IMG/VR virus record: IMGVR_UViG_3300045988_144754 | Origin: a virus | Strand: one strand, 5' to 3' | Length of the DNA: 64,000 bases | Shown: positions 1 to 64,000 of the stretch, one piece after another | Layout of the letters: each line of letters opens with the position of its first letter | How positions within the stretch are numbered: the stretch's first letter is position 1 | Translations under genes and position numbers: made by a program | Notes under the pieces: generated by a model | The model's input: the letters and a program-made list of their open reading frames with translations, nothing else | What the model was told of the DNA's origin: nothing | The model's database searches: none

Positions 1-191
1 GCACTGCCCGTCACATATACACGGGCTGTTATCACGTTTGGTTCACTCGACGAGTAGTTCGGAGTGTACACACCCGTGTCGGGGGTGTAAATCTGAGTCT
101 CGCCCTTAGAGCATTGTGTAAAACACTGAACGGCCTTGCCGTCATTGAGGTCAACGATAGTAATCTGACCATTAGCTAATACTTTTGCCAT
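1..191 (-). CDS. 5' part of a CDS that continues beyond the window start (structural protein, N-terminus MAKVLANGQITIVDLNDG)
   Basis: ATG at 189-191 on the minus strand, open to position 1. It directly follows the tail-fibre gene on the same strand. Confidence 0.35.
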   Translation of the reverse strand, partial: MAKVLANGQITIVDLNDGKAVQCFTQCSKGETQIYTPDTGVYTPNYSSSEPNVITARVYVTGS

Positions 192-215
192 AATCGTTTG
201 TTTGTTTTAATATTA

Positions 216-2531
216 TTATATGTTACTATTAATAGTCTTTGTATCTGATACGCACACACTACATCCGAATTGTGCCTGTCTGTCTACGTCGTCACGTGTT
301 ATAAGACAGTTCCGGCCAATCCCCTCATGCAGCTTATTCCATACAGCATCATCTTCGGCATCAGCCGATTGTCGCCACCACGACCATGAGCTGTTGCCCA
401 CGGTGTCGCTTATGTCCTCGCCATTGCGTAGCAGCGTTGCCTTCAGCGTCATTTCGCCCGAACCGTTAATCATCACCGTGCCCGTATCGCTCGTTATCAT
501 TATCTGATAAGCCACGCCGTCCTCGCCCTTGTCTCCCTTCTCGCCTTTGCTTCCAGATAGAACTTTTTTCCATTGTGTCGAGCCGTCAGAAGGCTCACCT
601 GTTACGTCCTCCTCTGAATTGGCAACACACACCCAAACGGCATTATTGTGATTTACTTGGTCGTTCTTATGATAGGTATTTCCTTCTACCCAGTCACCTC
701 TATAATTGATGATATTAATAGTACTGCCGTCATCCGAAATCAATTCAAAGTATGAGGAATTGATTTTCGTTCCACCCTTCGGTGAAGTCTCGAATACCGA
801 CAGAGATACTTCTTTGTTCTCGCCATTTACGCTTTTTGTGATAGTATGCTTGTACTCAGAGATATTAGCATAGCAAGCGATACGAGGAGCATAGTCGCCA
901 GTTGTCTCAAGGATAATCACGTTCTGCCTGTCCGTCTTGTCGTACTCAAGATTGCCATTACGATGTCTGTTGCCGTCCAGCACGATTGTGTCGCCCTCAG
1001 CAGGGTCTCCCTTTATCTCAACAGGCGCATTCTTCTCTGTATATCCGTCTAAGCCTTCGGAATGCTTGCCAACGACAATCCAAGCAAACGCCTGACCATC
1101 GTACAATTCCACCTGTTCTTCTCTCGTCTGCTCCTTACCAGCTTCGTCAAGATAAGTCTCCGTTTTAGTGCCGTATATCTTCTCATTTTGCGTAGAAACG
1201 CCACCATCAGGAATAGTACGCCAGTAACTCTTATTACTTGTATCACTATATGCTCCACCAGCCACAATCTCGCCAATAGTCTGACAGCGCACTTGGTCGC
1301 CCTCCTGCCAGTAGTTCATCGTGGCAGTAGTTCCGTTGTCAGCTAAGAGATAGCATTTCCAGCCAGCGCATTCTGCATCATCCGCAGTTGTTTCTACCCA
1401 AGATATAACACCGTCAGCAGATACCGATTCCTTGACAGGCACAACTTTGATAAGCTTGCTACCAGCTCCAGATAAACAGATGTTGCCTCCAGAATAAGAC
1501 AGCTTGCGTACATCTAATTCGTGGAATATCGCCTTGCCCCAGATGGTGAGGTTCGTAACGAAGGCGTGATATTTTCCGTTATCCTTCTTAACAGCGAAAC
1601 CCTGCTCTGCTTCGTTGTCGTAGTCGATGGACTGTAACGACTCAAAGATGGCACGTCCTGCCTCGTCTATCAACGCTCCTCCCTTACCAAAGTAAGCACC
1701 TCTGTTCAGCTTTACTAAAGCCTCGCTCACCAGTCCTTTGATAAAGGTAATCATGCCGTTTACCGTGTCATCATTCTTTTTGGATAAGAAATGGCGTACA
1801 CCAAACTGCCCAAGGAACTCAGGAGTAACCACTTTGTTGGCTGACGTATCATCGGTGTTTTCTGTCGCTACGCCAACGATTTTATGTCCATTCAAGAAAA
1901 GGGTGGCGATAGTGGCTGTCGCTGCCTTGAGCGTAGTAAATGCTGCCACAGAGATGGTCTTCAGGAACTTGATGGTGTCGTGTACTGACTCATATCTCCA
2001 CCACTGACCCTCGCCGCCGGAAGCTATCGCTTCGTCGGTGGCAAGAGAACCGTATTCCACAGTGAGAGTCCACTCACGATACTTTTCTATGATGTCCTGA
2101 TCGTTCTCATCCTTACCTACATTTTTGGTCAGGACCTCAGAGATTTCTCCTTGCAGATACACATAGTAATAGTCCTCGTTGCCCACCTGCTTGTCCGGAG
2201 ATGCAATAGACTTACCGTAGATGTCAATGCGCTCGCTGGGGAATACCACCATTGCCGTACCGTTGACGCCATTGCTGACGCGCGGAATGGCTACGTAAAC
2301 ATACTTAGCCTTTGCATCAGGAAAGAGAGAGGGATAAGCCACTAACGGCCAACGCTGATAGTTGTGCCCGGCATCGTAGCCCAGACCCTCAATGTCCTGC
2401 ATATAGCATAGAATAGAAGCACCACTCGCCACGCTACACTGGATGTAGTTAGGCTCACCCATTGCGTTGAGTTGGATATAGAGCGCACTGCTCGAAATCC
2501 AATAATTCGTAAGTTTGACTTCTGTTGCCAT
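216..2531 (-). CDS. tail fibre / receptor-binding protein with a collagen-like Gly-X-Y stretch
   Basis: 771-aa ORF with GSKGEKGDKGEDG near the C-terminus, which is typical of phage fibre proteins. It is the last gene of the minus-strand structural operon in the window. Confidence 0.55.
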   Translation of the reverse strand: MATEVKLTNYWISSSALYIQLNAMGEPNYIQCSVASGASILCYMQDIEGLGYDAGHNYQRWPLVAYPSLFPDAKAKYVYVAIPRVSNGVNGTAMVVFPSERIDIYGKSIASPDKQVGNEDYYYVYLQGEISEVLTKNVGKDENDQDIIEKYREWTLTVEYGSLATDEAIASGGEGQWWRYESVHDTIKFLKTISVAAFTTLKAATATIATLFLNGHKIVGVATENTDDTSANKVVTPEFLGQFGVRHFLSKKNDDTVNGMITFIKGLVSEALVKLNRGAYFGKGGALIDEAGRAIFESLQSIDYDNEAEQGFAVKKDNGKYHAFVTNLTIWGKAIFHELDVRKLSYSGGNICLSGAGSKLIKVVPVKESVSADGVISWVETTADDAECAGWKCYLLADNGTTATMNYWQEGDQVRCQTIGEIVAGGAYSDTSNKSYWRTIPDGGVSTQNEKIYGTKTETYLDEAGKEQTREEQVELYDGQAFAWIVVGKHSEGLDGYTEKNAPVEIKGDPAEGDTIVLDGNRHRNGNLEYDKTDRQNVIILETTGDYAPRIACYANISEYKHTITKSVNGENKEVSLSVFETSPKGGTKINSSYFELISDDGSTINIINYRGDWVEGNTYHKNDQVNHNNAVWVCVANSEEDVTGEPSDGSTQWKKVLSGSKGEKGDKGEDGVAYQIMITSDTGTVMINGSGEMTLKATLLRNGEDISDTVGNSSWSWWRQSADAEDDAVWNKLHEGIGRNCLITRDDVDRQAQFGCSVCVSDTKTINSNI

Positions 2532-2697
2532 GATGATTTTTGATTATTTATTTTTAGATGTAGCAAAGTTACCGAAAACACTTTTCTTGATAGGGACAAA
2601 GCATGACGGGAGGGTGACACTTAGATACAAAAAAACGAAGAACACAGCCCTAAAGCCGATGTCCTTTGCCAAACAAACTAAGAAAAAAAGTATTCTA

Positions 2698-3750
2698 TCA
2701 AAGTAAAAGCGAACCATTAATATCGATCACTACTTTAAACGACAAAGCATACATGTTGGTGTTGGTGTCATCCTGGATAGTGGTCTCGTCTTCCAAAAGA
2801 ATGGTGCATGGAATCCAAATGCCGTGCGATAGAATCCATGCGTGTTCGCTCATGGCAAACTCGTGCAGATACCAGTCGAGCCAACTCTCGTCGAGCGGGT
2901 CAGTAGTGAGATTCCAAGTTTCCTGATCATTCTGCTTCTTGACCGACGCACGAGAGAAGGAGTTAAAAGTCTCCTGCTTTGCCACAATATACGATTCTGT
3001 TGTAAGCGCCATCTTACGGCTGTAGGATTTCGGCAGACTGACACTCTCAAGTACACCAAACAGATTGATGAAGCGTATGGTGTAACGGTTGCTCGCCTCT
3101 GTAGCAGGAAGCGCATAGAGTTGGTGAGTACCGACGGTCTGCAGTCCTTCCTGCGTAATCTCCTTAGAGACAGACGTGGGAGGAACCAGGGTCGGACTGT
3201 TACTGAGCAGTTGTTCCGTCTCGTAGGGTGTAGTATAAATAAAGGTGTCACCCACAACGACGGGTTGCGGCAAAGTGTTCGGCTTTCGGGTGAAAGAAAT
3301 GACTCCCTTACTGGGTCCAGACTGAAGGCGCACCATATCAGAGAAAGCACCCGCAATGCAGCGAAGGTTCGTGTTGCCGGTTTCGTCGGGCTCTTGAGGA
3401 TAAAACACCTCGCCTACATTGGTAAATATCTCACCATTGTTATCCATATATTCATCGTAGGCATGGACGTACCAGCTCACGAAAGGATAGGTTGTCGGCT
3501 CGGGAGTATATTTATAGGAGTCGAGTGCCGCACGCAAAGCTGACGATACATCAAGCGATACATCAGTGCCCTCTTTGGTGACGGGTTCATTGAGTTTTAT
3601 GACATCATAGCTGCCGTCATTGTCGAACACGACCTCTACGACGACACGATGAAAAGAAGGCGTATTCTCAAAAGCTGACGGAGAGATGGTAAAAGTAATC
3701 GGGTTGCCAGCAAGGATTGAACCAGATGTAAGTAAAATTTTCTGTGCCAT
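2698..3750 (-). CDS. hypothetical tail-associated protein
   Basis: 350-aa ORF between the ACP gene and the tail-fibre gene, same strand, compact spacing. Confidence 0.45.
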   Translation of the reverse strand: MAQKILLTSGSILAGNPITFTISPSAFENTPSFHRVVVEVVFDNDGSYDVIKLNEPVTKEGTDVSLDVSSALRAALDSYKYTPEPTTYPFVSWYVHAYDEYMDNNGEIFTNVGEVFYPQEPDETGNTNLRCIAGAFSDMVRLQSGPSKGVISFTRKPNTLPQPVVVGDTFIYTTPYETEQLLSNSPTLVPPTSVSKEITQEGLQTVGTHQLYALPATEASNRYTIRFINLFGVLESVSLPKSYSRKMALTTESYIVAKQETFNSFSRASVKKQNDQETWNLTTDPLDESWLDWYLHEFAMSEHAWILSHGIWIPCTILLEDETTIQDDTNTNMYALSFKVVIDINGSLLL

Positions 3751-3813
3751 ATCTATAGATAAAACAGGAGATGAATGTATGTGCTGAGATTTTTCTTGGG
3801 GCTACGAAAGTCG

Positions 3814-4062
3814 CTAAGACATTTTTTTCTCTACGATAGCTGTCACATCAGACACAAGTTGTAAGTCTTTTGCCTCTTCGGGCGAAATCTTGATATGGAA
3901 CATGGTTTCGGTCTGAAGAACGAGATCGAGAAAGTCGATAGACTCAAGAGCGAGATCATCACGCAGGTTGGAGCTGTCGGTCACTTCTGCTGTCGATGCC
4001 CAAGGTGTGCGCAGGCCTTCAACTATATTGAACACCCGCTGGCGAATATCTTCTTTGTTCAT
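3814..4062 (-). CDS. acpP: acyl carrier protein
   Basis: 82 aa. The motif DDLALESIDFLDLVL matches the ACP phosphopantetheine-attachment region (DLGADSLDTVELVM). Its start overlaps the KAS stop (ATGA). Confidence 0.7.
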   Translation of the reverse strand: MNKEDIRQRVFNIVEGLRTPWASTAEVTDSSNLRDDLALESIDFLDLVLQTETMFHIKISPEEAKDLQLVSDVTAIVEKKMS

Positions 4063-5273
4063 AATGATTGGAATTTAGAAATGATGAATGATGAATTGGT
4101 GCCTCCGAAGCCAAAGGCATTACAAAGAATATGGTGTGATAAGTACTCGCGTGACTGCATGACGAGATTGAGCTGTGGAAAAGCATTCTCGGCTGTGGTA
4201 GCCGCACCGAAGATAGTGTCTGTGTTGAGCATCATGGCGGCTTGAACGGCCTGCGATACACCAGCCATCCAGCACTCGTGACCCGTCATACCCTTGGTGG
4301 CTACGATATAAGGGCTCTCGGGGAACACCTTTCCGATGGCTTCTGCCTCTGCAGCATCGCCCTGCTCCGTACCTGTGGCATGGGCGAGGAGTACATCTAT
4401 CATTCCGGCATCGAGTCCAGCCGACTCTATGGCCTTAATCATTGCCACCTCTTCCTGATAAGCATCCGGGGTACAGATGCTTGTGCCGTTAGTGGAAAAG
4501 CCGTAGCCTGAAAGTTCTGCCACGGGCGAGACTTCATAATCCTCGAAACGCAAGCTGTCGGAAGGCTCAAGAATAACACAGGCTGCACCACCCGAAGGAG
4601 CAAGACCATTGCGGGCTTTGCCGAAAGGCTGCACCTTGTCGGGCGAGAAAACGCCCATGGCATCAAACGACAGCATGGAGAAGGGACCAGTCTCCTGTGC
4701 TCCAACGACAATCACCATGTCGGTTTGGCGCGCATCAAGAAGCATCTTGGCAAGACCGATGGCATGACCTCCTCCGGCACAAGCCCCGCTGACGGTAAGC
4801 GAGAGTCCTTTCAGTCCGTAGATAGAGGCGAGGCTCATGCTGACGGTGGAATTGAGTGTGCGGAACACTGCACCTGCCCCTAAACGTCGGGTGTCGCGCT
4901 GTGTAATGGCAGTGGTCATTGCCTGATAGTTGTCTCCCGCCGTAGAGTCGTTGCTGACGATGACCGATACATTGTGAGACTGCAAGAACTCGGGAAGAAT
5001 ATTGGCTTCCACCAGAGCCTCGTTGACGGCAGATAAGGAATATAGGGTCGGTTCGGAAAGACATTGCCGTTGACCCCTGGTGAGTTTTGAAAACTTCCAA
5101 GGGTTCGGATCATTTATCTTTCCGCACAGGTCGGACTGATAACCTTTCTCGCTGCGCGCGGGGTCGTGGTGCAGACCGCACTCTCCATACGCCAGCTTCT
5201 GTGCGACGGAAAAGGTATCGTTGCCAAGACTGGAAACAATACCTGTGCCTGTGATTAATATTTTTCTATCCAT
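4059..5273 (-). CDS. beta-ketoacyl-ACP synthase (FabF/FabB-like KAS)
   Basis: Active-site region GACAGGGHAIG, His motifs HATGTEQGD and KGMTGHECWMAG, and C-terminal NAFGFGGTNSSFII all match KAS I/II. I trimmed the start to the internal Met (MDRKILITGTGIVSSLGN), because the upstream extension overlaps the preceding gene. Confidence 0.8.
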   Translation of the reverse strand: MDRKILITGTGIVSSLGNDTFSVAQKLAYGECGLHHDPARSEKGYQSDLCGKINDPNPWKFSKLTRGQRQCLSEPTLYSLSAVNEALVEANILPEFLQSHNVSVIVSNDSTAGDNYQAMTTAITQRDTRRLGAGAVFRTLNSTVSMSLASIYGLKGLSLTVSGACAGGGHAIGLAKMLLDARQTDMVIVVGAQETGPFSMLSFDAMGVFSPDKVQPFGKARNGLAPSGGAACVILEPSDSLRFEDYEVSPVAELSGYGFSTNGTSICTPDAYQEEVAMIKAIESAGLDAGMIDVLLAHATGTEQGDAAEAEAIGKVFPESPYIVATKGMTGHECWMAGVSQAVQAAMMLNTDTIFGAATTAENAFPQLNLVMQSREYLSHHILCNAFGFGGTNSSFIISKFQSL

Positions 5274-5302
5274 GATTATGTTTGTTTGATTAAAGAATAC
5301 TC

Positions 5303-8116
5303 TTACAAGGCATAGACGGTCAGTTCTACCTCTCCAATGCCTTCCTTGGCCGTGATAGTTGTATTCACCTTGTCGATAAGACATTTCACACCTCCGATGT
5401 TCCACCACGTCTTCCAGTGGTTAGGTATGTCGGCTATCTGTGCGACAGAAGCCGAACAGCGGATGATGTACTTCTTGCGGTTAAGCAGGAAATAGGCGTA
5501 GGGCAGAATGAAGGTATCGAAAAGACCGCGTGAGCGTATCTTGGTTATCACATTGCCGTTAGTGTCCACCTCGTCGGGGGCGCAGAGTGAAACATCCTTA
5601 TATTCAGGCTTACTGAGCCATGACGGCTCTTTGAAAGCACGTATCTTGAGCGAGAAACGTTCACCTTTGCCTCTGCCTTCCTGAATACCATTATAGTCGA
5701 AGACATTGCCCATCATGTCAATAGAGTCGCAAGCAAGAGCATATTCGCCTGCTGCCGTGCGCCACTTGGAAGTACCGAAGTGGTCGTAGTTATAGTCATA
5801 GGGCTCTGTAGTTGCATTCGTACCGCCGCCTCGCATCATGGCCAAGGCAAAGCCCCATCGTGAATCGTCTTGAAGAGGCGAGTTGCCGTCTTCGGTGTTT
5901 GACGGGTCGTAACTTTCGACGAGTTTCAGAGACTGCTGCATGTAGAAATCGCAGAAAGGCGAGGAGATGGTCTGGTTGATGATTTGCTCGACAAACTCAT
6001 GCTCCATGTCCTCATCGACATAGGCGCAGAGGATAGGCTGTCCTTCCTTGATAACGACACCATAGGTTGTTGTCTTTGAATCGTCATAGTACTTTGCCGT
6101 ATGAGAGCCGTAAGCAGCCTCTATCTCCTTGAAATAGTTGACATCATTGAACGGCACGGGGGTGAAGTCGATGGTGATGTCGTGGATGAAGTCTTCATTC
6201 TCCTCGCTGCAATCGCCATACTCCACACCCTTGTACTGGCCTACCTCGAAAAGTACAGGTTTGAGGTCGGCTGTAGTAGTGGCGTCGCCATTCACCTTCA
6301 CGCGATAGGCATTGCCCGTCTTCGGGTCGATGTAGCATCTTTTATCGCCAGAACTTAAATTATGAAAGAAGTCAACGTAATCTCGATCGTAAACCGTTTC
6401 GTTGTCTCCACTTCCCGGTTCGGGATAGTCGATATAGTCGTAGTCGGTAGCATAGCCCATATTTTTATTCTTGCGGCTGTCCTTGACGTTCTGCTGCTGA
6501 TCCTTGGCATCGCTCTCTTCGGAGTATCGCATACGTACACCCGTTATCTTCTCGCTGACGGGAATGATAGAATGAATGTCTGCGCGGAACGTGAGTGCTG
6601 GCTGTCCACTCTCGCGAAGCACGTCACGGATGAGGTAGGCCGTGACTTTCTTTTGCTCATAGTCGTAGGAGAACTTGATGCCAAAGGCGCTCTCCAAAGA
6701 TGAGATAATCGTGCTGACACTCTCATCAGGAAAGTTGTCGCTGTTGGCCACCATATAGAGCACGTTGGCCTGCACGTTGAACTTAGAGATTTGCGCCTCG
6801 ATGCTGATACCTGTCACCTTGCCGCCCTCTTTTGTCGTCTCTCCCACCTGTATGTGTTCGGAAGTTCCTTCGTTAGTGGTAAGGGTGAGCTCGTTGACCG
6901 TCTTGTCCTCTGCCTTTACGATGTTGATTTTTCCACCACAACCGCGCGACTCCAACCAGGAGTTGATATGATCTTGCTTCTTGAAATAACCTTCCTTAAT
7001 CTCGCCTTCCTTCTTTTTCTTGGCGATGACTTCGGGGTCGTCCTTCTTGTAGTATGTTCCGTGATGTGGATGCTCTTTGGTATCGTAGGCGCAAACGGTG
7101 GTGAAGAAACAGAGGTGCTTCATATCCTCTATCTGCATCAGTGCCGACTTGTCGAAGGTGACACCCAAGTGAGCAAACAGGCAGTCGAGAAAATAGAGTA
7201 CATAGAAACAAATGCCCGACTGCGGACGGCGTGCGTCCAACACCCAATAGGGATAAAGATCTTCGTTAGTCCACTTGCAATCCTTTGTGCTGATAATGTC
7301 GCTCGATGTGGTGCCATCGTCTGCCAGTCCGTGGTGCTTGTAGCAGATACGGGCATTGCAATAGGCTGCGGGACGGCCTGCGCCATCAGTCTCGCCATAG
7401 GCTGCCGATGTGTTGATATAGTCGCCATTCTTGGCGATGGCGGGCTCGTTGACTGTATTGCCGTTGGGGTAGGATCGTGACGACTTTCTCTTGGCATCGG
7501 CCTTCATGTGTAAAGGAGAAAGAATGTTGGTGGTGTACTCCTGGCACGATGCAGGATAGGAGAAGCCAAGAGCCTGCGGTTCGAGCACTTTACTCACGCT
7601 TACGTGCTCGGCATGAATGGTTCGGGTGACAGTCTCATCATCCTTATGCTTACCTCCCTCCACGAATACACTGACATTTACAACAGGGTCGCTCTCGATG
7701 TCTACCCTTACATTGCCTATCTTCTCGCCGATGATCAATTCATCCTTGATGGGGATGTCACGGCAGTTTAGCGAACCGATGAGGTCGCTGAAACTCTGTC
7801 TGCCTGCATTAATACTCATAGAGAGCGAGTCTTTTATCTCTTCAGCATCCTGCATGACGAGCGTACCGTTGCGGAAGGGCAGTCCGTCGGCATGAATGCG
7901 CGTAGGCAAATGCTCCATGTTGACAGCACGAAACGATGCCCGCACGTCATCGATGTTCTTTACCAGCCATCGGTTGCCGTCGAGCGGAATGGAAAACGGA
8001 TAGGCGAACATCTCGTTGTCATTGAACACAGGGTTCTGGTCCTCTATATCGATAGAGAAATCATCGGGCAGCGACACGGGGCGGTCGTTGATAAGTATGG
8101 TGAGATGTGAGTTCAT
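5303..8116 (-). CDS. large virion structural protein (tail or baseplate candidate)
   Basis: 937-aa ORF in the structural operon upstream of the ACP/KAS pair. No recognisable motif. Confidence 0.45.
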   Translation of the reverse strand: MNSHLTILINDRPVSLPDDFSIDIEDQNPVFNDNEMFAYPFSIPLDGNRWLVKNIDDVRASFRAVNMEHLPTRIHADGLPFRNGTLVMQDAEEIKDSLSMSINAGRQSFSDLIGSLNCRDIPIKDELIIGEKIGNVRVDIESDPVVNVSVFVEGGKHKDDETVTRTIHAEHVSVSKVLEPQALGFSYPASCQEYTTNILSPLHMKADAKRKSSRSYPNGNTVNEPAIAKNGDYINTSAAYGETDGAGRPAAYCNARICYKHHGLADDGTTSSDIISTKDCKWTNEDLYPYWVLDARRPQSGICFYVLYFLDCLFAHLGVTFDKSALMQIEDMKHLCFFTTVCAYDTKEHPHHGTYYKKDDPEVIAKKKKEGEIKEGYFKKQDHINSWLESRGCGGKINIVKAEDKTVNELTLTTNEGTSEHIQVGETTKEGGKVTGISIEAQISKFNVQANVLYMVANSDNFPDESVSTIISSLESAFGIKFSYDYEQKKVTAYLIRDVLRESGQPALTFRADIHSIIPVSEKITGVRMRYSEESDAKDQQQNVKDSRKNKNMGYATDYDYIDYPEPGSGDNETVYDRDYVDFFHNLSSGDKRCYIDPKTGNAYRVKVNGDATTTADLKPVLFEVGQYKGVEYGDCSEENEDFIHDITIDFTPVPFNDVNYFKEIEAAYGSHTAKYYDDSKTTTYGVVIKEGQPILCAYVDEDMEHEFVEQIINQTISSPFCDFYMQQSLKLVESYDPSNTEDGNSPLQDDSRWGFALAMMRGGGTNATTEPYDYNYDHFGTSKWRTAAGEYALACDSIDMMGNVFDYNGIQEGRGKGERFSLKIRAFKEPSWLSKPEYKDVSLCAPDEVDTNGNVITKIRSRGLFDTFILPYAYFLLNRKKYIIRCSASVAQIADIPNHWKTWWNIGGVKCLIDKVNTTITAKEGIGEVELTVYAL

Positions 8117-8781
8117 TGTTTCTTGATATTTACTTGAGCGTTGTCGTATATAGAGATAAACTGACGGGTGAAGGAGTTGACGACGGCATTACCGAAAGCA
8201 TAAATAGCTCTGTGCCCATGGTCGGTGAGTGTGCCTGCCGTGATGTTGACCACCGACATGTCATAACACTCGGCAGAGGCATTGGTGGTCAGTCGGGACT
8301 GGTTGCGTGCCACGGCGTGACCTTCCTTGACGGTGGCCCGTGAGAAGTCGCGCAACTCTACATGGCAGTCGGGATTCATAACCAGGGCAGAGGCAATGTT
8401 GTGCAGCACGACACGGGCGTTGCCCAGGATATAGGCCGTGTGGGCATGATAGAGGTGGATGGTCTCTGTGCTGTCGCCGATGAGCACATTGCCCGTAGGC
8501 GAGTCCTCGTTGTAGAAGATGCCGGCAGCATTTATCTCATTCTTATAGTCAGGATAGAAGTCCCGAAAAGCTGCCATGACCTGCTGTGGCACTTCGGTTA
8601 TCATGCCGTGCCAATACTTGTGCCACGCAGCGCACATCTGCTGTATGCTCTCCGTGCCACGGAAAGCAAGTTGCGACTCCTGGCAGTTGCCGCTCTGGGC
8701 AAGGATGGCGATACACAATGCCTTAAACTTTTCGGACTTCTCCATATCCTGACTCTTCTCTATTATCGAATTTCCAGTCAT
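8113..8781 (-). CDS. hypothetical protein
   Basis: 222-aa ORF with a 4-nt overlap to the downstream gene. Confidence 0.45.
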   Translation of the reverse strand: MTGNSIIEKSQDMEKSEKFKALCIAILAQSGNCQESQLAFRGTESIQQMCAAWHKYWHGMITEVPQQVMAAFRDFYPDYKNEINAAGIFYNEDSPTGNVLIGDSTETIHLYHAHTAYILGNARVVLHNIASALVMNPDCHVELRDFSRATVKEGHAVARNQSRLTTNASAECYDMSVVNITAGTLTDHGHRAIYAFGNAVVNSFTRQFISIYDNAQVNIKKQ

Positions 8782-8818
8782 TTCTGACTAAAATAAGCAC
8801 TAAAAACAAAACGACATC

Positions 8819-9895
8819 TTAGACTCCCGCTTCGGCGATGGTCTTGGTAAGGATGGCCTCGTAGCCGGTGAGTTCGTCTTCGGTTACGATGTCGGCATAC
8901 TCCTGGCGCAAACGGTCGATACGCTCCTTCAGTCCCTTAACCCTTGCCTTGGTACTTGGCTTGTCCTTGCGGATGATATACTTGATGATGGCATCAGCTT
9001 CGGCCTTGTGCTTGGCTGCCTTGTCGCGTGCGGCTTTCACCTCTGGGCGGTCGGCTGCGATTTTCTCTGCTATGCTGACGGCAAAGCGAGGATCACGCCC
9101 TTGTGCTTTCTCATAGAAGGGCTTGAGCTGGGTACGCAGTTCCTGTGGCGACAAACTGAAAGTCTTTTCCACATAAGCGATGTATTCAGGATCGCCATTG
9201 CGCTGATTCAATCGGAGATACACTTCGCCCATTTCACGGTCCACTGCCATGTAAATATCGGGCAGGATTTGGCTCTCTATCTCTGTGGCGCGGGTGGCGA
9301 GCAGCGCTATCTCGGCTTCAGTGTAGAGGATGCCCTTGTTCTGCTGTTTCGACTTCTCGTTGGCTTCTGCCATCGTCTTGGCTTGTTCGGCCTTGCTTGC
9401 CATCTCGTTGCGGAGGTCACGCACGGTATTGACGCGCTGTTGAAGGGCAGGACTGAGGAAGGGACGTATCTGTGCGAGGTTGGGCATGGTGGCGGCGATG
9501 CTCTCGCCGTTGGGGTTGGCCACAATGCCGCCGTAGGTGAGTGGCTGTACGGCCACGTTGGGCTTTATCTCGGGAAAGAGCGACTGGCGGGCTTCGTCGA
9601 GGGCTTTCTGCTTCTGCTGTTCGTTGTATCGTTCCTGCTCCTCCTTGGTGGGTCGGCCCACGTGGCGCTTGGCTTCGGTGGTGGCGGGTATGGGAATAAT
9701 CTGCAGACTGGTGATCAACTGGCGCACACGGCGGTGGTAGTCACGAAAACGATGTGAGTCGCGCACGAAAGCCTGTGCGCTGGGCACGCTTTCGAGCAGT
9801 GTCAGTCCCTGCTCGAAGGCTTCTTTCTGTTCGGCTGTCAACATTCGGGTGTTGAGTGCCGGCGTGAGTATCTGGATGATTTGCTCTTTGTTCAT
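8819..9895 (-). CDS. hypothetical protein
   Basis: 358-aa ORF in the same operon. Confidence 0.45.
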   Translation of the reverse strand: MNKEQIIQILTPALNTRMLTAEQKEAFEQGLTLLESVPSAQAFVRDSHRFRDYHRRVRQLITSLQIIPIPATTEAKRHVGRPTKEEQERYNEQQKQKALDEARQSLFPEIKPNVAVQPLTYGGIVANPNGESIAATMPNLAQIRPFLSPALQQRVNTVRDLRNEMASKAEQAKTMAEANEKSKQQNKGILYTEAEIALLATRATEIESQILPDIYMAVDREMGEVYLRLNQRNGDPEYIAYVEKTFSLSPQELRTQLKPFYEKAQGRDPRFAVSIAEKIAADRPEVKAARDKAAKHKAEADAIIKYIIRKDKPSTKARVKGLKERIDRLRQEYADIVTEDELTGYEAILTKTIAEAGV

Positions 9896-9925
9896 ATTGT
9901 TGTGTCTTTTATTGTTGTCGGGGTT

Positions 9926-11029
9926 TTAGAACATGAGTGGTGTGACGAATATCTTGCCGCCCTCCTGGTTGTTCTCGTAGCCGCCGGATTTGTCTGCAGC
10001 GGATGATGAGGGAGCGGTGGTGGAAGTGGAGGAGGACGCGGTGGTGTCGGCGGCTTCCTGAGCCTGCTTCTCGGCCTTGAGGAGGCGATAGACGGAATCG
10101 CGGAGCGAGATGGACTCGTTGTGCGCCAACAGTCGGGTAGCCTTGTCGAAGGAGATGACGGTGGTTCGCTCCACGAGGTAGGCAGTCATCAGTCGGCGCA
10201 CCTTGCGGAGGAGCTTGTCGCGGTCATCGGCGTGCTGCAGACGGGTGATGAGCTCGTCGCCGAACACGTCGGCTATGTATTCGTCCTGTATGTAGCGGAG
10301 GTCGGGCAACAGACGGATGAACTTGTCGCGGTTGTCGTAAACGTCGAGGTACTGCTGCAGGATGCTGCACGTGGGGATGAGGAGGTCGTGGTGCAGATAG
10401 TAGTACTTGCTCTCCTGCCACAACAGCACGATCTCCTCGATAGCTGCGAGGCGCTCGGTACTTTCGTCCTGTGGTATGTCGGATTTTCCGTCGTCAGGTA
10501 CTTCTGTACTTTCGTCCTTTGGTACTTCAGTACTTGCGCTGCCGTCTTTCGGGGCGGCTGTTTCGGCTGGCGTGTTGATGCTGACAGCCCAGTTTTCGAG
10601 AAGTATGAGGAGGTTGTTGAGCGACACCATGGCCTCTTTTTTATATCCCGCCACTCCCTTGTCGAGAAGTTTCTCTGTGGCTGGGTCATAGTCGGTAGAG
10701 GAGGCGATGTTGACGCCTGCGCCGTTGACCGAAAGGATTTGCTGGTAGGCGTATCGTGCCATAGCATCGTTGACCACCATACGCTGTGCGAGGACGAGGA
10801 GGACGCTCCATGGCTTCATGACATAGGTGCCGTCGGTCATCTGCTGATAGAAGCCGTCGCCGCCCAGGGTGGTGTAGTATTCGCAGAGCCGTGTGTAGAG
10901 CGGCTTACCCAACTTATCCTGCAGGAAGTCCTTCTCGCTGTTGTCGAGCACGCCCTGCAGGTTGGCTATCTCGTCCACGGCATTGCTGGGCAGGATGAGC
11001 CGGAGTTCTTGATTGGTGGAAAGTATCAT
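9926..11029 (-). CDS. hypothetical protein
   Basis: 367-aa ORF with an acidic Asp/Glu/Ser-rich middle region. Confidence 0.45.
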   Translation of the reverse strand: MILSTNQELRLILPSNAVDEIANLQGVLDNSEKDFLQDKLGKPLYTRLCEYYTTLGGDGFYQQMTDGTYVMKPWSVLLVLAQRMVVNDAMARYAYQQILSVNGAGVNIASSTDYDPATEKLLDKGVAGYKKEAMVSLNNLLILLENWAVSINTPAETAAPKDGSASTEVPKDESTEVPDDGKSDIPQDESTERLAAIEEIVLLWQESKYYYLHHDLLIPTCSILQQYLDVYDNRDKFIRLLPDLRYIQDEYIADVFGDELITRLQHADDRDKLLRKVRRLMTAYLVERTTVISFDKATRLLAHNESISLRDSVYRLLKAEKQAQEAADTTASSSTSTTAPSSSAADKSGGYENNQEGGKIFVTPLMF

Positions 11030-11100
11030 GATGTGTTGTGCTGTTATGTGCTGGGTGAAAAAAGATGTTGTTGCCAGGCGAAAGTCAGGGGAGGGGAGGG

Positions 11101-12894
11101 CTACTCCTGTCCCTGCTTCGTGACGCCTGTCTTCGAGTTGTCGAGGGTGGTAAGCACCTCACGGTCTATCTGCCATTCGAGGTGTGGGTCCCATTCATTG
11201 ATTTCGTCGGTTACCTCCAAGGCGCGGAGCATGAGCTGCTGCAATGGGGCAAACTGTATCTGCTTGACGAGGAAACGCTCGCGGAGGTCAGTGCCGCCCG
11301 ATGAGGTTGCGTCGCCTGGGGTGTTGCCAATGAGCTTGGAGTCGAGACCCATGGCGAAGAAGATGATGCTTGTGATTTCCTGCAGCTCGGTCTTCTCGGC
11401 TTGCGCTTGCGAGTTGGCCTTGCTCTCTATCTCCACAATCTCCCACGCCTTGTGCTCCTTGCCGTCGGTGCCGTTGAACACGGCAGAGATGAGCGCCTGA
11501 CCTGCATTGTCGGGATTGGAGAGCCACGTGTTGATGTCGCTGAACACCTCCTGCTGAAGCTGCGCCATGGTCTTGGTCTTCTTGTCGCCCTGCTGGGTGT
11601 AGAGGTTCTTGAGATATTCCTGGTGAATGTAGATGACGCGACCGATGATGTTGGAGTTGCGCTTACGGGTGAGTCGGTCGTCGACGATGGTGAAGGCATA
11701 CTCGTAGATGCTTCCGGCAAAGATGCTGTGCCAAAGGGCATCGGCATAGTAGGGACCGCCGTAGTCGCGTGGCGACATGATGAAACGGGTGGGGCGGTCC
11801 TTGCGGCTTACCCGCTGCTGACGGGCACGGCGCACGGCGGCCTGGAGGTCTTTCACTGCCGACACGGTGGGAAGATAGGGCACGGCGGCGATGCTCTTGT
11901 CGAGGTCGGCGAACTGAGCGGTGCGGTCTTGCGTGGGGTCGAGCCACTGGTTTGACAAGTAGGCATAGTTGATGCGATAGTTGGTGTCCTGTCGCTCCAG
12001 TCGGGTGGTGAAGATGCTGCGGTGTTTCAGTCCCACTACCTTGGGTGTCCACTGGCTTGTGGGCACGGGTTTGCCTTCGTCGGAGAGTTGTCGCTGGTTG
12101 AGTTGCAGCTCGACGAAGCATTGCGACATGAGCGCCATGTCGCCCGCCATGTTGAGGAAGGTCTGCATCAGGTCGTTGTCCTTCATGAATTTCTTCACCT
12201 CGCGGTTGGTCTGTTCCCACTTGGCGAGGGCGTCCTTCAGGGCTTTCATCTCGTCGCTGTCCTTGGGCTGGCCTTCGGTCTGCTGACTGACGGAATGCAG
12301 AGGGTCGTCGGGGTCGCCGCTGATGCCGTTCTGCTGTTGCTCCTGAAGGTCGGCTTTCTCCTGTGCCTTGAGGTCGGCTATCTGTCCGCGGAGCAGTGTG
12401 CCGGCCGATGCGTAGGGGATGTATTTCTCGGTGATGTTGCCGCCTACGTACTGGGTGTAGTGGTACTTGGGCGAGGGTCCGTGGCCTACGAGTATCTTCT
12501 TGATGAAGTCGACACCGGCTGCGGTGAAGGGCGACATTCGTGAGAGAATCCAGACGAGGTTGGGCAGTCGGTTGCCCACGCCCCATTCCATGTAGCCCAG
12601 TCCGGGTGTTCCCACGCCGTTGGGCTTGGCCTTGTTCTCGCCGCCGCTGGAGGCGAAGATGGTGGAAATCTGTCGTCGTGCTCCCGAAGAGGTGGTCGAG
12701 CTGCCCTGCGCTGTCATGCCGGCTGTCTCGAAGAGCATGGAGCGGACGTAATCGTTCCATGAAAAGACTTGAGCGCCGCTGTTGGGATTGATGAAAGCAG
12801 AGGGCGACACGGCCACATATCCATCGCGCTTCAGTTCCTCACTACGATCTTGGAACTGCTGTAAGTTGGTAACTCTGTTCTTGTTGCGTGACAT
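11101..12894 (-). CDS. hypothetical virion protein (portal-sized; assignment uncertain)
   Basis: 597-aa ORF. Preceded by a TAnnTTTG promoter-like box in the duplicated module at 12925..13010. Confidence 0.4.
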   Translation of the reverse strand: MSRNKNRVTNLQQFQDRSEELKRDGYVAVSPSAFINPNSGAQVFSWNDYVRSMLFETAGMTAQGSSTTSSGARRQISTIFASSGGENKAKPNGVGTPGLGYMEWGVGNRLPNLVWILSRMSPFTAAGVDFIKKILVGHGPSPKYHYTQYVGGNITEKYIPYASAGTLLRGQIADLKAQEKADLQEQQQNGISGDPDDPLHSVSQQTEGQPKDSDEMKALKDALAKWEQTNREVKKFMKDNDLMQTFLNMAGDMALMSQCFVELQLNQRQLSDEGKPVPTSQWTPKVVGLKHRSIFTTRLERQDTNYRINYAYLSNQWLDPTQDRTAQFADLDKSIAAVPYLPTVSAVKDLQAAVRRARQQRVSRKDRPTRFIMSPRDYGGPYYADALWHSIFAGSIYEYAFTIVDDRLTRKRNSNIIGRVIYIHQEYLKNLYTQQGDKKTKTMAQLQQEVFSDINTWLSNPDNAGQALISAVFNGTDGKEHKAWEIVEIESKANSQAQAEKTELQEITSIIFFAMGLDSKLIGNTPGDATSSGGTDLRERFLVKQIQFAPLQQLMLRALEVTDEINEWDPHLEWQIDREVLTTLDNSKTGVTKQGQE

Positions 12895-12924
12895 ATTCTG
12901 TTATCCTTTTTTAGGGTTAATATA

Positions 12925-13010
12925 TGTTGTTGCTTTTTTCGACTACAAAAGTAGGGAGAATTATTTTAATGGTACGGACATGAGTCAGAACAGCGAGAGC
13001 TGCACGGCTC
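12925..13010 (-). repeat. duplicated promoter module carrying a 3' relic of a PF01555-type methyltransferase gene (copy of 14822..14905)
   Basis: About 80% identity to the 3' end plus downstream region of 14877..15647. Encodes ...AVQLSLF* (compare AQLTLF*). Contains TACTTTTG, a TAnnTTTG -7 box. Confidence 0.55.
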
Positions 13011-13246
13011 GGTTGCCTCTTTCGGCGTACCGCGTCTGAGCGAAAAAACTGCGGTCCCGTCGGTTCTCCCTTCCCTTTTCCGCCCACTTCATAGAATTGG
13101 AAAGTTCGAGAGTGTTGGTAGTCTTCGGGAATGGAGCCGTGCGAGCCGCAGTTAATCTAACAATATGTTTCACGTTTTTGCATTATGGCCTATATCAAGA
13201 TGTATTCGGGGTGTCGTGTTGCGTCCGCCTACATATCGTAGTCGTA

Positions 13247-14065
13247 CTATCGTTTGATATTCCACATGTGCTCTGCAGGACCAACGAGCACGTCTATGTT
13301 TGCGCCCTGCTTCAGAGCCACCGTTTCCACCCATTTAAGCTGAATAAACTGCTGCGGGCTAAGATTCATCTCGCTCATATACGCCTTATCTGCCACAGCC
13401 TTTTGGCGCTCGGCCTTCTCGCGAGCCACCTGAACCTCATATTCACGTTCCTGCGTCTGCTTGGCCTGTACCATCTTTGCCGTTCGGTTCATTTCGGCAA
13501 GCTGCTCCTTGTTGGGTGTTGCCTTGCCGATGATAACGTCCTTGATGATGACGGGCATCGGCTTGTGCTTGGAGAGGGCAGCCACGTAATCCTGCATCTG
13601 CTTCAGAATCTTCTTGTCGATGGTGCTCAATACCTGACGGTTGGACATCAAGTCGAACGGACTGTACTGTGAGATATGGTCTCTGACAAGATTACAGAAA
13701 TAGTTGTAGAGGTTGGTGTCAAACCAGTCGCGTCCATAGTTCTGCAACAGCACGGGCGACTTGCCTTGCTCCACCTGAGTGACTATGACAGAATGGAAGT
13801 CGAGCGGCGTGTTATCGTCGGAGAAGATGTCGTCAAGAACAACCTCGTGGCGTACCGGAACAATCTTGAATGTTTCGGCATGAGTACTCAGGGCACACCA
13901 TGTCAAGCCACTCTGTACTGGGTCGTTGTCAACACCTCCGTGTCCGAAGAACCATGGTTTCTTCACCAACACGGTTTCCTCGTCGGCATCGGGCGACACA
14001 AAACGGCACGAGGATAACATCACTACTGCGACAAGCGCAAAAAGAATTGAAAATAATTTTTTCAT
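13247..14065 (-). CDS. lipoprotein
   Basis: Start trimmed to MKKLFSILFALVAVVMLSSC. This is a signal peptide with an LSSC lipobox. Confidence 0.55.
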   Translation of the reverse strand: MKKLFSILFALVAVVMLSSCRFVSPDADEETVLVKKPWFFGHGGVDNDPVQSGLTWCALSTHAETFKIVPVRHEVVLDDIFSDDNTPLDFHSVIVTQVEQGKSPVLLQNYGRDWFDTNLYNYFCNLVRDHISQYSPFDLMSNRQVLSTIDKKILKQMQDYVAALSKHKPMPVIIKDVIIGKATPNKEQLAEMNRTAKMVQAKQTQEREYEVQVAREKAERQKAVADKAYMSEMNLSPQQFIQLKWVETVALKQGANIDVLVGPAEHMWNIKR

Positions 14066-14135
14066 AATTGTTTTTTGTTTATATTGATTCATTAAAATCC
14101 TTATATATGACAATCGTACATTACACCCGCTGCCT

Positions 14136-14690
14136 TTACGACTCAATCTCGGGAGGGTTGCCACCAGGCTTCTGCTCGCCGCCACCCGTGGTGCCGGAAT
14201 CGCCTGTGCCGGGAGCTGCGGGAGCATCCGTTGCAGCAGCATTGCCCACTCGCTTGAACGAGCCGTGCTGTGCGAAGGCAGCGTTGAACTTCTTGGAGAA
14301 GTCGATGGCAACACCTGCGGTGAGGTCCTTTGTGGTGAGGTCGGCGGCGGTAATCTCTCGGTTCACGTCAACGTCCTCGCCTGCTGCCTTACGTGCTTCG
14401 AGCTTCGCCTTGAGCTGGCTCTGAGTGAGCGAGCCGCTGACGGTAGGACGTACCGTCATGCCCTCGGCAGACACCTGTACCTTGGTGCCCAGTGCCAACA
14501 GAAGCGGCAGCTTTTTCTCCAACTGCGTCATCACGGCCATTACGTCCGCTGCGCCTACTGTAGAGTCCTGCGCCATGTAGTCGCAAAACTCAGGAAATGA
14601 CATCTGCTGCAAGTCAACGATCTGTGCGCTTGCCAGCTTCTCCTGTGTGAGGTGGTTCACACGAACTGCAATTCTTGTTTTAATTGCCAT
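14136..14690 (-). CDS. HU-like DNA-binding protein (Bacteroidetes type)
   Basis: N-terminus MAIKTRIAVRVNHLTQEKLA...FPEFCDYMAQDSTVGAADVMAVMTQLEKKLPLLLALGTKVQV resembles Bacteroidetes HU-family proteins. Low-complexity Gly/Thr-rich tail. Confidence 0.5.
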   Translation of the reverse strand: MAIKTRIAVRVNHLTQEKLASAQIVDLQQMSFPEFCDYMAQDSTVGAADVMAVMTQLEKKLPLLLALGTKVQVSAEGMTVRPTVSGSLTQSQLKAKLEARKAAGEDVDVNREITAADLTTKDLTAGVAIDFSKKFNAAFAQHGSFKRVGNAAATDAPAAPGTGDSGTTGGGEQKPGGNPPEIES

Positions 14691-14762
14691 AGGTTATTTT
14701 TTGTTTGGGCGTTAATACTTTCCTCTCTATTTTTACCCGATTCTACAAAGAGGCTTTTTGCA

Positions 14763-14822
14763 ATGTGCTAACACTTTTCATCAAATGTGCTAACACTTTT
14801 CGTCAAATGTGCTAACACATTG
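14763..14822 (-). promoter_or_regulatory. three tandem 22-bp sites AATGTGctaaCAC (GTG-N4-CAC inverted-repeat cores)
   Basis: Three units at exact 22-bp spacing in the 5' leader of the operon starting at 14690. Same site family as 40356..40437. Confidence 0.5.
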
Positions 14823-14905
14823 CTTTTTTTCGACTACAAATGTAGGGAGAAAATTTTGAGCGGTGTGGACATAAATTCAGAACAGCGTGAGCTGTGCTTG
14901 CTCCA
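14822..14905 (-). promoter_or_regulatory. promoter module downstream of the methyltransferase gene (TACATTTG -7 box)
   Basis: Matches the Bacteroidetes TAnnTTTG consensus. Duplicated at 12925..13010. Confidence 0.45.
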
Positions 14906-15647
14906 ACTTGATGCGCTTGCAAGCCTTGTCGTAATACTCCTTGTTGAGCTCGAAGCCGATGAAGTTGCGCTTCTCTTTTATGCAAGCAATGGCGGTGGTG
15001 CCGCTGCCCATGCAGTTGTCTAATATGGTGTCGCCCTCGTTGGAGTAGGTACGGATGAGGTACTGGATGAGAGCGACAGGTTTTTGGGTGGGGTGGAAGC
15101 TGTTGTGAATATCCCTCTGAAATAAGACAATATCGGTTGGATATTTTTCGTCGGTTATAATATCCTTCACTTTGCCATAATTTCCGTAACATCTGTTGGT
15201 TTGCTCTTTCTCTTGCTTTCCTCTGCTGTGATTGCGTTCATGTGGAAGACATTTGCACATTTGTGGATGATAGGTGGGCTGTCCGTCGTAGAAAACGGAA
15301 ATAATCTCCGTTTGCTTTAGAGGCATCTTCTTTGTGTTCAAAAAGCCAGTTGTACGGCATTTATCCCACGTGATATTATAGCGCCACATCTTTTCATTGC
15401 TCATCATCAGTTTTGCCGTGAACATACCCTGTCCGAACAATATTATAGCCGCATTGGGCTTACTGATACGAAGATATTGCTCCCATAAAGAATCAAGTGG
15501 AATAATACTATCCCATCCTCCTCCTTCGCTCTGCTTATTGAGGACACCATACGGCAAATCACACACAATGCAATCCACGCTTCCGTCGGGAATCCTTTTC
15601 ATTCCTTCGAGGCAGTCTTCATTATATATCTTGTTCAGCTCTATCAT
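14877..15647 (-). CDS. DNA methyltransferase, N6-adenine/N4-cytosine (PF01555-like, beta class)
   Basis: CIVCDLPYG (DPPY-type motif IV) near the N-terminus and NCMGSGTTAIA (motif I) near the C-terminus. Paralog of 42701..43450. Confidence 0.8.
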   Translation of the reverse strand: MIELNKIYNEDCLEGMKRIPDGSVDCIVCDLPYGVLNKQSEGGGWDSIIPLDSLWEQYLRISKPNAAIILFGQGMFTAKLMMSNEKMWRYNITWDKCRTTGFLNTKKMPLKQTEIISVFYDGQPTYHPQMCKCLPHERNHSRGKQEKEQTNRCYGNYGKVKDIITDEKYPTDIVLFQRDIHNSFHPTQKPVALIQYLIRTYSNEGDTILDNCMGSGTTAIACIKEKRNFIGFELNKEYYDKACKRIKLEQAQLTLF

Positions 15648-15654
15648 TGTCTTT

Positions 15655-16689
15655 TTACTTTTTCCTTATCTTTTCCATTTCCTCATTCTCCACCGTCAGG
15701 CGTTCCAGGTGCTCCAGGACGAGGGAATAACTCTGGTTGTTCACCTGGTCCTCCGTCAGACCGGCATACTTCTGCATGGTGGCGGTGGTGGCGGTGTATA
15801 TCTCCAAGGGCGTGGAGGGCTTCTGCGACTTGATGGGCTGCACCTTGAACACATGGCGATAACGATGAGCGAGGGTGTGCATCACGCCCGTCCACCAGAA
15901 GAGTATCACCTGCCATGCCGTTTCGGGGAAATCGCGGAAATAGGACTGGTTCGTCTCCCACTGGTTCAACTCATAGTGGAAGTCGTGTTTCACCATGCCC
16001 GTGTTGCTGTCCACATAGTCGGTCGTGCCGTTGAAGATGGTGGCGAGAAACATCGTCCGGGCAGCGTTCACGTTCTTCATCTGCCGCTGCATCTGCTCGT
16101 CGGTGAAAGTGCCGCGCTGCTGCATCTTCAAGAGGCTGTTGCTCAGTCGGGTGTAGGTCTGCATCATGTCGGAGGCGAAGCGATACTGCGCCCACGAAAA
16201 TCCGTCGAGGTCGTTGGCGGGTCCGCTGAACACCTTCTTGCGTCGCCACCATGCGCGGCGTCGCCGGATGACAGGGTAGGGGAAGCGGGTGAGAAAGGCA
16301 CCGTTCTCGTTGTCTATCCAGTCGAGCAAGCCTGCTCCCTGAGCGATGTACTCTGCCGACTTTCGGGCGTCGGTCTTCGCCTTGGGCGTCAGCCAATAGT
16401 TGATCTGCCACAGATACAGCGGAAAGGTGTCGTTGTCCTCGTCGTCCTGCATACGGCAGAGGTAATACTGCTCGCTGATGTCGAGGCGAGAGTCGGGCAG
16501 CGCCACTATCTCCAAGCCCGACAGGGCGAAGAAGATCGCCACCTTCACGTTGCGCATGTCGAAGGGGTGGTATCTGTCCTGCCGCTCCACCTGCTCGCGT
16601 ATCACGTCGGCTATCAGCTCCAGTTGTTCCGTAGTGCAGAGATTCCAATGTCGGGGAAGATGTAAGTCTATTTTTTTTGGATTGTTCAT
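15655..16689 (-). CDS. hypothetical protein
   Basis: 344-aa ORF. Confidence 0.45.
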   Translation of the reverse strand: MNNPKKIDLHLPRHWNLCTTEQLELIADVIREQVERQDRYHPFDMRNVKVAIFFALSGLEIVALPDSRLDISEQYYLCRMQDDEDNDTFPLYLWQINYWLTPKAKTDARKSAEYIAQGAGLLDWIDNENGAFLTRFPYPVIRRRRAWWRRKKVFSGPANDLDGFSWAQYRFASDMMQTYTRLSNSLLKMQQRGTFTDEQMQRQMKNVNAARTMFLATIFNGTTDYVDSNTGMVKHDFHYELNQWETNQSYFRDFPETAWQVILFWWTGVMHTLAHRYRHVFKVQPIKSQKPSTPLEIYTATTATMQKYAGLTEDQVNNQSYSLVLEHLERLTVENEEMEKIRKK

Positions 16690-16704
16690 TTCTACAGAAT
16701 CCTA

Positions 16705-16895
16705 AGTTTTTATCCCAAAAATGCCAAAATTGGACTATTTTAGTACAGAAAAAATCTAAAATTGTACGATTTTATCCAAAAAACGACAAAATTAGACTAT
16801 TTTCGTACAGAAAAAAATCCAAAATTGGACTATTTTATCCCAAAAACGCCAAAATTGGACTATTTTTAATCCAGAAAAATCCAAAAATGGATGGG
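16705..16895. repeat. tandem array of about six 30-bp units (three ~60-bp units)
   Basis: ccaaaaatgccaaaattggactatttt is repeated with minor variation. Sits between the endolysin stop and the next gene start. Confidence 0.7.
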
Positions 16896-16909
16896 AAAGT
16901 TATCAAAAA

Positions 16910-17464
16910 CTACCAGGTGATTTCTCTCCCTCGGTTGTCGACGAGCGAGCCGTATCGGATGCCGTCGAGCCGACGAAGCCATCCGGCGAGGAACCGCTTC
17001 TGTGACGGTTTGTTCTTCGCCAACCGCTCGTAGTACAACTTGCGGCGAGCCTTGAGGCGAGAGAAGAAAGCTTCGGGGTTCTGTCGGTTCAGGGCGGCGA
17101 GGGTGTTCTTTCCCATGATGCCGTCGGCTTTCACACCCAGTATGGCTTGGGTGATGGTGACGGCGGGCGTACCACTGATCCACAGCCAGTCCACAAGGAG
17201 GTTGGCGATGCTCTGGTCATTGATCTCGTCGGCACGGCAGCGACGCCAGTAGCATCGGCGCAGGATTTCCGTAGCATCAGCATCTGAGATAAGTCGGAGG
17301 TCGCGCACGTCTATCCGTCCGTCGCCGTTCTTGTCGTACCCCTGCTGTCGCCATGTGCCGATGGTCACACCCTTGTTGGTGGCACCGCCACGGTCTTTCG
17401 GGTCGTTCACGAAACCGCCCTCAAACGAGAGAATGAATTTAGCTAAAGGTTCAATCTTTACCAT
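16910..17464 (-). CDS. endolysin (GH108 N-acetylmuramidase with PG_binding_3-like domain)
   Basis: ILSFEGGFVNDPKDRGGATNKGVT matches the GH108 signature. The C-terminal region resembles a peptidoglycan-binding domain. Confidence 0.75.
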   Translation of the reverse strand: MVKIEPLAKFILSFEGGFVNDPKDRGGATNKGVTIGTWRQQGYDKNGDGRIDVRDLRLISDADATEILRRCYWRRCRADEINDQSIANLLVDWLWISGTPAVTITQAILGVKADGIMGKNTLAALNRQNPEAFFSRLKARRKLYYERLAKNKPSQKRFLAGWLRRLDGIRYGSLVDNRGREITW

Positions 17465-17776
17465 AGTTTATCGTTTTCTTGTTCTGTTGTTAATAAATGT
17501 AGGGCAAAGATACGAAAACGCCATCCGTCGTGCGGGACAAAAATATCCCAGCTACTTTGTATGACAGACTGCGCACCGGGTTGACGCAGCCGGAAACAAT
17601 GGAAGCCGCAATGCTGCACTCTTCGTGGAGCAAAGCGGCTTCTGAAACGAAATGTTATCCCGAAAAGGCAAGACTACCATTTTGCTGACACCAGCAAAAT
17701 GATATTCGGCTCTTTTTACCTTTTTACTTTTTTGTCTTAGAAATCAGCAAGAAAACTCTTTTTACCTTTTTACTTT

Positions 17777-18280
17777 TCAAACATGGCTCATGTATTCCCA
17801 TACTTTCGTACAGTCGAGTACATCTGTGTCCTTCCAGTCGGCATCACAGAAGTAGAACAAGTATGCGGCCTTGATAATCTCCTCTTCGCTCATCTCGGCG
17901 CAGAGGTCAGCATACATGGCATTGAAGGCTACATACTTGTCCCAACAATTCACCTTGCTTGGGAAGTCGAAGTCCTTGGTGGCTTGCTCAATCTCCGATT
18001 TAGTCCAGTGAGCGCCCCTGCCCATAGGCACACCCTCATCGTCCAACTTGCTGTAGAGAAGTCGGTCGACATCATGATGGGCAAACATCTCGCTGTAGTG
18101 GCGGTCGTAGAGCACGGCATGTTGGTGACGGATTATCTTCCAGTAAAGTTCAGGATCCTCATTCTCCACCTTCATCAGGTCGCACGACAACTGCTCCAAG
18201 GCAGCATTGAGTTTTTTGTCTGTCATCTGTCCGTCAACACGGGCCTGGTTGATTAATTGATTGTACTTCATGATTTTCAT
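17777..18280 (-). CDS. hypothetical protein
   Basis: 167-aa ORF between the holin-like and endolysin genes. Confidence 0.45.
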   Translation of the reverse strand: MKIMKYNQLINQARVDGQMTDKKLNAALEQLSCDLMKVENEDPELYWKIIRHQHAVLYDRHYSEMFAHHDVDRLLYSKLDDEGVPMGRGAHWTKSEIEQATKDFDFPSKVNCWDKYVAFNAMYADLCAEMSEEEIIKAAYLFYFCDADWKDTDVLDCTKVWEYMSHV

Positions 18281-18427
18281 TTACTTTTTAAATAACTAAT
18301 GGTCTAACAATTAGGACAAGCACCACGGAAATGTGGAATGACGGGAAGCGCTTTCGCCTGTCCCGAATCGGGAAGAAAGAAAGAAACTTGCTTCAACTTT
18401 CTTTCTTTCTTATTTTCTTTTAGGTCG

Positions 18428-18754
18428 TCACTCGATGGTTCGGTCAGAGCCTCGGGCATGACCTTCACTTTCTTTTCTTTCATAATCGTATAGTCTTGTG
18501 AATAATCTTTGCAGCACAAGCAGCAAGAGCAAAAGCCAGTTGGAACAATAAGCTGCAAGAATGGACAACAGCGCAGCCCCGACGGGAGAACAACGCATAC
18601 ACACAAGTACGGCAAGCACACTCCAGAACGTAAGGCACTGAGGGCATGATGCCACCTTGCTCAACACCTGGGTTACGGCTTCTGCCAATCCCAGATGCTG
18701 AATGAGCGTCGCGGCCGTCAGGACTGCGAGGGTTACTAACAGATACTCCGTCAT
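18428..18754 (-). CDS. small membrane protein (holin candidate)
   Basis: 108 aa with three hydrophobic helices. One gene upstream of the endolysin. Confidence 0.4.
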   Translation of the reverse strand: MTEYLLVTLAVLTAATLIQHLGLAEAVTQVLSKVASCPQCLTFWSVLAVLVCMRCSPVGAALLSILAAYCSNWLLLLLLVLQRLFTRLYDYERKESEGHARGSDRTIE

Positions 18755-18766
18755 CTTCGTCAGAGT

Positions 18767-19198
18767 TTAAGCGGTCGCTGTGATGGTGAGGGTGAGAGGC
18801 GCATCGCACACAAAGGTCTTACTGCAGCTGCAACAAGCCACACGGGCTATGCCGTTCTGAATCGCACCTACCGAAGCCGATACGGCTGTAATGGCTGTGG
18901 CACTGAACACGGGAATGGTGAAGTCCTGGCTCACCACCTGGGAGCGGGTACAGCACGTGCCGCAGTTGCAGGGTACGTAGTTGATGACACCCTCGACGTG
19001 CATCACCACGAGATACTGCGAAGTACCTACCTTGACAATATTCTTCACCGAAAACTGGGGCACGAACACGGGGGTCTCGTCCACACAGGCAGGTGTGCAG
19101 AGCTGCTGCGTGATGTTCACATCATAATAAGGGGCAGTGGCTGTCGCACCTACTGCCAGAGTAGCCGTAATGACGGCTGGAATGGTTCTTTTGTTCAT
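18767..19198 (-). CDS. cysteine-rich secreted protein
   Basis: Start trimmed to MNKRTIPAVITATLAVGATATA (signal peptide). Ten Cys including CNCGTCC and ACCSCS. Confidence 0.4.
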   Translation of the reverse strand: MNKRTIPAVITATLAVGATATAPYYDVNITQQLCTPACVDETPVFVPQFSVKNIVKVGTSQYLVVMHVEGVINYVPCNCGTCCTRSQVVSQDFTIPVFSATAITAVSASVGAIQNGIARVACCSCSKTFVCDAPLTLTITATA

Positions 19199-19253
19199 AG
19201 TCTTTTTCTTTTTTAATAAAGCGACGCATCTTGGCCGCCGCATTTTTCTTACG

Positions 19254-19676
19254 TTAATGTTTCACCTGATAGCCTGTCGAAGACTCCACAGGTAGGTTCT
19301 TCTGCAGAAGGTCTGCCAGCTCGTCGAGGTCATCTTCGTCGAAGGTGATCATGCCCTCAAGGATAGAGAGCGACCCCTTGAAGCGCAACTGGTCCACCAC
19401 GTCGTGAGCCATCTGCGGAATGCTCTCGTCGGGAATGTTGCCGAAGTACTTGCATAGCAGCGGCGTGACGAGCGCATTCACGATGGGCTGTATCATGGGC
19501 TCCATGTCGGCCTGCAGCGAGTAGTTGCCACTCACCAATCCCATACTGCCGATGGTGGCTTGCAACGACTGGAGCATGGGTAGACGCATCAGGTTGCTGG
19601 CAGCAATCTGCGAAATGGCTGGCCGTGCCCACTCGGACACGACCGCCGCCAAAATCTGAGAATTGGTGTAATCCAT
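19254..19676 (-). CDS. hypothetical protein
   Basis: 140-aa ORF. Confidence 0.45.
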   Translation of the reverse strand: MDYTNSQILAAVVSEWARPAISQIAASNLMRLPMLQSLQATIGSMGLVSGNYSLQADMEPMIQPIVNALVTPLLCKYFGNIPDESIPQMAHDVVDQLRFKGSLSILEGMITFDEDDLDELADLLQKNLPVESSTGYQVKH

Positions 19677-19688
19677 ATCTCACGCCGA

Positions 19689-20201
19689 TTACTGGTTGCA
19701 GCCACAACCGCAGCCGGTCTGGCATACGTTGCTGGAAGGAATAAACACCTTGGTGACACTCGCAAGAGATGCCACCTGTGACTTCAGCACGTCGATGTTG
19801 GCATTGGCAGCAGCATTGTATGCCATCTGCTGTGCGTTGATCGCCTGCTGTGCGTCCTTGTTGGCATCCACCTTGTCTTCTACACGGCGCAACTTCGTGT
19901 CGAGATACTGGGTTACCTCTACCAACTTCTTGTCGGTGTAGTTCTCGCTCTTCTGGATGGCGAGTTCGGTCTTCAGAGTGCTGTTCTCCTGAATGAGGTT
20001 GGTCTCACTCTTGGTCACAAAACGCGCATCGGGGTCGGAAGGGTTGGCAGTAGCCGGACCGCCGTTTCTCGTCATGCCCAACAGCGAAGCACCACCGCCC
20101 AAAAGGCTGGTAGCCAATCCCGCAATACCAAGGCCAAGGGCTGTGTTGCCTAAGCCTTTGCTGGCAACATCATAGTTGCCGTCATTAGTTTTTACTTGCA
20201 T
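19689..20201 (-). CDS. Gly-rich membrane / coiled-coil protein with C-terminal CQTGCGCGCNQ
   Basis: Hydrophobic Gly-rich N-terminus, a coiled-coil middle, and a Cys-Gly repeat at the C-terminus. Confidence 0.45.
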   Translation of the reverse strand: MQVKTNDGNYDVASKGLGNTALGLGIAGLATSLLGGGASLLGMTRNGGPATANPSDPDARFVTKSETNLIQENSTLKTELAIQKSENYTDKKLVEVTQYLDTKLRRVEDKVDANKDAQQAINAQQMAYNAAANANIDVLKSQVASLASVTKVFIPSSNVCQTGCGCGCNQ

Positions 20202-20376
20202 AATGATTGATATTAATAAAATTCTTCCAATATCGGAATCATCTGCAAAAGTAAAGGGAAACAGACAAAAAGAAAAGGGAAGTCTATGAAGTGTTCTTAC
20301 AGAAAAACCAGGAAACAGAAATGCTTATGAAAACATAAACAGGCACAATATATAAAGGTATAATAACAATATCTTT

Positions 20377-21285
20377 TTATCGCATGGCTTCCTCAAGAGT
20401 TCTAATATAAGGTATGGACTCGTTGCGCACAATATCAAGAAAAAGTTGTGCCGACCGCTTCATCGGCACGTCCTTCATCCAGTGGACATTGCTCATCAGG
20501 TCGTGCTCAAGCCCCACGATGGGACGGACGGTAAGGGTAGGGTGGTTCTTTAGGTACAATTTAGGCATGAAAGTGACACAATGGGATTCTTCCACGATGG
20601 CAAGGTCCTCGTTGGGGTCGCTCACAATACATTTTACATTCAGTTTCATAAAATCGTATTTCAGATATTTCTGAAAGGTATTGAACACCCTTTCGCCTAC
20701 ATCGGGCATAATCACGTTGTGCCTTAACAAATCCTCGTATGACACCTTTTCCAGTCGGGACAAAGGATGGGTGTCCCGCATCATCGCATAGATACGGAAA
20801 GGAATACAGGGCTCAGACTCGATGCCCTCATTCTTGTAGGCAGTGTTCAGAGTAAAGGCGAGGTCGAGGGAGTGGCTTCTCAACAGGTGGTTCAGACTCG
20901 TCGCCTTGGTAAACTCGGCGTTGATTCTTACATTCGGGTATCGTTCCATGAAGATAAGTGCCGCCATCCGAATATAAGGTGCGATAAAAGAGCCTACACC
21001 TATCCTCAGCTCGCCCACAAGGCAGTTGTTGAGCGCGTTGATTTGTTCCTTGCAGTCGTCCGTCTGCTTCAGTATCTCCTTGGCGCGAGGCAAAAGCGCC
21101 TCGCCACTCTCAGTGAGCATAATGCTGTGCGAGGTGCGGATAAGCAACTTGCACCTCAGTTCATCCTCAAGAGCCTTGATGTGTTGACTGATGGCGGACT
21201 GAGTGACACAACAGCGCATGGCTGCAATACTGAACGATAAAGTTTCGGCTACATATACAAATGAGCGCAAATGACGAAGTTCCAT
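20377..21285 (-). CDS. LysR-family transcriptional regulator
   Basis: N-terminal HTH MELRHLRSFVYVAETLSFSIAA...QSAISQHIKALEDELRCKLLIRTSHSIMLTESGEALL is a canonical LysR substrate-binding-type regulator. 302 aa. Confidence 0.8.
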   Translation of the reverse strand: MELRHLRSFVYVAETLSFSIAAMRCCVTQSAISQHIKALEDELRCKLLIRTSHSIMLTESGEALLPRAKEILKQTDDCKEQINALNNCLVGELRIGVGSFIAPYIRMAALIFMERYPNVRINAEFTKATSLNHLLRSHSLDLAFTLNTAYKNEGIESEPCIPFRIYAMMRDTHPLSRLEKVSYEDLLRHNVIMPDVGERVFNTFQKYLKYDFMKLNVKCIVSDPNEDLAIVEESHCVTFMPKLYLKNHPTLTVRPIVGLEHDLMSNVHWMKDVPMKRSAQLFLDIVRNESIPYIRTLEEAMR

Positions 21286-21390
21286 AATAGTTAAATGTTA
21301 ATAGACCAATAATAAATTCATGCCGCAAATTTACACAAAATATTTAAAGATAACAGAAACCTCGCATTAAAAATGCTAATATTATAATAA

Positions 21391-21433
21391 CAAAAAACTC
21401 GGTATCATAGACTTATTAGTCAAGATACCGAGT
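21391..21433 (-). terminator. rho-independent terminator on the minus strand
   Basis: 10-bp stem actcggtatc / gataccgagt. On the minus strand it is followed by TTTTTT. Sits downstream of 21658..22272. Confidence 0.55.
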
Positions 21434-21657
21434 CTTTGAATTTATAGATTTTAAATTGTAAATGTTTTGTCTTACAATTTAGAGCGATCAATCATCATCA
21501 ATCAATGTACTGGCGGCGCTTGTCGGAGTTGTACTTGCGTCTGTCGGCTTCACACTTGCAGTGCTCGTCCTTGCTGCAGTCGTTCTCGCAGCCGCTTTCT
21601 TTGCTGCTGATGTTCCTTGATCGGCGGAATCAGTCTCGCTCTTATCAGTTCCGCCCG

Positions 21658-22272
21658 TTATCCCCCCACTGCCTTGGAAGCAAGGAGTGAATCCCAGCCA
21701 TCCGTAGTAGGATCGGTCACGTAGAGGTTAGGATAAAGTACACCGTTCAGTTTTGCCTCAAAGGTGGTTTTACGCTCGTCGCCACTCTTGGCACCAGTGT
21801 CGGTTTTGATGCCGCCATTGTCGAACTTCACCTTGATGTTAGGATCGTACATGATTTGCGTTCTGTCGCCACCCTTACCTGTTACGATGATGAAAACATC
21901 CTGGTTGTTGATAGCGCGGGCCAACTTGCCGCCTGTCTCACTCACAGAGTCGAGAGCAAAGTTAGTTGTAAGATCGAAGCCACCTCTGTAACCAGCCGAA
22001 GAACCCTGGATCTGCTGTGTGTCATCGCTGGCTTCAACCTTGTAAAGTCCCTTACCGCTCTTGAAGGTAGGAGTAGAATAAGTGCTGCCTGTGAGAGTCA
22101 GTGGCGCAGCCAAATCACTCTTCAGACCGATATACACATTATTGCCCATACCTGCGATATTCTCCAAGCACTCGTTTTCGTTCAGTACATCCAAGAGCTC
22201 AGGACATGTTGCTTTTTCTACCATAGTCGTATCTTGTTTTAATGGTTTAATAAAAAAGGCGACGACCGACAT
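21658..22272 (-). CDS. hypothetical virion protein (decoration candidate)
   Basis: 204-aa ORF directly downstream of the capsid candidate. Confidence 0.4.
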   Translation of the reverse strand: MSVVAFFIKPLKQDTTMVEKATCPELLDVLNENECLENIAGMGNNVYIGLKSDLAAPLTLTGSTYSTPTFKSGKGLYKVEASDDTQQIQGSSAGYRGGFDLTTNFALDSVSETGGKLARAINNQDVFIIVTGKGGDRTQIMYDPNIKVKFDNGGIKTDTGAKSGDERKTTFEAKLNGVLYPNLYVTDPTTDGWDSLLASKAVGG

Positions 22273-22334
22273 TTTCCGTCAGGTCAGCCGACCGCCGCCC
22301 GTGATTTTATTATTATGAGCAGTCGTGCCGATGA

Positions 22335-23621
22335 TTACTCACTTGCCTTGAAGAAGGCAGTAAGACCCATACTCATACCGGTAGCGGTGATGGTGATGGA
22401 CTTCTCCTTGCTGCCGTTGCTCCAGTGAGAGAACTTATCCTTTGTACCGTCCTTTGCCTCAAGAGTCAGGATCTGGTTAGGAGTGGTTTCTACGGCCTTG
22501 TCATATTTAGTACCGTTGACGGTTACTGAAGCGTCGGTAATCTCCTTGCCTTCAGTTTCTGCGATAGTCACTACAAGGTTAGAGTTGGTATAGTCGCCAG
22601 ATACAAAGTCAGTGCAGCGCAGCTCACCATCCGTAACAGCCAAAGCCCATGAGAATGGATTTTCGATACCGTAGCCCTGAATACTCTGACACTGGAACTG
22701 CAGGTCACGTGTATCGTTGTCAGAGCCGAGGCGTACATCGACGAAAGTCTGATTACCCTCTGAATCAACAGCGAACACGAGGTTGCCGGCAACAGAGAAG
22801 ATGATGCGGTCGCCTTCACCCATACCGTCTACAGGAGCGATAGTTACCTTTGGCAACTCAGGAATCTTGTAGTTACCATCTGCTACTACGTCGAGTTTGT
22901 GAGTACCGTATGACTGGAGAGCATAAGCATCAGAGATATTGATAGCAGTCTCTGTAGTCATATAAGCGAAAATCTGCTGACGACGAAGACGTGGATCAAG
23001 CTTCATGTAAGCATCACGGAAGTTCTTGTAAGCAGAACTATCTGTGGAAGACGTAGGAGCTGAGATGGCTTCACAATGAATGAGGTTATGGTTAGCCTCA
23101 CTGATCAAGCCGTCCTCGATGTCATGGTTGATACAGGTAATCCAGCCATCAGCCAAGCCCATAGCCTTCTCCTCTTCGGTAGCGCCCTCGTGATCGTTGT
23201 CGATGTCACCCCACCAGGCGTTGTTGTAGATGTCATCTGCATGGGTTTTGATTACGGCCTCTACAGCAACAGTAGAAAGAGGATAAGCACCCTGCGCGTC
23301 TGTACCATGGATTGTCTCGCAATATCTGTCGATATTATCAGAACCATGGAACCAAGTGAGCTTGGCAGTCAGTACACGCTCTTTCAGGAAGCCCACCTCG
23401 CTGTTCATCTTAGGATTGACATCCTTTCGGCGAGTGGTGCCACCTTTACGCAAGAAGATGTTAGTTGTACGCTGATACTGGATGCCACTGATAACTTTTA
23501 CTCCAAGACGCTGCATATCTTCAGGAGCTGCATACTGTGGTCCCATTACAACGCTTTTAAAAACTTGGTTAGCTACCTGCTGAAGGGCATCAATACCAAT
23601 AAAGTTTTTAGGTGTATTCAT
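22335..23621 (-). CDS. major capsid protein candidate
   Basis: 428-aa ORF immediately downstream of the protease-scaffold gene. Called on position and size only. Confidence 0.45.
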   Translation of the reverse strand: MNTPKNFIGIDALQQVANQVFKSVVMGPQYAAPEDMQRLGVKVISGIQYQRTTNIFLRKGGTTRRKDVNPKMNSEVGFLKERVLTAKLTWFHGSDNIDRYCETIHGTDAQGAYPLSTVAVEAVIKTHADDIYNNAWWGDIDNDHEGATEEEKAMGLADGWITCINHDIEDGLISEANHNLIHCEAISAPTSSTDSSAYKNFRDAYMKLDPRLRRQQIFAYMTTETAINISDAYALQSYGTHKLDVVADGNYKIPELPKVTIAPVDGMGEGDRIIFSVAGNLVFAVDSEGNQTFVDVRLGSDNDTRDLQFQCQSIQGYGIENPFSWALAVTDGELRCTDFVSGDYTNSNLVVTIAETEGKEITDASVTVNGTKYDKAVETTPNQILTLEAKDGTKDKFSHWSNGSKEKSITITATGMSMGLTAFFKASE

Positions 23622-23675
23622 AATACTTTACTTTTTAAAAATGTGAATGAAAGTTTGAAAAAAATAGAAATGATG

Positions 23676-25364
23676 TTAGAGAAGACCATTATCACGTTTA
23701 TACTTCTCGATAGCCTTCTTTGAGCCAACAGGATCTGAAGGGTTCCAAGTTGGGTAGGCTGTATGAGGTTCGGTTACCTGTGCGCCTTCTCCGTTGTTGC
23801 CTGGTGCAGTGCCTGCCGCAGGCTCCTTGCCAGCCTCTTCGGTAAGGGCGGCTATCTGGGCGTCCTTGTCGGCAATGGTCTGCTCGGCTGTAGCGAGCGA
23901 TTCCTTTGCGCCTTTCAGTTCCTCTTCGACCTTGGCTTTGTCGGTTGTCAGGGCAGCTATCTCCTCATCCTTTTTGGCAGTAAGAGTTGTCAGTTCCTCG
24001 TTCTTCTTGGCGAGAGTTGCAGCCGTTTCATCAGAAAGAGTCTTAGCTGCGGCGAGTTCTTCCTGAAGAGTATCAAACTTAGCCTGAAGGTCGGCGAGCT
24101 TTTGCTCTGCTGTAGTGGCTTTCTGCTTTGCATCGGCCACAGCCTGCTCGTTGGTGTTCAACTTGGTTTCGAGAGAGTCGAGCAAGGGAGCATTCATGAA
24201 TGTGCCTTCTGCATTGACTTCAATCTCGCCTTCCTTGATACCACAAGCAGCGCTAATCAATGGGTAATTTTTCATATCAATATGAGTTTGGTTAAAATTG
24301 TTGTTGTTATCCTTTTTTGAAGATGGAGCGGTTGTTGGCTCTTGTGCTGAACTGGCTACTGTAGCTGGGGTAGAGGCGTTCTTAGGCTCTTTTTCTGTGC
24401 CTTCGGTATCAGTACCTTGGTCATCAGTGGTGATTTCTCTCTTGATAGGCTTTGCTGTACCATTGTAGAGATCGAAGCATCGGTGGATGCAATCAAGGAA
24501 AGTAGATTGACCATCCACCAAAATACCCTTTGCCTCTTCTGCTGTGAATATCTTTCCATGCAGATGTTCCTTTTTAGCTTTCGGGCAAGCCTTCTTTACA
24601 TCTCTGCGGAACTCTACGCCCAGTTCGGCCAACTCTGCCACGAACTTCTCCGTATTGCCGTCGTTGGCAATATCACGGAAATCGCGATTCTTATCATAAG
24701 ACTCCGGGTCGTAAATCTCGTGATAAGTCTCGTTAGTAAACTTGTTGGTACTGCCGTCGGCCTCAGTATAAAAAGCACCCATCACACCGATGCAGCCTAC
24801 ACCGTCCTTGGGGTGCATGTAATATCGCTCATCGCAGAGAGAAGCGAGATACATACCGGCAGAATAGCAGTCACCATCGATGAAACACAGAACTGGCTGA
24901 CCAAGTGAACGTGCATAATTGATGGCCTGTTCATAATCATTCTTAGCCCATGCTGTACCGCCAGGTGTGTCAACGATAAAGATATGACCACGACACAAAG
25001 GATGATTGGCTGCATTAATCATCATGTTACGATGATCGACGGAACCATACGAGCAGCCGCCGCCATTACGGGTGATAGGACCATCAACTGTAAGGACAGA
25101 GACAAAAGGAAAATTTTGTGCATTCTCATCTTTGAGAGCCCACTGACTTCTCACCTGATTACCATCCTCTGAAATCTGATATTCCTCGGGATAGTAGACG
25201 CATCCGTTCTCGTCTATAGCAGTGACAAAACCGCAAGTCTTCTGAGGCTTCTCGAAAGCAGCATGAGTGTTCAGGTTCTGCTCTAAGGCCTTACGTATTC
25301 CGTGTACGAACTCGGGGTTGATCATCCACTCCTTGTTGGTCATAATTTCAAAAAGACCTTTCAT
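23676..25364 (-). CDS. prohead protease (S49/ClpP-like) fused to a coiled-coil scaffold domain
   Basis: IVDTPGGTAW...CYSAGMYLAS matches SppA/ClpP-type serine peptidases. The C-terminal 180 aa are Ala/Glu/Lys-rich coiled coil. Confidence 0.6.
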   Translation of the reverse strand: MKGLFEIMTNKEWMINPEFVHGIRKALEQNLNTHAAFEKPQKTCGFVTAIDENGCVYYPEEYQISEDGNQVRSQWALKDENAQNFPFVSVLTVDGPITRNGGGCSYGSVDHRNMMINAANHPLCRGHIFIVDTPGGTAWAKNDYEQAINYARSLGQPVLCFIDGDCYSAGMYLASLCDERYYMHPKDGVGCIGVMGAFYTEADGSTNKFTNETYHEIYDPESYDKNRDFRDIANDGNTEKFVAELAELGVEFRRDVKKACPKAKKEHLHGKIFTAEEAKGILVDGQSTFLDCIHRCFDLYNGTAKPIKREITTDDQGTDTEGTEKEPKNASTPATVASSAQEPTTAPSSKKDNNNNFNQTHIDMKNYPLISAACGIKEGEIEVNAEGTFMNAPLLDSLETKLNTNEQAVADAKQKATTAEQKLADLQAKFDTLQEELAAAKTLSDETAATLAKKNEELTTLTAKKDEEIAALTTDKAKVEEELKGAKESLATAEQTIADKDAQIAALTEEAGKEPAAGTAPGNNGEGAQVTEPHTAYPTWNPSDPVGSKKAIEKYKRDNGLL

Positions 25365-25569
25365 ACGGGTTTAAAAATTAAGATTGTAAATGTATGTTAT
25401 CCTGTAAACAATTCTTTTTACCAAAGAATGTACTATGTCAAATGTTTCTGTTTGCAAAGGTAATAGATTGAAGGTAGGCAAAAAGGACAAAAAAACGCCG
25501 CTATCCTCACGGACAACGACGTTGACAACTAAATACTATTTCTGATATTTAACGAATATATCTTAAAAT

Positions 25570-26058
25570 TTATTCCAACTGAATAGGAATAAAATCGGAC
25601 ATTGCTTTACAGGTGGCTGTTACGGTTCTCGTCTCCGAACTGTTTGTAACAGTCGACGATGTGGCAAGTCGAAAAGTATGAGCAAGCGTATAACAGAGCC
25701 AAAACGATTCGTCTCGCCTACGAAGTACTATATAATAGTCCTTACCCTTCATCTGTTTAGACGCTTCGCGTACATTTTTACCACCAGTCACAACATTTAC
25801 ACTCACCTCAAAGGTATAAACAGTTCCGTTTCCACCTTGCGATGGAGTTTCTTTGGCTGTAATACTGCTTGCCAATACCGTATGTTCTCCTTCCGACATG
25901 GCGATATGCAGCGCTGGCTCAGAAAAGTTGCAGTTGTTTATCTGCATAATCTGAGCGACAAAAGGCGGAACAGGGATGGAGGAATGTTCCACATCATGAA
26001 AGTAAACGTCGGTTACGCCATCGAGAAACGTTTCCCTACAATTATCTGGTATAAACAT
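25570..26058 (-). CDS. hypothetical protein
   Basis: 162-aa ORF. Confidence 0.4.
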   Translation of the reverse strand: MFIPDNCRETFLDGVTDVYFHDVEHSSIPVPPFVAQIMQINNCNFSEPALHIAMSEGEHTVLASSITAKETPSQGGNGTVYTFEVSVNVVTGGKNVREASKQMKGKDYYIVLRRRDESFWLCYTLAHTFRLATSSTVTNSSETRTVTATCKAMSDFIPIQLE

Positions 26059-26131
26059 ATATATCGAATATTACATTTAAATTTTTAACTTATTTTGCTT
26101 TTCTTATTAACACATTTTTAAAGGTTGTATT

Positions 26132-26863
26132 TTACAGCCATTGTATCTCGTCAATGTGCATACTGCTTTCTTTAGCATCGCCATACTGCATATCGAAACA
26201 CGAAAACGACTTATAATTGGCGTGTTCAGTACTCAACCAGCGGTTGACGATACGGCGAAGATTATCCTTCTCTTCGGTTGTCGGTTCTATGCCATATCTC
26301 ATTAAGTATCGCTCCTGCGCAGCAGCCCTGGAGCGGGCTATCAGCCGGCCTTTTGACGTGCAATAATCGAAAGTAGACAACGACCACTCTACAATGCTTC
26401 GCTTGAAGTCATTGTTGATGGATGTAAGCAGGCGACGCACACCATTGGTATCAATCGTCCAGGAAGGAGTAACCGACTTTACTACATCTACCATCTCCAC
26501 CTCATTTGGAAGTTTAATGCAAAGATAATCTTCATTAATGGTTTTAGCGTAATCAAGTTTACCATTCAAGTACTGAACTTCGCCATAAGAAAGATATTGG
26601 TGAACATCTCTCTTGATGACAATACTACCACCTAAAGGGTGTCTTCCCTGCATCATGTTTCGCCACTGCTGTTGCGAAAAACAGGTCATGTTGATTTGCT
26701 TACAATTAGCCACAGCCGGGGTCAGTGAATTGCGCAAAATGAAATGCTCCGGCATATAACTGTTAAAGACCAGAGGATCACACTTTGACAATACATGGTT
26801 AGAGTCTCGATTCCTGATAAACTGGCACCGACTCAACGGAAGCCGAAGATAGATATTTGGCAT
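26132..26863 (-). CDS. hypothetical protein
   Basis: 243-aa ORF. Confidence 0.4.
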   Translation of the reverse strand: MPNIYLRLPLSRCQFIRNRDSNHVLSKCDPLVFNSYMPEHFILRNSLTPAVANCKQINMTCFSQQQWRNMMQGRHPLGGSIVIKRDVHQYLSYGEVQYLNGKLDYAKTINEDYLCIKLPNEVEMVDVVKSVTPSWTIDTNGVRRLLTSINNDFKRSIVEWSLSTFDYCTSKGRLIARSRAAAQERYLMRYGIEPTTEEKDNLRRIVNRWLSTEHANYKSFSCFDMQYGDAKESSMHIDEIQWL

Positions 26864-26911
26864 GTTTTTTTATGTTTACTTTTACCTATAAATCAGCAAG
26901 AAAGTCTTTTT

Positions 26912-27898
26912 TTACCTTTTTACCTTTTTACTTTTTTTACCTTTACTTCTATGATAGTACAACAGAATAATATCTGTTACTCTAAAACAATAGTTGGCAG
27001 GATCTTTATCCGCTGTGACCATACATCCCGCCTCTTTCATCACCTTGTCGAGCCTTTCTGTCTGACTGGGCGATAAAGCTTTGACAAGCGATAAAGCATC
27101 TATATACGTTCCTCCACTTTCCGTATGCTTGATAAATTCCTTATCAAAATGGGTTTCATTGTAAAAAAACAGGTTAAGGGCTTCTACCATCTGCTCTGCA
27201 GAGTAGACTGGAAGCTGGGGTGTCAGTTTACGAAGATTTTTGCTGTAGGTGGTCAGACGCTTATTCAGATAGTCGTCGATGCTGTCAGAATAGTCGAAAT
27301 AAAGCTGCGCTTTGGGAGTGTTGTCATTTTCACCTGCAACAGACTTATAAAAGCCGCGAAGTTGCTGTATCATTTTAAGAACACCGTCAAACTGATGGAA
27401 CTCAGTAGTATTACCGAAGACTGCATACATATTCGACCTGACATCCTTCACGACACATTCCAGCATGTCAGAAAGAAACGCTACCTTATCAAGGTTGAGT
27501 GACAATGTATCTACTTTCTCTTGCATACCATCCTGAGAATAATCTACAAAATATCTCAGTAGAGTACCAAAGGAGAAAAAGTCGAAGGTAACGTTAGAAC
27601 GAACATTCGCCAACACAACGGAGGAATACATCGTATAAGCCAGCTCTAAATCGCGCTTCTGTATCTGCTTCACCAAATTTTGAATCTCTGAAGAACCTTG
27701 CTTCAACCTACTTGCCACCTTCGCGAGGTTATTGCGTTTCGTCATCAACTCATTAAAGTCAGGATCACGAAAGAGTAGGTCAAGCGACTCGGTATATTTC
27801 TCCAAAGGTACGTCTTTGAAGTTAATGTAATAAATGGTAGGCTGCGCATAGATGGCATCTATGCGCTTTGCCTCTTGTTGCTTTTTGCTTTTGCCCAT
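26912..27898 (-). CDS. hypothetical protein
   Basis: 328-aa ORF. Confidence 0.4.
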   Translation of the reverse strand: MGKSKKQQEAKRIDAIYAQPTIYYINFKDVPLEKYTESLDLLFRDPDFNELMTKRNNLAKVASRLKQGSSEIQNLVKQIQKRDLELAYTMYSSVVLANVRSNVTFDFFSFGTLLRYFVDYSQDGMQEKVDTLSLNLDKVAFLSDMLECVVKDVRSNMYAVFGNTTEFHQFDGVLKMIQQLRGFYKSVAGENDNTPKAQLYFDYSDSIDDYLNKRLTTYSKNLRKLTPQLPVYSAEQMVEALNLFFYNETHFDKEFIKHTESGGTYIDALSLVKALSPSQTERLDKVMKEAGCMVTADKDPANYCFRVTDIILLYYHRSKGKKSKKVKR

Positions 27899-27988
27899 AT
27901 TAAAATCTACTATTTATCATAACGTCCATTAACGCCCAAACGAAGACGCATCTTTAGCCATGATATATATATATGTTTATATTGATGA

Positions 27989-28885
27989 TTAAATGTCAAA
28001 CTCATCACAATACTGGCGCATACGCTCGATGATGATGTTGCGTATCTTTTCGCCAATAATCTTTGCATTGGGATGCGGCGTGCCCGTCTTGCCATGGAAG
28101 CGAAGGTCAAGAATATGGCTCCAGTCGGAAAGCGTGTAGGTATATGCCACAACGGTATAGGTGTCGAGAGGCAGAACACCTCGTGCGTCCTGCGGCTTCA
28201 AGCCGGACTTCAGAAGTCGGTTGTAGCCCCACTCACACACTCGACATACAAGGCCATACACAAAGCGCTGCCAACGACTGCCTTCTGCGTGCCAATGCGG
28301 ACGTGCTATCTGCACGCCTCCCTTCTTCTCTAAATTGCAATAGCGTGTACTCTGTTCGGCGATGCTGTTGGGCGACGTGCGGTTGAGCTCACGCGATGTA
28401 CTTATCTGCGTGGTTACTACCATCGTCATGCGGATAATAGAGAATGCCTCCTCACACTCGTACTTCAGTGCCTTCTCGATAAACTCGTCTTCGCTGACAC
28501 CATACTGACTAAGCGCATTCATCATGTCCTCGTGCTCAAGCGCAAACTGAGTATTGGTACTGAACCATACCTTATGATTCTTGGTGGCATAGTTGATGTA
28601 AGGCGATGCCTCCAGATATGCCCAGATGTGGTTAGGAAGACCCCTTTCGTTGGGCATAAAGAAATAGACTGTGCCGTGACGAAACATCGAGCGATGTCCG
28701 CTGTCCCAGAAGTCCTTGCAACGTACCTCGTCACGCGTCTGGATGAAATTTTTCACTTCCTCTTCGGTCAATCCTTCTCCGGGCTGCTTGCCCTTTGCCT
28801 TGTAGCATATTCTGCCCACTCTTGCTATATGTTGTGCAAGAGTAGTCTGCTGCCACCATTCTACTTGTGGTTCGATGAATTTCAT
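27989..28885 (-). CDS. thyX: flavin-dependent thymidylate synthase (ThyX-like)
   Basis: GHRSMFRHG matches the ThyX HxSVxEH motif. RTSPNSIAEQSTRY matches the RHRxxSxxxxSxRY signature. Confidence 0.6.
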   Translation of the reverse strand: MKFIEPQVEWWQQTTLAQHIARVGRICYKAKGKQPGEGLTEEEVKNFIQTRDEVRCKDFWDSGHRSMFRHGTVYFFMPNERGLPNHIWAYLEASPYINYATKNHKVWFSTNTQFALEHEDMMNALSQYGVSEDEFIEKALKYECEEAFSIIRMTMVVTTQISTSRELNRTSPNSIAEQSTRYCNLEKKGGVQIARPHWHAEGSRWQRFVYGLVCRVCEWGYNRLLKSGLKPQDARGVLPLDTYTVVAYTYTLSDWSHILDLRFHGKTGTPHPNAKIIGEKIRNIIIERMRQYCDEFDI

Positions 28886-28927
28886 TATGGATGAATTTTA
28901 ATTTGTTATTTAAAAGATAGTGCATTC

Positions 28928-29434
28928 TCATATTTCCCGAAGTTTACACAAAACTCGTCGCTTCACCTTGTCGCACAAACTTTCGAGCGAGCCGTTGTTG
29001 AAGATTACTGCATCGTAGAAGAACAAGGACAGAAGATTGCGCTGTTTGTCGCGGTCTAAGCGTTCCTGCGACACCCCTCGGCGCAGTCGGGGTGCTTCCC
29101 ATGCCGTCACACAAATCTTGAATAGCTCGATGTCGGGGAATTTCTCGCACAAGGCTCTCAGTCCGTCCTCGTCAATGACGTAAATAGCCTTGTCCGTCAC
29201 CTGGTCGATGGTGGTCCAATACTCATAGCCGCCATACTGGGTGTATGCCAACATCTTATCGTGCGGTACGTCGCACTTCTCTACAAAATAATGCTGCCAA
29301 CCGTCAATCTCGCCTTCGCGCTTCGGACGTGTGGTATAAGAACATATCACTTTATAGCCGCCCAAGTCGGACAGCATCTGAGCCACAGTGTCCTTTCCTG
29401 CGCCACTCGGACCAGTAATTGTTATCAGTTTCAT
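28928..29434 (-). CDS. guanylate kinase-like nucleoside monophosphate kinase
   Basis: P-loop ITGPSGAGKDT plus TTRPKREGEIDGWQHYFV, the guanylate kinase signature. Confidence 0.65.
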   Translation of the reverse strand: MKLITITGPSGAGKDTVAQMLSDLGGYKVICSYTTRPKREGEIDGWQHYFVEKCDVPHDKMLAYTQYGGYEYWTTIDQVTDKAIYVIDEDGLRALCEKFPDIELFKICVTAWEAPRLRRGVSQERLDRDKQRNLLSLFFYDAVIFNNGSLESLCDKVKRRVLCKLREI

Positions 29435-29600
29435 ATATTTTTTGTTTGAATTTTAACATTTGAGCAATCAGTAAACAATCAGTAGACATGAAGTAAATAC
29501 GCATAGGCTTCACTTTTTGCGAAAATCAGGGCTTTTTTGCCATTTTTTGAGTTTTCGATTTAACACTTGTGAAAAAAATGTTTTTTGTGATTACGACCCT

Positions 29601-30686
29601 TTAGCCATAGATTTCCTGCATATCCTCCCTCGAAAGTGTTACCTTGGCTCTTTTGCAAAACATGAAAAAAGTATTTGCTCTTACTCTGTCGTATTTTCCG
29701 AATGATTTCCAAGAAGCCACAAAGTCTGATTCACGGTGTCCGTGGTTGGCATCAAAGGGACGGAAACGAGAAACTCGCTTCCACATATCATAGCCTTCAT
29801 TCGAATCGATACTGTATAAAGACATTCCGCATTTAACCCAGTCATCATAGTTTTCCATAATGTCAACAGCATTCTGCTCTACCTTGCGTACAAGAACACG
29901 AGCTTTGCGCAAGATGATGTCGGGTGTATCATTCTCCCAATCACCAGTATAACCCGACCTCTGACCTGACGACGTATTTTCGTAATGCGTAGCGACTTTA
30001 GTTACAGGAATTAGCGATGGCAACACAGCCATATCTTCCAGTCCCTTATACGGCACCACATTTTCATTGATATATATATGTTCGGGATCATCCCATGAGG
30101 CGAAGCGCACACGTCCGATGTTGCTGCAAGCCTTGTCGAGCATGATGCCAATAGCGGCATATTCTTTGAGCAGAGCTTTGAACTGGTCTTTGTGTCTTTC
30201 GGGATAGGCCAGACGAACCAGACCGAAATAACCAGTACCAGAGCAAGACCGCATCATTAATCCTATCTCAGGACGAAAACGGGCAAGCTTAAATATACTT
30301 TCAAAATCAGTTATCTGAAGATTGTCCTGCAGATCAATGTCGATGGCGAGCCAGCCGGTGTGCTGTTTCAGGTGGCTCTCTCGTCGGCTAACCATGACGC
30401 GCTGCCCTGGATGGGTCAGACTGTCATCCTCGTAGAGAGCGAACAAGCCGCTAAGAGTTGCTCCAGGCAAATGCTTCTTGGTATCGATGTACTCGGGCAT
30501 CTTCTTTGCCTTGCTGCCAAATTCCTGACGCATAGCACGAAGGCGCTGCACATACGGCTTCCATCTGTCCGTAAGACAGAACTCGCGGATAGTCATCTGC
30601 TGAATGCACTCACCCGTCTCGCGGTCTACGAAACGACCATAAGCATCTTGGGCAGACTCATAAATAGAGCAAACTTCGTCAAACAT
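29601..30686 (-). CDS. primase-like replication protein (VirE_N / PriCT_2-like)
   Basis: ENYDDWVKCGMSLYS...EGYDMWKRVSRF resembles the primase C-terminal PriCT_2 domain. The N-terminal half resembles the Bacteroides VirE N-domain. Confidence 0.45.
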   Translation of the reverse strand: MFDEVCSIYESAQDAYGRFVDRETGECIQQMTIREFCLTDRWKPYVQRLRAMRQEFGSKAKKMPEYIDTKKHLPGATLSGLFALYEDDSLTHPGQRVMVSRRESHLKQHTGWLAIDIDLQDNLQITDFESIFKLARFRPEIGLMMRSCSGTGYFGLVRLAYPERHKDQFKALLKEYAAIGIMLDKACSNIGRVRFASWDDPEHIYINENVVPYKGLEDMAVLPSLIPVTKVATHYENTSSGQRSGYTGDWENDTPDIILRKARVLVRKVEQNAVDIMENYDDWVKCGMSLYSIDSNEGYDMWKRVSRFRPFDANHGHRESDFVASWKSFGKYDRVRANTFFMFCKRAKVTLSREDMQEIYG

Positions 30687-30710
30687 ATCTTAGTTATTAT
30701 ACTTAGTACT

Positions 30711-30790
30711 TTCGTTGCAAAATTAAGAAATAAAATCAAAATAACAAAATACCTGGGGTATTTTCCTGTATATTTAAGATATATTAAAAG
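30711..30790 (-). promoter_or_regulatory. conserved upstream module with palindromic operator aaaatacc-N3-ggtatttt (copy 1)
   Basis: About 85% identical to 63386..63472. Perfect 8-bp inverted arms at 30747..30764. Immediately upstream of the primase-like gene. Confidence 0.5.
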
Positions 30791-31580
30791 AAATTTAATC
30801 GAAATATCTCAGTTGTTTCACATAATAATAGGTATTTTTGAGTTATGAGAAGGAGAATAAAATAAAATGAGACCAAAATGAAGACTTTGGTCACATTTCA
30901 CAGTACAAAAGTCCCATTTTTCAAAAATGAGCCAAAAAGCAAAAGTCCACTCATCATATTTTTCTCCATTTTAGTCCCATGATTGTCCCACGATTATCAC
31001 CCTGTTGCCCACTTTTTTCTTGCTGTTACTTGCTTAATAATTAGCTTTTTATATTATTTTGGTCTCAAAATGATTATTTTTTTTATAAACTAATATGCGC
31101 ATAAGAAATAAAATATTTATCTAAAAGATATAAAATACAGCAAAATTGGCTCAATTCCGTCTTATGCTTTGCCCCATCTCAATCTTGTAAGTAACTTATT
31201 GTCTGATGTTTACGGCAAAGCCGTTAATGCTACTAACTTCTAAATTGGGGTTAGGGGCTTTTGATTTTAGGAGAATAAAAAAATTACCCAAAATTCTGAT
31301 ATAGTATGCTTAGGATTCATGAAAAATGCGACCAAGACCCCGAAATGCGACCAAAAATGCGAATAAAGTCCCAATAAATGAGTCAGTTATACCACTACCC
31401 TACCCTGTCACATTTATTTTTACGAAATGCGACCAGATTATTCGGATTTCGTACAGAGTATCGTTTGATTGTCGTTCATACCTCACAACGAAAGAAAAAG
31501 ACCGCCACGTTTCACAACGGAACGGTCTCATCAGAAAATACTAACTAATAAATAAGATAAAGAAAATAAAATTCGTAAAT

Positions 31581-34500
31581 TTAGCCCTTGCCTTTCATAA
31601 ACTGATTGGCCTTCGTCATACTGTCGTAAAGATTGCCACGGCCATACATGTCTATCTTTGCGTAGATAGGCTCATTCAGTCTGTCGAGGAGGGTCTTGAC
31701 GGCTTGCAGGAGAGCGGCTTGGCTGGCTGTGTTGTTAGCGATTACATTGTTGGCCGCTGGTGCGCCCAACAGAAGATTACCATTTTCTGCTGTAAAGCCC
31801 GCTGCTGCGTCCCCCATTGCGCTCGCAAGCTCGCCGACATTACCATTGTCAAATGCGCGTCTTGCTGCACGTCTGCCTGAATAGTTTCTGTCGTAGTTGA
31901 CGAGAGCCTTGAGGAGTGCCGGATTGTTCATCATCATGGCTTGCGTGGTTTCACGACCGATGACTATCTCTGGGCCATTCTCTGCTACAAGAGAAGGCTG
32001 ACCATTGATGGTAGTAGCCCTTGGAGTACTAATCATTTGCACGCCAGTTTTTTGTTTGCCGTCATCCTCTGTTGCCCAATAAATCTCGCCATTGTCGGCT
32101 ACAAAGGGCTTCAGGTCTTGCACGTTACCGCTGTCATACGTAAGCATACCTGAAACGAGCTTCGTGTTTTTAGATACAGAAGAAGATTTCTTACTGCTGC
32201 TGCTGAAAGCCGAATTAAGTGCCCACTGAAGCAAGCCCATCAGAGTAGCCATCACTCCTGCTGCAGCAATAGGGCCAGCAATAGGACCTAAGAACTCAAA
32301 ACACTTCGCCATTGCTCCCGCGATAGAGAATGTCACCTCTTGGTCGGTGCGGGCCGCGTCCGAGTTTGCCACATCCTGATTGTTCTGTTCTTTAGCTGCA
32401 AGATTGGTGGTCATAGCCGTCTGGGTCATATCAAGAATGGCATTCTGCGTTATCTCCGTACTCTTACTTTGCTCTTTATTGCCGGCATCGGTGATGTCAG
32501 TTATATTCTTGACACCTTGATGGGTTTCTTTCTCTCTATCCTTAGCTCCCTTTTTAACCTCTTTACTGAGTTCTTTCTGATGCTTCTTTTCTTTCTTGAG
32601 CTGCTTGGCTTTTTCCTTGTCGTCTCCAGTTTTCTTTGAAGAACCGCCAAGAGTGAATTTGGTATTCATCAAGTCACCCACAAGGCTGCCTCCGATACCG
32701 GCTACGGCATCGGACAGAGTAGTACCGCCTGTGATAGCACCAGCAGCGGCTGTTCCCGCTTGAGAGGCGGTATCAATACCGTAAGTCTCCTTGTTATAAT
32801 CATGGATAGTACCGTTTGGATGACGTTTCTTCCATGCAGCAGGAGGCTCAGTATTTGCGAGATTGTTGCCGTTGGCATCAATATACTGACCTCCTACGAC
32901 ACGTACCCACATCGGGTTTTCAGCCGTGCCCAGGTTGCGCCAATCCATATCAATGGTAGCGTTGGCGTTAGCATTGGCTCTCGCCGCATCAATACCAGGC
33001 TGTGCGTTAGCCTTACCTCGTTTGGCTCCGGCATCATTGATGGCTTTCCACATTTGGGTGTTCACGTCATTAAGCGCCATGTTAGCCCAAGACTCAATCA
33101 TAGACTTCAGGGCATTCTTGATACTTTCCTGTGCGCTTGACACGTCAGACTCCATCAGGGCGAAAGCTTTACCTACCTCTGCACCGAAGGTCTCAATAGG
33201 CTGCACGAGTTGCTGCATCTGCGAAAGGCGGTTCTTCATCGCCGTTGCCATCTGATTGGCATAGGCAAGCTCTGCCTCCTGACGAGCCTTGTCTGCTTCA
33301 TCGATGAGCTGCTTATTACGAGAGTTCTTCAGACAGAAGGCATAATAATCTTCTGCCATCTGCATCTTCATCTTCAGTAACTCCACCTCTGGGTCGGCGG
33401 TAAGGTCGGCAAGACCGAGGTTGGAGAGAAAGTTAGTGCGCTTGCCGAAGAGATTGCTTTCCTGCAGCATCTTGCGCAGCTTTGCCTGCTGATCGAGATT
33501 GCGTTTGTTGTTTTTCCAAAGAAAATCAGAAATCTTCTTGGATTCGTCGTATTCTTTTTTCTGTGCAGCAGTATATTCATCAACATATTGGATAAGCTTG
33601 TGATAGAATAGCTTTACATTCTGCTCAGTCTCGCCCATCAACGCAAGAAAGACAGAAGGCATCTGCATATAGTCTTTTCCAAATAAGAACTGAAGCAGCT
33701 TCTGCTTCTCCCCGTTTGTCTCAAAAAGTGCCGCCATTTGTGTGCGAGCCTTTTCCAAAACTTTTATAACATCAGCCCTATCTTTATTTAGCGTTTCAAG
33801 CGAAACGTCTGCAAAACGAGAACTTATTAATCCCAAGAAAGAATTTTGTTGAACTACGCCTGTGTAATCATGTTCAAGTAGCTCCTTCCGACGTTGCTCT
33901 ATGCGTTTTTGGATCACATTGCTTGAATCGTTCTCTTTTGATGAAGCATTCAGCCACATTCGGTCAAGATAAGCACGGTCGCGTTCATCTGACTTATAGC
34001 CGACAACTTGCCCTTTCTTAATTTTAGGCATTTGCTTTAATAAATCAGAACGAAGTTGTGCTACATTAGTATTCAATATGGCATTCTCAAGCATACGAGA
34101 CTGAGATTGTCCAAACTCATCGTCTTTTTCCTTGCGATATTTGTCTATTGATTTTTTAAATTTATCCCAAGTTTTATTTCCAAGGACAATAGACTGCTGC
34201 GCAGCTGCAAGGGCAGCATCCATTTGTATTTGAATGTCATTAACTGCCTGTTCCTGTAATTCTTTCTCTACACCCTTCTTTGAAAGATCCTCAACAGTAG
34301 CTGTCATTTGGCGCTTATAGAAATTCTTTATCTTTGTAATAAACTCAGATATGTTGTTGCGAGCATCATCTTCAGGAGTAGTTGTGTTACCTCCACCACC
34401 ACCGTTGCCGCCATAAACTTTTTGACCTACAACCTTTCCATCTCCTACATCAAGTTTAGCCCCAAACTTTTTTCGTAAGGCTTCTTCTTGTGCGTTTATT

Positions 34501-37500
34501 TCATCCAGTCTTGACTGAGCCTTATCTCGCTCGCGTTTCGCAGCCGCACGTTGTCCTGCCTGTCCGATTGCACCCTGTGCCTGCCCTGGCATCATAGCAC
34601 CACCAGAGGTCTGAATATATCTTCCATTAGGAGCGTTTACGTGTGTATTTGCATACGCATCTTCCTTTTTCTGCAAATCAAGAATAGCATCCACTTTCTC
34701 ACGACCCAATTCTGCCAACTTAGAACGAGCGCCCTCAAGTTCGTAGTAATCTTGTAGACGTTGAAAGTTATCCTCCCATGCCTTAGTGTTTTCCTTAACA
34801 ACACCCGTCTCTGTGTTAATTTTAGCGTTGAGGTTAGGAATAGCGCCATTCAATTTATTCATAGCTTCGAGGCGAAGATTCATTGACGCTGAAGTATCGT
34901 GCATAACATTATGCAGACGCTTCAACGATTCTTGTTCCTCCATAGCCTTGCGCTTACCTTCTTCTTGTACTTCGTTAAGCACGCGCTGTCCTGCGGATAA
35001 ACCGTTCAAAGAGGAAGAATATTCGGCAAGTTTTACGACCAATATACCCAATAATCCAATTAATCCTCCCATAATACCCGCCTGCTTGGCAAACGACAAG
35101 CCATTAAATGCAGCTTTAGTTTTGGCAACGACAGCACCCAGAGACAACATACCTCCTTCTAATCCCTGAACATAAGTAAGCAGTTTTGCAAAGCCACCCG
35201 CTAATCCTGCCATACTAATCATGGTGATCAACGTAGGAAGTATGCTCAATAGCATCTTTATAGAGGCAAAGAGCAGCGCTAACGCTACACGAACCTCTGT
35301 CATAAAACTCATACTGGTTGTAAGTTCCTTTACAACTTCAAACCAAGCTTTTGCTATATCACGAATAGGTCCCGAAGCCGCACTTGAAGAAACAAACTGT
35401 TTTTCAAGAAGGTTGTTAGCCCTCTCCATATACGCGGCTGCAGTTTCCTGCTGCATATTATACTCAACCGTAACAGCAGAACCTTCATTAAAAGCTTTAT
35501 TAGACTCCTTTACCGCTTTAGTAAGCATACCATTCTTGGCAGCCATTGTTACCATAGTTTTTACCAAACGAGCGCCATCTGAGCCTAAGTCCTTAAATAA
35601 GCCATCAAGAGCAAAAAGGTTTTTAGTTTCGCCCATTCTGCGGAAAATGGTTAAGATTGCATCCATACCTCTTCCACTCTCGATCATCTTCTTCAAAGAA
35701 CCAGAAGCTATACCGAGTGATTTTTCAATAGGGCTTGTACCTTTACGAAGCTCTACAACCAACTTTCCAAAAGCTGTTGCTGCAACTTCTGGCTCAAGGG
35801 CCATTGAGTCAACAGCCGCACCAAGAGCCAAAATATCTGGGGTTGTTAAAGCCGCCTGTTCGCCCAATGCAAGCATACGATTAGAGAAATCCACAATCTT
35901 TCCGCTTGTCGCTGTAGATGTAGATGCCAGTCGGAAAATCGCAGAGCCTGTTTTCAGCATAGCCTGCTCCACTCCATATTTATCCGCAAGACCCATCACC
36001 TCAGTAATCTTAGCAAGAGCCGTCAACGCTTCATCGCCCAAATCCTCTTTCAATGCGACGTTCACCTGGTCTGCGGCACGGACGAAGCCAGCTAAATTTT
36101 GAGTTGTAATACCAAGTTTAGCTCCCGCCCAGGCCAAGTTGTTCAGTTCTTCTATGCTTGTACGGGTATCGATTTTAGCAAGTTCCTTTGATAAATTTGC
36201 TACTTCGTCAGTTGTAGATAAAGCGACCTTACGAATATTAGTAAGCTGTTCGCTATACTTCATATTAAGACGAAACAAATCTATAAAGTACGTTTTAAGC
36301 TGATTGAACATCGCAAACAATCCGACATAAGCCGTAAGGTTCTTCAGTGCTGTCTGCCATGCGCTGCCATGCTTGTTGGCTGCACCCGTCGCCTCGTCGA
36401 TGTTCTTCTTCAGTTCTTTCATCGACTTCTGCTTGTCGGCAAACTCCTTGCTCTTGGTGTTAATTTGATTCAGTTCCTCCTCAAGCTGTTTGTAGGCACG
36501 GCGCAGTTCGTCGAGGGAAGCCTTGCCCTGCTTGCTACGAGTGAGAATGTCGTTAAGGGCACTCTGCGACATACGGGTGCCTTTGAGAGTCTGTTCGAGC
36601 ATGGAGTATTGGCGACGGAGGTCAGCTACATACTTGCTGCCAGCAGGGAGTTGCTGTATCTTCTGCTGTATCACTTCCATCGTGTGCTTGATGTCTTCGC
36701 CAGAAGCCCTGTTGGGTTCAGCCAACACCTGCTTCATCTGCTTCCAGCTCATTGATGCTTTCTGAGCCTTACCCGACACAGCCTCCAGTCGCTTCTCTAT
36801 CTCCTGAAGCTCTTTGTTGTATTGCGCAATGTCGCCAGTATTTCCTGTAGGAGTATTGTCGCGAGCCTCGGTAATAGTAGCCTTGGCTCGACGCAAATCG
36901 GATGCCGAAGCGTTTTGACTGGTTACGGTCTGGCGAGCTTCCACGATGCCCATCTTGCCCTTGCGTCTATCTTCCTCAGCTTCAAGCTGCTTCAATGTGG
37001 CGAGATTCTGCTGATAGCTGGCATCCGATTTTTGCAGCGAGCCCACGAGGTCGCGCTGTTGCTTGATAGCCTTGTCGAGCCACTGGTCTGACTGATTGGA
37101 AACGTTCTTTAGTCCGTCGGCTATCTTGACGTATTGACCTTCGATAAGACGCATTTGATCACCCACCTGCTTCATCTCGCCTCGTATCTGCTCTGCCCTC
37201 TTCAGGTCGGCATCCGATCCAGTGAGTTTAGCAAGAGCCGACTTGCCCGAACCCATAGCGCGGCGCAGGTCACGGAGCTTAGTATTGGTAAGGTCTTGCA
37301 CCACCTCACCCAGTCGCTTTGTGTCCTCGATATTGTCGCGCTGATACTGCGACAGGGCTTTTAGTACACTTTCCGATTGCTTACATTCGGCTGTGTTCGC
37401 TTTTCCTGCCGCCGTTAGTTCCTGAACGTGATTGGTATATTTCACGATAAGCTGGTCAAACTCCTCCATTACCTTTTTAGCGGTAGTGGCATTCGCAGTG

Positions 37501-37532
37501 ACGATTACTTTAGCTAATCTTTGGTTTGCCAT
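31581..37532 (-). CDS. tape-measure-like protein (1983 aa, coiled-coil with central TM segments)
   Basis: Very long Ala/Lys/Gln/Glu-rich coiled-coil ORF with hydrophobic segments around aa 740-830 and Gly-rich stretches. Its position upstream of the head genes is atypical for a tape measure. Confidence 0.45.
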   Translation of the reverse strand: MANQRLAKVIVTANATTAKKVMEEFDQLIVKYTNHVQELTAAGKANTAECKQSESVLKALSQYQRDNIEDTKRLGEVVQDLTNTKLRDLRRAMGSGKSALAKLTGSDADLKRAEQIRGEMKQVGDQMRLIEGQYVKIADGLKNVSNQSDQWLDKAIKQQRDLVGSLQKSDASYQQNLATLKQLEAEEDRRKGKMGIVEARQTVTSQNASASDLRRAKATITEARDNTPTGNTGDIAQYNKELQEIEKRLEAVSGKAQKASMSWKQMKQVLAEPNRASGEDIKHTMEVIQQKIQQLPAGSKYVADLRRQYSMLEQTLKGTRMSQSALNDILTRSKQGKASLDELRRAYKQLEEELNQINTKSKEFADKQKSMKELKKNIDEATGAANKHGSAWQTALKNLTAYVGLFAMFNQLKTYFIDLFRLNMKYSEQLTNIRKVALSTTDEVANLSKELAKIDTRTSIEELNNLAWAGAKLGITTQNLAGFVRAADQVNVALKEDLGDEALTALAKITEVMGLADKYGVEQAMLKTGSAIFRLASTSTATSGKIVDFSNRMLALGEQAALTTPDILALGAAVDSMALEPEVAATAFGKLVVELRKGTSPIEKSLGIASGSLKKMIESGRGMDAILTIFRRMGETKNLFALDGLFKDLGSDGARLVKTMVTMAAKNGMLTKAVKESNKAFNEGSAVTVEYNMQQETAAAYMERANNLLEKQFVSSSAASGPIRDIAKAWFEVVKELTTSMSFMTEVRVALALLFASIKMLLSILPTLITMISMAGLAGGFAKLLTYVQGLEGGMLSLGAVVAKTKAAFNGLSFAKQAGIMGGLIGLLGILVVKLAEYSSSLNGLSAGQRVLNEVQEEGKRKAMEEQESLKRLHNVMHDTSASMNLRLEAMNKLNGAIPNLNAKINTETGVVKENTKAWEDNFQRLQDYYELEGARSKLAELGREKVDAILDLQKKEDAYANTHVNAPNGRYIQTSGGAMMPGQAQGAIGQAGQRAAAKRERDKAQSRLDEINAQEEALRKKFGAKLDVGDGKVVGQKVYGGNGGGGGNTTTPEDDARNNISEFITKIKNFYKRQMTATVEDLSKKGVEKELQEQAVNDIQIQMDAALAAAQQSIVLGNKTWDKFKKSIDKYRKEKDDEFGQSQSRMLENAILNTNVAQLRSDLLKQMPKIKKGQVVGYKSDERDRAYLDRMWLNASSKENDSSNVIQKRIEQRRKELLEHDYTGVVQQNSFLGLISSRFADVSLETLNKDRADVIKVLEKARTQMAALFETNGEKQKLLQFLFGKDYMQMPSVFLALMGETEQNVKLFYHKLIQYVDEYTAAQKKEYDESKKISDFLWKNNKRNLDQQAKLRKMLQESNLFGKRTNFLSNLGLADLTADPEVELLKMKMQMAEDYYAFCLKNSRNKQLIDEADKARQEAELAYANQMATAMKNRLSQMQQLVQPIETFGAEVGKAFALMESDVSSAQESIKNALKSMIESWANMALNDVNTQMWKAINDAGAKRGKANAQPGIDAARANANANATIDMDWRNLGTAENPMWVRVVGGQYIDANGNNLANTEPPAAWKKRHPNGTIHDYNKETYGIDTASQAGTAAAGAITGGTTLSDAVAGIGGSLVGDLMNTKFTLGGSSKKTGDDKEKAKQLKKEKKHQKELSKEVKKGAKDREKETHQGVKNITDITDAGNKEQSKSTEITQNAILDMTQTAMTTNLAAKEQNNQDVANSDAARTDQEVTFSIAGAMAKCFEFLGPIAGPIAAAGVMATLMGLLQWALNSAFSSSSKKSSSVSKNTKLVSGMLTYDSGNVQDLKPFVADNGEIYWATEDDGKQKTGVQMISTPRATTINGQPSLVAENGPEIVIGRETTQAMMMNNPALLKALVNYDRNYSGRRAARRAFDNGNVGELASAMGDAAAGFTAENGNLLLGAPAANNVIANNTASQAALLQAVKTLLDRLNEPIYAKIDMYGRGNLYDSMTKANQFMKGKG

Positions 37533-37552
37533 TGTTCTGTTATTTTGTGTTG

Positions 37553-38080
37553 TTAAATTGAAAAGTGGATTTCGTTGTCCTCGAAAGCCTTGAGAAGCAT
37601 AGTCTCGCCCTGGAAACCATAGAAGTCAACGAGATAGTTTTGCATACGCGTTTGCAGGTGTCGAAGCTCCATCATAATGGCAGGACGCTGAGAGCGACCC
37701 GCTCCATAACGTTTCCATGAACGAATGTAACGGCGAGAGTAGTTGGCCTTTCGTGCACTATCCACATCGTCGTACTTAGTACCGAGACCTACACCCATAT
37801 CCACGAAGCGCATATAGTCGTTGTAGGTAAACTCGTAGGTCCAGCCTTCGGGAGTATCGTTTACAATCCTGCCTTGGAAAGAGTTTACGCCTACTCCTTC
37901 GGCGTGCCATTGACCGCGTGCCGCACGAGCCGCATTGACAGCTCTGAATCCGCTATAGATTTCCTTCGGATAGATACATTGCGTTTCGGTGTTAATCTTG
38001 AGCTGACGCAATACGTCGCCAAGATACCATTGTGCGGTGTCCTTGAAATCAAAGGCCGGGGCTTGTATTGGTTTTGGCAT
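37553..38080 (-). CDS. hypothetical protein
   Basis: 175-aa ORF. Confidence 0.4.
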   Translation of the reverse strand: MPKPIQAPAFDFKDTAQWYLGDVLRQLKINTETQCIYPKEIYSGFRAVNAARAARGQWHAEGVGVNSFQGRIVNDTPEGWTYEFTYNDYMRFVDMGVGLGTKYDDVDSARKANYSRRYIRSWKRYGAGRSQRPAIMMELRHLQTRMQNYLVDFYGFQGETMLLKAFEDNEIHFSI

Positions 38081-38086
38081 GATGTT

Positions 38087-38692
38087 TTACTTTTTATTAT
38101 CATCCGTGTTTTCGTCTTCCGGCACGATATACTTGCCGTTGCTGCCACACGCGAAGTTGTAGAGCGGTTGCAGGCTCTTCCAGTCCATGCCCACGACAAG
38201 CCATTGTCCGGCGTAGATGTCACCCACCATGCCGAAGGAGATGCTGCTGGTGTCGATACTTTGCAGCTCTGCCATCACCATGGCATCGTCGGCAAAACTG
38301 CGCTTTGTGACGGGACAGCGGCCTGTGCGCTTCACTTCGATAAGCCAGGCTATGAGATCCTTGCAGTAGTCGGTGAGGTCGTTGGCCGTGCGCTCTATCT
38401 TGTTGCCGTCGTAACGGCCAAGAGTCTGCGGCGTGTCCTTCACCTTAGCGAGAAACCACACCTGGTGAGAGACAGATGCCTTCTTTGCGTCAACGAGTTC
38501 GCCGGTGGTCAGTACGCTGTATAGCATACACGGCGAGTGAACGACGTTGGCGTTTCGGGAGAAAATGTTCTCAAGGTCGATGTAGCGGATGCGGAAGAAA
38601 CTCTGGTCTTCGAGGCGCTTGCTCTCGGGGTTGTGAGAAAAAGGCTTGTAAATGGAAGCCCAATGCTCAAGGATATTGCTTATTGTTGCCAT
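38087..38692 (-). CDS. hypothetical protein
   Basis: 201-aa ORF. Confidence 0.4.
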   Translation of the reverse strand: MATISNILEHWASIYKPFSHNPESKRLEDQSFFRIRYIDLENIFSRNANVVHSPCMLYSVLTTGELVDAKKASVSHQVWFLAKVKDTPQTLGRYDGNKIERTANDLTDYCKDLIAWLIEVKRTGRCPVTKRSFADDAMVMAELQSIDTSSISFGMVGDIYAGQWLVVGMDWKSLQPLYNFACGSNGKYIVPEDENTDDNKK

Positions 38693-38738
38693 TCTCTTTT
38701 CACTTTATTAGGGTTTATGGGCGGCGATACCCATGCTA

Positions 38739-39269
38739 CTATTCGGGGTCGGGGGATTTTTCTTTATTCATATCTTCCTCATCCCGCATGAGTTCCTTCA
38801 ACTTGATGTTGAAGTGGCGCTCGGTCTTGTCGGCCACTATCTTCTGCATCACTCGCGCCCACCCTGCTCCGTTGCAGGTGCTTTCGTTCTCAAGGATACT
38901 GACAAACTGGACTCCGCAGTAAAGGGCGGCGAGATAATTGGCGAGATGGAGCGGATTCATGTAGTCGAGTACGATGGTGTCGATGGCGGTGGCGAGGAAG
39001 ATGGCGAGGATGAGGACGGAGAAGTCCTGCACCATCTTGGTCATCTTCTTGGATTTCAGCTTGCCGTCCATCTGGCATTTAGGATTCTTCTTGATAGCCT
39101 CACGAAATCGGCTGTAGATACGGCGGTTGAGCCGCCATGCCGTGTAGCAATCCAGTAGAAGGGCGAAGAAGCATACACCGATGTAGTTGAGTGAGGGTTC
39201 GATGTAACACCACAGCAGACCTATTGCGGCTGCTATGAATCGGGTAATGTTGGGTAAGATCGTTTGCAT
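38739..39269 (-). CDS. membrane protein
   Basis: 176 aa with several hydrophobic helices. First gene of the minus-strand block. Confidence 0.4.
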   Translation of the reverse strand: MQTILPNITRFIAAAIGLLWCYIEPSLNYIGVCFFALLLDCYTAWRLNRRIYSRFREAIKKNPKCQMDGKLKSKKMTKMVQDFSVLILAIFLATAIDTIVLDYMNPLHLANYLAALYCGVQFVSILENESTCNGAGWARVMQKIVADKTERHFNIKLKELMRDEEDMNKEKSPDPE

Positions 39270-39433
39270 TGTTGTGTTTGATTTTTAATGTGTGATGTAA
39301 ATGTGAAGTGTTATCCTGTTTTGATTAAGATACGATGCAAAGGTAATGAAAGGAGAAAAAACGGGTGGGACATACTTTTTTCTCCATGCGGACAGGCAGA
39401 GAGGTATGTCCCAATCGTTTTTGGATGATTTCG

Positions 39434-39441
39434 TAACTTTG
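39434..39441 (+). promoter_or_regulatory. Bacteroidetes-type -7 box TAACTTTG
   Basis: Exact TAnnTTTG about 27 nt upstream of the ATG at 39468. It lies in the divergent region between the two blocks. Confidence 0.4.
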
Positions 39442-39467
39442 CCGACGTAACAAACAACATAAACAAG

Positions 39468-40274
39468 ATGAGTCAGATAACACAAGGCACATTGGCACGC
39501 ATCGACAAATGGTTGGCGCAAGGCATCAGTATCGAGACGATGTTCCCGAACCTGGAGCAGCGCTATCGTATGCAGATATGTGCGGAATATTACAAAAGGT
39601 GGGTGCAGAACAAGGACATCGACCCTCGTACCACCTGTCGCAACATTGCCCGACGTGACTACGAGTTGTTCATCAACCAAGCCGCACAGGGCAACAAGGA
39701 GGCTGTGGCGATGATTCAGGCTCTGGGCATCACGGTGGACGATGAGGGTAATGTGAAAAATCGCACCATCACGGAGCTCAACAACGACGTGGCGGTGTGC
39801 AATCATATCATCCGCTTCTTCACCACCGACGAGAGTCCGCGCCACAAGGCCATGTACCTCAATTCGGCAGAATGGTTGATACGCACGGGCAAACAGCAGA
39901 ACAACGACCGTGCCGTGGATAAGGGTATGCAGGCCTTGGCCAACATATACGGCAACTTCATCGAGGAGAAGGATGCTACGGACGAGATGCCGGACATGAG
40001 TCGCATTGCCATCACGCAGGACGTGAGCATCGTAAAGCGCGACCGCATCAACTACACTGAGGAGGAGAAGCTGCGTCTGGCCCGCAAGTATGGTCTTACG
40101 GCAAAGGATATGCGGGATATAGCCGAAGAGGAATCCCTGCAGGCTGTAGGCAAAGACACTGAGCCGGACTACTTCGAGTACATGGAGCAGAAGGACGAGG
40201 AGGATGTGATTAGACACGGGTACATGAAAGAAAGCGAATTGACGGATTCGGAAAAGACGGATGATGCGGAATGA
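39468..40274 (+). CDS. hypothetical protein with acidic C-terminus
   Basis: 268-aa ORF. It is more protein-like than the longer antisense ORF 39285..40412. Confidence 0.45.
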   Translation: MSQITQGTLARIDKWLAQGISIETMFPNLEQRYRMQICAEYYKRWVQNKDIDPRTTCRNIARRDYELFINQAAQGNKEAVAMIQALGITVDDEGNVKNRTITELNNDVAVCNHIIRFFTTDESPRHKAMYLNSAEWLIRTGKQQNNDRAVDKGMQALANIYGNFIEEKDATDEMPDMSRIAITQDVSIVKRDRINYTEEEKLRLARKYGLTAKDMRDIAEEESLQAVGKDTEPDYFEYMEQKDEEDVIRHGYMKESELTDSEKTDDAE

Positions 40275-40355
40275 GTGAAAATGAAACAGAAGTATCTGTT
40301 TGATGCAAACAATGGGCATCGTTTGATATAAACAATGGGCATCGTTTGAAAAGCG

Positions 40356-40437
40356 AATGTGCCGACACATTAAAACGAAGGTGTTAGCACTTTTTGCCAA
40401 AAGTGTTAGCACATTTTACCAAAAGTGTTAGCACATG
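40356..40437 (+). promoter_or_regulatory. four GTG-N4-CAC inverted-repeat sites at about 23-bp spacing
   Basis: aATGTGccgaCACATt, then three GTGttagCAC units, upstream of the PAPS-reductase-family gene. Confidence 0.5.
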
Positions 40438-40540
40438 GGAAAAACGGAGGTTCGGCTGATTTCGCCAAAAGAGTCGAACCTCGGCAAATATATAGTGCAT
40501 AAATGCGCTATAAAAACACTATAAAAAGACTATAAAAAAT

Positions 40541-41392
40541 ATGTTAAACGAACAACTGCAGAAAAAGGTAAAACAGTCGATAAAACTCCTGCAGAGTGTG
40601 CAGAAGCGATACGACGGCGAGATAGAGATAGCATACTCGGGCGGTAAGGACTCCGACGTGCTCCTTCAACTGGCGAAAGAGGCCGGCATCAAGTATCGGG
40701 CCATATACAAGAATACGACCATCGACCCGCCAGGCACGTTGGGGCACGTCAGGGAGATGGGAGTGGAGATACTGAGGGCCAAGACTTCCTTCTTTCATCT
40801 CGTGGCGCAGAAAGGATTTCCATCTCGCTTTACTCGTTTCTGTTGTGAAAAACTGAAGGAATATAAGGTGCTCGACAAAAGTATTATCGGCGTGCGCAAG
40901 GCTGAGAGCCGGAAACGAAACGAAATATACAACGAGCCGACAGAGTGCCGATACTACGGAGCGAAGAAAGAGGAAAATCACGTAGAACAGATTTATCCTA
41001 TTCTGGAATGGACCGATGAGGACGTGCGCGACTTCATTATAGACAGAAAGTTGAAACTCGCACCCATTTATTACAATTCGGGGGGGCAAATCGACGTGTC
41101 GAAACGTCTCGGCTGCATGTGCTGCCCTCTCGCATCAAGGCGCAAGCGCATTATCGAGTTTCAGAAATATCCCAAGATAGCAAAGGCGTATCTCCGTGCG
41201 GGGCAACGATTTATGGAAACGCATCCTGACAGCAAGGCGTGCCAGAGGTACGACAACGTTTACGAATGGTTCACCCGCGACGTGTTTTACAGCTCCAATG
41301 CAGATTGGAACAAGGTAAGCACAGGGCTGTTCGGTAAGCCGGACTTCAAGAAGTTCTTGGAGGATAAGTTCGGTATTGACTTGACATTATAA
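40541..41392 (+). CDS. PAPS reductase-family protein (phosphoadenosine phosphosulfate reductase / DndC-like PP-loop ATPase)
   Basis: PP-loop SGGKDS, a RFCCEKLKE motif, and ILEWTDEDVRDFI, the PLxxWTxxDVWxYI signature of the CysH family. Confidence 0.7.
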   Translation: MLNEQLQKKVKQSIKLLQSVQKRYDGEIEIAYSGGKDSDVLLQLAKEAGIKYRAIYKNTTIDPPGTLGHVREMGVEILRAKTSFFHLVAQKGFPSRFTRFCCEKLKEYKVLDKSIIGVRKAESRKRNEIYNEPTECRYYGAKKEENHVEQIYPILEWTDEDVRDFIIDRKLKLAPIYYNSGGQIDVSKRLGCMCCPLASRRKRIIEFQKYPKIAKAYLRAGQRFMETHPDSKACQRYDNVYEWFTRDVFYSSNADWNKVSTGLFGKPDFKKFLEDKFGIDLTL

Positions 41393-41413
41393 ACAACACA
41401 AAACAATAACGAT

Positions 41414-41743
41414 ATGGCAAAGATTATTTATTTCGGGACAGAAGGCAACGGGCAGGCAGGACACTACCCTATGGGTATCGACAAATACCTTACCCTCGAA
41501 GAATGCAAAATATGGACTGAATGTGACAACGAGACGTGGATCAATAACATCTACAAGAATCCCGGTCGTCACTTGATAAAACATCACGGTGTTGGATATA
41601 CCAACTATGCCGTGCCGTTCTCCGTAGATGATGAAAGGGGTATGTCGCATACTGAAGTATTTTGGGAAGGAATACACTCCGAGGAGGAAATGATAGAGCT
41701 TATTAAAAGCAACACTTTCTTGAAAAAACAATTCAAAATGTAA
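41414..41743 (+). CDS. hypothetical protein
   Basis: 109-aa ORF. Confidence 0.4.
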   Translation: MAKIIYFGTEGNGQAGHYPMGIDKYLTLEECKIWTECDNETWINNIYKNPGRHLIKHHGVGYTNYAVPFSVDDERGMSHTEVFWEGIHSEEEMIELIKSNTFLKKQFKM

Positions 41744-41749
41744 GCGACA

Positions 41750-42031
41750 ATGATAACAATAAAAATCAAGACATGGAAGGACTGGAAGAAGGACTTCATC
41801 GATTGGGTAAAGGAGCCAGGGCGCAAGACGTGCAAGGAGTATGTGGACTATATGGAGGCTTTACAAAAACAGACTCTCTACCAAATAATAGAGGACACTT
41901 GTGATAAATACAACAATATGCGTGAGGATCAAATCAAAGACATCACAGAAGCAGTAGAAAAATGCGTGGCTGCTTGTGCTGAAGAAACACGCAAGTTAAT
42001 CGATGAATGTCAGCCCGCAAAATTCTTCTAA
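41750..42031 (+). CDS. hypothetical protein
   Basis: 93-aa ORF. Confidence 0.35.
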   Translation: MITIKIKTWKDWKKDFIDWVKEPGRKTCKEYVDYMEALQKQTLYQIIEDTCDKYNNMREDQIKDITEAVEKCVAACAEETRKLIDECQPAKFF

Positions 42032-42072
42032 GACTGGAACTTTCATTATAAGCAACAAAAACTCTACACAAC

Positions 42073-42681
42073 ATGAATAACAACATAAAAAGAAAGGACT
42101 GGGTAGGCGGCTCGGCTGCTGTATTCAAGACGTTGGGCGCAAGCAACCATACGAATGCGGATAGACAGCGGGAGGATTACTATGCCACTGAGCCAAAGGC
42201 GACGGAATGGCTGTGTAAGCTGGAGAGGTTTGAGGGCAGGATTCTTGAGCCTTCGTGTGGCGAGGGTCACATGAGTAGAGTATTGGAGGCAGCAGGGTAT
42301 GAGGTGGTGAGCCGCGATCTTGTGGATAGAGGGTACGGTGAGGTTGCCGACTTTCTCTCTATTGACAATATGGAATGGGACGGCAACATCGTTACCAATC
42401 CTCCATACAAATATGCGCAGCAGTTTGTGGAGAAGGCTCTGAGCATCATCCCCGAAGGAAAGAAGGTGGCGATGTTCCTGAAGCTGACTTTCCTCGAAGG
42501 CAAGGGTCGACGCGCTCTCTTCCGTTCTACCCCACCCATTCGTGTTTGGGTAAGCTCGTCAAGACTGAAATGCGCTATGAATGGCGACTTCGACAAATAC
42601 GGCAGCAGCGCTGCGGCTTACGCCTGGTTCGTGTGGGAGAAAGGATATAAAGGCGAGACAACTGTGAAATGGTTTAACTGA
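42073..42681 (+). CDS. small SAM-dependent methyltransferase with NPPY motif (putative N6-adenine DNA MTase)
   Basis: LEPSCGEGHM (motif I-like) followed by NPPYKYAQQF (motif IV). Confidence 0.55.
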   Translation: MNNNIKRKDWVGGSAAVFKTLGASNHTNADRQREDYYATEPKATEWLCKLERFEGRILEPSCGEGHMSRVLEAAGYEVVSRDLVDRGYGEVADFLSIDNMEWDGNIVTNPPYKYAQQFVEKALSIIPEGKKVAMFLKLTFLEGKGRRALFRSTPPIRVWVSSSRLKCAMNGDFDKYGSSAAAYAWFVWEKGYKGETTVKWFN

Positions 42682-42700
42682 TAGAAAAAAACAATAGAGC

Positions 42701-43450
42701 ATGATAGAACTGAATAAGATATATAATGAAGACTGCCTGGAAGGGATGAAAAGGATTCCGGACGGGAGTGTGGATTGCATCGTGTGCGATTTGCCATATG
42801 GCACTACCGCTTGTGCTTGGGATAGCGTTCTTCCGTTTGATAAGTTGTGGGAGCAATACAGAAGAATTACAAAACGAAACGCTCCTATTGTTCTGTTCGG
42901 AAATGAACCTTTTAGCACATTTCTAAGAGTCTCAAATATTAAGTATTGGAAATATGACTGGATTTGGGACAAGAAAATGAAAGGGGGTTTCTTGAACGCA
43001 AAGAAAAGACCCCTCAAGCAGTATGAAAATATATCTGTTTTCAGTTATGGTGATTGCATCTACAATCCTCAAATGACTAAAGGTGTATTTAGAAACAAAA
43101 AGTCGTATAATAATAGAGAGGGAAATGGGGATGGCGTGTATCGTAAGTTTGGAAACATTGATGTAAAAAATGACATTTACTATCCTTCAAACATTTTGGA
43201 GTATAGCAATGCCGCACAGAAAGGCAAGATCCATCCCACACAAAAGCCCGTAGATCTCATTCAGTACCTCATCCGTACCTACTCCAATGAGGGCGACACC
43301 ATATTAGACAACTGCATGGGTAGCGGCACAACTGCCATTGCAGCCATCCGCGAGAAGCGTAACTTCATCGGCTTCGAGCTCAATAAGGAGTATTACGACA
43401 AGGCTTGCAAGCGCATTAAATTGGAGATGGCGCAGCCGACCCTCTTCTAA
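42701..43450 (+). CDS. DNA methyltransferase, N6-adenine/N4-cytosine (PF01555-like)
   Basis: The first 34 aa and last 60 aa are nearly identical to the 14877..15647 protein. Motifs CDLPYG and MGSGTT. Confidence 0.8.
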   Translation: MIELNKIYNEDCLEGMKRIPDGSVDCIVCDLPYGTTACAWDSVLPFDKLWEQYRRITKRNAPIVLFGNEPFSTFLRVSNIKYWKYDWIWDKKMKGGFLNAKKRPLKQYENISVFSYGDCIYNPQMTKGVFRNKKSYNNREGNGDGVYRKFGNIDVKNDIYYPSNILEYSNAAQKGKIHPTQKPVDLIQYLIRTYSNEGDTILDNCMGSGTTAIAAIREKRNFIGFELNKEYYDKACKRIKLEMAQPTLF

Positions 43451-43484
43451 CAACATAACTAACAATTAACACAAAAATCAACAC

Positions 43485-43715
43485 ATGAGTAACAACCGAC
43501 ACAAATACTTTAACAAGGTACCGCCGTTCAAGCCGGACCCCGAGCACTACACTCGCAAGCAGCGCTCATGGAAGGCGAAGGAATCCTACGAGACGGAGGA
43601 TGATGCTTGGGAATATCTCAATCAGAATCCGAAGCTACTGGCGCAGGGCATGACGGTGTACCGATGCAGGACGTGCAACAAATGGCATGTGGGGCATAAG
43701 ACGCACAGCGAATAA
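43485..43715 (+). CDS. small zinc-ribbon-like protein
   Basis: 76 aa with CRTCNKWHVGH. Confidence 0.35.
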   Translation: MSNNRHKYFNKVPPFKPDPEHYTRKQRSWKAKESYETEDDAWEYLNQNPKLLAQGMTVYRCRTCNKWHVGHKTHSE

Positions 43716-43745
43716 GAAACACAACACAAAATCAGGATAACAACA

Positions 43746-45740
43746 ATGCAGCAAGCACATAACATTTACTTAACCAAATTCCAGCAGCAGTCGCTATACA
43801 TGGGAGCCAAGGACGAGCGAGTGATTGCTGCCCGTCGTGTGGGTAAGACCGACGGACTGGTGGCTCCCTATGTCTGGACGGCATCAAACTCCATGCCTGG
43901 TATGCTGGGTGCATGGGTGGCGGTGAGCCGTCAGCAAGGCTTCGGCAAGACCATACCAAGCACCATGGCCGCCATGGAACGTATGTTCGGCTTTACGCAG
44001 GGCATACACTTCGGTTGGGGTCGCCCACCGAAACATGCTCGCGAGAGTATCTTCAAACCTAAGAACTACGACAACTACATCTGGTTTGCCAATGGTTCCG
44101 GTTGGGTGCTTATCTCGCTCTCGCAGACCGCCTCTGCAAACTCTTACACGTTCTCGGCCATGGTAGGCGACGAGGCGAGGTTCTTTCCCTATAAGAAAGT
44201 AACGGACGAGTTGATGCCGGCGCTTTCAGGACAGACGCATCCCTTGGGCGACATCAACTTCTCCGACCACAACCCGATGTATAAAAGTACACGCTTCCTA
44301 TCCGATGCCTCGCTCACAGCCAAAGGGTCGTGGCTGGAGAAAGAGGAGGAAAAGTTGGACTTGACGGTGGAGACGGGAACATACAAGGGCCATACCTACC
44401 GATGGGTGCAGGAGCAGTTGGAAGATTACGCCAACAAGGTGATACGCTACAACGACCTGCTGTATAACGCCAAGAAGACCAGTCACTCGGTTCATGTGGT
44501 GCCGAAGGAGTTGCGCAAGATGATCCGTGCCGTGGCTCTGAAGATGATGAAGCATGAGGGACAGTTCCGCATTATGCCCAACCATGGCCAACACGTCACA
44601 AAAGGCATGGTGGAGATGGCCGTGAACTATAAACTCATTTCGCAGGACGATGCCGAACTGATTTACGATTACGAATACCTTATCACGCCGGAAGAGGATT
44701 TCGAGATGCAGATGTTCCAGCGCTCGAAGAAATTCTCCGAAAACTATCTGCGTGAGCTGCGCCGTGTGGCTTTCTGTGTGCGCCGTGCGTCATCGCTCGA
44801 CAATGTGGACATTCTGGGTGAAGACTATATCCGTCAGATGAAGCGAGATCTTCCACCCTACACTTTCGCCGTTTCAATTCTAAATGTAAAGATTCAAAAA
44901 AGTAATGACGGCTTTTACTCCAACCTCGACATCGATCATGTCCACGGATATATCCCCGACGAGATAGACCCTTTATCGTCTGCAAAATTCACTACGCAAA
45001 AGGTATCGGGCATCATCGGTGGTAAGAAAGTCACGAGCGAGAGTTATCAACCCGACTTCAAGGAGTTGGGCGAGCGAAACGACTCGCGCCAGGATTCCGA
45101 CTGCATCAACTCCCTTCCTCTGTATATAGCCCTCGACTATAATGCCAATATCAATACGTTGGTGGTCGGGCAGATGTATGAGCGTGACGGCATGGAATGT
45201 CTGAACGTCATCAAGAGTTTCTATGTGAAGAACGAGCGCAAGCTGCGTGATGTGATAGCCGATTTCTCCGACTATTACGCACCGAAGCGAGCCATCAACC
45301 GTGACGTGACGTATTTCTATGATGCCACGGCAAAGCAGGGAGCGTCGTATGCTTCGTCGGACGAGCGATTCTACATGACCGTGATTGAAGAGTTGGAGAA
45401 GCACGGTTGGAACGTGACGGCCATAGATATGGGTGCTCCCGAAAAGCACGAGGTGAAGCACAAAATCATCAACGACGGCTTGGCTCACCTCTCCTACCCT
45501 GCCATCCGCATCAACCAACCGAACAACCCCGATCTAATCATTGCCATGCAGCTCTGTGAGGTGCAGATTTCGTACAAGGGATTTCACAAAGACAAAAGCC
45601 AAGAGAAGAAGCCCGAGAGCGAGGACACGCTGCCCTTGCAGCAACGTACCGACTTCACGGATGCCTTCGATACGCTGTACTTAGGTTGCAAGTTCTTCCG
45701 AGTCGGTGGCGGTTGGTTTGTGCTGCCGAGTGGCAGATAG
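43746..45740 (+). CDS. terminase large subunit candidate
   Basis: 664 aa with an N-terminal Walker A-like AARRVGKTDG. It is the last gene of the plus-strand block and is followed by a bidirectional terminator. Confidence 0.5.
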   Translation: MQQAHNIYLTKFQQQSLYMGAKDERVIAARRVGKTDGLVAPYVWTASNSMPGMLGAWVAVSRQQGFGKTIPSTMAAMERMFGFTQGIHFGWGRPPKHARESIFKPKNYDNYIWFANGSGWVLISLSQTASANSYTFSAMVGDEARFFPYKKVTDELMPALSGQTHPLGDINFSDHNPMYKSTRFLSDASLTAKGSWLEKEEEKLDLTVETGTYKGHTYRWVQEQLEDYANKVIRYNDLLYNAKKTSHSVHVVPKELRKMIRAVALKMMKHEGQFRIMPNHGQHVTKGMVEMAVNYKLISQDDAELIYDYEYLITPEEDFEMQMFQRSKKFSENYLRELRRVAFCVRRASSLDNVDILGEDYIRQMKRDLPPYTFAVSILNVKIQKSNDGFYSNLDIDHVHGYIPDEIDPLSSAKFTTQKVSGIIGGKKVTSESYQPDFKELGERNDSRQDSDCINSLPLYIALDYNANINTLVVGQMYERDGMECLNVIKSFYVKNERKLRDVIADFSDYYAPKRAINRDVTYFYDATAKQGASYASSDERFYMTVIEELEKHGWNVTAIDMGAPEKHEVKHKIINDGLAHLSYPAIRINQPNNPDLIIAMQLCEVQISYKGFHKDKSQEKKPESEDTLPLQQRTDFTDAFDTLYLGCKFFRVGGGWFVLPSGR

Positions 45741-45764
45741 GGGGGTGAGTTTTGAATAAAAGGC

Positions 45765-45802
45765 GAAGGGCAGGCGTTATCACAACGGCTGCCCTTCTTT
45801 TT
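45765..45802. terminator. bidirectional rho-independent terminator
   Basis: Stem gaagggcag / ctgcccttc (9 bp) followed by TTTTT, with an A-run on the other side. Sits between convergent genes. Confidence 0.6.
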
Positions 45803-45844
45803 GAATAAACAATTCAGGATATTTTGATGTAATATAATTAGATA

Positions 45845-46489
45845 TTACTTATTTCTTTGTTTACCATGACGATATTTGTGCGTCTTAAAAAGAGGACGAG
45901 TAAGTCTTGCGGAGACTGAGTAAGAAGACGGAGTATTGAATACCTCTGCTTTAAATCTTACCGTATAGCCCACCTTCTTTATATAGCCGTTGATGTGCTT
46001 CACATCCTCCATCGTGAGGGTCGCCATTATGTATGTCTCCCGTAGACACAAAAGCGCATACCTGCCGATAAGATTAAAGAAACCCATCGAATAGTCGCTA
46101 TATGGCATCGGCAAAGTATCGTCTGCCACATAGAAGGTCTCAACGTTGTTCGACTCGTGTATCAAAAAAGCATAACACATGACCATCTTTCCTTTCTCAC
46201 AGGGACTTTTCAAAATGGCAATAATATACGTCCCAGGATGTTCGGAATCTAAAAACTTGTAATATATGCCGTTAGCAGCATCATAACGGTCGCGGTCTCC
46301 AGGGGCAGCACTCCCCATACTAAACTCTATATTCTTGTTCCTCTCAGCACCACTGCCATTTGCGGACAACTGGCTTATGCGCTGTTCCAGCTCTTTAATG
46401 CTCTTAGCGTGCTCGTCGAGCGTGTCTATCACAGACCCCATATTGTCCATCAATGCCTGCAATAGTTTTTCTTTTAATTGTTTACACAT
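45845..46489 (-). CDS. hypothetical protein
   Basis: 214-aa ORF. Confidence 0.4.
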   Translation of the reverse strand: MCKQLKEKLLQALMDNMGSVIDTLDEHAKSIKELEQRISQLSANGSGAERNKNIEFSMGSAAPGDRDRYDAANGIYYKFLDSEHPGTYIIAILKSPCEKGKMVMCYAFLIHESNNVETFYVADDTLPMPYSDYSMGFFNLIGRYALLCLRETYIMATLTMEDVKHINGYIKKVGYTVRFKAEVFNTPSSYSVSARLTRPLFKTHKYRHGKQRNK

Positions 46490-46565
46490 ATCTTTTTATG
46501 TTTTAAAATTTACTCTTTTTCTTCCTTCAGCATTACAAATTGCTTTGTGGATTGGGATGTTATCA

Positions 46566-47192
46566 TTACAAGAACACTGGCAGTCTGCGCCACACGCCAC
46601 CATTCGGCTGAAACTCCTCCTGCCATTCCCGATATTCCACTTCAAACTTTGCACCATAAAAAGCCAAACCTTTGAGATGAAGGCTCTCGATGAATTTCTC
46701 CTGCTCCTCACGAGTCATAAAGTCATTAGGCATGAGGATGATGCGGTTGCTACGGACATGGATGAAGAACTCTGGCGCAAAATCTCGCTTCGTCAGCATC
46801 TTTTTAATCGCCGCATAGTCGCACTTGTTTTTAGGCGAAAAGTTTATGCCATCCACATAGGTAAAGAGTTGATTGTAGTGGACCATTACTTCCTCGTTGA
46901 GAAACATCCATCTACCAGAAGTGTAGATATATAGCTGCTTGATGTTAGGATAATCATGGCGCAGGTGTGAGCATATATCTATGATACCTGTCACATAGAA
47001 TGGGTCTCCACCAGTGAGCATAACGGTATGTGCAGCCTTCAGCTCCTCTACGGTAGCCACTGGCACCGTATCGAGGTCGTACTGCTTGTTGCAGCAAAAC
47101 GGACAAGAGTTACCACACCATCTGTTAATCATCAAATGAATGGCTCCCTTATCGGCTCCCGGCTCGTCAGTATATTTACGTTTTGTTTCCAT
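46566..47192 (-). CDS. radical SAM 4Fe-4S protein (NrdG/QueE/PflA-activase-like)
   Basis: CGNSCPFC is a CxxxCxxC cluster, followed by TGGDPF. Confidence 0.6.
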   Translation of the reverse strand: METKRKYTDEPGADKGAIHLMINRWCGNSCPFCCNKQYDLDTVPVATVEELKAAHTVMLTGGDPFYVTGIIDICSHLRHDYPNIKQLYIYTSGRWMFLNEEVMVHYNQLFTYVDGINFSPKNKCDYAAIKKMLTKRDFAPEFFIHVRSNRIILMPNDFMTREEQEKFIESLHLKGLAFYGAKFEVEYREWQEEFQPNGGVWRRLPVFL

Positions 47193-47218
47193 ATTATATA
47201 AATTGTTTAATTCAATCT

Positions 47219-47878
47219 TTAATCTTCCAATCTATTCCGCATCATCGACAGCCAGCTCACCACCGATTGATAGTCAGTAGAGCGAAAACGATAACGCTTG
47301 TAGTTGGCTGTTATCTCGCCGACCCAGCGGATGCGCTGCGACTTCACGAAGCCGATACCTCGGACAACATGACCTGCAGAGCCCCTGCCTTTCTGCTCGC
47401 GTCCTTTTGCGTCGCGCTGTATCTCCTGATAGATAGTGCCGGTACGACGGGCACCGCGTGAATGAGAGGAAATAATCGGCTCGTTCTGAGGGGCAAAATC
47501 TTTCATCATAGTTAGCATTTTATAAGCCTTTTCCCCTACTTGTCTGCGATATTCAGGCGATTTTTTTAATTTGTATTTATAAGCCAATCTCGCCAAAGCG
47601 AGTTCGCCTATACCCAAATATAACATTAACTTAGAATTTGGCATGGTGGCGTAATTGTCGCACAGCCATTTCACTTGACTGCCCGTAATTCTGTCGCCTC
47701 GCGCCCTCATCATTGCCATTGTAGCACGATCTTTTTCCCATCCATGCGAAACAGCAAGATGATGTAATCCGGCACGGCTAATATCATACTGTGAACAGAG
47801 CATGACATTCGCAGTAGTCGGATAAACCAAAGAGAGAGAATGAATCTCGTCTTCGGAAAGAGAGCTATAGTGTCGCAT
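47219..47878 (-). CDS. hypothetical protein
   Basis: 219-aa ORF. Confidence 0.4.
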   Translation of the reverse strand: MRHYSSLSEDEIHSLSLVYPTTANVMLCSQYDISRAGLHHLAVSHGWEKDRATMAMMRARGDRITGSQVKWLCDNYATMPNSKLMLYLGIGELALARLAYKYKLKKSPEYRRQVGEKAYKMLTMMKDFAPQNEPIISSHSRGARRTGTIYQEIQRDAKGREQKGRGSAGHVVRGIGFVKSQRIRWVGEITANYKRYRFRSTDYQSVVSWLSMMRNRLED

Positions 47879-47888
47879 ATCTTTTCTT

Positions 47889-48935
47889 TTATTTATTGTT
47901 TTCTTCCTTTACCGCACTGGTCGCAGGCTTCTCATAAATATCGAATTTGCGTTTGGTTGGACACCAACAGATTCCGGCGGCGTGCAGCGCATTGTCTATT
48001 GTGATTTCAGTCGCAAGATCGGCTGGAATGATAGACAGAGGGACACCATCTTGGCAGAGGTGGTCGAGATAGATACATGGACCAAAGTATATGCCGTCAT
48101 TAAAACCAATAAAGGTCATGCTGTACTCAAAACCTCCAATATCTTTGTTTTTCTTCACCATGGAATACAGGTGGACGGTTCTGTTCTCTACATCGTAGCA
48201 GTTGAAAATGGCTGCATAAGAAGCCAGTCCGCAGCCAGGCTTTGCGTAGGTAAGCTCTACGTACTGACCAGTCTCGAATGGCGGAAGGAGTTCAAAACCT
48301 TTACGACTGGAGAAAAGACGACCCGTGAATTTTTCGATTTTACGGTAAAACTCTCGGGTGTCTTCTTCGTTGAGTCTGCAGTAACTATTGACGGAAATCT
48401 TACACTTTTCGCCATCCGAGGTCTTGGGGCATTCCTTTATACTCTGGATGTCTGAATAACTGTCCTCAAAAACTTCCACCAGCGGGATAAAAGTGTTATA
48501 ATCATCATTGTTTACCTTATCGACAATAAAGAATGGGCCGTCGTATTCGTAAGGACGTCTCACTACCGTGCCCTTGCGCCACGTCAGCACGTCCCATTTC
48601 GCTTTACTTGGATTAGGATGTATCACACAGTCGGAACCTAAAAGGTCTGAGATTTCGATGTTTCCTACTTTGAGTTTCAAACAGCCCTCCTTATTGAACG
48701 TAAGGTAGGCGGTCTTGGGGTCGGCTTCTTTATCGGCGATGGCACAGAAAATCTCGTCATCCGTCACGTCTATCAACGTCATCCAACCGCACAGGTCGCA
48801 CCACACTTGCATTCCTGCCCTGCCGTATTGAAACAGAACCTCCTTCACGTTTTCTAAATTTCTCTGGCTCATAATATATACATTTAACAAATTGATTAAA
48901 CATTCTGTTCTCTTTACTGGTCGCTGTCCGAACAT
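47889..48935 (-). CDS. hypothetical protein
   Basis: 348-aa ORF. Confidence 0.4.
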   Translation of the reverse strand: MFGQRPVKRTECLINLLNVYIMSQRNLENVKEVLFQYGRAGMQVWCDLCGWMTLIDVTDDEIFCAIADKEADPKTAYLTFNKEGCLKLKVGNIEISDLLGSDCVIHPNPSKAKWDVLTWRKGTVVRRPYEYDGPFFIVDKVNNDDYNTFIPLVEVFEDSYSDIQSIKECPKTSDGEKCKISVNSYCRLNEEDTREFYRKIEKFTGRLFSSRKGFELLPPFETGQYVELTYAKPGCGLASYAAIFNCYDVENRTVHLYSMVKKNKDIGGFEYSMTFIGFNDGIYFGPCIYLDHLCQDGVPLSIIPADLATEITIDNALHAAGICWCPTKRKFDIYEKPATSAVKEENNK

Positions 48936-48968
48936 GAAAAACAGTCCACGAGTTTTAGTTCTATTTCA

Positions 48969-49619
48969 TCACTCATCGGCAGGAAAACTGACCTTTGCCT
49001 CTGCCATTCTGATCTTGCAGATCACACCAAGGCCTTCAATGACACCCAGGAATGAGCTACATTCATGACAGAGCTTAAAACCTACAACAGGACGGTCTTG
49101 TTCATAACCGCAGGACGATTCTTTTTTCATGTAGAGTTTTTTGTCCTCCACTAAGTAGTGAAATTCTTTTACAATCCTCTTCAGCTTCACATTTTCCAAT
49201 TCCAGTTCATTGCAATGGTCGCGCATCTGCTGCATCTCTTCCTGCGTCTGCTTCGACGGCGCTTCCACTTGTGGCGCATCCTTACTGCTCAACTGGTGAA
49301 CTACGTCATTGTAGTCGGCCGTGAGTTGATGCACGCGCTGCTCAAGTTCTCCGTTCTTTCTTTCCAGTTCGTCGCAATGATCACGCATCTTCAGCATCTC
49401 GCCAAGCGTCTGCTTTGACGAGTCTTCATCCTTGCGCTTCTCCAGTCCGTGCTGTTGGCGCACGGCTTCGTTGTAGTCATCCGTGAGCTGATGCACGCGC
49501 TGCGTCATCTCAATGTTCTCTGCCTTCAGGTCGGCTACGATATAGGAAAGAGCCAACATGCGTTTGTTTTCTTCTGTTGTCATTGTTTCTTGGGTTTTAT
49601 GTTTGTTACTCATATTCAT
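48969..49619 (-). CDS. coiled-coil protein with an internal ~50-aa repeat and a Cys-containing C-terminus
   Basis: ELERKNGELEQRVHQLTADYNDVVHQL is repeated at the protein and nucleotide level. Confidence 0.4.
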   Translation of the reverse strand: MNMSNKHKTQETMTTEENKRMLALSYIVADLKAENIEMTQRVHQLTDDYNEAVRQQHGLEKRKDEDSSKQTLGEMLKMRDHCDELERKNGELEQRVHQLTADYNDVVHQLSSKDAPQVEAPSKQTQEEMQQMRDHCNELELENVKLKRIVKEFHYLVEDKKLYMKKESSCGYEQDRPVVGFKLCHECSSFLGVIEGLGVICKIRMAEAKVSFPADE

Positions 49620-49779
49620 ATACTATATGCGGTGTGGTATTGCCCAGTCCGTCGCGAGGATCAGTAACACCCCCCGACCATTGAGGTTACGGCATGGGCT
49701 ATCAGCTTGCGCGGTCGGCTCTTTACGAGGCCCTTGCCGTCCTTGCCGCTGCGTACCCATCCGATGTAATACTTGTCAG
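49607..49779. repeat. direct repeat R1 (~175 bp, about 88% identical to 51678..51843)
   Basis: Shared sequence actatatgcggtgtggtattgcccagtccgtcgcgagg...ccgatgtaatacttgtca. Carries a small ORF. Confidence 0.7.
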
Positions 49780-49783
49780 TCAT
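49661..49783 (-). CDS. small repeat-borne ORF (MTDKYYIGWVRSGKDGKGLVK...)
   Basis: 39-aa ORF inside repeat R1. Its paralog at 51668..51846 differs mostly at synonymous or conservative positions. Confidence 0.35.
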   Translation of the reverse strand: MTDKYYIGWVRSGKDGKGLVKSRPRKLIAHAVTSMVGGCY

Positions 49784-50588
49784 CGGTCTGTGGTAAGGTC
49801 AGATATATTCGTTCGTTAGCCTTGCACGACTCCCCTTGCATTCTACCTGCCTCTAACCCTGCTTTCTTTAGAGCTTCGTCACGCTCATGCTCCAGTTTTA
49901 TGCAATATTCAGTTAGGCGATTGTATTCTTTCTGCAAGGCGTTGAAATCCTCGCGCAGTTGCTCGGGAGTGTGAATCTCTGAATCTAATGGCACAAGACG
50001 CTGCTTTCTCTTGTCCCATATTTTCCCGATTCTCTCCACGGCATTGTTGAGAAGTTTTTCTTCCGTAGGCGTGGCGTATCTCAGTTCGATGCTTACTTCT
50101 TCTGCGCATGTACCGAGAAGATCAAGATGGACGTTAGGAGTAAGTTCGTCGCTGTTTTTGCACAAGCAGGCGTATGTTCTTATCTTGGGATAAGAATCTA
50201 TAAATTCCACTTCGTTGAAAATCACAACGAAGGTCAGAATGTTGCCATCTTTATTCTTAATATCCATTGCCACGATGTCACCGGGCTGGAAGTTGAGCAC
50301 ATTCCAACTTCGGTAAAGATGCGATAGAAACAGCATACACTCTCCTCTTTCAAAGTTCGCTAAACGCCCATTGCAACGAAAAAGAATGTCGTATGCTTCA
50401 TCCTCGTCTGGATTAGGTCGGCCCATCTCAATGCCCGAAGCATTTGTTTTTTTCACATTCAGATAGCCGAACAAAGGTGAGTAAAGCGTGTCACCTTCAG
50501 TCAAACCGTAGAGGAAGGCTGCCATTTTTTCGATCTCGAAAAATTTAGCTTTTATCTCAGAGAAGCTTCTTGTTGCTCTTTGTTTCAT
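49776..50588 (-). CDS. hypothetical protein
   Basis: 270-aa ORF. Confidence 0.4.
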   Translation of the reverse strand: MKQRATRSFSEIKAKFFEIEKMAAFLYGLTEGDTLYSPLFGYLNVKKTNASGIEMGRPNPDEDEAYDILFRCNGRLANFERGECMLFLSHLYRSWNVLNFQPGDIVAMDIKNKDGNILTFVVIFNEVEFIDSYPKIRTYACLCKNSDELTPNVHLDLLGTCAEEVSIELRYATPTEEKLLNNAVERIGKIWDKRKQRLVPLDSEIHTPEQLREDFNALQKEYNRLTEYCIKLEHERDEALKKAGLEAGRMQGESCKANERIYLTLPQTDD

Positions 50589-50641
50589 TATGTTTCTATT
50601 TTAAATTATTACTCATATTCTATCTTGTGATGTTATTCATA

Positions 50642-50932
50642 TTACCCTTTTTCTACTAATTCCCATGTCTTTTCATCGTGAGAGGAATAGACGGTATAGG
50701 TAAGTTCACAACAGTTCTTGGCTGTCCTCACTTCATGCAACATTTCTCTCGTATAGAAGCAACGCTCCATAAGGTACGCCAATGCCTTAAACTGGTCTTG
50801 AGTAAGAAAGACCTCCTGGTCGCCACAAGTGATGCCTACGTTGTCAGTAATGGTAGAATAGAAGATCTTTACGTCCTCTTCCTTTCCTGTGTCCTCGTTC
50901 TTTACGATTATCTTTTCTGTATTAAAACTCAT
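50642..50932 (-). CDS. hypothetical protein
   Basis: 96-aa ORF. Confidence 0.35.
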   Translation of the reverse strand: MSFNTEKIIVKNEDTGKEEDVKIFYSTITDNVGITCGDQEVFLTQDQFKALAYLMERCFYTREMLHEVRTAKNCCELTYTVYSSHDEKTWELVEKG

Positions 50933-50948
50933 TAATTATTTCTCCTTT

Positions 50949-51062
50949 TATTTATAATTCAACAAACACGCAAATTCCACCACTTGCAGCGATCAGTGCG
51001 TTTACAAGCTTACTCCCATCCTCGCCATTCGAGCCGATGGCTAACGGGATGCACGGAAATGT
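50949..51062. repeat. repeat A+B (contiguous copy). A is the 3' end of a paralog of the 55063..55386 ORF, and B is its upstream region.
   Basis: A matches 55059..55122 and B matches 55447..55497. In this copy the ORF body between A and B is missing. Confidence 0.6.
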
Positions 51063-51076
51063 AGATGTGGGTCATG

Positions 51077-51538
51077 TTACTCTTGAAGATACTCGCCGTA
51101 TAGTTTCCACTCCTTATCATGGATGTTGCCGACAACCTCAAAGCTCTTCATCTTCTCTTGCAAGAGATCATCTGGGATGCCGTCTTCAAGACCACCTACG
51201 TCAGAGTAGGGATTTTTTACCGTAACGATACCAAAGCAAGCTTTCTTCTCACAATAATACACTACGGCATAGTAGTCGTCGCAAGTATTGTATTCGATTC
51301 TGCTATACGGATATTCGTTCGATCGCAATACGTCGCCTTCATAAATCTCCTTGCCGTTCTTGTCGGTGAAGCCAGTGAACTGGCATACAGTAGAGGGGTC
51401 AACAGCAAACGTAAAAACAGGCCGTCCATCACTGACTGGATTATTTTTTACGAGAGTTTGGTCACCCACATGGGACAAATCGCCGTAATTCCACTTCCCG
51501 TCCTCTATACTCTTACCCTTAAACTTAATTGTTCTCAT
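51077..51538 (-). CDS. YopX-family protein
   Basis: Start trimmed to MRTIKFKGK. CQFTGFTDKNGKEIYEGDVLRS is the YopX signature. Paralog of 56949..57389. Confidence 0.6.
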   Translation of the reverse strand: MRTIKFKGKSIEDGKWNYGDLSHVGDQTLVKNNPVSDGRPVFTFAVDPSTVCQFTGFTDKNGKEIYEGDVLRSNEYPYSRIEYNTCDDYYAVVYYCEKKACFGIVTVKNPYSDVGGLEDGIPDDLLQEKMKSFEVVGNIHDKEWKLYGEYLQE

Positions 51539-51667
51539 TCTATAAATCCTTTTATATTTAATTAGAAACCAAAGATACAACCTCCGACATATTTCTGAGC
51601 CATATAAACGGTCACAGGGATGCAACCATCATAGGCTTCTTTCGGGATAATTCTCAATTTCATGTCT

Positions 51668-51846
51668 TATTCAAATTTATATACTATATGCGGTGTGGTA
51701 TTGCCCAGTCCGTCGCGAGGGTCGGCAATACCTCTCCCGACCATTGTCGTCACAGCATTGGCTATCAGCTTGCGCGGTCGGTACTTTACGAGGCCCTTGC
51801 CGTCCTTGCCGGAACGTACCCATCCGATGTAATACTTGTCAATCAT
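51668..51846 (-). CDS. small repeat-borne ORF (MIDKYYIGWVRSGKDGKGLVKYRPRK...)
   Basis: 58-aa paralog of 49661..49783 inside repeat R1-prime. Confidence 0.35.
51678..51843. repeat. direct repeat R1-prime
   Basis: See 49607..49779. Confidence 0.7.
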
Positions 51847-52040
51847 ATTCTATCAATACAATGGTGTGCTGTCCGTGCTCGTCGTAGAGTCCTGCCCATC
51901 CGTCGTAGCGTGCGGACAGTGCGGTGGAGTACCCCCGGACGTGGGCAGAGATAGGATGTGCGTTGCACGAAAGGGATTTGTTTAATCATACGTTATCAAT
52001 ACCATGTTGTCTTTGCCAACCGAGGTGAGAGTGTTGGTTG

Positions 52041-52051
52041 TCCCCCCCCCC
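52041..52051. repeat. poly-C homopolymer tract (11 nt)
   Basis: tgtcccccccccccgttt, seen directly. Confidence 0.9.
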
Positions 52052-52137
52052 GTTTATCTCCATTCGCTGACAGAAGCGTCCGTTGGAGGGATGCTTGCGG
52101 TCGGACGGATTGTCGGGGTCACGGCCTCGGAAGGCTG

Positions 52138-52635
52138 CTATGCGAAAGTGTAGCATAGGAGGTTGTCTTTTGTTACTGTTGTTATCGAATTGCTCCACGC
52201 CCACGGACTTGGGCGGTGATACTTGTCGCTGTATTTGCACCCTCCCCGGTCGCCATGTTCACGACGGAAGGCTTTGGCTTCCTCGGTGCGGTAGTGGACG
52301 AGGACGGAACGATTAATCATACTCTATCAATATTTTCGGTTTATCCACGTCGTGACCTTTACCTCCCCCGGCTATGCACAAGGCTATGCCGCGCGGCGAC
52401 ACGATGATGCCGTTCTGCGAGGGGCTGTAGGAGCCGAGGATGATGGGGCGAGGGTTGTTATTCATATATTACAATTACGCCAGTGGCTTTGAAATTTGCT
52501 CCTTGGGTTGAAACGTCAAGAACATCGTATGCACCCTTCTTGAAATAATTGGCTTTGATAGTGCGTGATGTGCCATCGGATTCGGTGTTGAAAGGGAATG
52601 TCATAATTCTACTGCTACAAAGAACACGTCGCTGC
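52138..52635 (-). pseudogene. frameshifted fragments of a C5-cytosine methyltransferase C-terminal half (TRD, motifs IX and X)
   Basis: Three overlapping short ORFs in three frames. They carry SRTIKANYFKKGAYDVL (compare RTLTARYHKDGSEILI), SPRGIALCIAGGGKG (compare M.HhaI GISITLSAYGGG), and a degenerate TEEAKAFR...WSNSITTV (motifs IX and X). Confidence 0.45.
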
Positions 52636-52779
52636 AATCGGTGCGCGACATGATAGTTATTGCTATACCGTGAAATGCTCCGTTGAAGCGTTCTGCGCTG
52701 AACATCGAGGCAGGGCAGGTGAGCAAACTACCCCCCAATCATATCAGCTATGATACGGATTACACGGTCGGGTGGATTA

Positions 52780-54096
52780 TCAGTTCTCATTCTTCCTCTC
52801 CATATTCTCCTTGAACATTTCTCCGAAACCATCCCAATAATGAGCGTCCATCCATTCGGGCGAGGATAAAAACTGCTCATACATCATTGTCGCAGGTATC
52901 GTCCGTAGGTATTTCTCGCAAGCCTTAACGTCTTTGTCCCACAAATCCATCCGCTCCATTTCTATCTGAAAATACGTCTTGAGGAACATTGCCGCCTCAT
53001 GTGTCGGTGGCAGGTCGAATTGAAGGAATAAGGCATTGTCGGAGTCGTTTGCCTTGAGGAACTTGCTCACGGCATCGTCCTTGAGGAAATAGCGGTCAGA
53101 CACTTCCTCTTCGAGCACGTCTTCCAATCGGGTAAGCAGCTCGAAAGGTTCTGGGAACTGATAGTCGAATGCCACGTCTCGGCGCATGGAGAGGCAGAAA
53201 ACACGGTCGCGGTTTTGTGGCACACCGTAGTTCTTGGCGTTGAGTCGCGTCCAACGGCTCACATAGCCGAGCGACGAGAGTTTGTCGAGCCACTTCTGAA
53301 AGTCTGGCAAGAACTTCTGGCTTACCAGTGCCGCCACGTTCTCCTGCAAGAGATACTTCGGGCGAAGCACCTCCACAGCATCCGCCACACGCCAAAGCAG
53401 TGCGCTTCGGGTGTCGCTGCCCTCCTGCAAGCCCATTTGCTTGCCCGCCTGACTGATGTCCTGGCAAGGCGAGGAATAGGTGAAGAGGTCTACTTCGCGG
53501 CCTTCGAGCGAGCTTTCCACCTCGTGCCAGTCAATCTTGGTGATGTCGCCCAGGGCGCAGTCGGCAAACTGAGGGAAGACGAGGTTGTGCATCTGACAGG
53601 CGTATTTGTCGATGTCGCTCCATCCTATACATGTCCATCGGAAGTCGGGATGCCACTCGCGGAGCACATCGGCTGCCATAAGCTGCGAGTCGTAGCCGGA
53701 GAACGTGGTAAGGAATATCTTCTCCTCGTTCTTGTTGGCTGCGGTGGGCGGCAGGGCGGGTAATGTGTCTTCGAGGTCGTCGAAGAGCGAGAGTTGCTTT
53801 TGCTTACGAGGTTTGGGCGTAGGATAGAAAAGTTGCTCGTAGATGTGGGCCAACACGTCCACCACGATGCTGTTTCCGGCTTGCTTGTACTGCTGTGAGG
53901 CAGATATAGCCATGTCTTCGGGCTTGCCCTTGCCTTTCCAGTCGGGCAGACGTTCGGCTGCTTGAGCATTGCTGCTCTGCATCGTGCCGATTACATTGTC
54001 ACGAACGCCCATCAGACGAAAACACTCCTTGGGTGTGAGCTTGCGGATGGCATAGCTCTTGATGGTGCGGTCGGTGAAATTGAGTTTTGTAATCAT
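52780..54096 (-). CDS. DNA (cytosine-5)-methyltransferase with permuted motif order
   Basis: N-terminus carries motif IX (IRKLTPKECFRLMG) and motif X (QYKQAGNSIVVDVL). Then come motifs I (FSGYDS), IV (SSPCQDIS), VI (LQENVAAL) and VIII (QNRDRVFCL). Confidence 0.65.
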   Translation of the reverse strand: MITKLNFTDRTIKSYAIRKLTPKECFRLMGVRDNVIGTMQSSNAQAAERLPDWKGKGKPEDMAISASQQYKQAGNSIVVDVLAHIYEQLFYPTPKPRKQKQLSLFDDLEDTLPALPPTAANKNEEKIFLTTFSGYDSQLMAADVLREWHPDFRWTCIGWSDIDKYACQMHNLVFPQFADCALGDITKIDWHEVESSLEGREVDLFTYSSPCQDISQAGKQMGLQEGSDTRSALLWRVADAVEVLRPKYLLQENVAALVSQKFLPDFQKWLDKLSSLGYVSRWTRLNAKNYGVPQNRDRVFCLSMRRDVAFDYQFPEPFELLTRLEDVLEEEVSDRYFLKDDAVSKFLKANDSDNALFLQFDLPPTHEAAMFLKTYFQIEMERMDLWDKDVKACEKYLRTIPATMMYEQFLSSPEWMDAHYWDGFGEMFKENMERKNEN

Positions 54097-54267
54097 ATTG
54101 TTGCTGTTATTATTCGTATTCTATTAAAATTCCTGGAGCATGATTATCTGCCTTGACGCATCTATTTATTCCTTCTAACGGAGGTCTTTTATAGTCAGGC
54201 GAAACATTCCAATAAATGCTCGATATTGCATGAGCGTGATAGTCTATTGTGATGTTATTCATATTCT

Positions 54268-54642
54268 TCAATCAAAAGAACGCTTCAGATTGCAAGTCGC
54301 CAATATAACAATAACGCTGCACTTCGTATTCGCTGATAAACATTCGCCAATTCTGTTCGTCATGATCGAAATGTTCATGTACGAAGCATGTACACCGAGT
54401 CGCCAACAGAGAAGCGATCCTATGCAATGCGGTTGTTCTCTGGCTGGATGCCATAACTGAACGATATTACGATATTCGGCTCTTTTATCCGTTTCTACAT
54501 CGTCAGACAAGGAATCCTTAAAACTCACGCCTTTTTTGTCGGAATCGACAAAAACGCAATTATCCGTAGTCTGACTTTCCAACAAGTCGGTAGCATCCCT
54601 TGACATGAGTATCACGTCGGGCAGTCTGTATTCTCTTTTCAT
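54268..54642 (-). pseudogene. frameshifted paralog of 55509..55880
   Basis: The N-terminal 90 aa align with the 55509..55880 protein. The conserved C-terminus (DEQNWRMFISEYEVQRYCYIGDL) is in another frame, at ORF 54272..54454. Confidence 0.4.
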
Positions 54643-54671
54643 AAATCTTATTAGTTAAATGTTCTATAAGC

Positions 54672-55043
54672 CTATTCAGCTACTCTTTTTACTGTATTCA
54701 AATTATACAAGGACAAATCTAAAACGTGTTTGAACTCATACGATACGACATTTTCATAATGCGTTCCTTCACCATCGGTCATTATTACGTTGATATAATC
54801 TTTATTTACAGACGAAACAACCTGCTTGACATCCGAGGCTCTGTGCAAATCGCATCCACCACCTTTGGTAAACACACACAAGAAATACCCATCACAATTC
54901 TGATAGTCTATTTCTCTATCATTTTTTATCTCTGTCTTTAGCTTTCGCTCTGTCCACCAAATGTAAGCCATAAACAAAATTGTTACGACAAACGTAAACA
55001 ACATTGATGCGAGCCAGAGCCGCCAATCATTCGTTATAATCAT
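54672..55043 (-). CDS. small membrane protein
   Basis: 123 aa with an N-terminal TM helix. Confidence 0.35.
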   Translation of the reverse strand: MIITNDWRLWLASMLFTFVVTILFMAYIWWTERKLKTEIKNDREIDYQNCDGYFLCVFTKGGGCDLHRASDVKQVVSSVNKDYINVIMTDGEGTHYENVVSYEFKHVLDLSLYNLNTVKRVAE

Positions 55044-55062
55044 AATTTATTTCTCATTTTAT

Positions 55063-55386
55063 TTATAATTCAACAAACACGCAGATTCCGCCACTTGCAG
55101 CGGTCAGTGCGTTTACGAGTTTACCCCCACCGACTGTGCGGCTGCGCCTTAGAGCTGAAGACGGATAACTGAGGTCGGCTGCTCCTGGGCATGGGCAGTC
55201 GGTGTAGCCAAGTTCGGTGGCTTGACGTATGCGAAGAAACGTTGCGCCGTCTCGGTCCACCAACTGAAGGAACGGTCGGTCGGTGGTGGAGTAGATTCGG
55301 TAGAGCGATCCGTCGGGATAGCGGCCATACAGCTTGCCGTCCTTGCGGATAGTACCGCGCTTGTAGTGAGGATCAATCATATTCAA
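55063..55386 (-). CDS. small hypothetical protein (MIDPHYKRGTIRKDGK...)
   Basis: 107 aa. Its C-terminal coding sequence is repeated as a start-less relic at 50949..51012. Confidence 0.4.
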   Translation of the reverse strand: MNMIDPHYKRGTIRKDGKLYGRYPDGSLYRIYSTTDRPFLQLVDRDGATFLRIRQATELGYTDCPCPGAADLSYPSSALRRSRTVGGGKLVNALTAASGGICVFVEL

Positions 55387-55508
55387 TCATTATACAGTGT
55401 GGGCATTTGTGGTCGGTGGCTCGAAGAGCGGGCGAGAAGTTTTCCCCCCATCCTCGCCATTCAAGCCGATGGCTAATGGGATGCACCGAAATCTTAATGT
55501 CAGTCATA

Positions 55509-55880
55509 TCAAACGAACCATTCGGGTTCCAAATTAGAAATATAGCAATAACGCTTTATGTTGTTAGTGCTGATGAATAAATGCCAATTTTCATCGTCAT
55601 GGCTGTAATGGTTGTGTACGAAAAATTTTCCGTCTTGACACCAACAGAGAAGTTGACCTATGCAATGAGGCTTTTCTGTGGCAGGGGACCACAACGAAAC
55701 GATGTTGCGATACTCGGCTGTAATGTCCATCGTTACACCTTCCGAAGGTTCGTCCTTGAAACTTACACTTTGTCCGTCAGATTCAACGCAGATGCAAGCA
55801 TCCTGGGTTGAGTTTGACATAAAAGTGGATGCTTTATCCGACATTAACAGCACGTCGGGCAGTCGTTTTTCTCTTTTCAT
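55509..55880 (-). CDS. hypothetical protein (intact paralog of 54268..54642)
   Basis: 123 aa. Confidence 0.45.
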   Translation of the reverse strand: MKREKRLPDVLLMSDKASTFMSNSTQDACICVESDGQSVSFKDEPSEGVTMDITAEYRNIVSLWSPATEKPHCIGQLLCWCQDGKFFVHNHYSHDDENWHLFISTNNIKRYCYISNLEPEWFV

Positions 55881-55928
55881 AATTATTTGAGTTTTATAAT
55901 GTTAATCATTCGTCCGCTTCCACCACTT

Positions 55929-56480
55929 TCAACCCATGTCTTGCTGCTTCCGTTTCTGTCCTTCCTTGCAAACTATCTTGCCTCTGCCCTTCAGTCGGAG
56001 ACAGAAATATTCACAATTCCAACATGCGCAGCTATCCACTCTTACTGTTTCGGGATTATCTTTGCAGAACGGGTCCCCCATCTCCACCATATCGTGAGGA
56101 CATTCGGTGTTCTTGACGAAAGTGAATCCTTTTTCCTCAAGCAAGTCGATAAGTTTGCTGCACTCTTGCTTTAAGTTCACGTTCTCGCTTCGCATTTTGA
56201 CAAGCGCTTTTCTGAGGTTGTCGGTCTCACGCCCTTGCGCCATGTTAGCGTTGCAGACGTTGGAGTAAGCTTTATGCAATTTCTCGAAATTAGCCGTCTT
56301 CATGTCCAGTTCCACTAACACATCCTTATGCTTTTCTTCCAGATTGTGGAGTTTTTTTACTACCCTGTTATTGTCTCTGGCAAGACGATGAATTTTGAGT
56401 TCCATCGCCACATTTTCGACTTCCAATTCTCCCAAACGTCTTGCATAGGCAACACGATTTCTAAATTTCTGATGTTTCAT
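55929..56480 (-). CDS. coiled-coil protein with Cys-rich C-terminus
   Basis: 183 aa. C-terminus CPHD...CKDN...CACWNCEYFC. Confidence 0.4.
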   Translation of the reverse strand: MKHQKFRNRVAYARRLGELEVENVAMELKIHRLARDNNRVVKKLHNLEEKHKDVLVELDMKTANFEKLHKAYSNVCNANMAQGRETDNLRKALVKMRSENVNLKQECSKLIDLLEEKGFTFVKNTECPHDMVEMGDPFCKDNPETVRVDSCACWNCEYFCLRLKGRGKIVCKEGQKRKQQDMG

Positions 56481-56485
56481 TGTCT

Positions 56486-56914
56486 CTATTGTTTTATCCC
56501 ACGTAAAACTTTTCTTTTTCCTGCAAGGCCCTCCTCAAGTTGTCTGTTAAAATTTATCCAGTCCTGCAACTGCTCATCATATTCAATATCACCAAGTGTA
56601 TATATCAAACCGTAGGTATCGCATACTGGATGAGATAACGGTAAGGGTGCTTTTGGCTCACTATAACATATAATGGTAGTTCCATCGTTGTATTGTGCAG
56701 TTTTTTGCTCTCCGTATTTCAGCAAGAAGATCAAGCCCTTCTGCATCTCGTATTTCAGTTCAGACATAGAGAACCTTCGTCCTAAATATCCGTTCACAAC
56801 ATAACCTCCTGCATAATACTGGTAGGAAGCTCCATCGAGTTGATGGCGATAGAGGGTAAGTTTAGCTCGTGATAAGAGAGATTTAAGTACTCTGCGAGTT
56901 GCGAATTTTCCCAT
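56486..56914 (-). CDS. hypothetical protein
   Basis: 142-aa ORF. Confidence 0.4.
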   Translation of the reverse strand: MGKFATRRVLKSLLSRAKLTLYRHQLDGASYQYYAGGYVVNGYLGRRFSMSELKYEMQKGLIFLLKYGEQKTAQYNDGTTIICYSEPKAPLPLSHPVCDTYGLIYTLGDIEYDEQLQDWINFNRQLEEGLAGKRKVLRGIKQ

Positions 56915-56948
56915 AACTTTATCATTTATTTTTAAGGTTCAACTTCTC

Positions 56949-57389
56949 CTACCATTCTGGGTCGTGGATGCAGCCGACCAACTCACAGTCCTCAAGTTTC
57001 TGTTGCGTGATTTCGTCAGAGATGCCGTCAGAAATGCCACGCACAGCGGATTTCGGGTTTTTGACACAGGTGAGCAGAAACATCGCCTCTTCATCACTCC
57101 ACTCTATAATGCCGAAGTAATTATCACGCGCATCATCCTCCATGCAACTGAAGGGGTATTCGTCCGAGCGAAGAATATCGCCCTCATAAATCTCCCTACC
57201 GCTCTTGTCGAGGAAGCCGGTGAACTGGCAGACGGTATCAGGGGCAACTTTGTAGGGGATGTTTCTATTCAACATACATTCCTTTTGTCTATCCTCGATA
57301 ATGTAGGTGTTACCATTCTCCTTGTAGAAGAATCCACAAATCCATTCTTGATTATCAAGGCGTTTAGCCTTAAACTTAATTGTTCTCAC
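56949..57389 (-). CDS. YopX-family protein
   Basis: MRTIKFKAKRLDNQEW...CQFTGFLDKSGREIYEGDILRS. Confidence 0.6.
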   Translation of the reverse strand: MRTIKFKAKRLDNQEWICGFFYKENGNTYIIEDRQKECMLNRNIPYKVAPDTVCQFTGFLDKSGREIYEGDILRSDEYPFSCMEDDARDNYFGIIEWSDEEAMFLLTCVKNPKSAVRGISDGISDEITQQKLEDCELVGCIHDPEW

Positions 57390-57423
57390 TATTCCCTATA
57401 TTTTCGTTAATACTCATATCGTT

Positions 57424-57687
57424 TTATCTCTTTCTTCGCTTCGCCTTGCGTCGTTCTTGCAGATTGTGCCGCACAAGTGGCGTAATGGTAAACGATGGCG
57501 ACCCATCTGACATGATAAAACGGACAATCCTCTTTATATTGCCTTCAAGAAAATCGTCTATAGTATCCACTACAGCGCTGAGAATCTCGATTTGCGATTT
57601 CTTCTCACCAGTCTGCTGCTCATACAAATAACGGATATATTCCGAATTAACGGTCACAATGTATTGTCTTCCTTTATGTATCTTCAT
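57424..57687 (-). CDS. hypothetical protein
   Basis: 87-aa ORF. Confidence 0.3.
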   Translation of the reverse strand: MKIHKGRQYIVTVNSEYIRYLYEQQTGEKKSQIEILSAVVDTIDDFLEGNIKRIVRFIMSDGSPSFTITPLVRHNLQERRKAKRRKR

Positions 57688-57713
57688 TGTCCTCTATATT
57701 TTTGTGAATACAG

Positions 57714-58115
57714 TTATTTGAATTTTATGATAAAGAACTCGGTATCGAGCCATTTGTCGGGACACATACCTTTCTTAGGCTTACCGATGCTGATACTGTC
57801 AATCTCCTTTTCTACCTTTGGACTATCGTCATAGTAGCCGTTCTTGAAGAGAACGTGAGTGAATGGTACGAACTTCATTGTACCATTATTCAGTTTCTCC
57901 TTGATGGTATCGATGTCTATAAGCATCTCAAAAGTCTTACCGATATGAAGCTTATCGTACTTATCGAAATCTTTGCATTCCTCATCCTTGATAAGGAGAA
58001 GGCGACTCATCCAAAAGTCTTTAATTATCCGATACTCCTCGGTCTTTTCGCCAGTCACAATCATGTCGAACCATTGCTTGCTGACTGTGAGGGTAAGAAC
58101 CTTTTCTGTTTTCAT
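57714..58115 (-). CDS. hypothetical protein
   Basis: 133-aa ORF. Confidence 0.4.
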   Translation of the reverse strand: MKTEKVLTLTVSKQWFDMIVTGEKTEEYRIIKDFWMSRLLLIKDEECKDFDKYDKLHIGKTFEMLIDIDTIKEKLNNGTMKFVPFTHVLFKNGYYDDSPKVEKEIDSISIGKPKKGMCPDKWLDTEFFIIKFK

Positions 58116-58127
58116 ACGCTACTCTTC

Positions 58128-58913
58128 TTAATCTTTTGGCTTTTCAATCAAGAATCCGATGCTGGCATGAATGTTACCAAGCTTATACCACTTTTGGCTG
58201 ATAGTCATTACGTAACTGCTGAAGGCTTTATCTTCAATTTCCAATTCAAATTCCTCATCGGTATCAGGCTCGCCGTGTCTTACGTAACCTTTACCAGGAG
58301 TATAGATTAGACGATGATAACCACCATTCTGACAGAGATACAGACCGCTGTTCTCATAATCCGAACTCCAAAATTCCGGCTTATTTATATAGCAGAGCAT
58401 CACATCACCATCGTAGATAGGGATATGTGATTTCTTGCCTTCGTTCTCACCTACATACTCCCTGGCATCAACATAATCTACCTGTCGGGCGGTAGTCATC
58501 AATACATAGCCATTTTTTATCATTTCGGCTATCTCGACAAACGAAGCCTGACATTGCAGATCAAACTCCTTCTGGATACATTCATCACCTTTTTCAAATA
58601 TGGCAAGGATTCTTGAATTTCCATACGCACCAGAGGCAGAGGAATCTTTAACAAGACTATTCAGCATCTGTAATTTGCGAGCTTCCTGCGCCATACTTAT
58701 CATAGTGTGAAAATAGTCGTCTGATTTATCGTTGATACACCAATACAGCCCGGAAGCCACCTTGCGCAAATAGCCGTACATATCCATCGCCACACGCTCC
58801 GAAATGCCATGCTGCATACACACGAACTTGTATTGATCTGGATAAAAATGTTCTACCAAATTGCAGAATGCCTGCATATTTTTGATGGTGCTTACATATT
58901 CTTCTGTTTTCAT
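58128..58913 (-). CDS. hypothetical protein
   Basis: 261-aa ORF. Confidence 0.4.
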   Translation of the reverse strand: MKTEEYVSTIKNMQAFCNLVEHFYPDQYKFVCMQHGISERVAMDMYGYLRKVASGLYWCINDKSDDYFHTMISMAQEARKLQMLNSLVKDSSASGAYGNSRILAIFEKGDECIQKEFDLQCQASFVEIAEMIKNGYVLMTTARQVDYVDAREYVGENEGKKSHIPIYDGDVMLCYINKPEFWSSDYENSGLYLCQNGGYHRLIYTPGKGYVRHGEPDTDEEFELEIEDKAFSSYVMTISQKWYKLGNIHASIGFLIEKPKD

Positions 58914-58916
58914 ACG

Positions 58917-59312
58917 CTACTCATTTATTTTTAACTTCTCAAAATAGAACACTACAGGGGCATCAAATGCAGGAATAAGTAAACCGTATGCAATACTCAT
59001 GTTTACTTGAAATTTAGCTGCACCTCTCAGCAACCCTTCTGCCTGTTGCTTGATGGCATTTCTGAACTGCTCGACGCTCATATCACGTTTGCGAAAATTA
59101 CAGGCACGGCAAGAAGGCATATAGTTGCTGATTTTATCTTCTCCGTGGGAAACTATGAATTTCCCATCCTTAGCACTCCAGCGAGAGTAATAACCTCTAT
59201 TTTTGGGAACAATATGATCGACCTGCATGTCCTCGTACTTTATCGATTTTCCACAATAAGCACAATGACCATCATACATTTTGTAAACGCGAAGCCGTTC
59301 TTCTTTCTTCAC
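58917..59312 (-). CDS. HNH endonuclease
   Basis: CAYCGKSIKYEDMQVDHIVPKNRG...CRACNFRK is the HNH motif with its zinc-ligand cysteines. Confidence 0.75.
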   Translation of the reverse strand: MKKEERLRVYKMYDGHCAYCGKSIKYEDMQVDHIVPKNRGYYSRWSAKDGKFIVSHGEDKISNYMPSCRACNFRKRDMSVEQFRNAIKQQAEGLLRGAAKFQVNMSIAYGLLIPAFDAPVVFYFEKLKINE

Positions 59313-59315
59313 ACG

Positions 59316-59711
59316 CTATTCCTCCAACTTTAAAGAAGTACCGCTTATCTTGCTTTCTTTAATAAAGTTATTAACGTCTTCTTTTAAATTGTTTCCACAA
59401 TCTTTTTGCAACTCTGCTATCTTTTTGTAGCCGAACCCGGCTTCTCTACAGAGTTCTGCAGCTATCTGGTAGTCCTGGACAAAACTAATAACGTTCTGAA
59501 TGACTGACCACTGGCCTCGCTCAAAGTCGGTAATGCTGTCATTTTTAGGAATACCTAACGCCTTATTGCACAACCCGCATACTCTGACCATTTCTTTTTC
59601 AAGCTGTTCAAAAGAGTACTGCCTCCAGTGATATGTAAGATAGCTTGCACTACCCAATGCTTCTTTAACTTTTTTATCCATAACTAATCCTCCTCTTTCA
59701 TATAAGGACAA
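59316..59711 (-). CDS. hypothetical protein
   Basis: 131-aa ORF. Confidence 0.4.
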   Translation of the reverse strand: MSLYERGGLVMDKKVKEALGSASYLTYHWRQYSFEQLEKEMVRVCGLCNKALGIPKNDSITDFERGQWSVIQNVISFVQDYQIAAELCREAGFGYKKIAELQKDCGNNLKEDVNNFIKESKISGTSLKLEE

Positions 59712-59780
59712 GCAACTACCTTTCGATAGTACTTACACTTATCCTTGTAATCACAAAAATCGCAAAAACAATACGCCATA

Positions 59781-60188
59781 CTATTCAACTTTTACGCCAA
59801 ATGGAACTCCGTCAGCAAAAACAAATCTACCGAAAATCTCTGCGAAAGATATAACAGTTGGCGAATCATACGAAACACCAGTGGTAGCCACCTTTGTGAT
59901 ACTATCTCTTATATTATTAAGCCTATCATACGTATATCCAAACGGTTGATGTTTTTGCATTTCCTGCCAGCACTCTTCTGCATTTGCAAATGGGCGATAC
60001 TTTGGTTCTTGCTCTGGCTTGATGCGATACTCATGACCTTTCATATACCACAAATCTTTTACCTCAGTCCAATCATCCGAAAAACCAGAACCTTTTATAA
60101 AATCTGGTTTTAGCCTACACTTAATTACCTTTCCTTCAGCAAAAGCCTGCAGGATAGGATAAAATTCTTTTGCTTGATTTCTATCCAT
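59781..60188 (-). CDS. hypothetical protein
   Basis: 135-aa ORF. Confidence 0.4.
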   Translation of the reverse strand: MDRNQAKEFYPILQAFAEGKVIKCRLKPDFIKGSGFSDDWTEVKDLWYMKGHEYRIKPEQEPKYRPFANAEECWQEMQKHQPFGYTYDRLNNIRDSITKVATTGVSYDSPTVISFAEIFGRFVFADGVPFGVKVE

Positions 60189-60243
60189 AATTAATCATTT
60201 TTATATTCTTCCTATCCATTCTCCCATAAGGGATGATTAGTTA

Positions 60244-60456
60244 CTAAAACTCATCAAACTCTTTCCGAAATCTCTGTTCTGTTTCTGATACAAGTTGCGA
60301 GAATTTAGCGTTGAACTCTTTGTCGCATTTGAGCAAAACATCAAGACACTCTCCAAGTGTTATCTTACCAGCAGTTTCTGGCATTGTTAGCCTTTCCGCT
60401 TTTGGAATTAAACTTTTAGCTAAAAGATTAGCACGTTCTAATTGTTCTTTATTCAT
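60244..60456 (-). CDS. hypothetical protein
   Basis: 70-aa ORF. Confidence 0.3.
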   Translation of the reverse strand: MNKEQLERANLLAKSLIPKAERLTMPETAGKITLGECLDVLLKCDKEFNAKFSQLVSETEQRFRKEFDEF

Positions 60457-60487
60457 TGTTATTCTTTTTATGCCCGAGAGCGATTAG

Positions 60488-61252
60488 TTACTCAATACCG
60501 TATGCCTCTGGCAACTTCTTGATAATATCACCGCCATAAGCATCTTGCGTTAATTTGACGAACTCACGAACGGATGTCTTACCATCAAGGGATAACCCTT
60601 TGTTTGACATAAAAGCTTCTCTGCCCATACGACAGGAGCCGGTAAGCACGTGGTGATAGACGAACAAATCCATGTTGTCATACTTAACATCGTACTCAGG
60701 AAACTGCTTCTTGAAAGCTTCGATTCGTTCCTCTTCGGTGCTGTCGTCGTACAGCTTTTCCTGAAGAGACATGAAAGCATCTTTTAGAGTGAAGCCATGA
60801 GCAAACTGATTGTTCTCTTTGACAATATAGCAAGGTTCAAATTGTAGGTCATTTTTAACGATGAAGCCTTTCGCTATATTATTACGGATTGACTTAAATA
60901 TAGTAGGAATATCGTCTACCATATAGATTTCTTTACCATTAATTTCTTTTATGCCATCACCATAGCCTTTGCCAGAGCCTGTGCAATATAAGGATCCAGA
61001 GCCACAATCATTGCCATCGTCATAGGTGCCATAGGTGCTATAGTTAGAGCCATGACCTAAGCCAGAGTCAGAACCATAACCCATGCCATCACCAGAGCCA
61101 TCGCCATCTCCATCGCCATTTCCAGAGCAACCACCCCCAGAGCCTTTGCCATAGAAATCGCAAGAGCCATAGCCATCGCCAGAGCCATAGCCATCGCCAT
61201 AGCCAACATCAACAGCTAAGAACTTCTTAATTTTCTCCTCTAACATTTCCAT
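60488..61252 (-). CDS. protein with N-terminal Gly/Asp/Tyr/Ser low-complexity repeat
   Basis: GYGDGYGSGDGYGS...GNGDGDGDGSGDGMGYGSDSG, followed by a globular C-terminal domain. Confidence 0.4.
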   Translation of the reverse strand: MEMLEEKIKKFLAVDVGYGDGYGSGDGYGSCDFYGKGSGGGCSGNGDGDGDGSGDGMGYGSDSGLGHGSNYSTYGTYDDGNDCGSGSLYCTGSGKGYGDGIKEINGKEIYMVDDIPTIFKSIRNNIAKGFIVKNDLQFEPCYIVKENNQFAHGFTLKDAFMSLQEKLYDDSTEEERIEAFKKQFPEYDVKYDNMDLFVYHHVLTGSCRMGREAFMSNKGLSLDGKTSVREFVKLTQDAYGGDIIKKLPEAYGIE

Positions 61253-61536
61253 ACTTCAACATCCTCAATAGATTTGATTGCCTTGTCTGTACAAGGGATA
61301 ATCTCAATAGCATCTAAGATAGTGATGCTATCTACAGTTACCGTAAACTTGCAAGATGATGGATCCGTTGTTCCGTCCTTGGCAAGCTGAGACAAGGAAG
61401 CCGCTCCAGCCCAAAACCAAATGCGGCGAGCATCCTTCAAAGTTACCTCTCTACCTTTGTGTTCTACAAGTTCTCCAAACTCCACTCCGCTTTTGTCGCC
61501 GCGGATGATTACTTTCTTTCCGATATTTGTTTCCAT
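61240..61536 (-). CDS. hypothetical protein
   Basis: 98-aa ORF. Confidence 0.35.
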   Translation of the reverse strand: METNIGKKVIIRGDKSGVEFGELVEHKGREVTLKDARRIWFWAGAASLSQLAKDGTTDPSSCKFTVTVDSITILDAIEIIPCTDKAIKSIEDVEVWKC

Positions 61537-61560
61537 TATTTGAAATATTTTTTGATTAAT

Positions 61561-62178
61561 TTATTTTTTGTTGTTTTGACTGAAGACGTAAACAGGGAGG
61601 GCGTTGGGATGAGGAAGATACCATCCAGGCTTGTTAATTTCGCAACGAGTGAAAATTTCTGTACCTTCTCCTGTTGTATATACCCATAAATAACCGTAGT
61701 CAGCAGGAACCTGCCAACACAGCAATGCTATCGTCCAATATAACTGAACCTCCCAAGGCTTCTCGTTAGAGAAAGGAAAGGAACTCCGACAGACGAAGGG
61801 GATATTACTCCAGAAAGACATCACGTCGCTTGCCAACTTGCGCGTCCAGAAAACTGAATTTTCGCACGTCGCCTCAAGATGGAAACCTAAAGGGTCACAG
61901 TAATAAACACGGCGGTGGTGAGCCAGAGATATACTGTTATCAGAAGGCATGTCTAATTTTTGAGTGATTAAATCTCTTTTATCTGCTATCCACACGTCAC
62001 AGCCGAGTCCTGATGGTACTCCGTCTGCAGCGGTGTCCACGTCCACTTGAAGTCTCCTCCATGCTAAGTTCAGTTGTTCTTTATCATCAATGCCTCCTAT
62101 TTTCATTGCGCTGTCAATGAAGTCGGAAGGTAGGTCGAAAGTTTCCATCTCGTTAAAAAATACAGATTTCATATACAC
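61561..62178 (-). CDS. hypothetical protein
   Basis: 205-aa ORF. Confidence 0.4.
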   Translation of the reverse strand: MYMKSVFFNEMETFDLPSDFIDSAMKIGGIDDKEQLNLAWRRLQVDVDTAADGVPSGLGCDVWIADKRDLITQKLDMPSDNSISLAHHRRVYYCDPLGFHLEATCENSVFWTRKLASDVMSFWSNIPFVCRSSFPFSNEKPWEVQLYWTIALLCWQVPADYGYLWVYTTGEGTEIFTRCEINKPGWYLPHPNALPVYVFSQNNKK

Positions 62179-62804
62179 TCTGCCTGATCCTTGTTCAGTT
62201 CCTGGTACTCCTTCTCTTTCTGCTCCAACAGCTCTTCAAGCGACAGGGTGGTATTGACGAGTCGAGCAGTGATATCGTTGTATGGCAGACAGAAGCTGTA
62301 ACCTTCGTTGTCGGTAGTGCGGAAAGGATAATGGTCCTCACGGTCGTCATGCCATGCAAAGATGGCAGCACGCCATTCGGAGTTTCGGAAGTCGCGGACA
62401 AGCACTTTCTCGAAAGGATCAAACTTGTATGTCTGCATAGCATTCATAAAACCTCTAAGTTCTATCAGATAACGCTCGTGAAGTCGACGTTCCAGTTCTT
62501 TCTTCGTCTCGTCAAGCTCATTTTTTACATATTCCCCGGCAAAATCGCCGTTTTGATTATCGTCACTCTTGTTCAGGAAACAAGACAGACGGGAAACAGC
62601 AAACTTGATAATATCCATCACGAAGATGATGACAAACAACACATTGAATATTGCCACGCAGCATGAACGGTATATCGGCAAGTCCACGTCGGGGAAAAGC
62701 TTCACTACGAACATTTCGAATAAAACTACGGCGGTCAAAATCGCTGCAAATACTATCAGAGCTGTTACTAAACTGGCACTGATGGTTTTAAATATTTTCT
62801 TCAT
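62169..62804 (-). CDS. membrane protein
   Basis: 211 aa with two N-terminal TM helices. Confidence 0.4.
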   Translation of the reverse strand: MKKIFKTISASLVTALIVFAAILTAVVLFEMFVVKLFPDVDLPIYRSCCVAIFNVLFVIIFVMDIIKFAVSRLSCFLNKSDDNQNGDFAGEYVKNELDETKKELERRLHERYLIELRGFMNAMQTYKFDPFEKVLVRDFRNSEWRAAIFAWHDDREDHYPFRTTDNEGYSFCLPYNDITARLVNTTLSLEELLEQKEKEYQELNKDQAECI

Positions 62805-62861
62805 TTGATGTTTATTGATGTTTTTATTATTCTTTTTATATTAGTTGACATTTTCTCTTTT

Positions 62862-63251
62862 TCACTCTTCCTCTGGGAAGAGTGACGGATTAGCCAGCTT
62901 CCGCTTCGCCTCCATCGCAGCCATCTCCTTGATGCGTTCCGACCGCAGGCGAAACTCCTCGGCCTTGAGTGCTTTCTTCAGTTCAGCGCGATCGACTCGG
63001 TTGTTGGCCTGTACGACACGGATGAAACGCTCCCTGCCCAACTTTTTGTAAGATGGAATAAACTCGCTGTCTATCAGGTCGGCTGGCTCATTGGGCGGTA
63101 TGTACGTCCAGTTTCGGTTGCCCTCCTTGTTGACAACATAAAAGGTATGTTGCTTGCCATCGTCGCCTTTCACGACGATACCGCCCGTATGTCGGGCGAT
63201 GCTGAAGCAGGAAGTCATCCAACTCTCCTTGGTCATTAATATACTTTTCAT
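62862..63251 (-). CDS. hypothetical protein
   Basis: 129-aa ORF. Preceded by the conserved promoter/operator module at 63386..63472. Confidence 0.4.
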   Translation of the reverse strand: MKSILMTKESWMTSCFSIARHTGGIVVKGDDGKQHTFYVVNKEGNRNWTYIPPNEPADLIDSEFIPSYKKLGRERFIRVVQANNRVDRAELKKALKAEEFRLRSERIKEMAAMEAKRKLANPSLFPEEE

Positions 63252-63385
63252 GCCGAAAACTCCTCACATTTTTCTATCCGTTGATACTGCAGGTCAGACA
63301 AACGAGGCAAGACAATGAAGTCTGCGATAAGTTGTAGTGGTTTTTGTTTACCATATTGTAATATCTCGAATATGTTATTATTTAT

Positions 63386-63472
63386 TTCGTTGCAAATTTA
63401 AGAAATAAAGTCGTAATCACAAAATATCTCGGGTATTTTGTTGTACTTTTCGGTGATATTTAAGATATTTTT
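63386..63472 (-). promoter_or_regulatory. conserved upstream module with palindromic operator (copy 2)
   Basis: aaaatatc-tcg-ggtatttt at 63421..63439. Upstream of 62862..63251. Confidence 0.5.
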
Positions 63473-64000
63473 AACAATAGTCCGTTGATAAGTCAGAAAT
63501 GTGGTTAGCAGATATGTATATAATAGCAATACGCCCTGAAGGAGCAGAAGCTCTTACAGGGCGTACTGATTGTGCCCATAACAATCAAGGGCTAAGAGCT
63601 GCTGCCCTTTCAGGACGTGTAGGGAAGAACAACTTTATCACTACCCTTCTCGGTAGAAGTCGTCATTATCGCTAAACCGCGACTTGCTTGTGTCCTTCTT
63701 CTCGTCATCACCTGGCTCGGGCTTGCCGAACAGTGTGAGCAAACAGGCAATGACGAAAGTACACAACATATAGATAAAAAACAAATACACGATGAAATTC
63801 AACATACGCGTCCTAATCTTCGTCGCTGCCGTGGCTGCTCACGAGCGACGACTTGACATCATCATACATAGCCATTTCCAACTTCTCTCCGTCGTAATGA
63901 CCAACAGCCAAGAGCTGTCCGTTCTCCTCGGTGGCAGAGTCGGCGGTGGTAGCAGACGCACGGATGATGAGAATGTCGAACTCACGTATCAGATTAGGCA

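Follow-up and report, generated by a model that had tools for sequence, protein, structure and literature searches.

The stretch of DNA studied here, referred to below as the window, comprises 64,000 nucleotides of the IMG/VR virus record IMGVR_UViG_3300045988_144754. The phage genes of the window include a 1983-aa tape-measure gene (31581-37532), a tail-fibre-like gene, a GH108 endolysin and a holin, together with a weak terminase match, and no integrase or other lysogeny module was seen in it. Searches for Rfam families and tRNAs gave no match in the window, and 10 kb of it submitted to megablast matched no deposited phage. IMG/VR itself contained near-identical contigs of 57-101 kb, as well as 80 loci with homologs of the primase described below (57-99% identity). 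Since homologs of one gene carry the source labels Prevotella and Bacteroidales, and given the type of promoter found, we infer a Bacteroidales host. The best explanation of the record is an uncultured gut phage, a Bacteroidales siphophage of about 100 kb.

Two minus-strand operons of the window are of concern here, and the coordinates of all features are collected in Table 1. Operon A starts with a primase-like gene, followed by guanylate-kinase-like and ThyX genes, and constitutes a primase/nucleotide-metabolism unit. Operon B is made of small genes without assigned function, methylases, HNH and YopX, and paralogous or duplicated small genes (families D4-D7, D10, D11, D15) are abundant in it. 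Its first ORF is a remnant: the Cys-rich product counts 54 aa in close relatives, and a 58-nt frameshifting deletion in the window leaves 26 aa. In relatives, the ATG of the following 129-aa gene overlaps the stop codon of this small ORF. A look-up of the exact 129-aa protein (62862..63251) showed that it is not on record.

Table 1. Coordinates of the two modules, of the sites within them and of the neighbouring or potentially related genes in the window.
Feature	Position	Strand	Remarks
LysR-type regulator	20377..21285	-	302 aa; candidate partner; HTH_1 2.5e-20, LysR_substrate 4.5e-26
Primase-like gene	29601..30686	-	BT4734-like_N + PriCT_2 (Pfam, PHROGs); first gene of operon A
Module copy A	30685..30788	-	predicted promoter cassette and 5' leader of the primase operon; local alignment, repeat family D8
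Site D, copy A	30685..30697	.	ATAACTAAGATAT; 5' leader, overlaps primase ATG; centre 64 bp downstream of site M
-7 box, copy A	30718..30725	-	TAATTTTG (TAnnTTTG); primase ATG 31 nt further on
-33 box, copy A	30745..30748	-	TTTG; 19 nt upstream of the -7 box
Site M, copy A	30746..30764	.	palindrome AAAATACC-N3-GGTATTTT, perfect; core ATACCCCAGGTAT at 30749-30761
Site U, copy A	30770..30782	.	ATATCTTAAATAT; centre 21 bp upstream of site M
Terminator-like hairpin	30871..30892	-	some 80 nt upstream of copy A; coincides with two inverted AAATGNGACCAAA repeats
129-aa ORF	62862..63251	-	no assigned function; second gene of operon B
Cys-rich small ORF (remnant)	63274..63354	-	26 aa; first ORF past copy B
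Module copy B	63361..63474	-	predicted promoter cassette and 5' leader of the small-ORF/early operon; alignment, repeat family D8
Site D, copy B	63361..63373	.	ATATTCGAGATAT; 5' leader; centre 63 bp downstream of site M
-7 box, copy B	63393..63400	-	TAAATTTG (TAnnTTTG); ATG 63354 38 nt further on
-33 box, copy B	63420..63423	-	TTTG; 19-nt spacer
Site M, copy B	63421..63439	.	one mismatch; core ATACCCGAGATAT at 63424-63436
Site U, copy B	63456..63468	.	ATATCTTAAATAT, identical to copy A; centre 32 bp upstream of site M
Terminator-like hairpin	63532..63546	-	about 60 nt upstream of copy B

Each operon is preceded by one copy of a common module. A repeat finder detected it independently as family D8 (30703-30788 vs 63378-63463, 78% identity without gaps), MAFFT gave 81% identity between the copies, and a gapped local alignment of the minus strand, 30788..30685 against 63474..63361, showed 87 identical residues out of 98 aligned positions, i.e., 89%. 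The score of this alignment was 94, compared with 20.2±2.8 for shuffled sequences (maximum 31). Judged from these alignments, the homology of copies A and B, as paralogs, is beyond doubt. The identity of about 85% given in the preliminary description was thus a fair estimate, and the module proved slightly longer than first delimited, as it extends into the 5' leader. Copy B differs from copy A by an 11-nt insertion between sites U and M, and its leader by four compensating indels amounting to a net change of 1 nt. The genes assigned to the two copies at the outset proved right for copy A, which reaches the ATG of the primase gene (30686). Copy B had been assigned to 62862..63251, whose ATG is about 110 nt away from its end; the start codon directly behind it is ATG 63354, that of the Cys-rich small ORF.

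In the window and in close relatives, exact matching of the core finds the module twice. Its 24-nt core TTTCGTTGCAAANTTAAGAAATAAA occurs exactly two times in the window (0 expected), and no further good match to the palindrome was found in the 64 kb beyond the two copies. The same scan for the exact core gave two matches in each of four near-identical IMG/VR contigs, two of them of about 100 kb and the others of 72 and 91 kb. A third module was found by exact-core matching neither in the window nor in the two close-relative contigs of about 100 kb, and relative loci covering the 8 kb past the right end of the window contain no further copy. The number of two core copies in close relatives, as far as exact matches go, is unfavourable to the preliminary description, which had named the absence of further copies as a point against it; degenerate copies are conceivable in the roughly 36 kb of this genome that lie outside the window.

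Both copies resemble promoters of Bacteroidota. In the account that PMC7366714 gives of Bayley et al. (2000), the primary sigma factor of Bacteroidota (sigma-ABfr) has as its consensus TTTG at -33 and TAnnTTTG at -7, and Bacteroides leaders are mostly 23-32 nt long (PMC7366714). The modules have in common with Bacteroidota sigma-A promoters both boxes, an AT-rich spacer of 19 nt (the usual length being about 19-21 nt), the correct orientation and a short leader, the distance from the -7 box to the ATG (31 nt in A, 38 nt in B) being in line with the short leaders of Bacteroides. Beyond this general consensus, the modules present a conserved TTTATTTCT before the -7 box and an ATA-N7-TAT at -42, the start site being here a predicted one. 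The pattern TTTG-N19-TAnnTTTG has 2 matches in 64 kb, with 0.28 expected, and both are the modules (30718-30748 and 63393-63423); the -7 box alone is present at many other intergenic sites of the window. That each copy represents a promoter of the Bacteroidota sigma-A type, and that this putative promoter was duplicated, is well supported by these features. Also, as a terminator-like hairpin lies 60-80 nt upstream of each copy, each would start a transcription unit of its own.

A second promoter class, TGTCC-N22-TAnnTTTG, was detected 7 times in the window, with 0.02 expected. These sites precede the tail-fibre-like gene, the endolysin, a 562-aa gene, an HU-like gene and other non-replication genes. 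As this class is clearly different, the module appears to define a distinct regulatory class, which we term 'host-consensus'. The gene content of the two operons (replication functions and small unknowns), together with the separate TGTCC class at non-replication genes, leads us to infer that the promoters of the module are early ones. The initial proposal of a duplicated early promoter carrying a helix-turn-helix (HTH) site is partly supported: the duplicated promoter was borne out by the boxes, the leader distance and the restriction to two occurrences in 64 kb, and the HTH site is no more than plausible, the observations below speaking both for and against it.

The palindrome, named site M, was correctly described at the outset as 8-bp inverted arms with a 3-nt gap, perfect in one copy and with one mismatch in the other. 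The centres of its half-sites are 11 bp apart, and the outer triplets of its ATA-N7-TAT core 10 bp apart. It overlaps the -33 TTTG by 3 nt, and its centre lies at about -41 to -43 with respect to the predicted start. Taken alone, one perfect 8-bp inverted repeat is insignificant and weak evidence, being within chance for 64 kb: perfect inverted repeats with 8-bp arms and a spacer of at most 10 nt number 26 in the window, vs 10.6±4 in Markov-1 random sequence. Among ten distinct module sequences of close relatives, copy A of the window is the only one with a perfect 8+8 pairing, and the others pair 5-7 positions out of 8. The ATA or TAT arm of site M is lost in 4 of these 10 sequences, sites U and D being better kept. 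Substitutions in close relatives fall in the arms of the palindrome, which vary more than any other part of the module, and site M is the least conserved of the three sites; no variation was seen in the -7 region, in the TTTATTTCT before it or in a ATATCTTAAATA located upstream. A search of 185k bacterial genomes with AAAATACC-N3-GGTATTTTG gave no sign of a host regulon, the matches listed being scattered over unrelated phyla, and was uninformative. The idea of a GAGATATT half-site (9 occurrences in the window, 3 of them near the modules) was abandoned as too weak.

The core of the palindrome, ATAC-CCCAG-GTAT, is one instance of ATA-N7-TAT, and each module contains three such sites, U, M and D. 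With the -7 box centred at -7, site U would lie at about -62 to -64 in copy A and about -73 in copy B (overall 62-75 bp upstream), and site D at about +22/+23, in the transcribed leader, counting from the predicted start. The spacings between centres, 21 and 64 bp in A, 32 and 63 bp in B, are near 2, 3 and 6 helical turns. The helical phase is thus kept despite the 11-nt insertion and the four compensating indels of the leader. In the window, groups of at least three ATA-N7-TAT within 130 bp were found only at the two modules and in one unrelated tandem repeat, and the combination of ATA-N7-TAT, 19-24 nt and TAnnTTTG only at the two modules, with 0.05 expected. The exact 13-mer of site U is likewise present in the window only at the two modules. 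The probability of at least 6 sites is about 0.001 in random sequence of the composition of the module; all six sites are confined to two homologous modules, and features common to A and B are for this reason non-independent observations. Furthermore, AT-rich promoter DNA abounds in ATA and TAT words, and a general enrichment of odd spacers (N3, N5, N7) was observed.

Comparison with more distant relatives extends beyond the two copies. Of 60 distinct promoter sequences anchored on their -7 boxes, 24, which come from four primase lineages, have ATA-N7-TAT 33-36 bp upstream of the box, counts that kinship inflates; the flanks cannot be aligned between these four lineages. Besides that of the window group, the core takes the form ATATCCCAAATAT in the L055 type, ATAGCTTACCTAT and variants in the lineage named G1, and ATAGCCGAACTAT in G2; in a fifth lineage, the left half ATAG alone is kept, at the same offset. 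The half-sites are ATAC/GTAT in the window and ATAG/CTAT in sister lineages. With respect to the window, both arms of the L055 type have changed symmetrically, from AATAC..GTATT to AATAT..ATATT. Over all sequences, positions 4 and 10 of ATA-N7-TAT are complementary in 27 of 56 cases, against 25% by chance, which is above chance without amounting to a rule.

The association of the two promoters was also encountered outside the window group. In the L055-type contig 3300013901_000008, the promoter of a homologous Cys-rich small ORF has the same core, TTATTTCTTAAnTTTGCA, and 21 bp further upstream in that promoter stands ATATCCCAAACAT, one mismatch away from ATA-N7-TAT. This related pair of promoters indicates that the pairing of primase and small-ORF promoters is not peculiar to the genome of the window. 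The L055-type dyad, as an exact 17-mer, occurs once per genome, and the imperfect second copy was found by means of the promoter core and the small ORF. A scan for a second copy with the lineage-specific 14-mer TAGGACACACCAAT returned mostly noise, the pattern being too short, and the window contains no homolog of the G1-lineage gene that stands behind a related promoter. Taken together, the arrangement of the sites within the module and their placement across lineages make a regulatory role likely.

We favour the following reading, to which we give a probability of about 0.55: the module would be a duplicated strong promoter of host type, at which a dimeric regulator, probably acting as a repressor, co-controls both operons through sites U, M and D. 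The host RNA polymerase would fire both promoters early, without help from the phage. The three 13-bp ATA-N7-TAT sites, situated on the same face of the helix, would then be bound by a dimeric protein in a higher-order form, and this protein would co-regulate the primase operon and the small-ORF operon. Cooperative binding or looping is suggested by the presence of three sites in phase. The likeliest action of the protein would be a shut-off, in which the -33 box is occluded and sites U, M and D are bridged (looping or roadblock). We favour repression over activation for three reasons: a core promoter that already matches the consensus, the overlap of site M with the -33 box and the position of site D past the start. 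The part of the regulator may fall to an early protein that lacks annotation, to a host factor or to the LysR-type protein of the phage.

The cognate small HTH protein anticipated in the preliminary description did not turn up in the window, where a 302-aa LysR-type protein is the sole recognisable transcription factor. Pfam and PHROGs searches revealed no HTH protein in either operon, and the 800-bp gap upstream of copy A contains no credible ORF for a divergent small regulator. The LysR-type protein is 63-99% identical across relatives, in part on contigs of 82-107 kb; a look-up of the protein returned short contigs only, and tblastn gave no match of at least 60% identity in deposited phages, only weaker ones.

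Several other readings were weighed against regulation by a dimeric protein. The one we take most seriously, even though we consider it rather doubtful, is a plain duplicated strong promoter without a dedicated regulator, in which ATA-N7-TAT would be a by-product of AT-rich, UP-element-like DNA at the -33 TTTG and the likeness of A and B would come simply from common descent. It agrees with the free variation of the palindrome arms in close relatives next to an invariant -7 region and TTTATTTCT, and with the limitation to two copies per genome in close relatives. A perfect 8-bp inverted repeat is in any case expected by chance in the window, ATA-Nodd-TAT is enriched generally in these AT-rich regions, and the lack of an HTH regulator in the two operons (Pfam, PHROGs) points in the same direction. 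However, a by-product would hardly be expected to form three helically phased sites per copy, with a phase that survives an 11-nt insertion and indels, nor to keep a fixed offset of 33-36 bp in four lineages with flanks diverged past alignment. The symmetric change of both arms in the L055-type lineage also argues against it, as does site D, downstream of the start, where a UP-like element has no role. The palindrome could, alternatively, act as a hairpin, either as a weak intrinsic terminator or insulator against upstream read-through or as a cruciform. On the transcribed strand, AAAAUACC-cca-GGUAUUUU is followed by the T-rich UUGUUAUUUUGAUUUUAUUU, and the hairpin of copy B is more stable than shuffled sequences (z = -2.6 to -3.2). 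We nevertheless regard this possibility as very remote: the stem contains no more than 2-3 G-C pairs and its computed stability is only -5.5 to -7.8 kcal/mol, the hairpin of copy A does not stand out (z = -0.2 to -1.1), and the terminator scan skips the palindrome and calls better hairpins 60-80 nt upstream. The mismatches of the relatives do not regularly give wobble pairs on one of the strands, and the palindrome precedes the predicted start. The RNA hairpin or terminator reading was thus rejected on account of its low stability.

Control of both promoters by the LysR-type protein of the phage (20377-21285) in the LTTR manner, with U as recognition site near -65 and M as activation site near -40, is a more specific proposal and seems improbable to us. 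This protein is the only recognisable transcription factor of the window and is conserved (63-99%), and in copy A sites U (about -62/-64) and M (about -41/-43) fall close to the positions, about -65 and -40, occupied by the sites of BenM/CatM-type promoters. The half-sites ATAC/GTAT and ATAG/CTAT, moreover, resemble the BenM and OxyR boxes. Yet the box of the module is ATAC-N5-GTAT or ATAT-N5-ATAT (T-N9-A) and not the 15-bp ATAC-N7-GTAT (T-N11-A), the distance between U and M is not fixed (21 bp in A vs 32 bp in B), and site D, at about +22, is without LTTR counterpart. The gene shares its strand with copy A, 9 kb away, and is not divergent, its own upstream region (21286-21500) is devoid of ATA-N7-TAT, and a consensus promoter would hardly need an activator. 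Quite improbable, too, is a mainly recombinational role, according to which the module would be a portable terminator-plus-promoter cassette providing short homology for the shuffling of modules between phages; a promoter function would be compatible with it. Each copy indeed lies downstream of a terminator-like hairpin, operon B is rich in duplicated small genes, and in relative 133708 the similarity to the window stops about 25 nt upstream of site U of copy B. The spacing from copy to copy also differs by about 4 kb among close relatives (loci L002 and L003 vs the window). Against such a role, there are two copies per genome and no dispersed family, individual small genes are not flanked by copies, and the copies are 11% diverged in addition to their indels, so that a recent exchange is not evident.

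Several known systems come close to the modules. In lambda (OR/OL, bound by CI and Cro) and in P22, early promoters with multiple operators are repressed by dimeric HTH proteins. As in these phages, the dyad sites of the module overlap an upstream promoter element, are several per promoter and are reused at two separate, here presumably early, promoters, an arrangement by which two operons are switched jointly; unlike them, the modules have no adjoining repressor gene and no divergent promoter pair. In addition, the sites of the module are shorter (13-19 bp) and 21-64 bp apart, in phase, which brings them nearer to the looping systems Gal, Lac and Deo than to the lambda operators. LTTR-controlled regions comprise an RBS near -65 and an ABS near -40, with T-N11-A boxes such as ATAC-N7-GTAT for BenM/CatM and ATAG-N7-CTAT for OxyR. 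The genome of the window shares with such systems a LysR-type gene, sites at about -63 and -42 in copy A and similar half-sites, but differs from them by an inner spacer of 5 bp instead of 7, an unfixed U-M distance, a third site at +22 and a distant, non-divergent gene. The PeSL (promoter-early stem-loop) cassettes of T4-type phages, reportedly described by Arbiol et al. in 2010 and said to have been proposed as an aid to module shuffling, are likewise repeated early-promoter cassettes located by a stem-loop and bordering small variable genes. The modules differ from them in their number (two copies vs dozens), in their consensus of Bacteroidota type and in that individual ORFs are not flanked.

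A shared operator-bearing promoter on two operons is a standard arrangement in phages, of a kind already well known, and the module brings nothing new in principle unless its regulator proves unusual. Very little is known of how gut Bacteroidales phages other than the crAss-like ones programme their transcription, and the deposited phage records searched contain no close relative of this family. The module offers a handle on such a programme: two promoters predicted for the unmodified host polymerase, six candidate operators and the contrasting TGTCC-N22-TAnnTTTG class. We would also mention, as a conjecture to which we attach little probability, that the phased sites may form an early switch common to the whole family, run by the core LysR-type regulator of the family through a shortened N5 box (N5 in place of N7), beside the TGTCC class, which would serve middle or late genes. 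If this were true, it would represent a complete temporal programme encoded by the phage and based on the host sigma-A, in a group without any cultured member. On a more practical level, such a compact consensus promoter could serve as a strong part in Bacteroides/Prevotella genetics.

A pattern scan of the window points to a second promoter class, TGTCC-N22-TAnnTTTG, of which seven exact matches were found against 0.02 expected. In these predicted promoters, a TGTCC box located upstream at a fixed distance takes the place of the -33 TTTG, a logic similar to that of the activator-dependent middle promoters of T4. The genes downstream are tail-fibre-like, endolysin, HU-like and other non-replication genes.

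Two promoters of this class diverge from each other within a 375-aa ORF which is probably not a gene, and 39270-40540 as a whole resembles a regulatory hub separating the leftward from the rightward gene blocks. Two loci each contain three copies of GTGTTAGCAC with a period of exactly 22 bp (6 matches in the window vs 0.16 expected), and these triples appear to constitute another duplicated regulatory module. The CTATAAAAA tandem is the sole ATA-N7-TAT cluster (the operator-like core) in the window besides copies A and B of the duplicated promoter module, which head the primase operon and the operon of the Cys-rich small ORF, respectively.

Coordinates of regulatory elements, genes and duplicated segments in the window
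Feature	Position	Strand	Remark
TGTCC-N22-TAnnTTTG	2564-2598, 12946-12980, 14837-14871, 17505-17539, 25455-25489, 39338-39372	-	exact match
TGTCC-N22-TAnnTTTG	39407-39441	+	exact match
GTGTTAGCAC triple, locus 1	14765-14818	-	in leader after TGTCC promoter 14837-14871
GTGTTAGCAC triple, locus 2	40381-40434	+	upstream of plus-strand gene block beginning at 40541
CTATAAAAA x3 tandem, 11-bp period (ATAAATGCGCTATAAAAACACTATAAAAAGACTAT)	40499-40533		directly before PAPS-reductase-like gene at 40541
ORF, 375 aa, GTG start	39285-40412	-	no family match
LysR-type regulator, full-length	20377-21285	-	HTH_1 + LysR_substrate
Cys-rich small ORF, disrupted	63274-63354	-	54 aa in relatives, motif CxxC...CIGGxYC...HKxYxQYQ
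Duplicated segments, operon B	49606-49783 vs 51667-51846
Duplicated segments, operon B	50929-51075 vs 55040-55129 and 55442-55507
Duplicated segments, operon B	54403-54649 vs 55641-55887
Acyl-carrier protein	3814-4062	-	adjoins beta-ketoacyl-ACP synthase gene
Beta-ketoacyl-ACP synthase	4059-5408	-
ThyX and guanylate-kinase-like genes	27989-29434	-
PAPS-reductase-family protein	40541-41392	+
Radical-SAM-like protein	46566-47192	-

The LysR-type gene lies near the endolysin gene, among neighbours mostly of unknown function. Its protein is kept at 63-99% identity across relatives, some of the homologues lying on contigs of 82-107 kb, so the gene seems to belong to the core set of this phage family. 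This is an unusual feature in a large siphophage, given that the window yielded no lysogeny genes.

The non-coding gap of about 800 bp that separates the tape-measure gene from the primase promoter contains an iteron-like repeat, AAATG(N)GACCAAA, which occurs in both orientations and at five to seven sites (30863-31437; 5 matches at ≤1 mismatch vs 0.53 expected), and this region is a candidate replication origin. The terminator-like hairpin upstream of copy A (30871-30892) consists of an inverted pair of these repeats. Another repeat, of about 30-60 nt with AAAATTGGACTATTTT, is present in four copies (16698-16879) in the gap that separates 15655-16689 from the endolysin gene, with a weaker fifth copy at 31417-31457.

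In relatives of the G1 primase lineage (loci L218, L232, L238, L264, L268 and about 30 others), the module's promoter core, here around a match to TTATTTCTTAAATTTGCA, would drive a conserved, non-coding-looking transcript with a CGTCTTCGGAAG hairpin at its start. Between the -33 and -7 positions stands a GATACACCGTATC palindrome, and a conserved hairpin is also located upstream. The transcript may be a phage small RNA; no DNA-level counterpart of it in the window was detected by blastn.

The Cys-rich small ORF is broken in the window by a 58-nt frameshifting deletion, and it is kept as the first gene after a related promoter in a lineage at about 67% primase identity. Its match to DUF7631 is weak and sub-threshold, and it matches no other family. 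Further along the operon downstream of copy B, several segments are 70-90% identical and duplicate gene ends and junctions, which points to paralogous small genes and past local duplication. Contig 155282 of a relative and this genome differ by about 4 kb in how far apart copies A and B lie.

Finally, the phage carries metabolic genes (beta-ketoacyl-ACP synthase, acyl-carrier protein, radical-SAM-like, PAPS-reductase-family, ThyX and guanylate-kinase-like) and at least four DNA methyltransferases.

Follow-up and report, generated by a model that had tools for sequence, protein, structure and literature searches.

Two arrays of short dyad-symmetric sites in an uncultured gut phage are best classified as phage operator arrays of a new form, in which modular triplets of phased sites lie in transcribed leaders and can exchange their cores. 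Judging from the sequence, and at a little under an even chance, we take them to be operator sites on double-stranded DNA for one or more putative lineage-specific dimeric factors that would gate two operons. To our knowledge, gene regulation in large uncultured gut Bacteroidota phages is essentially unknown.

The window, the whole 64-kb stretch of DNA analysed here, is part of a 102.5-kb contig from a human-gut metagenome (ENA ERZ963742 k127_4406). Its source is a tailed, uncultured gut Bacteroidota phage of about 100 kb, encoding a tape-measure protein, a head protease, an endolysin, a weak terminase match and at least four methyltransferases. A search of the phage database gave no close relative among deposited phage genomes; relatives of 50-106 kb number in the hundreds in IMG/VR and ENA. 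Neither an integrase nor a repressor module was seen in the phage, and for that reason we have no evidence of lysogeny. The phage's promoters are of the Bacteroidota type, with the -7 box consensus TAnnTTTG (PMC7366714). This box is enriched in the window (55 observed versus 39 expected). Intergenic DNA makes up 13% of the window and contains 18 of the boxes, 14 of them sense-oriented and no more than 160 nt from a start codon.

Anatomy of the two arrays

The 64-kb window contains exactly six copies of the 10-mer GTGTTAGCAC, three on the plus strand at 40381, 40403 and 40425 (array 2) and three on the minus strand at 14765, 14787 and 14809 (array 1). All copies within the two triplets are spaced by exactly 22 bp and face the downstream genes. 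A multiplicity of six is unexceptional alone for a 10-mer, as block shuffles also reach six; two triplets at exact 22-bp phase cannot have a chance origin. The units follow the pattern AAA(A/T)GTG-N4-CAC(A/T)TTT, an 18-bp dyad with about 4 bp to the next unit. The gene-distal unit is the best palindrome in array 1 and array 2 alike, AATGTGnnnnCACATT (extended, AATGTG-N4-CACATT).

A sequence-only reading had described array 2 as four operator sites about 23 bp apart. Its motifs are present where it placed them, AATGTGCCGACACATT at 40356-40371 and then GTGTTAGCAC at 40381-40390, 40403-40412 and 40425-40434 (+), with T-tract/A-tract spacers between the units. The spacing is exactly 22 bp rather than 23, with core starts at 40359, 40381, 40403 and 40425. 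The first unit contains GTGCCGACAC at 40359, in 22-bp phase with the triplet, and is a perfect outer palindrome (AATGTG-CCGA-CACATT) of the TCGG/CCGA core type, which is the array 1 core type of contig 134987. Four sites in phase are real, but they are a composite of core types and not equivalent sites. The array also runs on past the end first given to it, with two chimeric units (GGTTCG/GTCGAACC), GAGGTTCGGCTG and GAGTCGAACCTC, at 40447..40482 (+). These form a mutual 11-bp inverted repeat and, from their letters, seem to combine parts of the GGTTCGAACC and GAGTCGGCTG core types; their place is occupied by three intact GGTTCGAAC units in relatives L212 and L015. Array 2 of the window is thus one CCGA unit, three TTAG units and two chimeric units. 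The TTAG units of the window are six perfect copies, and the non-TTAG units are single or chimeric.

On the minus strand at 40441-40492, 2 nt separate TATATTTG from the 40447-40482 hairpin, and a run of five T comes next, an arrangement that could specify an antisense RNA about 45 nt long. L010 does not conserve this hairpin.

Just upstream of array 2 the same reading had noted a tandem 20-bp repeat, aaacaatgggcatcgtttga x2, which we find at 40307-40326 and 40330-40349 with a period of 23. A third member, AAACAGAAGTATCTGTTT at 40284-40301, has diverged from these two. Seen as quasi-palindromes in 23-bp phase, these are AAACAGAAGTATCTGTTT (40284) and two copies of AAACAATGGGCATCGTTT (40307 and 40330), together spanning 40284..40347 (+). 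They constitute a second repeat family whose cores are likewise variable, with variants in L038, L152, L164 and L341. At L341 13800-13960, the 23-bp repeat family (AAACAATAGGTATAGTTT x3-4, AACTAATGGGCATCAGTT x2), oriented opposite to that of the window, lies upstream of a TACATTTG promoter driving a 76-aa/terminase operon.

Array 2 sits in a 266-nt leader between the stop codon of a gene for a conserved helical 268-aa protein of unassigned function (39468..40274, +), which lies 5' of the repeat region, and the PAPS-reductase-family gene (40541-41392, +), the first gene after the array. Three copies of an 11-bp A-tract repeat, CTATAAAAAnA (40508..40538, +), stand directly 5' of the PAPS-reductase start codon. 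Downstream on the same strand are 109-aa and 93-aa unknowns (within 40541..43450), a DNA methyltransferase gene (42073-42681) and an N6/N4 methyltransferase gene (42701-43450), followed by a terminase-like gene. The array is 5' of this operon, as had been proposed, but in its leader and not upstream of a promoter. No TAnnTTTG box was found on the plus strand between the 268-aa gene and array 2, where there is only ATCGTTTG and then the same 'aaaagcgaat' lead-in as at array 1, and no canonical -7 box between array 2 and the PAPS-reductase gene. Past the 268-aa gene the plus strand has no terminator-like site, and upstream of array 2 it has a single canonical promoter, TAACTTTG (39434..39441, +), 26 nt before the 268-aa gene. 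Because the array has no box of its own, no terminator precedes it and the sole good promoter is at 39434, it most likely lies inside a read-through transcript.

The PAPS-reductase gene has a different regulatory solution in another lineage (L016-L029), with its own TAATTTTG promoter about 60-150 nt upstream of the start. This promoter is preceded by an inverted repeat, GGGACAA...TTGTCCC, around a variable insert.

Array 1 (14765..14818, -) consists of GTGTTAGCAC x3 in the leader of the gene for an HU-HIG family DNA-binding protein (14136..14690, -), the first gene after the array and the first of a leftward operon continuing into virion genes. A Bacteroidota -7 box, TACATTTG (14837..14844, -), lies 18 nt upstream of the first core. 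A TAnnTTTG box precedes array 1 in every lineage examined, even where the flanks differ (TATATTTG, TATCTTTG, TACCTTTG). The stop codon of an N6/N4 methyltransferase gene (14877..15647, -), a 62% paralogue of that at 42701-43450, is 33 nt upstream of the box. A paralogous promoter cassette without an array (ttctcccTACTTTTGtagtcgaaaaaagcaac, 12946..12953, -) is found upstream of gene 11101-12894, with a leader of 51 nt. At 146 nt, the HU leader exceeds that of every other sense-oriented box lying no more than 160 nt from a start codon, and its excess length is essentially that of the 66-bp array. Array 1 is therefore an insertion in a transcribed leader, at about +10 to +80. The duplication, between 12895-13246 and 14691-14876, takes in the promoter cassette and the 3' end of the preceding N6/N4 methyltransferase gene ('gctgttctga...atgtcc'), one copy having the array (14837) and the other lacking it (12946).

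Arrays 1 and 2 are mutually reverse-complementary and so share their orientation toward the downstream genes, which begin at 14690 (-) for HU-HIG and 40541 (+) for the PAPS reductase. Their assignment to one family, with the same core and orientation, was correct. Across the two arrays of the window the cores are identical at 60 of 60 positions and the spacers differ at 2-4 of 12, pointing to a shared sequence-specific reader.

The window holds other repeats. Between the endolysin gene and gene 15655-16689, a 31/62-bp tandem repeat of about 5.6 copies, 'aaaatagtCCAATTTTGGcgttttt', occupies 16708-16891 (- orientation); one copy is an exact TAATTTTG -7 box, and the repeat may be a row of promoter-like or operator-like elements. 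The 1.15-kb 'intergenic' stretch at 51626-52779, as also L341 13400-15300, has several short tandem ORF pieces and poly-G runs. Each piece ends in ...ILIEYD-type peptides with 'attgatagaatatgat' junctions, and the pieces resemble repeated fragments of cytosine-methyltransferase C-termini.

Exchange of cores among related phages

Among relatives, short dyad-symmetric cores are swapped inside a conserved frame of A/T-tract spacers (tttcatcaaaa, atttgatgaaaa). The core types of close relatives are TTAG, TCGG/CCGA, GGTTCGAACC, GGGGATAGCCCC, GGGCTAGCCC and GTTTCGCCCGAAAC, in flanks that are 94-97% identical. At array 1 the core is GTGTTAGCAC in the window, L092, 104445 and 111964; GTGTCGGCAC in contigs 134987, 156455 and 173642; GGTTCGAAC in 171405 and 113283; GGGGATAGCCCC in 140285 and 136316; and GTCGGCTG-like in 179784. 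A similar contrast is given by L098 (GGGGATAGCCCC, GGGG) and L100 (TTAG), where flanks about 97% identical enclose entirely different cores.

Contig 134987 is about 94% identical to the window and colinear with it from 9.5 to 62.8 kb. The array 1 spacers of the two are positional orthologues (gacA/gatA versus gacG/gatG), and all three array 1 cores of 134987 carry the same two changes, TTAG to TCGG. As the cores changed in parallel and the spacers were retained, the event is a core-specific, cassette-like switch and not homogenisation of whole units. Independent mutation and homogenisation are both excluded, since the same changes are found in three cores and homogenisation would erase the spacer identities.

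Copy number in the arrays varies from 1 to 6 among relatives and spacer order is shuffled. Array 2 is composite, with up to four sub-arrays of three units: CCGA x1, TTAG x2 and GGTTCGAAC x3 in L212; GGTTTCGCCCGAAAC x3, GTGCCGACAC x3 and GGGCTAGCCC x3 in L152; and four triplets with 'ggaaaacg' between them in L302. At L302 8820-9260 and L152 560-1260 (reverse), the three or four sub-arrays have exactly three units each, of the types GTTTCGCCCGAAAC, GTGTTAGCAC or GTGCCGACAC, GGGCTAGCCC and AGAGTTAGCTCT, with 'ggaaaacg' separators. The TCGG/CCGA and GGGG types are found facing either way with respect to transcription. Where units have degenerated, the dyad pairing is broken with no bias toward G-U, and GTGTTAGCCC (GCCC) units, common in relatives, have no dyad symmetry.

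The positions of the arrays are conserved across lineages whose proteins are 58-99% identical. Deletion has removed array 2 and most of the PAPS-reductase gene from 155282, and array 2 is missing between the equivalent genes in L014/L044 and most of the family; the arrays are accordingly dispensable. Loss of the HU domain in 104445/108496, and of the entire HU gene in 111964/102495, has left the promoter and the TTAG array in place.

TTAG pairs or arrays occur in related genomes at these two loci only, rather than as part of a larger dispersed repeat. Other matches to the pattern are unrelated 22-bp arrays or satellite, consistent with chance. Most of what the metagenome scan returned came from an unrelated satellite in WLWD01, and the search of bacterial genomes for a prophage copy returned only unrelated chance arrays. 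GTGTTAGCAC at 22-bp spacing is also seen in unrelated elements (L004/L005 2431-2495, L117 2244-2330). One such element is small and Rep-encoding, with the repeats upstream of a ribbon-helix-helix gene, and another is a 2.5-kb Sulfitobacter contig with four copies. These are most likely chance occurrences among many 22-bp iteron-like arrays.

Putative readers and rival explanations

In the mechanism we propose, each phased dyad site (22 bp, two helical turns) would be read by a dimer of a DNA-binding protein specific to the phage lineage, the sites being placed in the stretch, transcribed or probably so, between the promoter and the first gene of each of two operons that face outward. With three or four neighbouring dimers bound, RNA polymerase would be blocked just after its start at array 1 (about +10 to +80) and, at array 2, while reading through from the upstream gene. 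Dimeric readers of double-stranded DNA are suggested by the phased dyads, the selection on cores only, the cores found either way round, the grouping in threes and the lineage-specific replacement of cassettes. Control of transcription is favoured over replication or packaging because the arrays are promoter-proximal or intercistronic and a paralogous promoter lacks one. By analogy with mycobacteriophage stoperators (PMC9283540, PMC6550527) and promoter-proximal operators, a roadblock or promoter-proximal block is the favoured mode of action; we infer repression rather than activation, as we do binding by a protein, its dimeric state and the gene encoding it.

TTAG-type sites would tie both operons to one factor in this genome. 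Co-regulation of two distant operons by a single factor had been suggested, and the identical TTAG cores make shared control of the HU/virion and DNA-modification blocks plausible here; the suggestion does not extend to all relatives: in 104445 the TTAG x3 of array 1 has no TTAG counterpart in array 2. Array 2 evidently also responds to other inputs or retains remnants of former specificities.

Pfam, PHROGs, NCBIfam and PDB sequence searches found no DNA-binding reader among the neighbouring genes. By Pfam, PHROGs or NCBIfam no HTH repressor gene adjoins the arrays, nor was a gene for a C-protein (small XRE-type HTH) found. Across window positions 9.5-46 kb no gene is swapped between the window (TTAG) and 134987 (TCGG), the differences between the two lying in the mosaic early region. 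The missing swapped gene, the failure to find a DNA-binding protein, the non-dyad GTGTTAGCCC units, the mismatch between the array 1 and array 2 cores of 104445, the multiple specificities of array 2 in relatives and the lack of any sign of lysogeny all count against the operator reading.

Several candidate readers were rejected. In HU-HIG, N-terminal residues 8-14 vary with core type, but L094/L095 share the peptide and have different cores, and the HU domain or gene is lost where promoter and TTAG array persist; linkage is the simpler explanation of the correlation. A coiled-coil/Zn-ribbon protein encoded upstream of array 1 in other lineages has a near-identical C-terminus across different cores, and a 265-aa protein of 134987 is present in TTAG genomes too. 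The 93-aa protein co-occurs with TTAG units but is acidic and is missing from L262. The neighbouring 268-aa protein has no family or PDB match, and its AlphaFold model (pLDDT 52) is too poor for a structure search.

Two proteins remain as candidate readers, and as leads only. One, of 219 aa (47219..47878, -), is a candidate DNA-binding regulator whose N-terminal half is predicted to form two tandem, HTH-like three-helix bundles (pLDDT 83-91); its C-terminal 80 residues are nearly invariant and very basic. Its presence is polymorphic among genomes about 95% identical, and the syntenic site lacks it in 134987, 155282 and L262, the last of which keeps TTAG x3. Foldseek gave no significant match for it (best E 0.75), and an AP2-like C-terminal domain was unsupported by the predicted model. 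The other, of 142 aa (56486-56914), is absent from 134987.

An unlikely alternative is that the arrays are iterons, bound by an initiator at one or two origins or serving as an origin-pairing ('handcuffing') control locus. Their 22-bp period, direct-repeat register, copy number of 1-6 and lineage-specific sequence are typical of iterons, the GTGTTAGCCC units resemble one-sided, monomer-type sites, and similar 22-bp arrays occur in unrelated small replicons. Array 2 is moreover followed by an A/T-rich stretch with the 11-bp repeat x3. This 11-mer adjoins array 2 only and the 22-bp register is present at both arrays; A-rich leaders are usual before Bacteroidota start codons. An origin is difficult to reconcile with the lack of an adjacent initiator gene or of any replication gene within several kb (the clamp, 1226-aa protein and exonuclease genes are beyond the right end of the window), with the loss of array 2 from 155282, L014/L044 and most of the family, and with several specificities per array, which are hard to square with one initiator. 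GC skew in the window tracks gene direction only and is uninformative, and the array-free paralogous promoter suggests a regulatory add-on.

The sites could also be upstream activating sites, through which a late-gene activator would switch on a non-canonical promoter between array and start codon; we consider this no more and no less improbable than iterons. Both downstream blocks look late (virion genes in one, DNA modification and the terminase-like gene in the other), no canonical -7 box is present from array 2 to the PAPS-reductase gene, and the 93-aa protein shows faint, sub-threshold similarity to sigma-70/RinA models. Those matches (E about 0.02) are, however, far below curated cut-offs and the protein is acidic. 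Furthermore, L262 keeps TTAG x3 without the 93-aa gene, and a good canonical promoter lies upstream of array 1.

It is quite improbable that the cores are target or sensing sites of methyltransferases, with methylation of clustered sites feeding back on the modification genes, even though methyltransferase genes neighbour both arrays, the two N6/N4 enzymes are paralogous and the at least four phage methyltransferases can be set beside up to four core types in array 2 of relatives. Several cores do contain classical palindromic sites (CTAG, TCGA, TTCGAA, GCTAGC), but the TTAG, TCGG and ATAG centres are non-palindromic, and between the window and 134987 the methyltransferase adjoining array 1 keeps about 94% identity despite the core switch. 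We place equally little weight on the arrays being a functionless minisatellite, a scar of recombination, or a packaging (pac) site used by a small terminase subunit. Variable copy number, chimeric units and shuffled spacer order would fit a scar, and the array 2 operon does end with a weak terminase-large-subunit match and some contigs end near the arrays. Yet the cores are kept identical as spacers drift and switch in parallel, and array position is conserved across the lineages; two inverted pac sites and multi-specific arrays would make no sense for packaging, and the 268-aa protein is not demonstrable as a small terminase.

Least probable of all is an RNA leader element, in which hairpins would govern transcript stability, termination or translation, or recruit an RNA-binding protein: both arrays are probably sense-transcribed, the predicted leader folds greatly exceed shuffled sequences in stability (z -5.2 and -6.8) and the TTAG and TCGG centres are self-complementary via G-U pairs, but low z-scores are automatic for palindromic repeats, CCGA x3 (L152) and flipped GGGG units stand in the orientation that loses G-U pairing, the GCCC units are non-symmetric, Rfam had no match at gathering thresholds in the whole window and no terminator-like U-tract is found on the sense strand. 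A reader of double-stranded DNA fits better than an RNA element because both orientations occur and the degenerate units have no G-U bias.

Comparison with known systems and implications

Lambdoid OL/OR are tripartite operators whose site sequence differs between relatives with similar flanks (heteroimmunity). Like them, the arrays have three adjacent pseudo-palindromic sites about two helical turns apart, in two inverted sets with outward transcription, and a site sequence that varies between close relatives in similar flanks. The sites are dyads on one helix face (22 bp centre-to-centre), except for the GTGTTAGCCC units of relatives. Unlike OL/OR, which lie over -35/-10, they do not overlap the promoter: array 1 is 18 nt after its -7 box and array 2 is without a canonical box. 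The sets are also 25.6 kb apart with structural genes between, have no adjacent repressor gene or signs of lysogeny, and include several specificities in array 2.

The stoperators of Cluster A mycobacteriophages (L5, Bxb1) are repressor sites in transcribed regions that halt elongation, and stoperator sequence and repressor specificity diversify together between related phages (PMC9283540, PMC6550527). They are single asymmetric 13-bp sites, orientation-dependent, monomer-read and present at 20-30 per genome (PMC9283540, PMC6550527). The sites of our arrays are similarly downstream of promoters in transcribed regions, but they are clustered in dyad-symmetric triplets at two loci only, with at least two core types occurring either way round.

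The arrays share with plasmid and lambda iterons the 22-bp register, direct repetition, variable copies, type-specific sequence and, at array 2, an A/T-rich repeat. Iterons at plasmid and lambda origins are direct repeats with type-specific sequence and variable copy number. The arrays differ in having no initiator neighbour, in being dispensable and multi-specific, and in lying in a leader directly after a promoter. The C-boxes of restriction-modification systems and the phage Mu mom operon are examples of regulated, potentially harmful DNA-modification genes. As with these, clustered palindromic sites would here gate such genes; unlike the pair of C-boxes, they are triplets at 22 bp, and a second array stands at a non-modification operon.

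For one region to carry up to four specificities, several factors would be required. The region before the modification operon is possibly, though doubtfully, a modular 'operator barcode', in which site triplets for several different lineage-specific DNA-binding factors share one A/T-tract frame and pass as cassettes between co-circulating gut phages.

The 10-bp core can be used directly as bait for the regulator and is a clean, testable entry point, and the natural swapped-core variants, whose flanks are near-identical, already supply controls for specificity. Should the cores mark regulator-operator pairs that diversify, they would provide orthogonal operator/regulator parts for Bacteroides engineering and would indicate an immunity-like or cross-talk system among human gut phages that share hosts. 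If the barcode reading is true, late or modification genes could be gated by the phage's own factor and by factors of related co-infecting phages, which would amount to a network of immunity or cross-regulation among abundant Bacteroidota phages that appear not to be lysogenic.

Follow-up and report, generated by a model that had tools for sequence, protein, structure and literature searches.

Virome studies report few auxiliary metabolic genes as often as phage genes annotated 'PAPS reductase/cysH', and these have been linked to sulfur cycling, bee health and human longevity. In the viral DNA analyzed here (64,000 nt, IMG/VR record IMGVR_UViG_3300045988_144754; hereafter the window), a gene of this kind lies beside two DNA methyltransferase genes and upstream of the large terminase gene. 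This raises the question of whether its product serves sulfate assimilation or the marking of phage DNA.

The region 40541-45740 contains seven co-directional genes on the plus strand. The first (40541..41392) encodes a stand-alone, 283-aa PP-loop ATP-pyrophosphatase-type protein with a PAPS-reductase fold. It is followed by two ORFs of unknown function that encode 109 aa (41414..41743) and 93 aa (41750..42031) and match no family in four libraries, a small class-I SAM-dependent methyltransferase of 202 aa with an NPPY motif (42073..42681), a beta-class PF01555 (N6/N4) DNA methyltransferase of 249 aa (42701..43450), a basic 76-aa ORF with a CxxC...H motif (43485..43715; phrog_15216, unknown function) that is conserved in relatives, and the large terminase subunit (43746..45740). 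The last is similar to annotated TerL proteins (~30% identity for Microcystis phages, ~25% for Porphyromonas phages). All ORFs lie at the positions given in an earlier note on this DNA, on the plus strand. Neighbouring genes are separated by 6-41 bp, and the intergenic spaces of the block contain no credible terminator. The PP-loop gene, the two methyltransferases and the terminase can indeed be read, as that note proposed, as one transcription-compatible block behind a repeat array. The plus-strand block opens with an acidic 268-aa protein of unknown function (39468..40274); searches of Pfam, PHROGs, NCBIfam, PADLOC and the sequences of the PDB gave nothing similar. Its gene is found in every complete holin-to-TerL interval of the relatives, and it may be a small terminase. 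An Rfam scan of the window gave no match.

The repeats upstream of the PP-loop gene are real, with two copies at 23-nt spacing (GTTTGATRYAAACAATGGGCATC, direct repeats; 40298..40343, plus strand) and three at 22-nt spacing (core AAAGTGTTAGCAC; 40366..40434, plus strand), the latter ~107 bp upstream of the gene. The core has 8 matches compared to 1.56 expected, a number reached in 0 of 100 shuffles. A second copy of the three-repeat array (14765-14821, minus strand) lies upstream of the gene at 14136-14690 (minus strand); this operator array thus recurs in front of a structural-gene block. A scan for sigma-70 promoters performed at chance level; the sigma-70 consensus is not appropriate for Bacteroidota. 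The phage belongs to a lineage of large gut siphoviruses with probable Bacteroidota hosts, since leaders are A-rich and lack Shine-Dalgarno sequences and the phage relatives are Bacteroidota phages.

The 40541..41392 protein matches PF01507 PAPS_reduct (E 1.2e-13) and phrog_424 (E 1e-32), in agreement with its earlier placement in the PAPS-reductase/PP-loop group. It carries the motifs SGGKDS (residues 33-38), RFCCEKLK (99-106) and LEWTDEDV (155-162). Within the SGGxDS signature of the PP-loop superfamily, S33, G35, K36, D37 and S38 never vary, and conservation of G34 is 90% or higher. The AlphaFold model (pLDDT 96) places a strand (28-32) before a helix (36-48) in a Rossmann-like arrangement, and the best matching PDB folds are CysD, APS reductases and TtuA. 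C101, C102, C192 and C195 are invariant in an alignment of 64 homologues, and the CC pair lines up with Cys139/140, which bind the cluster in Pseudomonas aeruginosa APS reductase (2goy). A C-terminal helical extension (about 229-283) is the protein's own.

CysH and APS reductases have the fold in common with the phage protein, and the CC...CxxC cysteines align with the APS reductase cluster ligands. However, the catalytic C-terminal cysteine is absent from the phage protein (no cysteine after C195 is conserved in the 64-sequence alignment, C234 of the window protein included), and its ATP-type PP-loop is intact. Because the catalytic cysteine is missing and the SGGKDS loop is canonical, the protein is not a sulfate-assimilation CysH, in line with the earlier note. 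Profile scores were 29.4 bits for NCBIfam CysH (NF002537; cut-off 154) and 17.8 bits for APS reductase (TIGR02055; cut-off 235).

DndC, CysH and QueC had been named earlier as the families to compare; none of them fits, and the closest characterized relative is BrxP of BREX type 4. The PADLOC BrxP profile matches residues 4-246 (E 9.5e-20), the DndC profile reaches only E about 3e-5, and the SspD profile gave no match. When the phage family was aligned to BrxP with hhalign, residues 26-228 corresponded to BrxP 157-370 (probability 99.8%, E 2.5e-29, 190 columns). All residues invariant in the phage family (SGGKDS, R-x-CC, GxRxxESxxR, W157, Y177 and RxGCxxCP) are invariant in BrxP too, including the CC...CxxC iron-sulfur ligands. 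Among the matches listed, the nearest cellular relatives after small stand-alone homologues are proteins of 750-810 aa with BrxC and PglZ encoded downstream, a set confirmed as BrxP/BrxC/PglZ. The phage protein is thus a homologue of the PP-loop/Fe-S catalytic domain of BrxP. It is much shorter (283 aa compared to about 780 aa, with the BrxP profile matched only at positions 108-366 of 779) and lacks the N-terminal domain, the ferredoxin-like cysteine cluster and DUF4007. Furthermore, while BrxP is encoded in a defence island within a brxC-pglZ-brxL operon, its relative here is phage-encoded, with no such genes nearby and with methyltransferases and a terminase as neighbours. Judged by sequence and modelled structure, these comparisons show that a large gut-phage family of such 'PAPS reductases' cannot be a sulfonucleotide reductase and corresponds to the catalytic core of BrxP, by which BREX type 4 carries out phosphorothioation. 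One further residue, C136, is a near-invariant fifth cysteine in the phage family and is absent from BrxP, hinting at a different chemistry.

DndC and SspD share the PP-loop, the PAPS-reductase fold and the Fe-S cluster with the phage protein, but the likeness is weak and the phage gene has no DndD/E or SspB/C partners. DndC was rejected (TIGR03183, 15.9 bits compared to a cut-off of 290; no DndD/E-like neighbours). A QueC or 7-deazaguanine reading, an idea that came from a weak radical-SAM neighbour, was also rejected. There was no Pfam or NCBIfam match to QueC, viral QueC models matched only at Foldseek E > 1e-3, and no QueC, QueE, FolE, QueD or DpdA signal was found.

Both methyltransferases of the block were recognized by profile searches. 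The NPPY enzyme matches phrog_799 'DNA methyltransferase' (E 1e-69) and has motif I EPSCGEG followed by NPPY; its Pfam match is weak, as is that to the M.TaqI catalytic domain (E 0.3). It is probably an N6-adenine (or N4-cytosine) DNA methyltransferase. The 42701-43450 protein matches PF01555 at E 3.9e-31 (109.2 bits, gathering cut-off 26.7) and has DLPY at residues 30-33.

The earlier note described these genes as a module, but our data do not support a fixed functional unit. Comparison of 68 related phages shows a variable cassette between holin and terminase, and the TerL-anchored relatives differ in gene order. The PP-loop gene, the two small ORFs and the two methyltransferases each come and go independently of the others; the 109-aa ORF, for example, occurs without the PP-loop gene in some relatives and is missing from others. 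Whether a relative has the PP-loop gene shows no correlation with whether it has methyltransferases, and in other related phages the PP-loop gene lies between structural genes or beside ThyX. No conserved partner was found among three co-directional neighbours on each side at 25 diverse distant loci, where neighbours are miscellaneous (ANT, YopX, DnaB, Tad2-like, DUF1599, one C5 and one D12 methyltransferase). No BrxC/SspC/DndD-type ATPase or cysteine desulfurase lies beside the gene in the window, at 160 related loci or at the 25 distant loci. Searching 185,579 species genomes gave no prophage copy among the matches listed, and nothing closer than 35% identity. It should also be noted that one relative (P0191), a fusion of a methyltransferase to a PAPS domain, was set aside as a Rosetta stone, as its methyltransferase is not detectably related to the NPPY enzyme of the window.

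A feature missed by the earlier reading is a hypervariable G tract within the PP-loop gene. In the window it is G7 (41080..41086, plus strand; codons S179-G180-G181), the sole G run of at least 7 in the 64 kb, and the allele is in frame (ON). Among relatives the tract ranges from G4 to G9 and sets the reading frame. Thirty of 67 unique alleles are ON and 37 are OFF (out of frame), with lengths taken from metagenome assemblies, where homopolymer length calls can be wrong, and with most alleles coming from a single IMG/VR collection (3300045988). One G restores the frame in 36 of these 37. Tract length differs between alleles that are separated by 0-1 substitutions, including pairs with identical flanks. 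The tract is therefore an in-gene repeat that sets the frame and varies faster than its flanks, as in a phase-variable contingency locus. A similar pattern is seen in the NPPY methyltransferase, where many relatives have an uninterrupted C6-C9 tract that sets the frame; 25 of 73 alleles are OFF, 22 of them repairable. In the window this tract is interrupted (CCCCACCC plus C; 42530..42538, plus strand; codons T153-P154-P155), giving a 'locked ON' allele.

Our preferred reading, held tentatively and at somewhat under even confidence, is that the genes between holin and terminase form a counter-defence cassette, subject to phase variation, by which phage DNA is marked ahead of packaging. The accessory-gene hotspot between holin and large terminase would hold a changing set of DNA-marking genes. 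For the PP-loop enzyme, we infer its substrate, chemistry, timing and dependence on host partners as follows. As a stand-alone BrxP catalytic core, it would adenylate its substrate with ATP at the PP-loop, and sulfide would be delivered by a [4Fe-4S] cluster held on the CC...CxxC cysteines. Expressed with the methyltransferases and terminase from a repeat-controlled late promoter, it could act on phage DNA between replication and packaging and give it a sulfur mark, with phosphorothioate the likeliest form. The host would supply the cysteine desulfurase and possibly also an ATPase of the BrxC/SspC/DndD type. In Bacteroides, BrxP, BrxC and a cysteine desulfurase are enough for phosphorothioation, and BrxC is essential (PMC12914056). 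Defences based on phosphorothioate (BREX type 4, Ssp, Dnd) would then take marked progeny DNA for 'self', with the neighbouring methyltransferases playing the same role against ordinary restriction. The slippery G tract, and the C tract in the NPPY methyltransferase of relatives, may flip the enzymes ON and OFF at high frequency; the phage population would therefore mix marked and unmarked genomes, a possible bet hedge where some hosts attack DNA that lacks the mark and others attack DNA that carries it.

Each part of this reading has competitors. Tract-length variation could stem from errors in sequencing or assembly, or from simple decay of a pseudogene, with no switch involved. Several sequencing platforms are prone to errors in G/C homopolymers of 7-9 bases, and one collection dominates the alleles. 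However, OFF alleles also occur in other datasets (3300029522, 3300029828, 3300029459 and 3300029566), as do ON alleles (3300029717, 3300029550 and 3300029633), and Logan and ENA protein clusters with >100 members hold OFF alleles as well; the predicted G8 product corresponds to two independent clusters, P0089 (116 members) and P0116. TerL is intact in 80 of 80 loci, and 36 of the 37 OFF alleles have no further lesion, which speaks against decay. Of 493 glycine codons 27 are GGG, the least used form, and the G run is nonetheless kept over ~30% sequence divergence. Two lineages also have tracts in their methyltransferase genes, and the positions of these differ. A flank-anchored control on A/T runs had too few matches to inform. 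We therefore consider artefact or decay rather unlikely, and infer that the variation is biological.

For the enzyme itself, the reading suggested by its annotation is that of an auxiliary metabolic gene, a CysH-type PAPS/APS reductase boosting host sulfate assimilation. The Pfam PAPS_reduct match, the resemblance in fold to CysH and APS reductases and common usage in the virome literature are all consistent with this, but the catalytic ECG[LI]H thiol is missing, APS reductase 2goy has FSGAED where the phage protein has its canonical SGGKDS, the NCBIfam scores fall far below cut-offs, the gene is dispensable and often frameshifted, and its context is one of DNA methyltransferases and terminase. 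This makes a metabolic role extremely improbable. A more serious contender, though still unlikely, is that the enzyme makes another modification, thiolating or otherwise derivatizing a DNA base, the nucleotide pool or tRNA through a TtuA/TtcA/ThiI-like adenylated intermediate, with no link to phosphorothioate defence. TtuA-type [4Fe-4S] tRNA thiolases among the fold matches, the extra C136 and the lack of an ATPase partner gene would fit, as would related proteins in archaeal viruses and beside ThyX, MazG and DUF1599 'nucleotide modification' genes, and one relative fused to a SAM methyltransferase of non-DNA type. Set against this, similarity to BrxP is far above that to any tRNA thiolase, and the sole phage PAPS-domain protein tested so far counters a phosphorothioate system. 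The protein might instead be a decoy or inhibitor that mimics BrxP, DndC or SspD of the host and ties up the ATPase or the sulfur donor, so blocking the defence while phage DNA stays unmodified. It does resemble a truncated copy of a defence-system subunit without partners of its own, and Aca-regulated anti-defence operons include PAPS reductases (PMC13551039). We find this quite improbable, as catalytic and cluster-binding residues that a pure binder would not need are strictly conserved down to 30% identity, and an inhibitor needed early would not usually be placed in an operon that is linked to the terminase and probably late.

A phage system comparable to the preferred reading, DNA marking by a BrxP-like enzyme, comes from Vibrio, where a two-gene region, one gene of which is a PAPS-domain::Dam fusion, overcame Dnd (bioRxiv 10.1101/2021.05.05.442762). 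The fusion, p0018 of Vibrio crassostreae podophages, confers Dnd resistance with its neighbour p0019 (Piel et al. 2022; bioRxiv 10.1101/2021.05.05.442762). Both p0018 and the window gene link a phage PAPS-reductase-fold domain to a DNA adenine methyltransferase, in the window a probable one, within a swappable anti-restriction locus. The domains are fused in p0018, whereas in the window they are separate genes with two ORFs between them; the p0018 domain is DndC-like and the window protein BrxP-like, and structural likeness between the Vibrio-phage PAPS proteins and the window protein is remote (Foldseek E about 3e-6). Bacteroidota is the very phylum in which BREX type 4 makes phosphorothioate, and a vague 'PAPS reductase' annotation becomes a testable counter-defence hypothesis.

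The switching proposed here resembles the hypermutable polyG tracts of Campylobacter Fletchervirus phages and bacterial phasevarions in that in-gene G/C homopolymers would set reversible ON and OFF frames; compared with those systems, switching in the present phages is read from assembled alleles. In bacterial phasevarions, the switched genes are often DNA methyltransferases. The Fletchervirus tracts switch receptor-binding proteins (PMC11959909), whereas the genes concerned here are for DNA modification and the probable host belongs to a different phylum. In a 2025 review, phase variation in phages is treated as exceptional, the known case being that of Campylobacter phages. If the G/C tracts are true switches, they would represent phase variation of phage-borne DNA-modification genes. 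We would go as far as a guarded suggestion, more doubtful than not, that a widespread human-gut phage lineage runs its own 'phasevarion', in which hypermutable G/C homopolymers turn an adenine methyltransferase and a BrxP-like enzyme that inserts sulfur ON and OFF. Each burst would then contain genomes with differing epigenetic coats, a bet hedge where some hosts restrict unmarked DNA and others restrict DNA that is phosphorothioated or methylated.

Outside the cassette, the window encodes a second PF01555 methyltransferase (14877..15647, minus strand), 62% identical to the 42701-43450 protein, and a C5-cytosine DNA methyltransferase (52780..54096, minus strand; PF00145, E 1e-49). The earlier note was correct about the C5 enzyme, while its third PF01555 copy is in fact the second, at 14877-15647. 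With four methyltransferase genes, zero CTAG sites and strong palindrome avoidance in the window, the earlier note's claim of heavy investment against restriction is upheld.

The PP-loop gene, which encodes a 283-aa PAPS-reductase-fold protein (40541-41392, + strand), lies in an island of eight co-directional + strand genes between a minus-strand holin gene (38739-39269; PF05105) and the minus-strand genes beyond 45845. The island begins with a 268-aa acidic protein of no known family (p268; 39468-40274, +). The PP-loop gene is followed by + strand ORFs of 109 and 93 aa (no family), an NPPY methyltransferase (202 aa; phrog_799, E 1e-69), a PF01555 methyltransferase (249 aa; E 3.9e-31), a 76-aa ORF (phrog_15216) and, as the last gene, the 664-aa large terminase, TerL. 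Intergenic gaps from the PP-loop gene through the terminase are 6-41 bp, and we saw no convincing terminator in this part of the window. The earlier note had described the DNA-modification genes of this group and their position upstream of the terminase, and this observation is confirmed; the sole correction is that an extra PF01555 gene (14877-15647, minus strand), counted there as a third copy, is the second. We also noted, next to the terminase, a 208-aa protein (46566-47192, minus strand) with the radical-SAM motif CxxxCxxC; its Pfam match (E 1.7e-4) is under the cut-off. Homologues of this protein occur in some relatives, and in a Bacteroides LoVEphage the PAPS-reductase gene is followed ~1.3 kb downstream by a radical-SAM gene.

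The PP-loop gene is preceded by two 23-nt repeats and by three repeats at 22-nt spacing with the core AAAGTGTTAGCAC. A second triple array of AAAGTGTTAGCAC, also spaced at 22 nt, is found at 14765-14821 on the minus strand, directly after the PF01555 paralogue and ~75 bp upstream of a gene of the structural region (14136-14690, minus strand). Since the triple array also precedes a structural-region gene, it is probably a shared regulatory element, and its recurrence suggests one regulator common to the cassette/terminase block and the structural block. The PP-loop gene is co-oriented with the methyltransferases and the terminase, and its operator array is common to the structural operon.

We aligned 64 homologues of the PP-loop protein, down to 30% identity. 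In the PP-loop motif SGGKDS, S33 and G35-S38 are invariant and G34 is at least 90% conserved. Also invariant are R99, C101, C102, G117, R119, E122, R126, P153 and Y177 and, nearer the C-terminal side, R189, G191, C192, C195, P196 and P211; C136 is near-invariant, and no conserved cysteine follows C195 in this alignment. A profile search aligns the CC pair with Cys139/Cys140 of the P. aeruginosa APS reductase, two of the four cluster ligands of that enzyme. Together, the conserved residues and this alignment lead us to predict a protein in which the ATP-type PP-loop is intact and a CC...CxxC cluster site is present, but not the catalytic thiol of the reductase. The protein is basic (pI 9.3) and its AlphaFold model is confident (pLDDT 96); the best matches among solved structures are CysD, Fe-S APS reductases, CysH, the PAPS domain of FAD synthase and TtuA, with TM scores of roughly 0.4-0.6 and identities of at most 20%. 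The earlier note had placed the protein in the CysH/DndC family and proposed QueC as a further comparison. With curated models, CysH (29 bits, cut-off 154) and DndC (16 bits, cut-off 290) fall far below their cut-offs, as does APS reductase (18 bits, cut-off 235). QueC-type proteins match only marginally.

Among defence-system models, BrxP matched residues 4-246 at E 9.5e-20, compared with only about 3e-5 for DndC and no match for SspD. Among the matches listed in a scan with each species represented by one genome, no copy was close (best 35% identical). They include a few stand-alone homologues from Bacillota MAGs and, next in relatedness, proteins of 750-810 aa followed by genes of about 1400 and about 750 aa. 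The 750-810-aa relatives score as BrxP (E 1e-215 to 1e-249) and their neighbour genes as BrxC and PglZ. Profile-profile comparison of the phage PP-loop family with seven BrxP sequences gave a match over 190 columns (probability 99.8%, E 2.5e-29), in which BrxP 157-370 is aligned to phage residues 26-228 and each invariant phage residue sits on an invariant BrxP residue. Unlike BrxP, the phage protein has no N-terminal domain, ferredoxin-like cysteine region or DUF4007. These comparisons identify it as a predicted BrxP-type PP-loop/Fe-S catalytic core without the reductase thiol. In Bacteroides, the minimal set for phosphorothioation is BrxP, BrxC and a cysteine desulfurase, and BREX type 4 is found in Bacteroides, Prevotella, Parabacteroides and Butyricimonas (PMC12914056). 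Dnd in Vibrio is defeated by a phage region comprising a PAPS-domain::Dam fusion gene and one neighbour (bioRxiv 10.1101/2021.05.05.442762), and there are phage PAPS reductases in anti-defence operons under Aca control (PMC13551039). The PP-loop gene family is already known, and is commonly mis-annotated as cysH; in the literature searched, we found no report of its kinship to BrxP or of what appear to be homopolymer switches in DNA-modification genes of phages.

We retrieved 80 IMG/VR loci with the PP-loop protein as query and 80 with TerL. Among the relatives anchored on TerL, the holin-to-TerL interval is complete in 68, where it spans 2.1-6.0 kb. The PP-loop gene is present in 56 of the 68, the NPPY methyltransferase in 60 and a PF01555 methyltransferase in 40, and the two small ORFs (109 and 93 aa) are gained and lost independently. 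Two gene orders are seen: p268, PP-loop gene, ..., 76-aa ORF, TerL; and PP-loop gene, p268, 76-aa ORF, methyltransferases, 109-aa ORF, 93-aa ORF, TerL. PP-loop genes 61-68% identical to that of the window occupy other insertion sites in related phages (6001-6855 in loci L001-L003; 6001-6849 in L004). One lies between homologues of 9926-11029 and 8819-9895, two neighbouring structural genes of the window, and another between DUF3310 and ThyX. In 25 more distant loci, the neighbours are mixed phage accessory genes, including Tad2-like genes, DUF1599 and occasional methyltransferases. In a second lineage (L067), an NPPY-methyltransferase homologue (5399-6004) has an ATGA overlap with the start of the PP-loop gene, suggesting translational coupling; other methyltransferase links are the LoVEphage, a SAM-methyltransferase::PAPS fusion and the Vibrio fusion. 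Such links recur but are not obligatory. What had been called a module therefore stands as a co-directional block with methyltransferases and terminase, and not as a fixed unit, since occupancy and order vary in the 68 relatives. Rather than as one machine, the region is best seen as a hotspot before the terminase for independent DNA-marking cassettes.

Some relatives match the PP-loop gene over 850 nt instead of 849. All such breaks map to the run TCGGGGGGGC (41080-41086; codons S179-G180-G181), the only G run of at least 7 in the 64 kb; GGG is the rarest glycine codon (27/493). Across 67 unique PP-loop alleles (identity at least 65%), the tract varies from G4 to G9, with 30 alleles in frame (ON) and 37 out of frame (OFF). 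C192xxC195 is missing from the OFF products (mostly 229, 228 or 213 aa long), and one G added or removed restores full length in 36 of the 37 OFF alleles. The G tract is absent from homologues below 65% identity. This variation could be artefactual, as tract lengths were read from assembled sequences. Tract length differs (e.g. G5/G7/G9) between alleles of different contigs that show only 0-1 substitution in about 830 nt, both states are found in several source datasets, the shifted tail of the predicted G8 product is identical to independent protein clusters (P0089, 116 members; P0116), and no frameshifted TerL was seen in the same loci. Taken with the occupancy data, the alleles mark the PP-loop gene as apparently dispensable, mobile and frame-switching.

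Similar tracts occur in other genes. The NPPY methyltransferase of relatives has a C tract at T153-P154-P155 that is in frame as C8 or C6 and out of frame as C7 or C9; 25 of 73 alleles are truncated, 22 of them repairable. In the window this tract is interrupted (CCCCACCC), and the gene is therefore predicted to be fixed ON. The NPPY methyltransferase of the second lineage has a G8 run (5923-5930 in L067) at a different codon position. In relatives, G/C runs of at least 7 are concentrated in the cassette and in a region about 7-9 kb beyond the start of TerL. Taken together, the tract variation in the PP-loop and methyltransferase genes appears to be the signature of contingency loci. Other variable tracts among relatives include GTTGTCGCATAC-G7..9-TAAATGTTCGCA, at about +7.6 kb relative to the start of TerL in at least 18 unique loci (L088-L167), GCTATCCGAAAC-G7..8-TATTCAAAAGAG, and G/C tracts in PF01555 methyltransferase homologues.

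Our proposal is that, late in infection and ahead of packaging, the PP-loop enzyme adenylates phage DNA and adds sulfur to it, most probably as phosphorothioate. Sulfur would be supplied by the host, possibly along with an ATPase; no desulfurase or BrxC/DndD/SspC-type ATPase lies beside the PP-loop gene in the 25 more distant loci. Progeny DNA would thereby be disguised from phosphorothioate-based defences, and ON/OFF switching may hedge against hosts with modification-dependent nucleases. The enzyme could instead make a different thio- or adenylation-dependent modification, with TtuA among its remote matches and BrxP the far stronger one. It could also be a non-catalytic decoy, given the BrxP domains that it lacks; the strict conservation of its catalytic and cluster-binding residues speaks against this. 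A role as a sulfur AMG, as the cysH annotation would imply, is essentially excluded by the CysH and APS reductase scores and the missing thiol. The interpretation in the earlier note, DNA modification or anti-restriction, is partly supported.

The remaining window is siphovirus-like, with a tape measure protein, tail fibre, head protease, ThyX, guanylate-kinase-like protein and PriCT primase. CTAG is absent (0 sites; 87.5 expected, Markov model, 1-64000), and relatives have 61 sites in 1.3 Mb. Observed/expected ratios are 0.34 for GATC, 0.40 for GGCC and 0.47 for CCGG, and several 6-mer palindromes are missing (CTCGAG, 15 expected; ATGCAT, 12; GAATTC, 10). Gene leaders in 39468-64000 are A-rich and have no Shine-Dalgarno sequence, and tRNA genes are absent, all of which is consistent with a Bacteroidota host. 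A C5 methyltransferase is encoded at 52780-54096 (minus strand); in Dcm models, its residues 5-87 correspond to the C-terminal part and residues 154-352 to the N-terminal part, suggesting that it is permuted or rearranged. Just downstream, a 1.1-kb stretch without a long ORF (51630-52780; no Rfam match) holds short ORFs resembling C5-methyltransferase fragments in different frames and a C10 run (52042-52051; G10 when read on the minus strand, which is locally the coding one). Finally, a full LysR-type transcriptional regulator (HTH_1 and LysR_substrate) is encoded at 20377-21285 (minus strand) amid otherwise phage-looking DNA.

Follow-up and report, generated by a model that had tools for sequence, protein, structure and literature searches.

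p59, a duplicated phage mini-gene, as a candidate free-standing target-recognition module of a C5 cytosine methyltransferase

A stretch of viral DNA of 64,000 nucleotides, which we refer to as the window, carries two similar copies of a short repeat upstream of two different genes. What does this repeat encode, and how did the second copy arise? A first-pass annotation took the repeat for a mobile mini-cassette or a shared leader peptide. Our analysis favors another reading, to which we assign a probability of about 0.6: the copies, R1 and R1', would be paralogs of a small gene, p59, that encodes a free-standing target-recognition domain (TRD) module of a phage C5 cytosine methyltransferase.

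Extent and coding state of the repeat

The R1/R1' pair was recovered by a repeat search and by MAFFT alignment. The identity of ~89% across 180 nt rules out chance similarity, and the earlier description of a repeat of ~175 bp that is ~88% identical needed only slight refinement, to 178 and 180 nt. Two blocks make up the similarity, D2 (49673-49783 versus 51736-51846, 90% identity) and D6 (49606-49671 versus 51667-51732, 89% identity), and these are parted by a single 2-nt indel. In the MAFFT alignment, similarity runs from the ATG to the TAA of a 59-codon open reading frame (ORF), p59, and drops abruptly beyond both ends. Because the ends of the repeat are the ends of the ORF, the repeat unit is exactly one ORF, and the pair represents a duplicated gene rather than a non-coding cassette. 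All genes in this region of the window lie on the minus strand, and those needed here are as follows.

51667..51846, minus strand: R1', an intact 59-aa p59 and the final mini-ORF of an array downstream of the core methyltransferase
51562..51663, minus strand: 33-aa ORF (MKLRIIPKEAYDGCIPVTVYM..), which by synteny is next after p59 in most relatives; a chimera with p59 is known (P0124)
49606..49783, minus strand: R1, the second p59 copy, frameshifted, between a 270-aa gene and a coiled-coil gene

Each copy had been said to encode a small protein. This holds in full for R1', whose intact product is MIDKYYIGWVRSGKDGKGLVKYRPRKLIANAVTTMVGRGIADPRDGLGNTTPHIVYKFE. R1, in contrast, loses its frame after codon 37 at a run of six G residues (C6 on the plus strand, 49670-49675); it leaves a 40-aa ORF (49661..49783), and the remaining homology (GVTDPRDGLGNTTPHIVYEYE, then a stop) carries on in a different frame. 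As annotated, R1 precedes the coiled-coil gene (48969..49619), which it directly adjoins and overlaps. R1' does lie upstream of the YopX gene, but the 33-aa ORF intervenes before the YopX ATG at 51538. Two other explanations for the region were rejected. Stop-codon reassignment was discarded because no frame is conserved beyond the stops and an indel separates the two copies, and an RNA element was discarded because an Rfam scan of 48500-56000 gave nothing.

Selection on the peptide had been proposed from the differences between the two copies. Counted by codon position, the test that the first-pass annotation had set, the 18 differences in the pair fall 7/4/7, with a dN/dS of 0.46, and are uninformative on selection. 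The proposal is borne out at the level of the family instead. Among 44 distinct intact p59 copies from 85 loci that were fetched, median dN/dS is 0.21, variable columns are distributed 30/22/54 over the three codon positions (a third-position excess), and the start and stop codons are conserved. At the family level, then, p59 is a real protein-coding gene under purifying selection. Variation is concentrated in a hypervariable loop at codons 34 to 41, where pN/pS is 0.75, versus 0.17 to 0.20 in the flanks.

A profile search with the peptide, as the first-pass annotation had suggested, yielded at least 152 clusters of p59 homologs of 55 to 61 aa, on metagenome contigs of up to ~100 kb that are labelled Caudoviricetes and derive from the gut. 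Neither p59 nor the other mini-ORFs matched a Pfam or PHROG family, and megablast and tblastn searches of 50,697 GenBank phages with the region and p59 gave no match, indicating that no relative is in culture. Nor did tblastn with the 107-aa and 50-aa ORFs described below match any of these phages.

Relationship of p59 to target-recognition domains

Three independent lines, namely homology, fusion, and neighbors, identify p59 as a TRD at the level of sequence. The first is homology, as p59 matches the part of C5 methyltransferases that lies between motifs VIII and IX. Two relatives of the window, L070 and L072, encode a methyltransferase in canonical motif order with the variable region LFGHSRDAKGHVANFHKLDCAHCCTTGSVGGG... 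When p59 HMMs were run against 120 collected homologs of the L070 enzyme, they matched more than 100 canonical C5 methyltransferases (PF00145 proteins) in the stretch that immediately precedes motif IX, the best match being residues 259-292 of P0395 (40 bits, E = 4.7e-10, Z = 31,678). A p59 profile search of 1.84 billion representatives found small proteins only and no full-length enzyme. The link to TRDs surfaced only through the canonical enzyme of L070 and its homologs, and not through that larger search.

The second line is fusion. In one relative (L063), the core methyltransferase and p59 form a single 486-aa ORF, and a database search with this ORF gave at least 33 clusters of 479 to 491 aa in which the same permuted core continues in frame into a C-terminal p59-type module. 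These clusters include several distinct junction sequences and two module variants. The fused module is placed C-terminally, after motif VIII, and a C-terminal TRD is expected for the IX-X-I..VIII-TRD permutant topology treated in PMC5944983. Only in such fused relatives is p59 part of the methyltransferase polypeptide; in the window it is a separate ORF, 0.9 kb (R1') or 3 kb (R1) from the core. The hypervariable loop follows a conserved NAVTT motif and is likely the part of p59 that reads DNA.

Structural searches were uninformative. A PDB profile search with p59 returned only spurious matches to antibody frameworks ('YIGWVR..GKG', E ≥ 0.05). AlphaFold2 modeled p59 alone with a pLDDT of 47 and a natural core-p59 fusion with a pLDDT of 58 overall and 28 to 47 in the p59 part; both confidences are too low for fold searches, and neither model provides structural support.

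The methyltransferase core and its mini-ORFs

The third line of evidence comes from the neighbors of p59, which comprise a core methyltransferase with ~9 to 10 small ORFs of 44 to 107 aa on both sides of it.

55373..55507, minus strand: 44-aa mini-ORF (..FSPALRATDHKCPHCIMIEYD, then stop), cluster 6
55063..55386, minus strand: 107-aa TRD-type ORF (..RIRQATELGYTD..SSALRRSRTVGGGKLVNALTAASGG..), BLASTP 2.8e-10 to the 'QATKKGY..RRGRV..SPTLTA' TRD of multispecific enzymes, 87 matches
54110..54271, minus strand: 53-aa mini-ORF (..INRCVKADNHAPGILIEYE, then stop) directly upstream of the core, cluster 7
52780..54096, minus strand: core C5 cytosine methyltransferase, 438 aa, PF00145 at 1.2e-49, permuted (motifs IX-X, then I-VIII) and without a TRD
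52458..52637, minus strand: 59-aa TRD-type mini-ORF (..SRTIKANYFKKGAYDVL..ATGVIVIYE, then stop), 61% identity (BLASTP, E = 8e-13) to one TRD of the multispecific enzyme P0326
52313..52465, minus strand: 50-aa mini-ORF (..SPSQNGIIVSPRGIALCIAGGGKG..KILIEYD, then stop) with an 8-nt overlap with its upstream neighbor, cluster 4, 62 copies in related loci
52138..52320, minus strand: 60-aa TRD-type mini-ORF (HYRTEEAKAFRR..SNSITTVTKDNLL..), BLASTP 9.5e-5 to a TRD of the multispecific enzyme P0416
51982..52156, minus strand: TRD-type mini-ORF (RGRDPDNPSDR..EINGGG/TTNTLTSVGKDNMVLITYD, then stop; three-frame translation), out of frame at a G10 run (C10 on the plus strand, 52043-52052)
51839..51989, minus strand: mini-ORF (..GYSTALSARYDGWAGLYDEHGQHTIVLIEYD, then stop), out of frame at a G5 run (C5 on the plus strand, 51932-51936)

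The core holds all of motifs I to X, with motifs IX-X N-terminal to I-VIII. Its residues 193-350 align to residues 117-277 of M.MpeI (motifs IV-VIII) and its residues 15-49 to residues 333-367 (the motif IX region), and PHROG matches are split in the same permuted way. The protein begins 14 aa before motif IX, its final ~90 residues are predicted to form a helical tail, and no TRD-like segment is present. The core therefore has a full set of catalytic motifs but no TRD. Its start (MITKLNFTDR) and end (..KENMERKxx before the stop; ..KENMERKNEN in the window) are conserved in ~80 loci, and at least 4,570 metagenome proteins are homologous to it at E ≤ 1e-20. The source label of one homolog, 'uncultured Prevotella sp.', is the sole hint to a host.

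Several of the small ORFs resemble TRDs individually. Single-chain multispecific enzymes of 578 to 613 aa, encoded on similar contigs, have tandem TRDs that match the window mini-ORFs one by one, and five array mini-ORFs match individual TRDs of multispecific phage methyltransferases, four by BLASTP and p59 by profile. Once its frame is repaired, the 51982..52156 module matches the interior of annotated phage cytosine methyltransferases (tblastn, 1e-8) and P0391 (BLASTP, 1.9e-6). The 44-, 50-, and 53-aa mini-ORFs have no statistical link to TRDs (for the 50-aa mini-ORF at 52313..52465, no tblastn match); their C-terminal motif and overlap geometry are common to the array. By hhalign, p59 showed no significant similarity to 10 other mini-ORF families beyond the C-terminal strand (E = 0.01 over 9 columns). 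Natural chimeras nonetheless occur among p59 and the mini-ORFs (P0024, P0108, P0110, P0124, P0144, and P0150). The 107-aa product of 55063..55386 had been singled out as a distant relative of the repeat peptide. As a homology claim this is not supported, since BLASTP gives E = 3.4 and hhalign is not significant; it is, however, also a TRD-type mini-gene, and its N-terminus is joined to p59 in two of the chimeras (P0108 and P0110).

The array has a regular organization. Its mini-ORFs mostly end in ..(I/V)x(I/L)EY(D/E) before the stop, and across 86 loci 462 mini-ORFs with this motif lie on the methyltransferase strand versus 3 on the opposite strand. The 462 form ~13 families, and 306 of them overlap the following ORF, whose ATG is placed 8 nt ahead of the end of the stop codon (ATGATTGA, ATGACTGA, and ATGAATAA). 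In the window, the stop of 51839..51989 overlaps the R1' ATG in this way (ATGATTGA); relatives carry intact 50-aa versions of that module (cluster 2, 54 copies). The 8-nt stop/start overlap accounts for the M(I/T)D start that the first-pass annotation had seen in the repeat peptide. p59 in turn overlaps the start of the gene that follows it, so that the two could plausibly be coupled in translation, and this 8-nt overlap also connects most of the array's mini-ORFs.

Such a constant frame offset between successive ORFs (306/462), together with G runs inside modules, could also point to recoding, in which ribosomal frameshifting or transcriptional slippage at the overlaps or the G runs would join the modules into a multi-TRD polypeptide. 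We consider this improbable. Every ORF has its own ATG, the junctions (GAT TGA and GAA TAA) have no known slippery motif, and in the window the first downstream module begins ~140 nt past the core stop. Moreover, the lineage that does have a fusion achieved it at the DNA level.

G runs interrupt three modules in the window: R1 (G6), 51839..51989 (G5), and 51982..52156 (G10). Relatives carry modules of the 51982..52156 type with tracts of 6 to 11 nt, of which G8T alone keeps the frame; in five nearly identical contigs that stem from different samples (L001-L005), the lengths are 7, 8, 6, 6, and 9. The G6 and G7 alleles of p59 are out of frame, as is the canonical enzyme at the G tract of its Gly-loop, which is G8 in L070 and G7 in L072. 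Tract length thus varies among relatives and sets the reading frame, which fits hypermutable contingency tracts and might allow switching at the G runs. The frameshifts may also be ordinary decay or homopolymer assembly error. In about 20 p59 protein clusters the frame is lost at this same place, yet a conserved main frame persists downstream. The R1 allele itself is found in L006, L070, and L072 as well as in the window; because these relatives share it, the frameshift is inherited and is not a one-off sequencing error. R1 probably represents either a pseudogene or an allele that has been switched off, and we propose R1', within the methyltransferase module, as the working copy.

Decay could also be extended to the whole array. 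The mini-ORFs, p59 included, would then be the remains of a single-chain multispecific methyltransferase, translated poorly or not at all and without function, and the three frameshifted modules, the disruption of ~12/76 p59 copies in relatives, and the low-confidence structure predictions all agree with this. It is nevertheless unlikely, given the constraint on intact p59 (44 distinct copies with a dN/dS of 0.21, whose start and stop codons are conserved) and the retention of the C-terminal motif and 8-nt overlap by ~13 mini-ORF families across 86 loci. Furthermore, a TRD-less core that keeps all catalytic motifs in ~80 loci makes little sense unless recognition is supplied.

Related phages, where the first-pass annotation had proposed looking for the repeat, place p59 at a fixed site. 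In ~80 related loci it lies 0.5 to 6 kb downstream of a C5 cytosine methyltransferase of 435 to 440 aa, and what follows it is the 33-aa ORF or a homolog of the coiled-coil gene 48969..49619. Two copies are found only in the window and in L006, a relative that is 97.7% identical. Comparison with L070 suggests how the second copy arose. Window positions 44000-51538 are collinear with L070 at 97.6%, a block that spans the coiled-coil gene, R1, the 270-aa gene, a 96-aa gene, a remnant of mini-ORFs, and YopX, and collinearity is back at 55937. Between the collinear blocks, L070 has a 1.26-kb canonical methyltransferase module, whereas the window has a 4.4-kb module containing the core, the mini-ORF array, R1', and the 33-aa ORF. 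Because R1 is in the shared backbone and R1' in the non-collinear module, R1' arrived with the swapped module. On this comparison, the duplication is best described as the replacement of a canonical single-chain module, as in L070, by a core-plus-array module that brought its own p59. L070 and L072 are without a TRD-less core, and the frameshifted p59 is their only copy. The remnant is present in L070 as well.

50952..51075, minus strand: deletion-fused remnant, which runs from the 5' end of a duplicated 44-aa ORF straight into the 3' end of a duplicated 107-aa ORF (repeats D7, 51010-51075 versus 55442-55507, 85%, and D4, 50929-51018 versus 55040-55129, 90%)

These observations bear on the original interpretation, a mobile mini-cassette or a leader peptide (uORF) common to unrelated downstream genes. 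In its favor, each copy stands in front of a different gene, and the stop region extends into the start of the gene that follows. A mobile cassette, however, is hard to reconcile with a single syntenic position in ~80 loci, with a second copy restricted to the window and L006 and accounted for by module swap, and with the absence of both terminal repeats and flanking similarity. As for a shared leader, the peptide is a TRD homolog under selection that is fused to the methyltransferase in relatives and otherwise holds a fixed position after it. We regard both versions as very unlikely.

Intactness of p59 appears to track a nearby core: p59 is intact in 67/75 loci with a core within 8 kb versus 4/9 without one, a difference that is suggestive only, as the loci are not phylogenetically independent. 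Two loci (L020 and L026) have an intact p59 without any methyltransferase within 8 kb. Such loci, and the fact that the small proteins are TRD homologs, would suit proteins that act independently of the methyltransferase, either by binding DNA (for site occlusion or regulation) or as decoys for host enzymes. This is quite improbable in view of the near-universal synteny with a TRD-less core and the repeated fusion of p59 to that core. In addition, an isolated TRD of ~59 aa is not known to form a stable complex with DNA.

Proposed function and relation to known systems

If p59 is a TRD module, the locus suggests the following mechanism. The chain of mini-ORFs would be translated by termination-reinitiation coupling, and each small protein would dock non-covalently on the core, in place of its missing small domain, and supply one sequence specificity. 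The phage would thereby methylate several targets and escape several host restriction systems, with p59 as one specificity subunit among these. The need for separately encoded polypeptides is drawn from the TRD-less core and the natural fusions, and assembly in trans, multispecific methylation, and an anti-restriction role are likewise inferred. More tentatively, and with considerable doubt, the locus could represent a Type I-like C5 system, in which one TRD-less permuted core is served in trans by ~10 interchangeable specificity subunits of 45 to 110 aa, encoded by translationally coupled mini-genes of which several are switched by poly-G tracts, giving a combinatorial, bet-hedging repertoire against restriction in Bacteroidales hosts.

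The layout of free recognition mini-proteins beside a core appears to characterize a widespread gut-phage clade and recurs in ~80 sampled loci, where the core would be unable to recognize DNA unaided. If the proposal is true, it describes a new route to build and evolve multispecific anti-restriction methylation, offers a naturally occurring set of small, exchangeable specificity modules with which 5mC could be targeted, and accounts for many unannotated phage ORFs of 45 to 60 aa. During annotation, these mini-ORFs, which match no Pfam or PHROG family, should not be dropped as spurious. The natural fused and unfused versions make the hypothesis directly testable.

Multispecific C5 methyltransferases are known from Bacillus phages (M.SPRI, M.phi3TI, M.rho11sI, and M.H2I; references in PMC8936443), where tandem TRDs of ~40 to 60 aa, each with one target, share one core and serve restriction evasion. 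Single-chain enzymes of this kind (P0337 and P0341) carry TRDs homologous to the window mini-ORFs, and by sequence several different TRDs would likewise serve one core in the window, with nine modules around it. In the Bacillus phage enzymes, however, the TRDs are in one polypeptide between motifs VIII and IX, whereas each window module is its own ORF with a start and a stop, flanking a permuted, TRD-less core.

An active C5 methyltransferase can form from separate polypeptides, as in the heteromeric enzymes M.AquI and M.EcoHK31I (PMC3404938, PMC5944983). Artificial fragment complementation has also been described for M.SssI, M.MpeI, M.HhaI, and M.BspRI, and C5 methyltransferases tolerate a split in the variable region well and then complement efficiently (PMC3404938, PMC5944983). 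M.AquI and M.EcoHK31I consist of two fixed halves with the conserved motifs divided between them. In the window, by contrast, all ten motifs are in the 438-aa core, and the recognition module alone is detached and occurs in many alternative versions.

Natural permuted C5 methyltransferases include M.BssHII, M.Alw26I, M2.Eco31I, M.Esp3I, and M2.BsaI (PMC5944983). Like the M.BssHII group, the core has motifs IX-X before I-VIII, with the break in the variable region. That group keeps its TRD in the polypeptide, mostly at the N-terminus ('type H'), whereas the window core is without one; the fused relatives of the core, with the order IX-X-I..VIII-TRD and a C-terminal TRD, are 'type J'-like.

Two further comparisons are analogies only. 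Type I HsdS subunits place recognition in a separate, exchangeable subunit, and in phase-variable methyltransferases homopolymer tracts switch activity (PMC7672463, PMC3936762), but these are N6-adenine enzymes of an unrelated fold. Until now, descriptions of C5 methyltransferases have placed the TRD within the enzyme chain, with two fixed two-subunit enzymes as the only natural exceptions (PMC3404938), and a literature search for free-standing TRD arrays found no description of them. Permuted cores, multispecific TRD arrays, and heteromeric enzymes are all known parts, and it is their combination at this locus that appears to be new.

Duplicated modules around the array

The mini-ORFs that flank the permuted methyltransferase core lie among other repeated sequences. 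One is a deletion-fused remnant, also present in a related metagenome locus (L070), in which codons 1 to 21 of a copy of the 44-aa ORF (55373..55507) run into the final ~20 codons of a copy of the 107-aa ORF (55063..55386). Three more diverged paralogue pairs were found within the same 9 kb of the window.

Repeated features near the array (window coordinates)
50952-51075: deletion-fused remnant, a copy of the 44-aa ORF joined to a copy of the 107-aa ORF
51077-51538 and 56949-57389: YopX paralogue pair
54268-54642 and 55509-55880: paralogue pair of 123/124-aa proteins
48969-49619 and 55929-56480: paralogue pair of coiled-coil proteins whose C-termini carry a cluster of cysteines

The 9-kb region that holds the YopX, 123/124-aa, and coiled-coil pairs is a mosaic of duplicated modules. 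The coiled-coil gene at 48969-49619 also contains an internal 162-nt tandem duplication (49200-49533; repeats D5 and D8, 71 to 79% identity). At 46566-47192, an ORF of 208 aa bears a CGNSCPFCC motif, which we take to resemble a radical-SAM cluster.

Frameshifts at G runs

Two array mini-ORFs are out of frame at G runs. The first, which encodes RGRxPxNPSDR..TTNTLTSV, carries a poly-G tract whose length ranges from 6 to 11 nt among close relatives (loci L001 to L064); only G8T keeps the reading frame, and the window allele, G10, is out of frame.

52043-52052: poly-G tract of this mini-ORF, C10 on the plus strand

The second mini-ORF, containing ..GYSTALSARYDGWAGLYDEHGQHTIVLIEYD, has a frameshift at a G5 run on the coding strand (51932-51936), and intact forms of 50 aa occur in relatives.

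In L070 (5693-5850) and a second related locus, L072 (6643-6800), the place of the core-plus-array module is taken by a canonical-order C5 methyltransferase with a target-recognition domain (TRD) of the type encoded by the 59-codon mini-gene p59. This gene is itself out of frame at a G run within the TRD's Gly loop, G8 in L070 and G7 in L072; proteins P0298 and P0299 are intact 348-aa forms.

Variants of the core methyltransferase

In some relatives (L079, 600-1670; protein P0190, 843 aa), the methyltransferase is interrupted by an intein with Hint, intein-splicing, and LAGLIDADG domains, inserted exactly at the catalytic PCQ cysteine (..TIVHN|CQDISQAGK). In others, a cysteine-rich, zinc-ribbon-like ORF (..CPQRCWDID..CPHCGAEIEV..) immediately follows the core, in frame with it beyond its stop codon (about 6360-6560 in L053 and about 2750-2950 in L069).

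Among GenBank Bacillus phages, the permuted core aligned in a single piece across two neighboring annotated methyltransferase genes of Deep Blue, BCP01, and PK16 (hits H7 to H15), spanning the 3' end of the first gene and the 5' end of the second. The permuted motif order of the core could have arisen when tandem genes fused.
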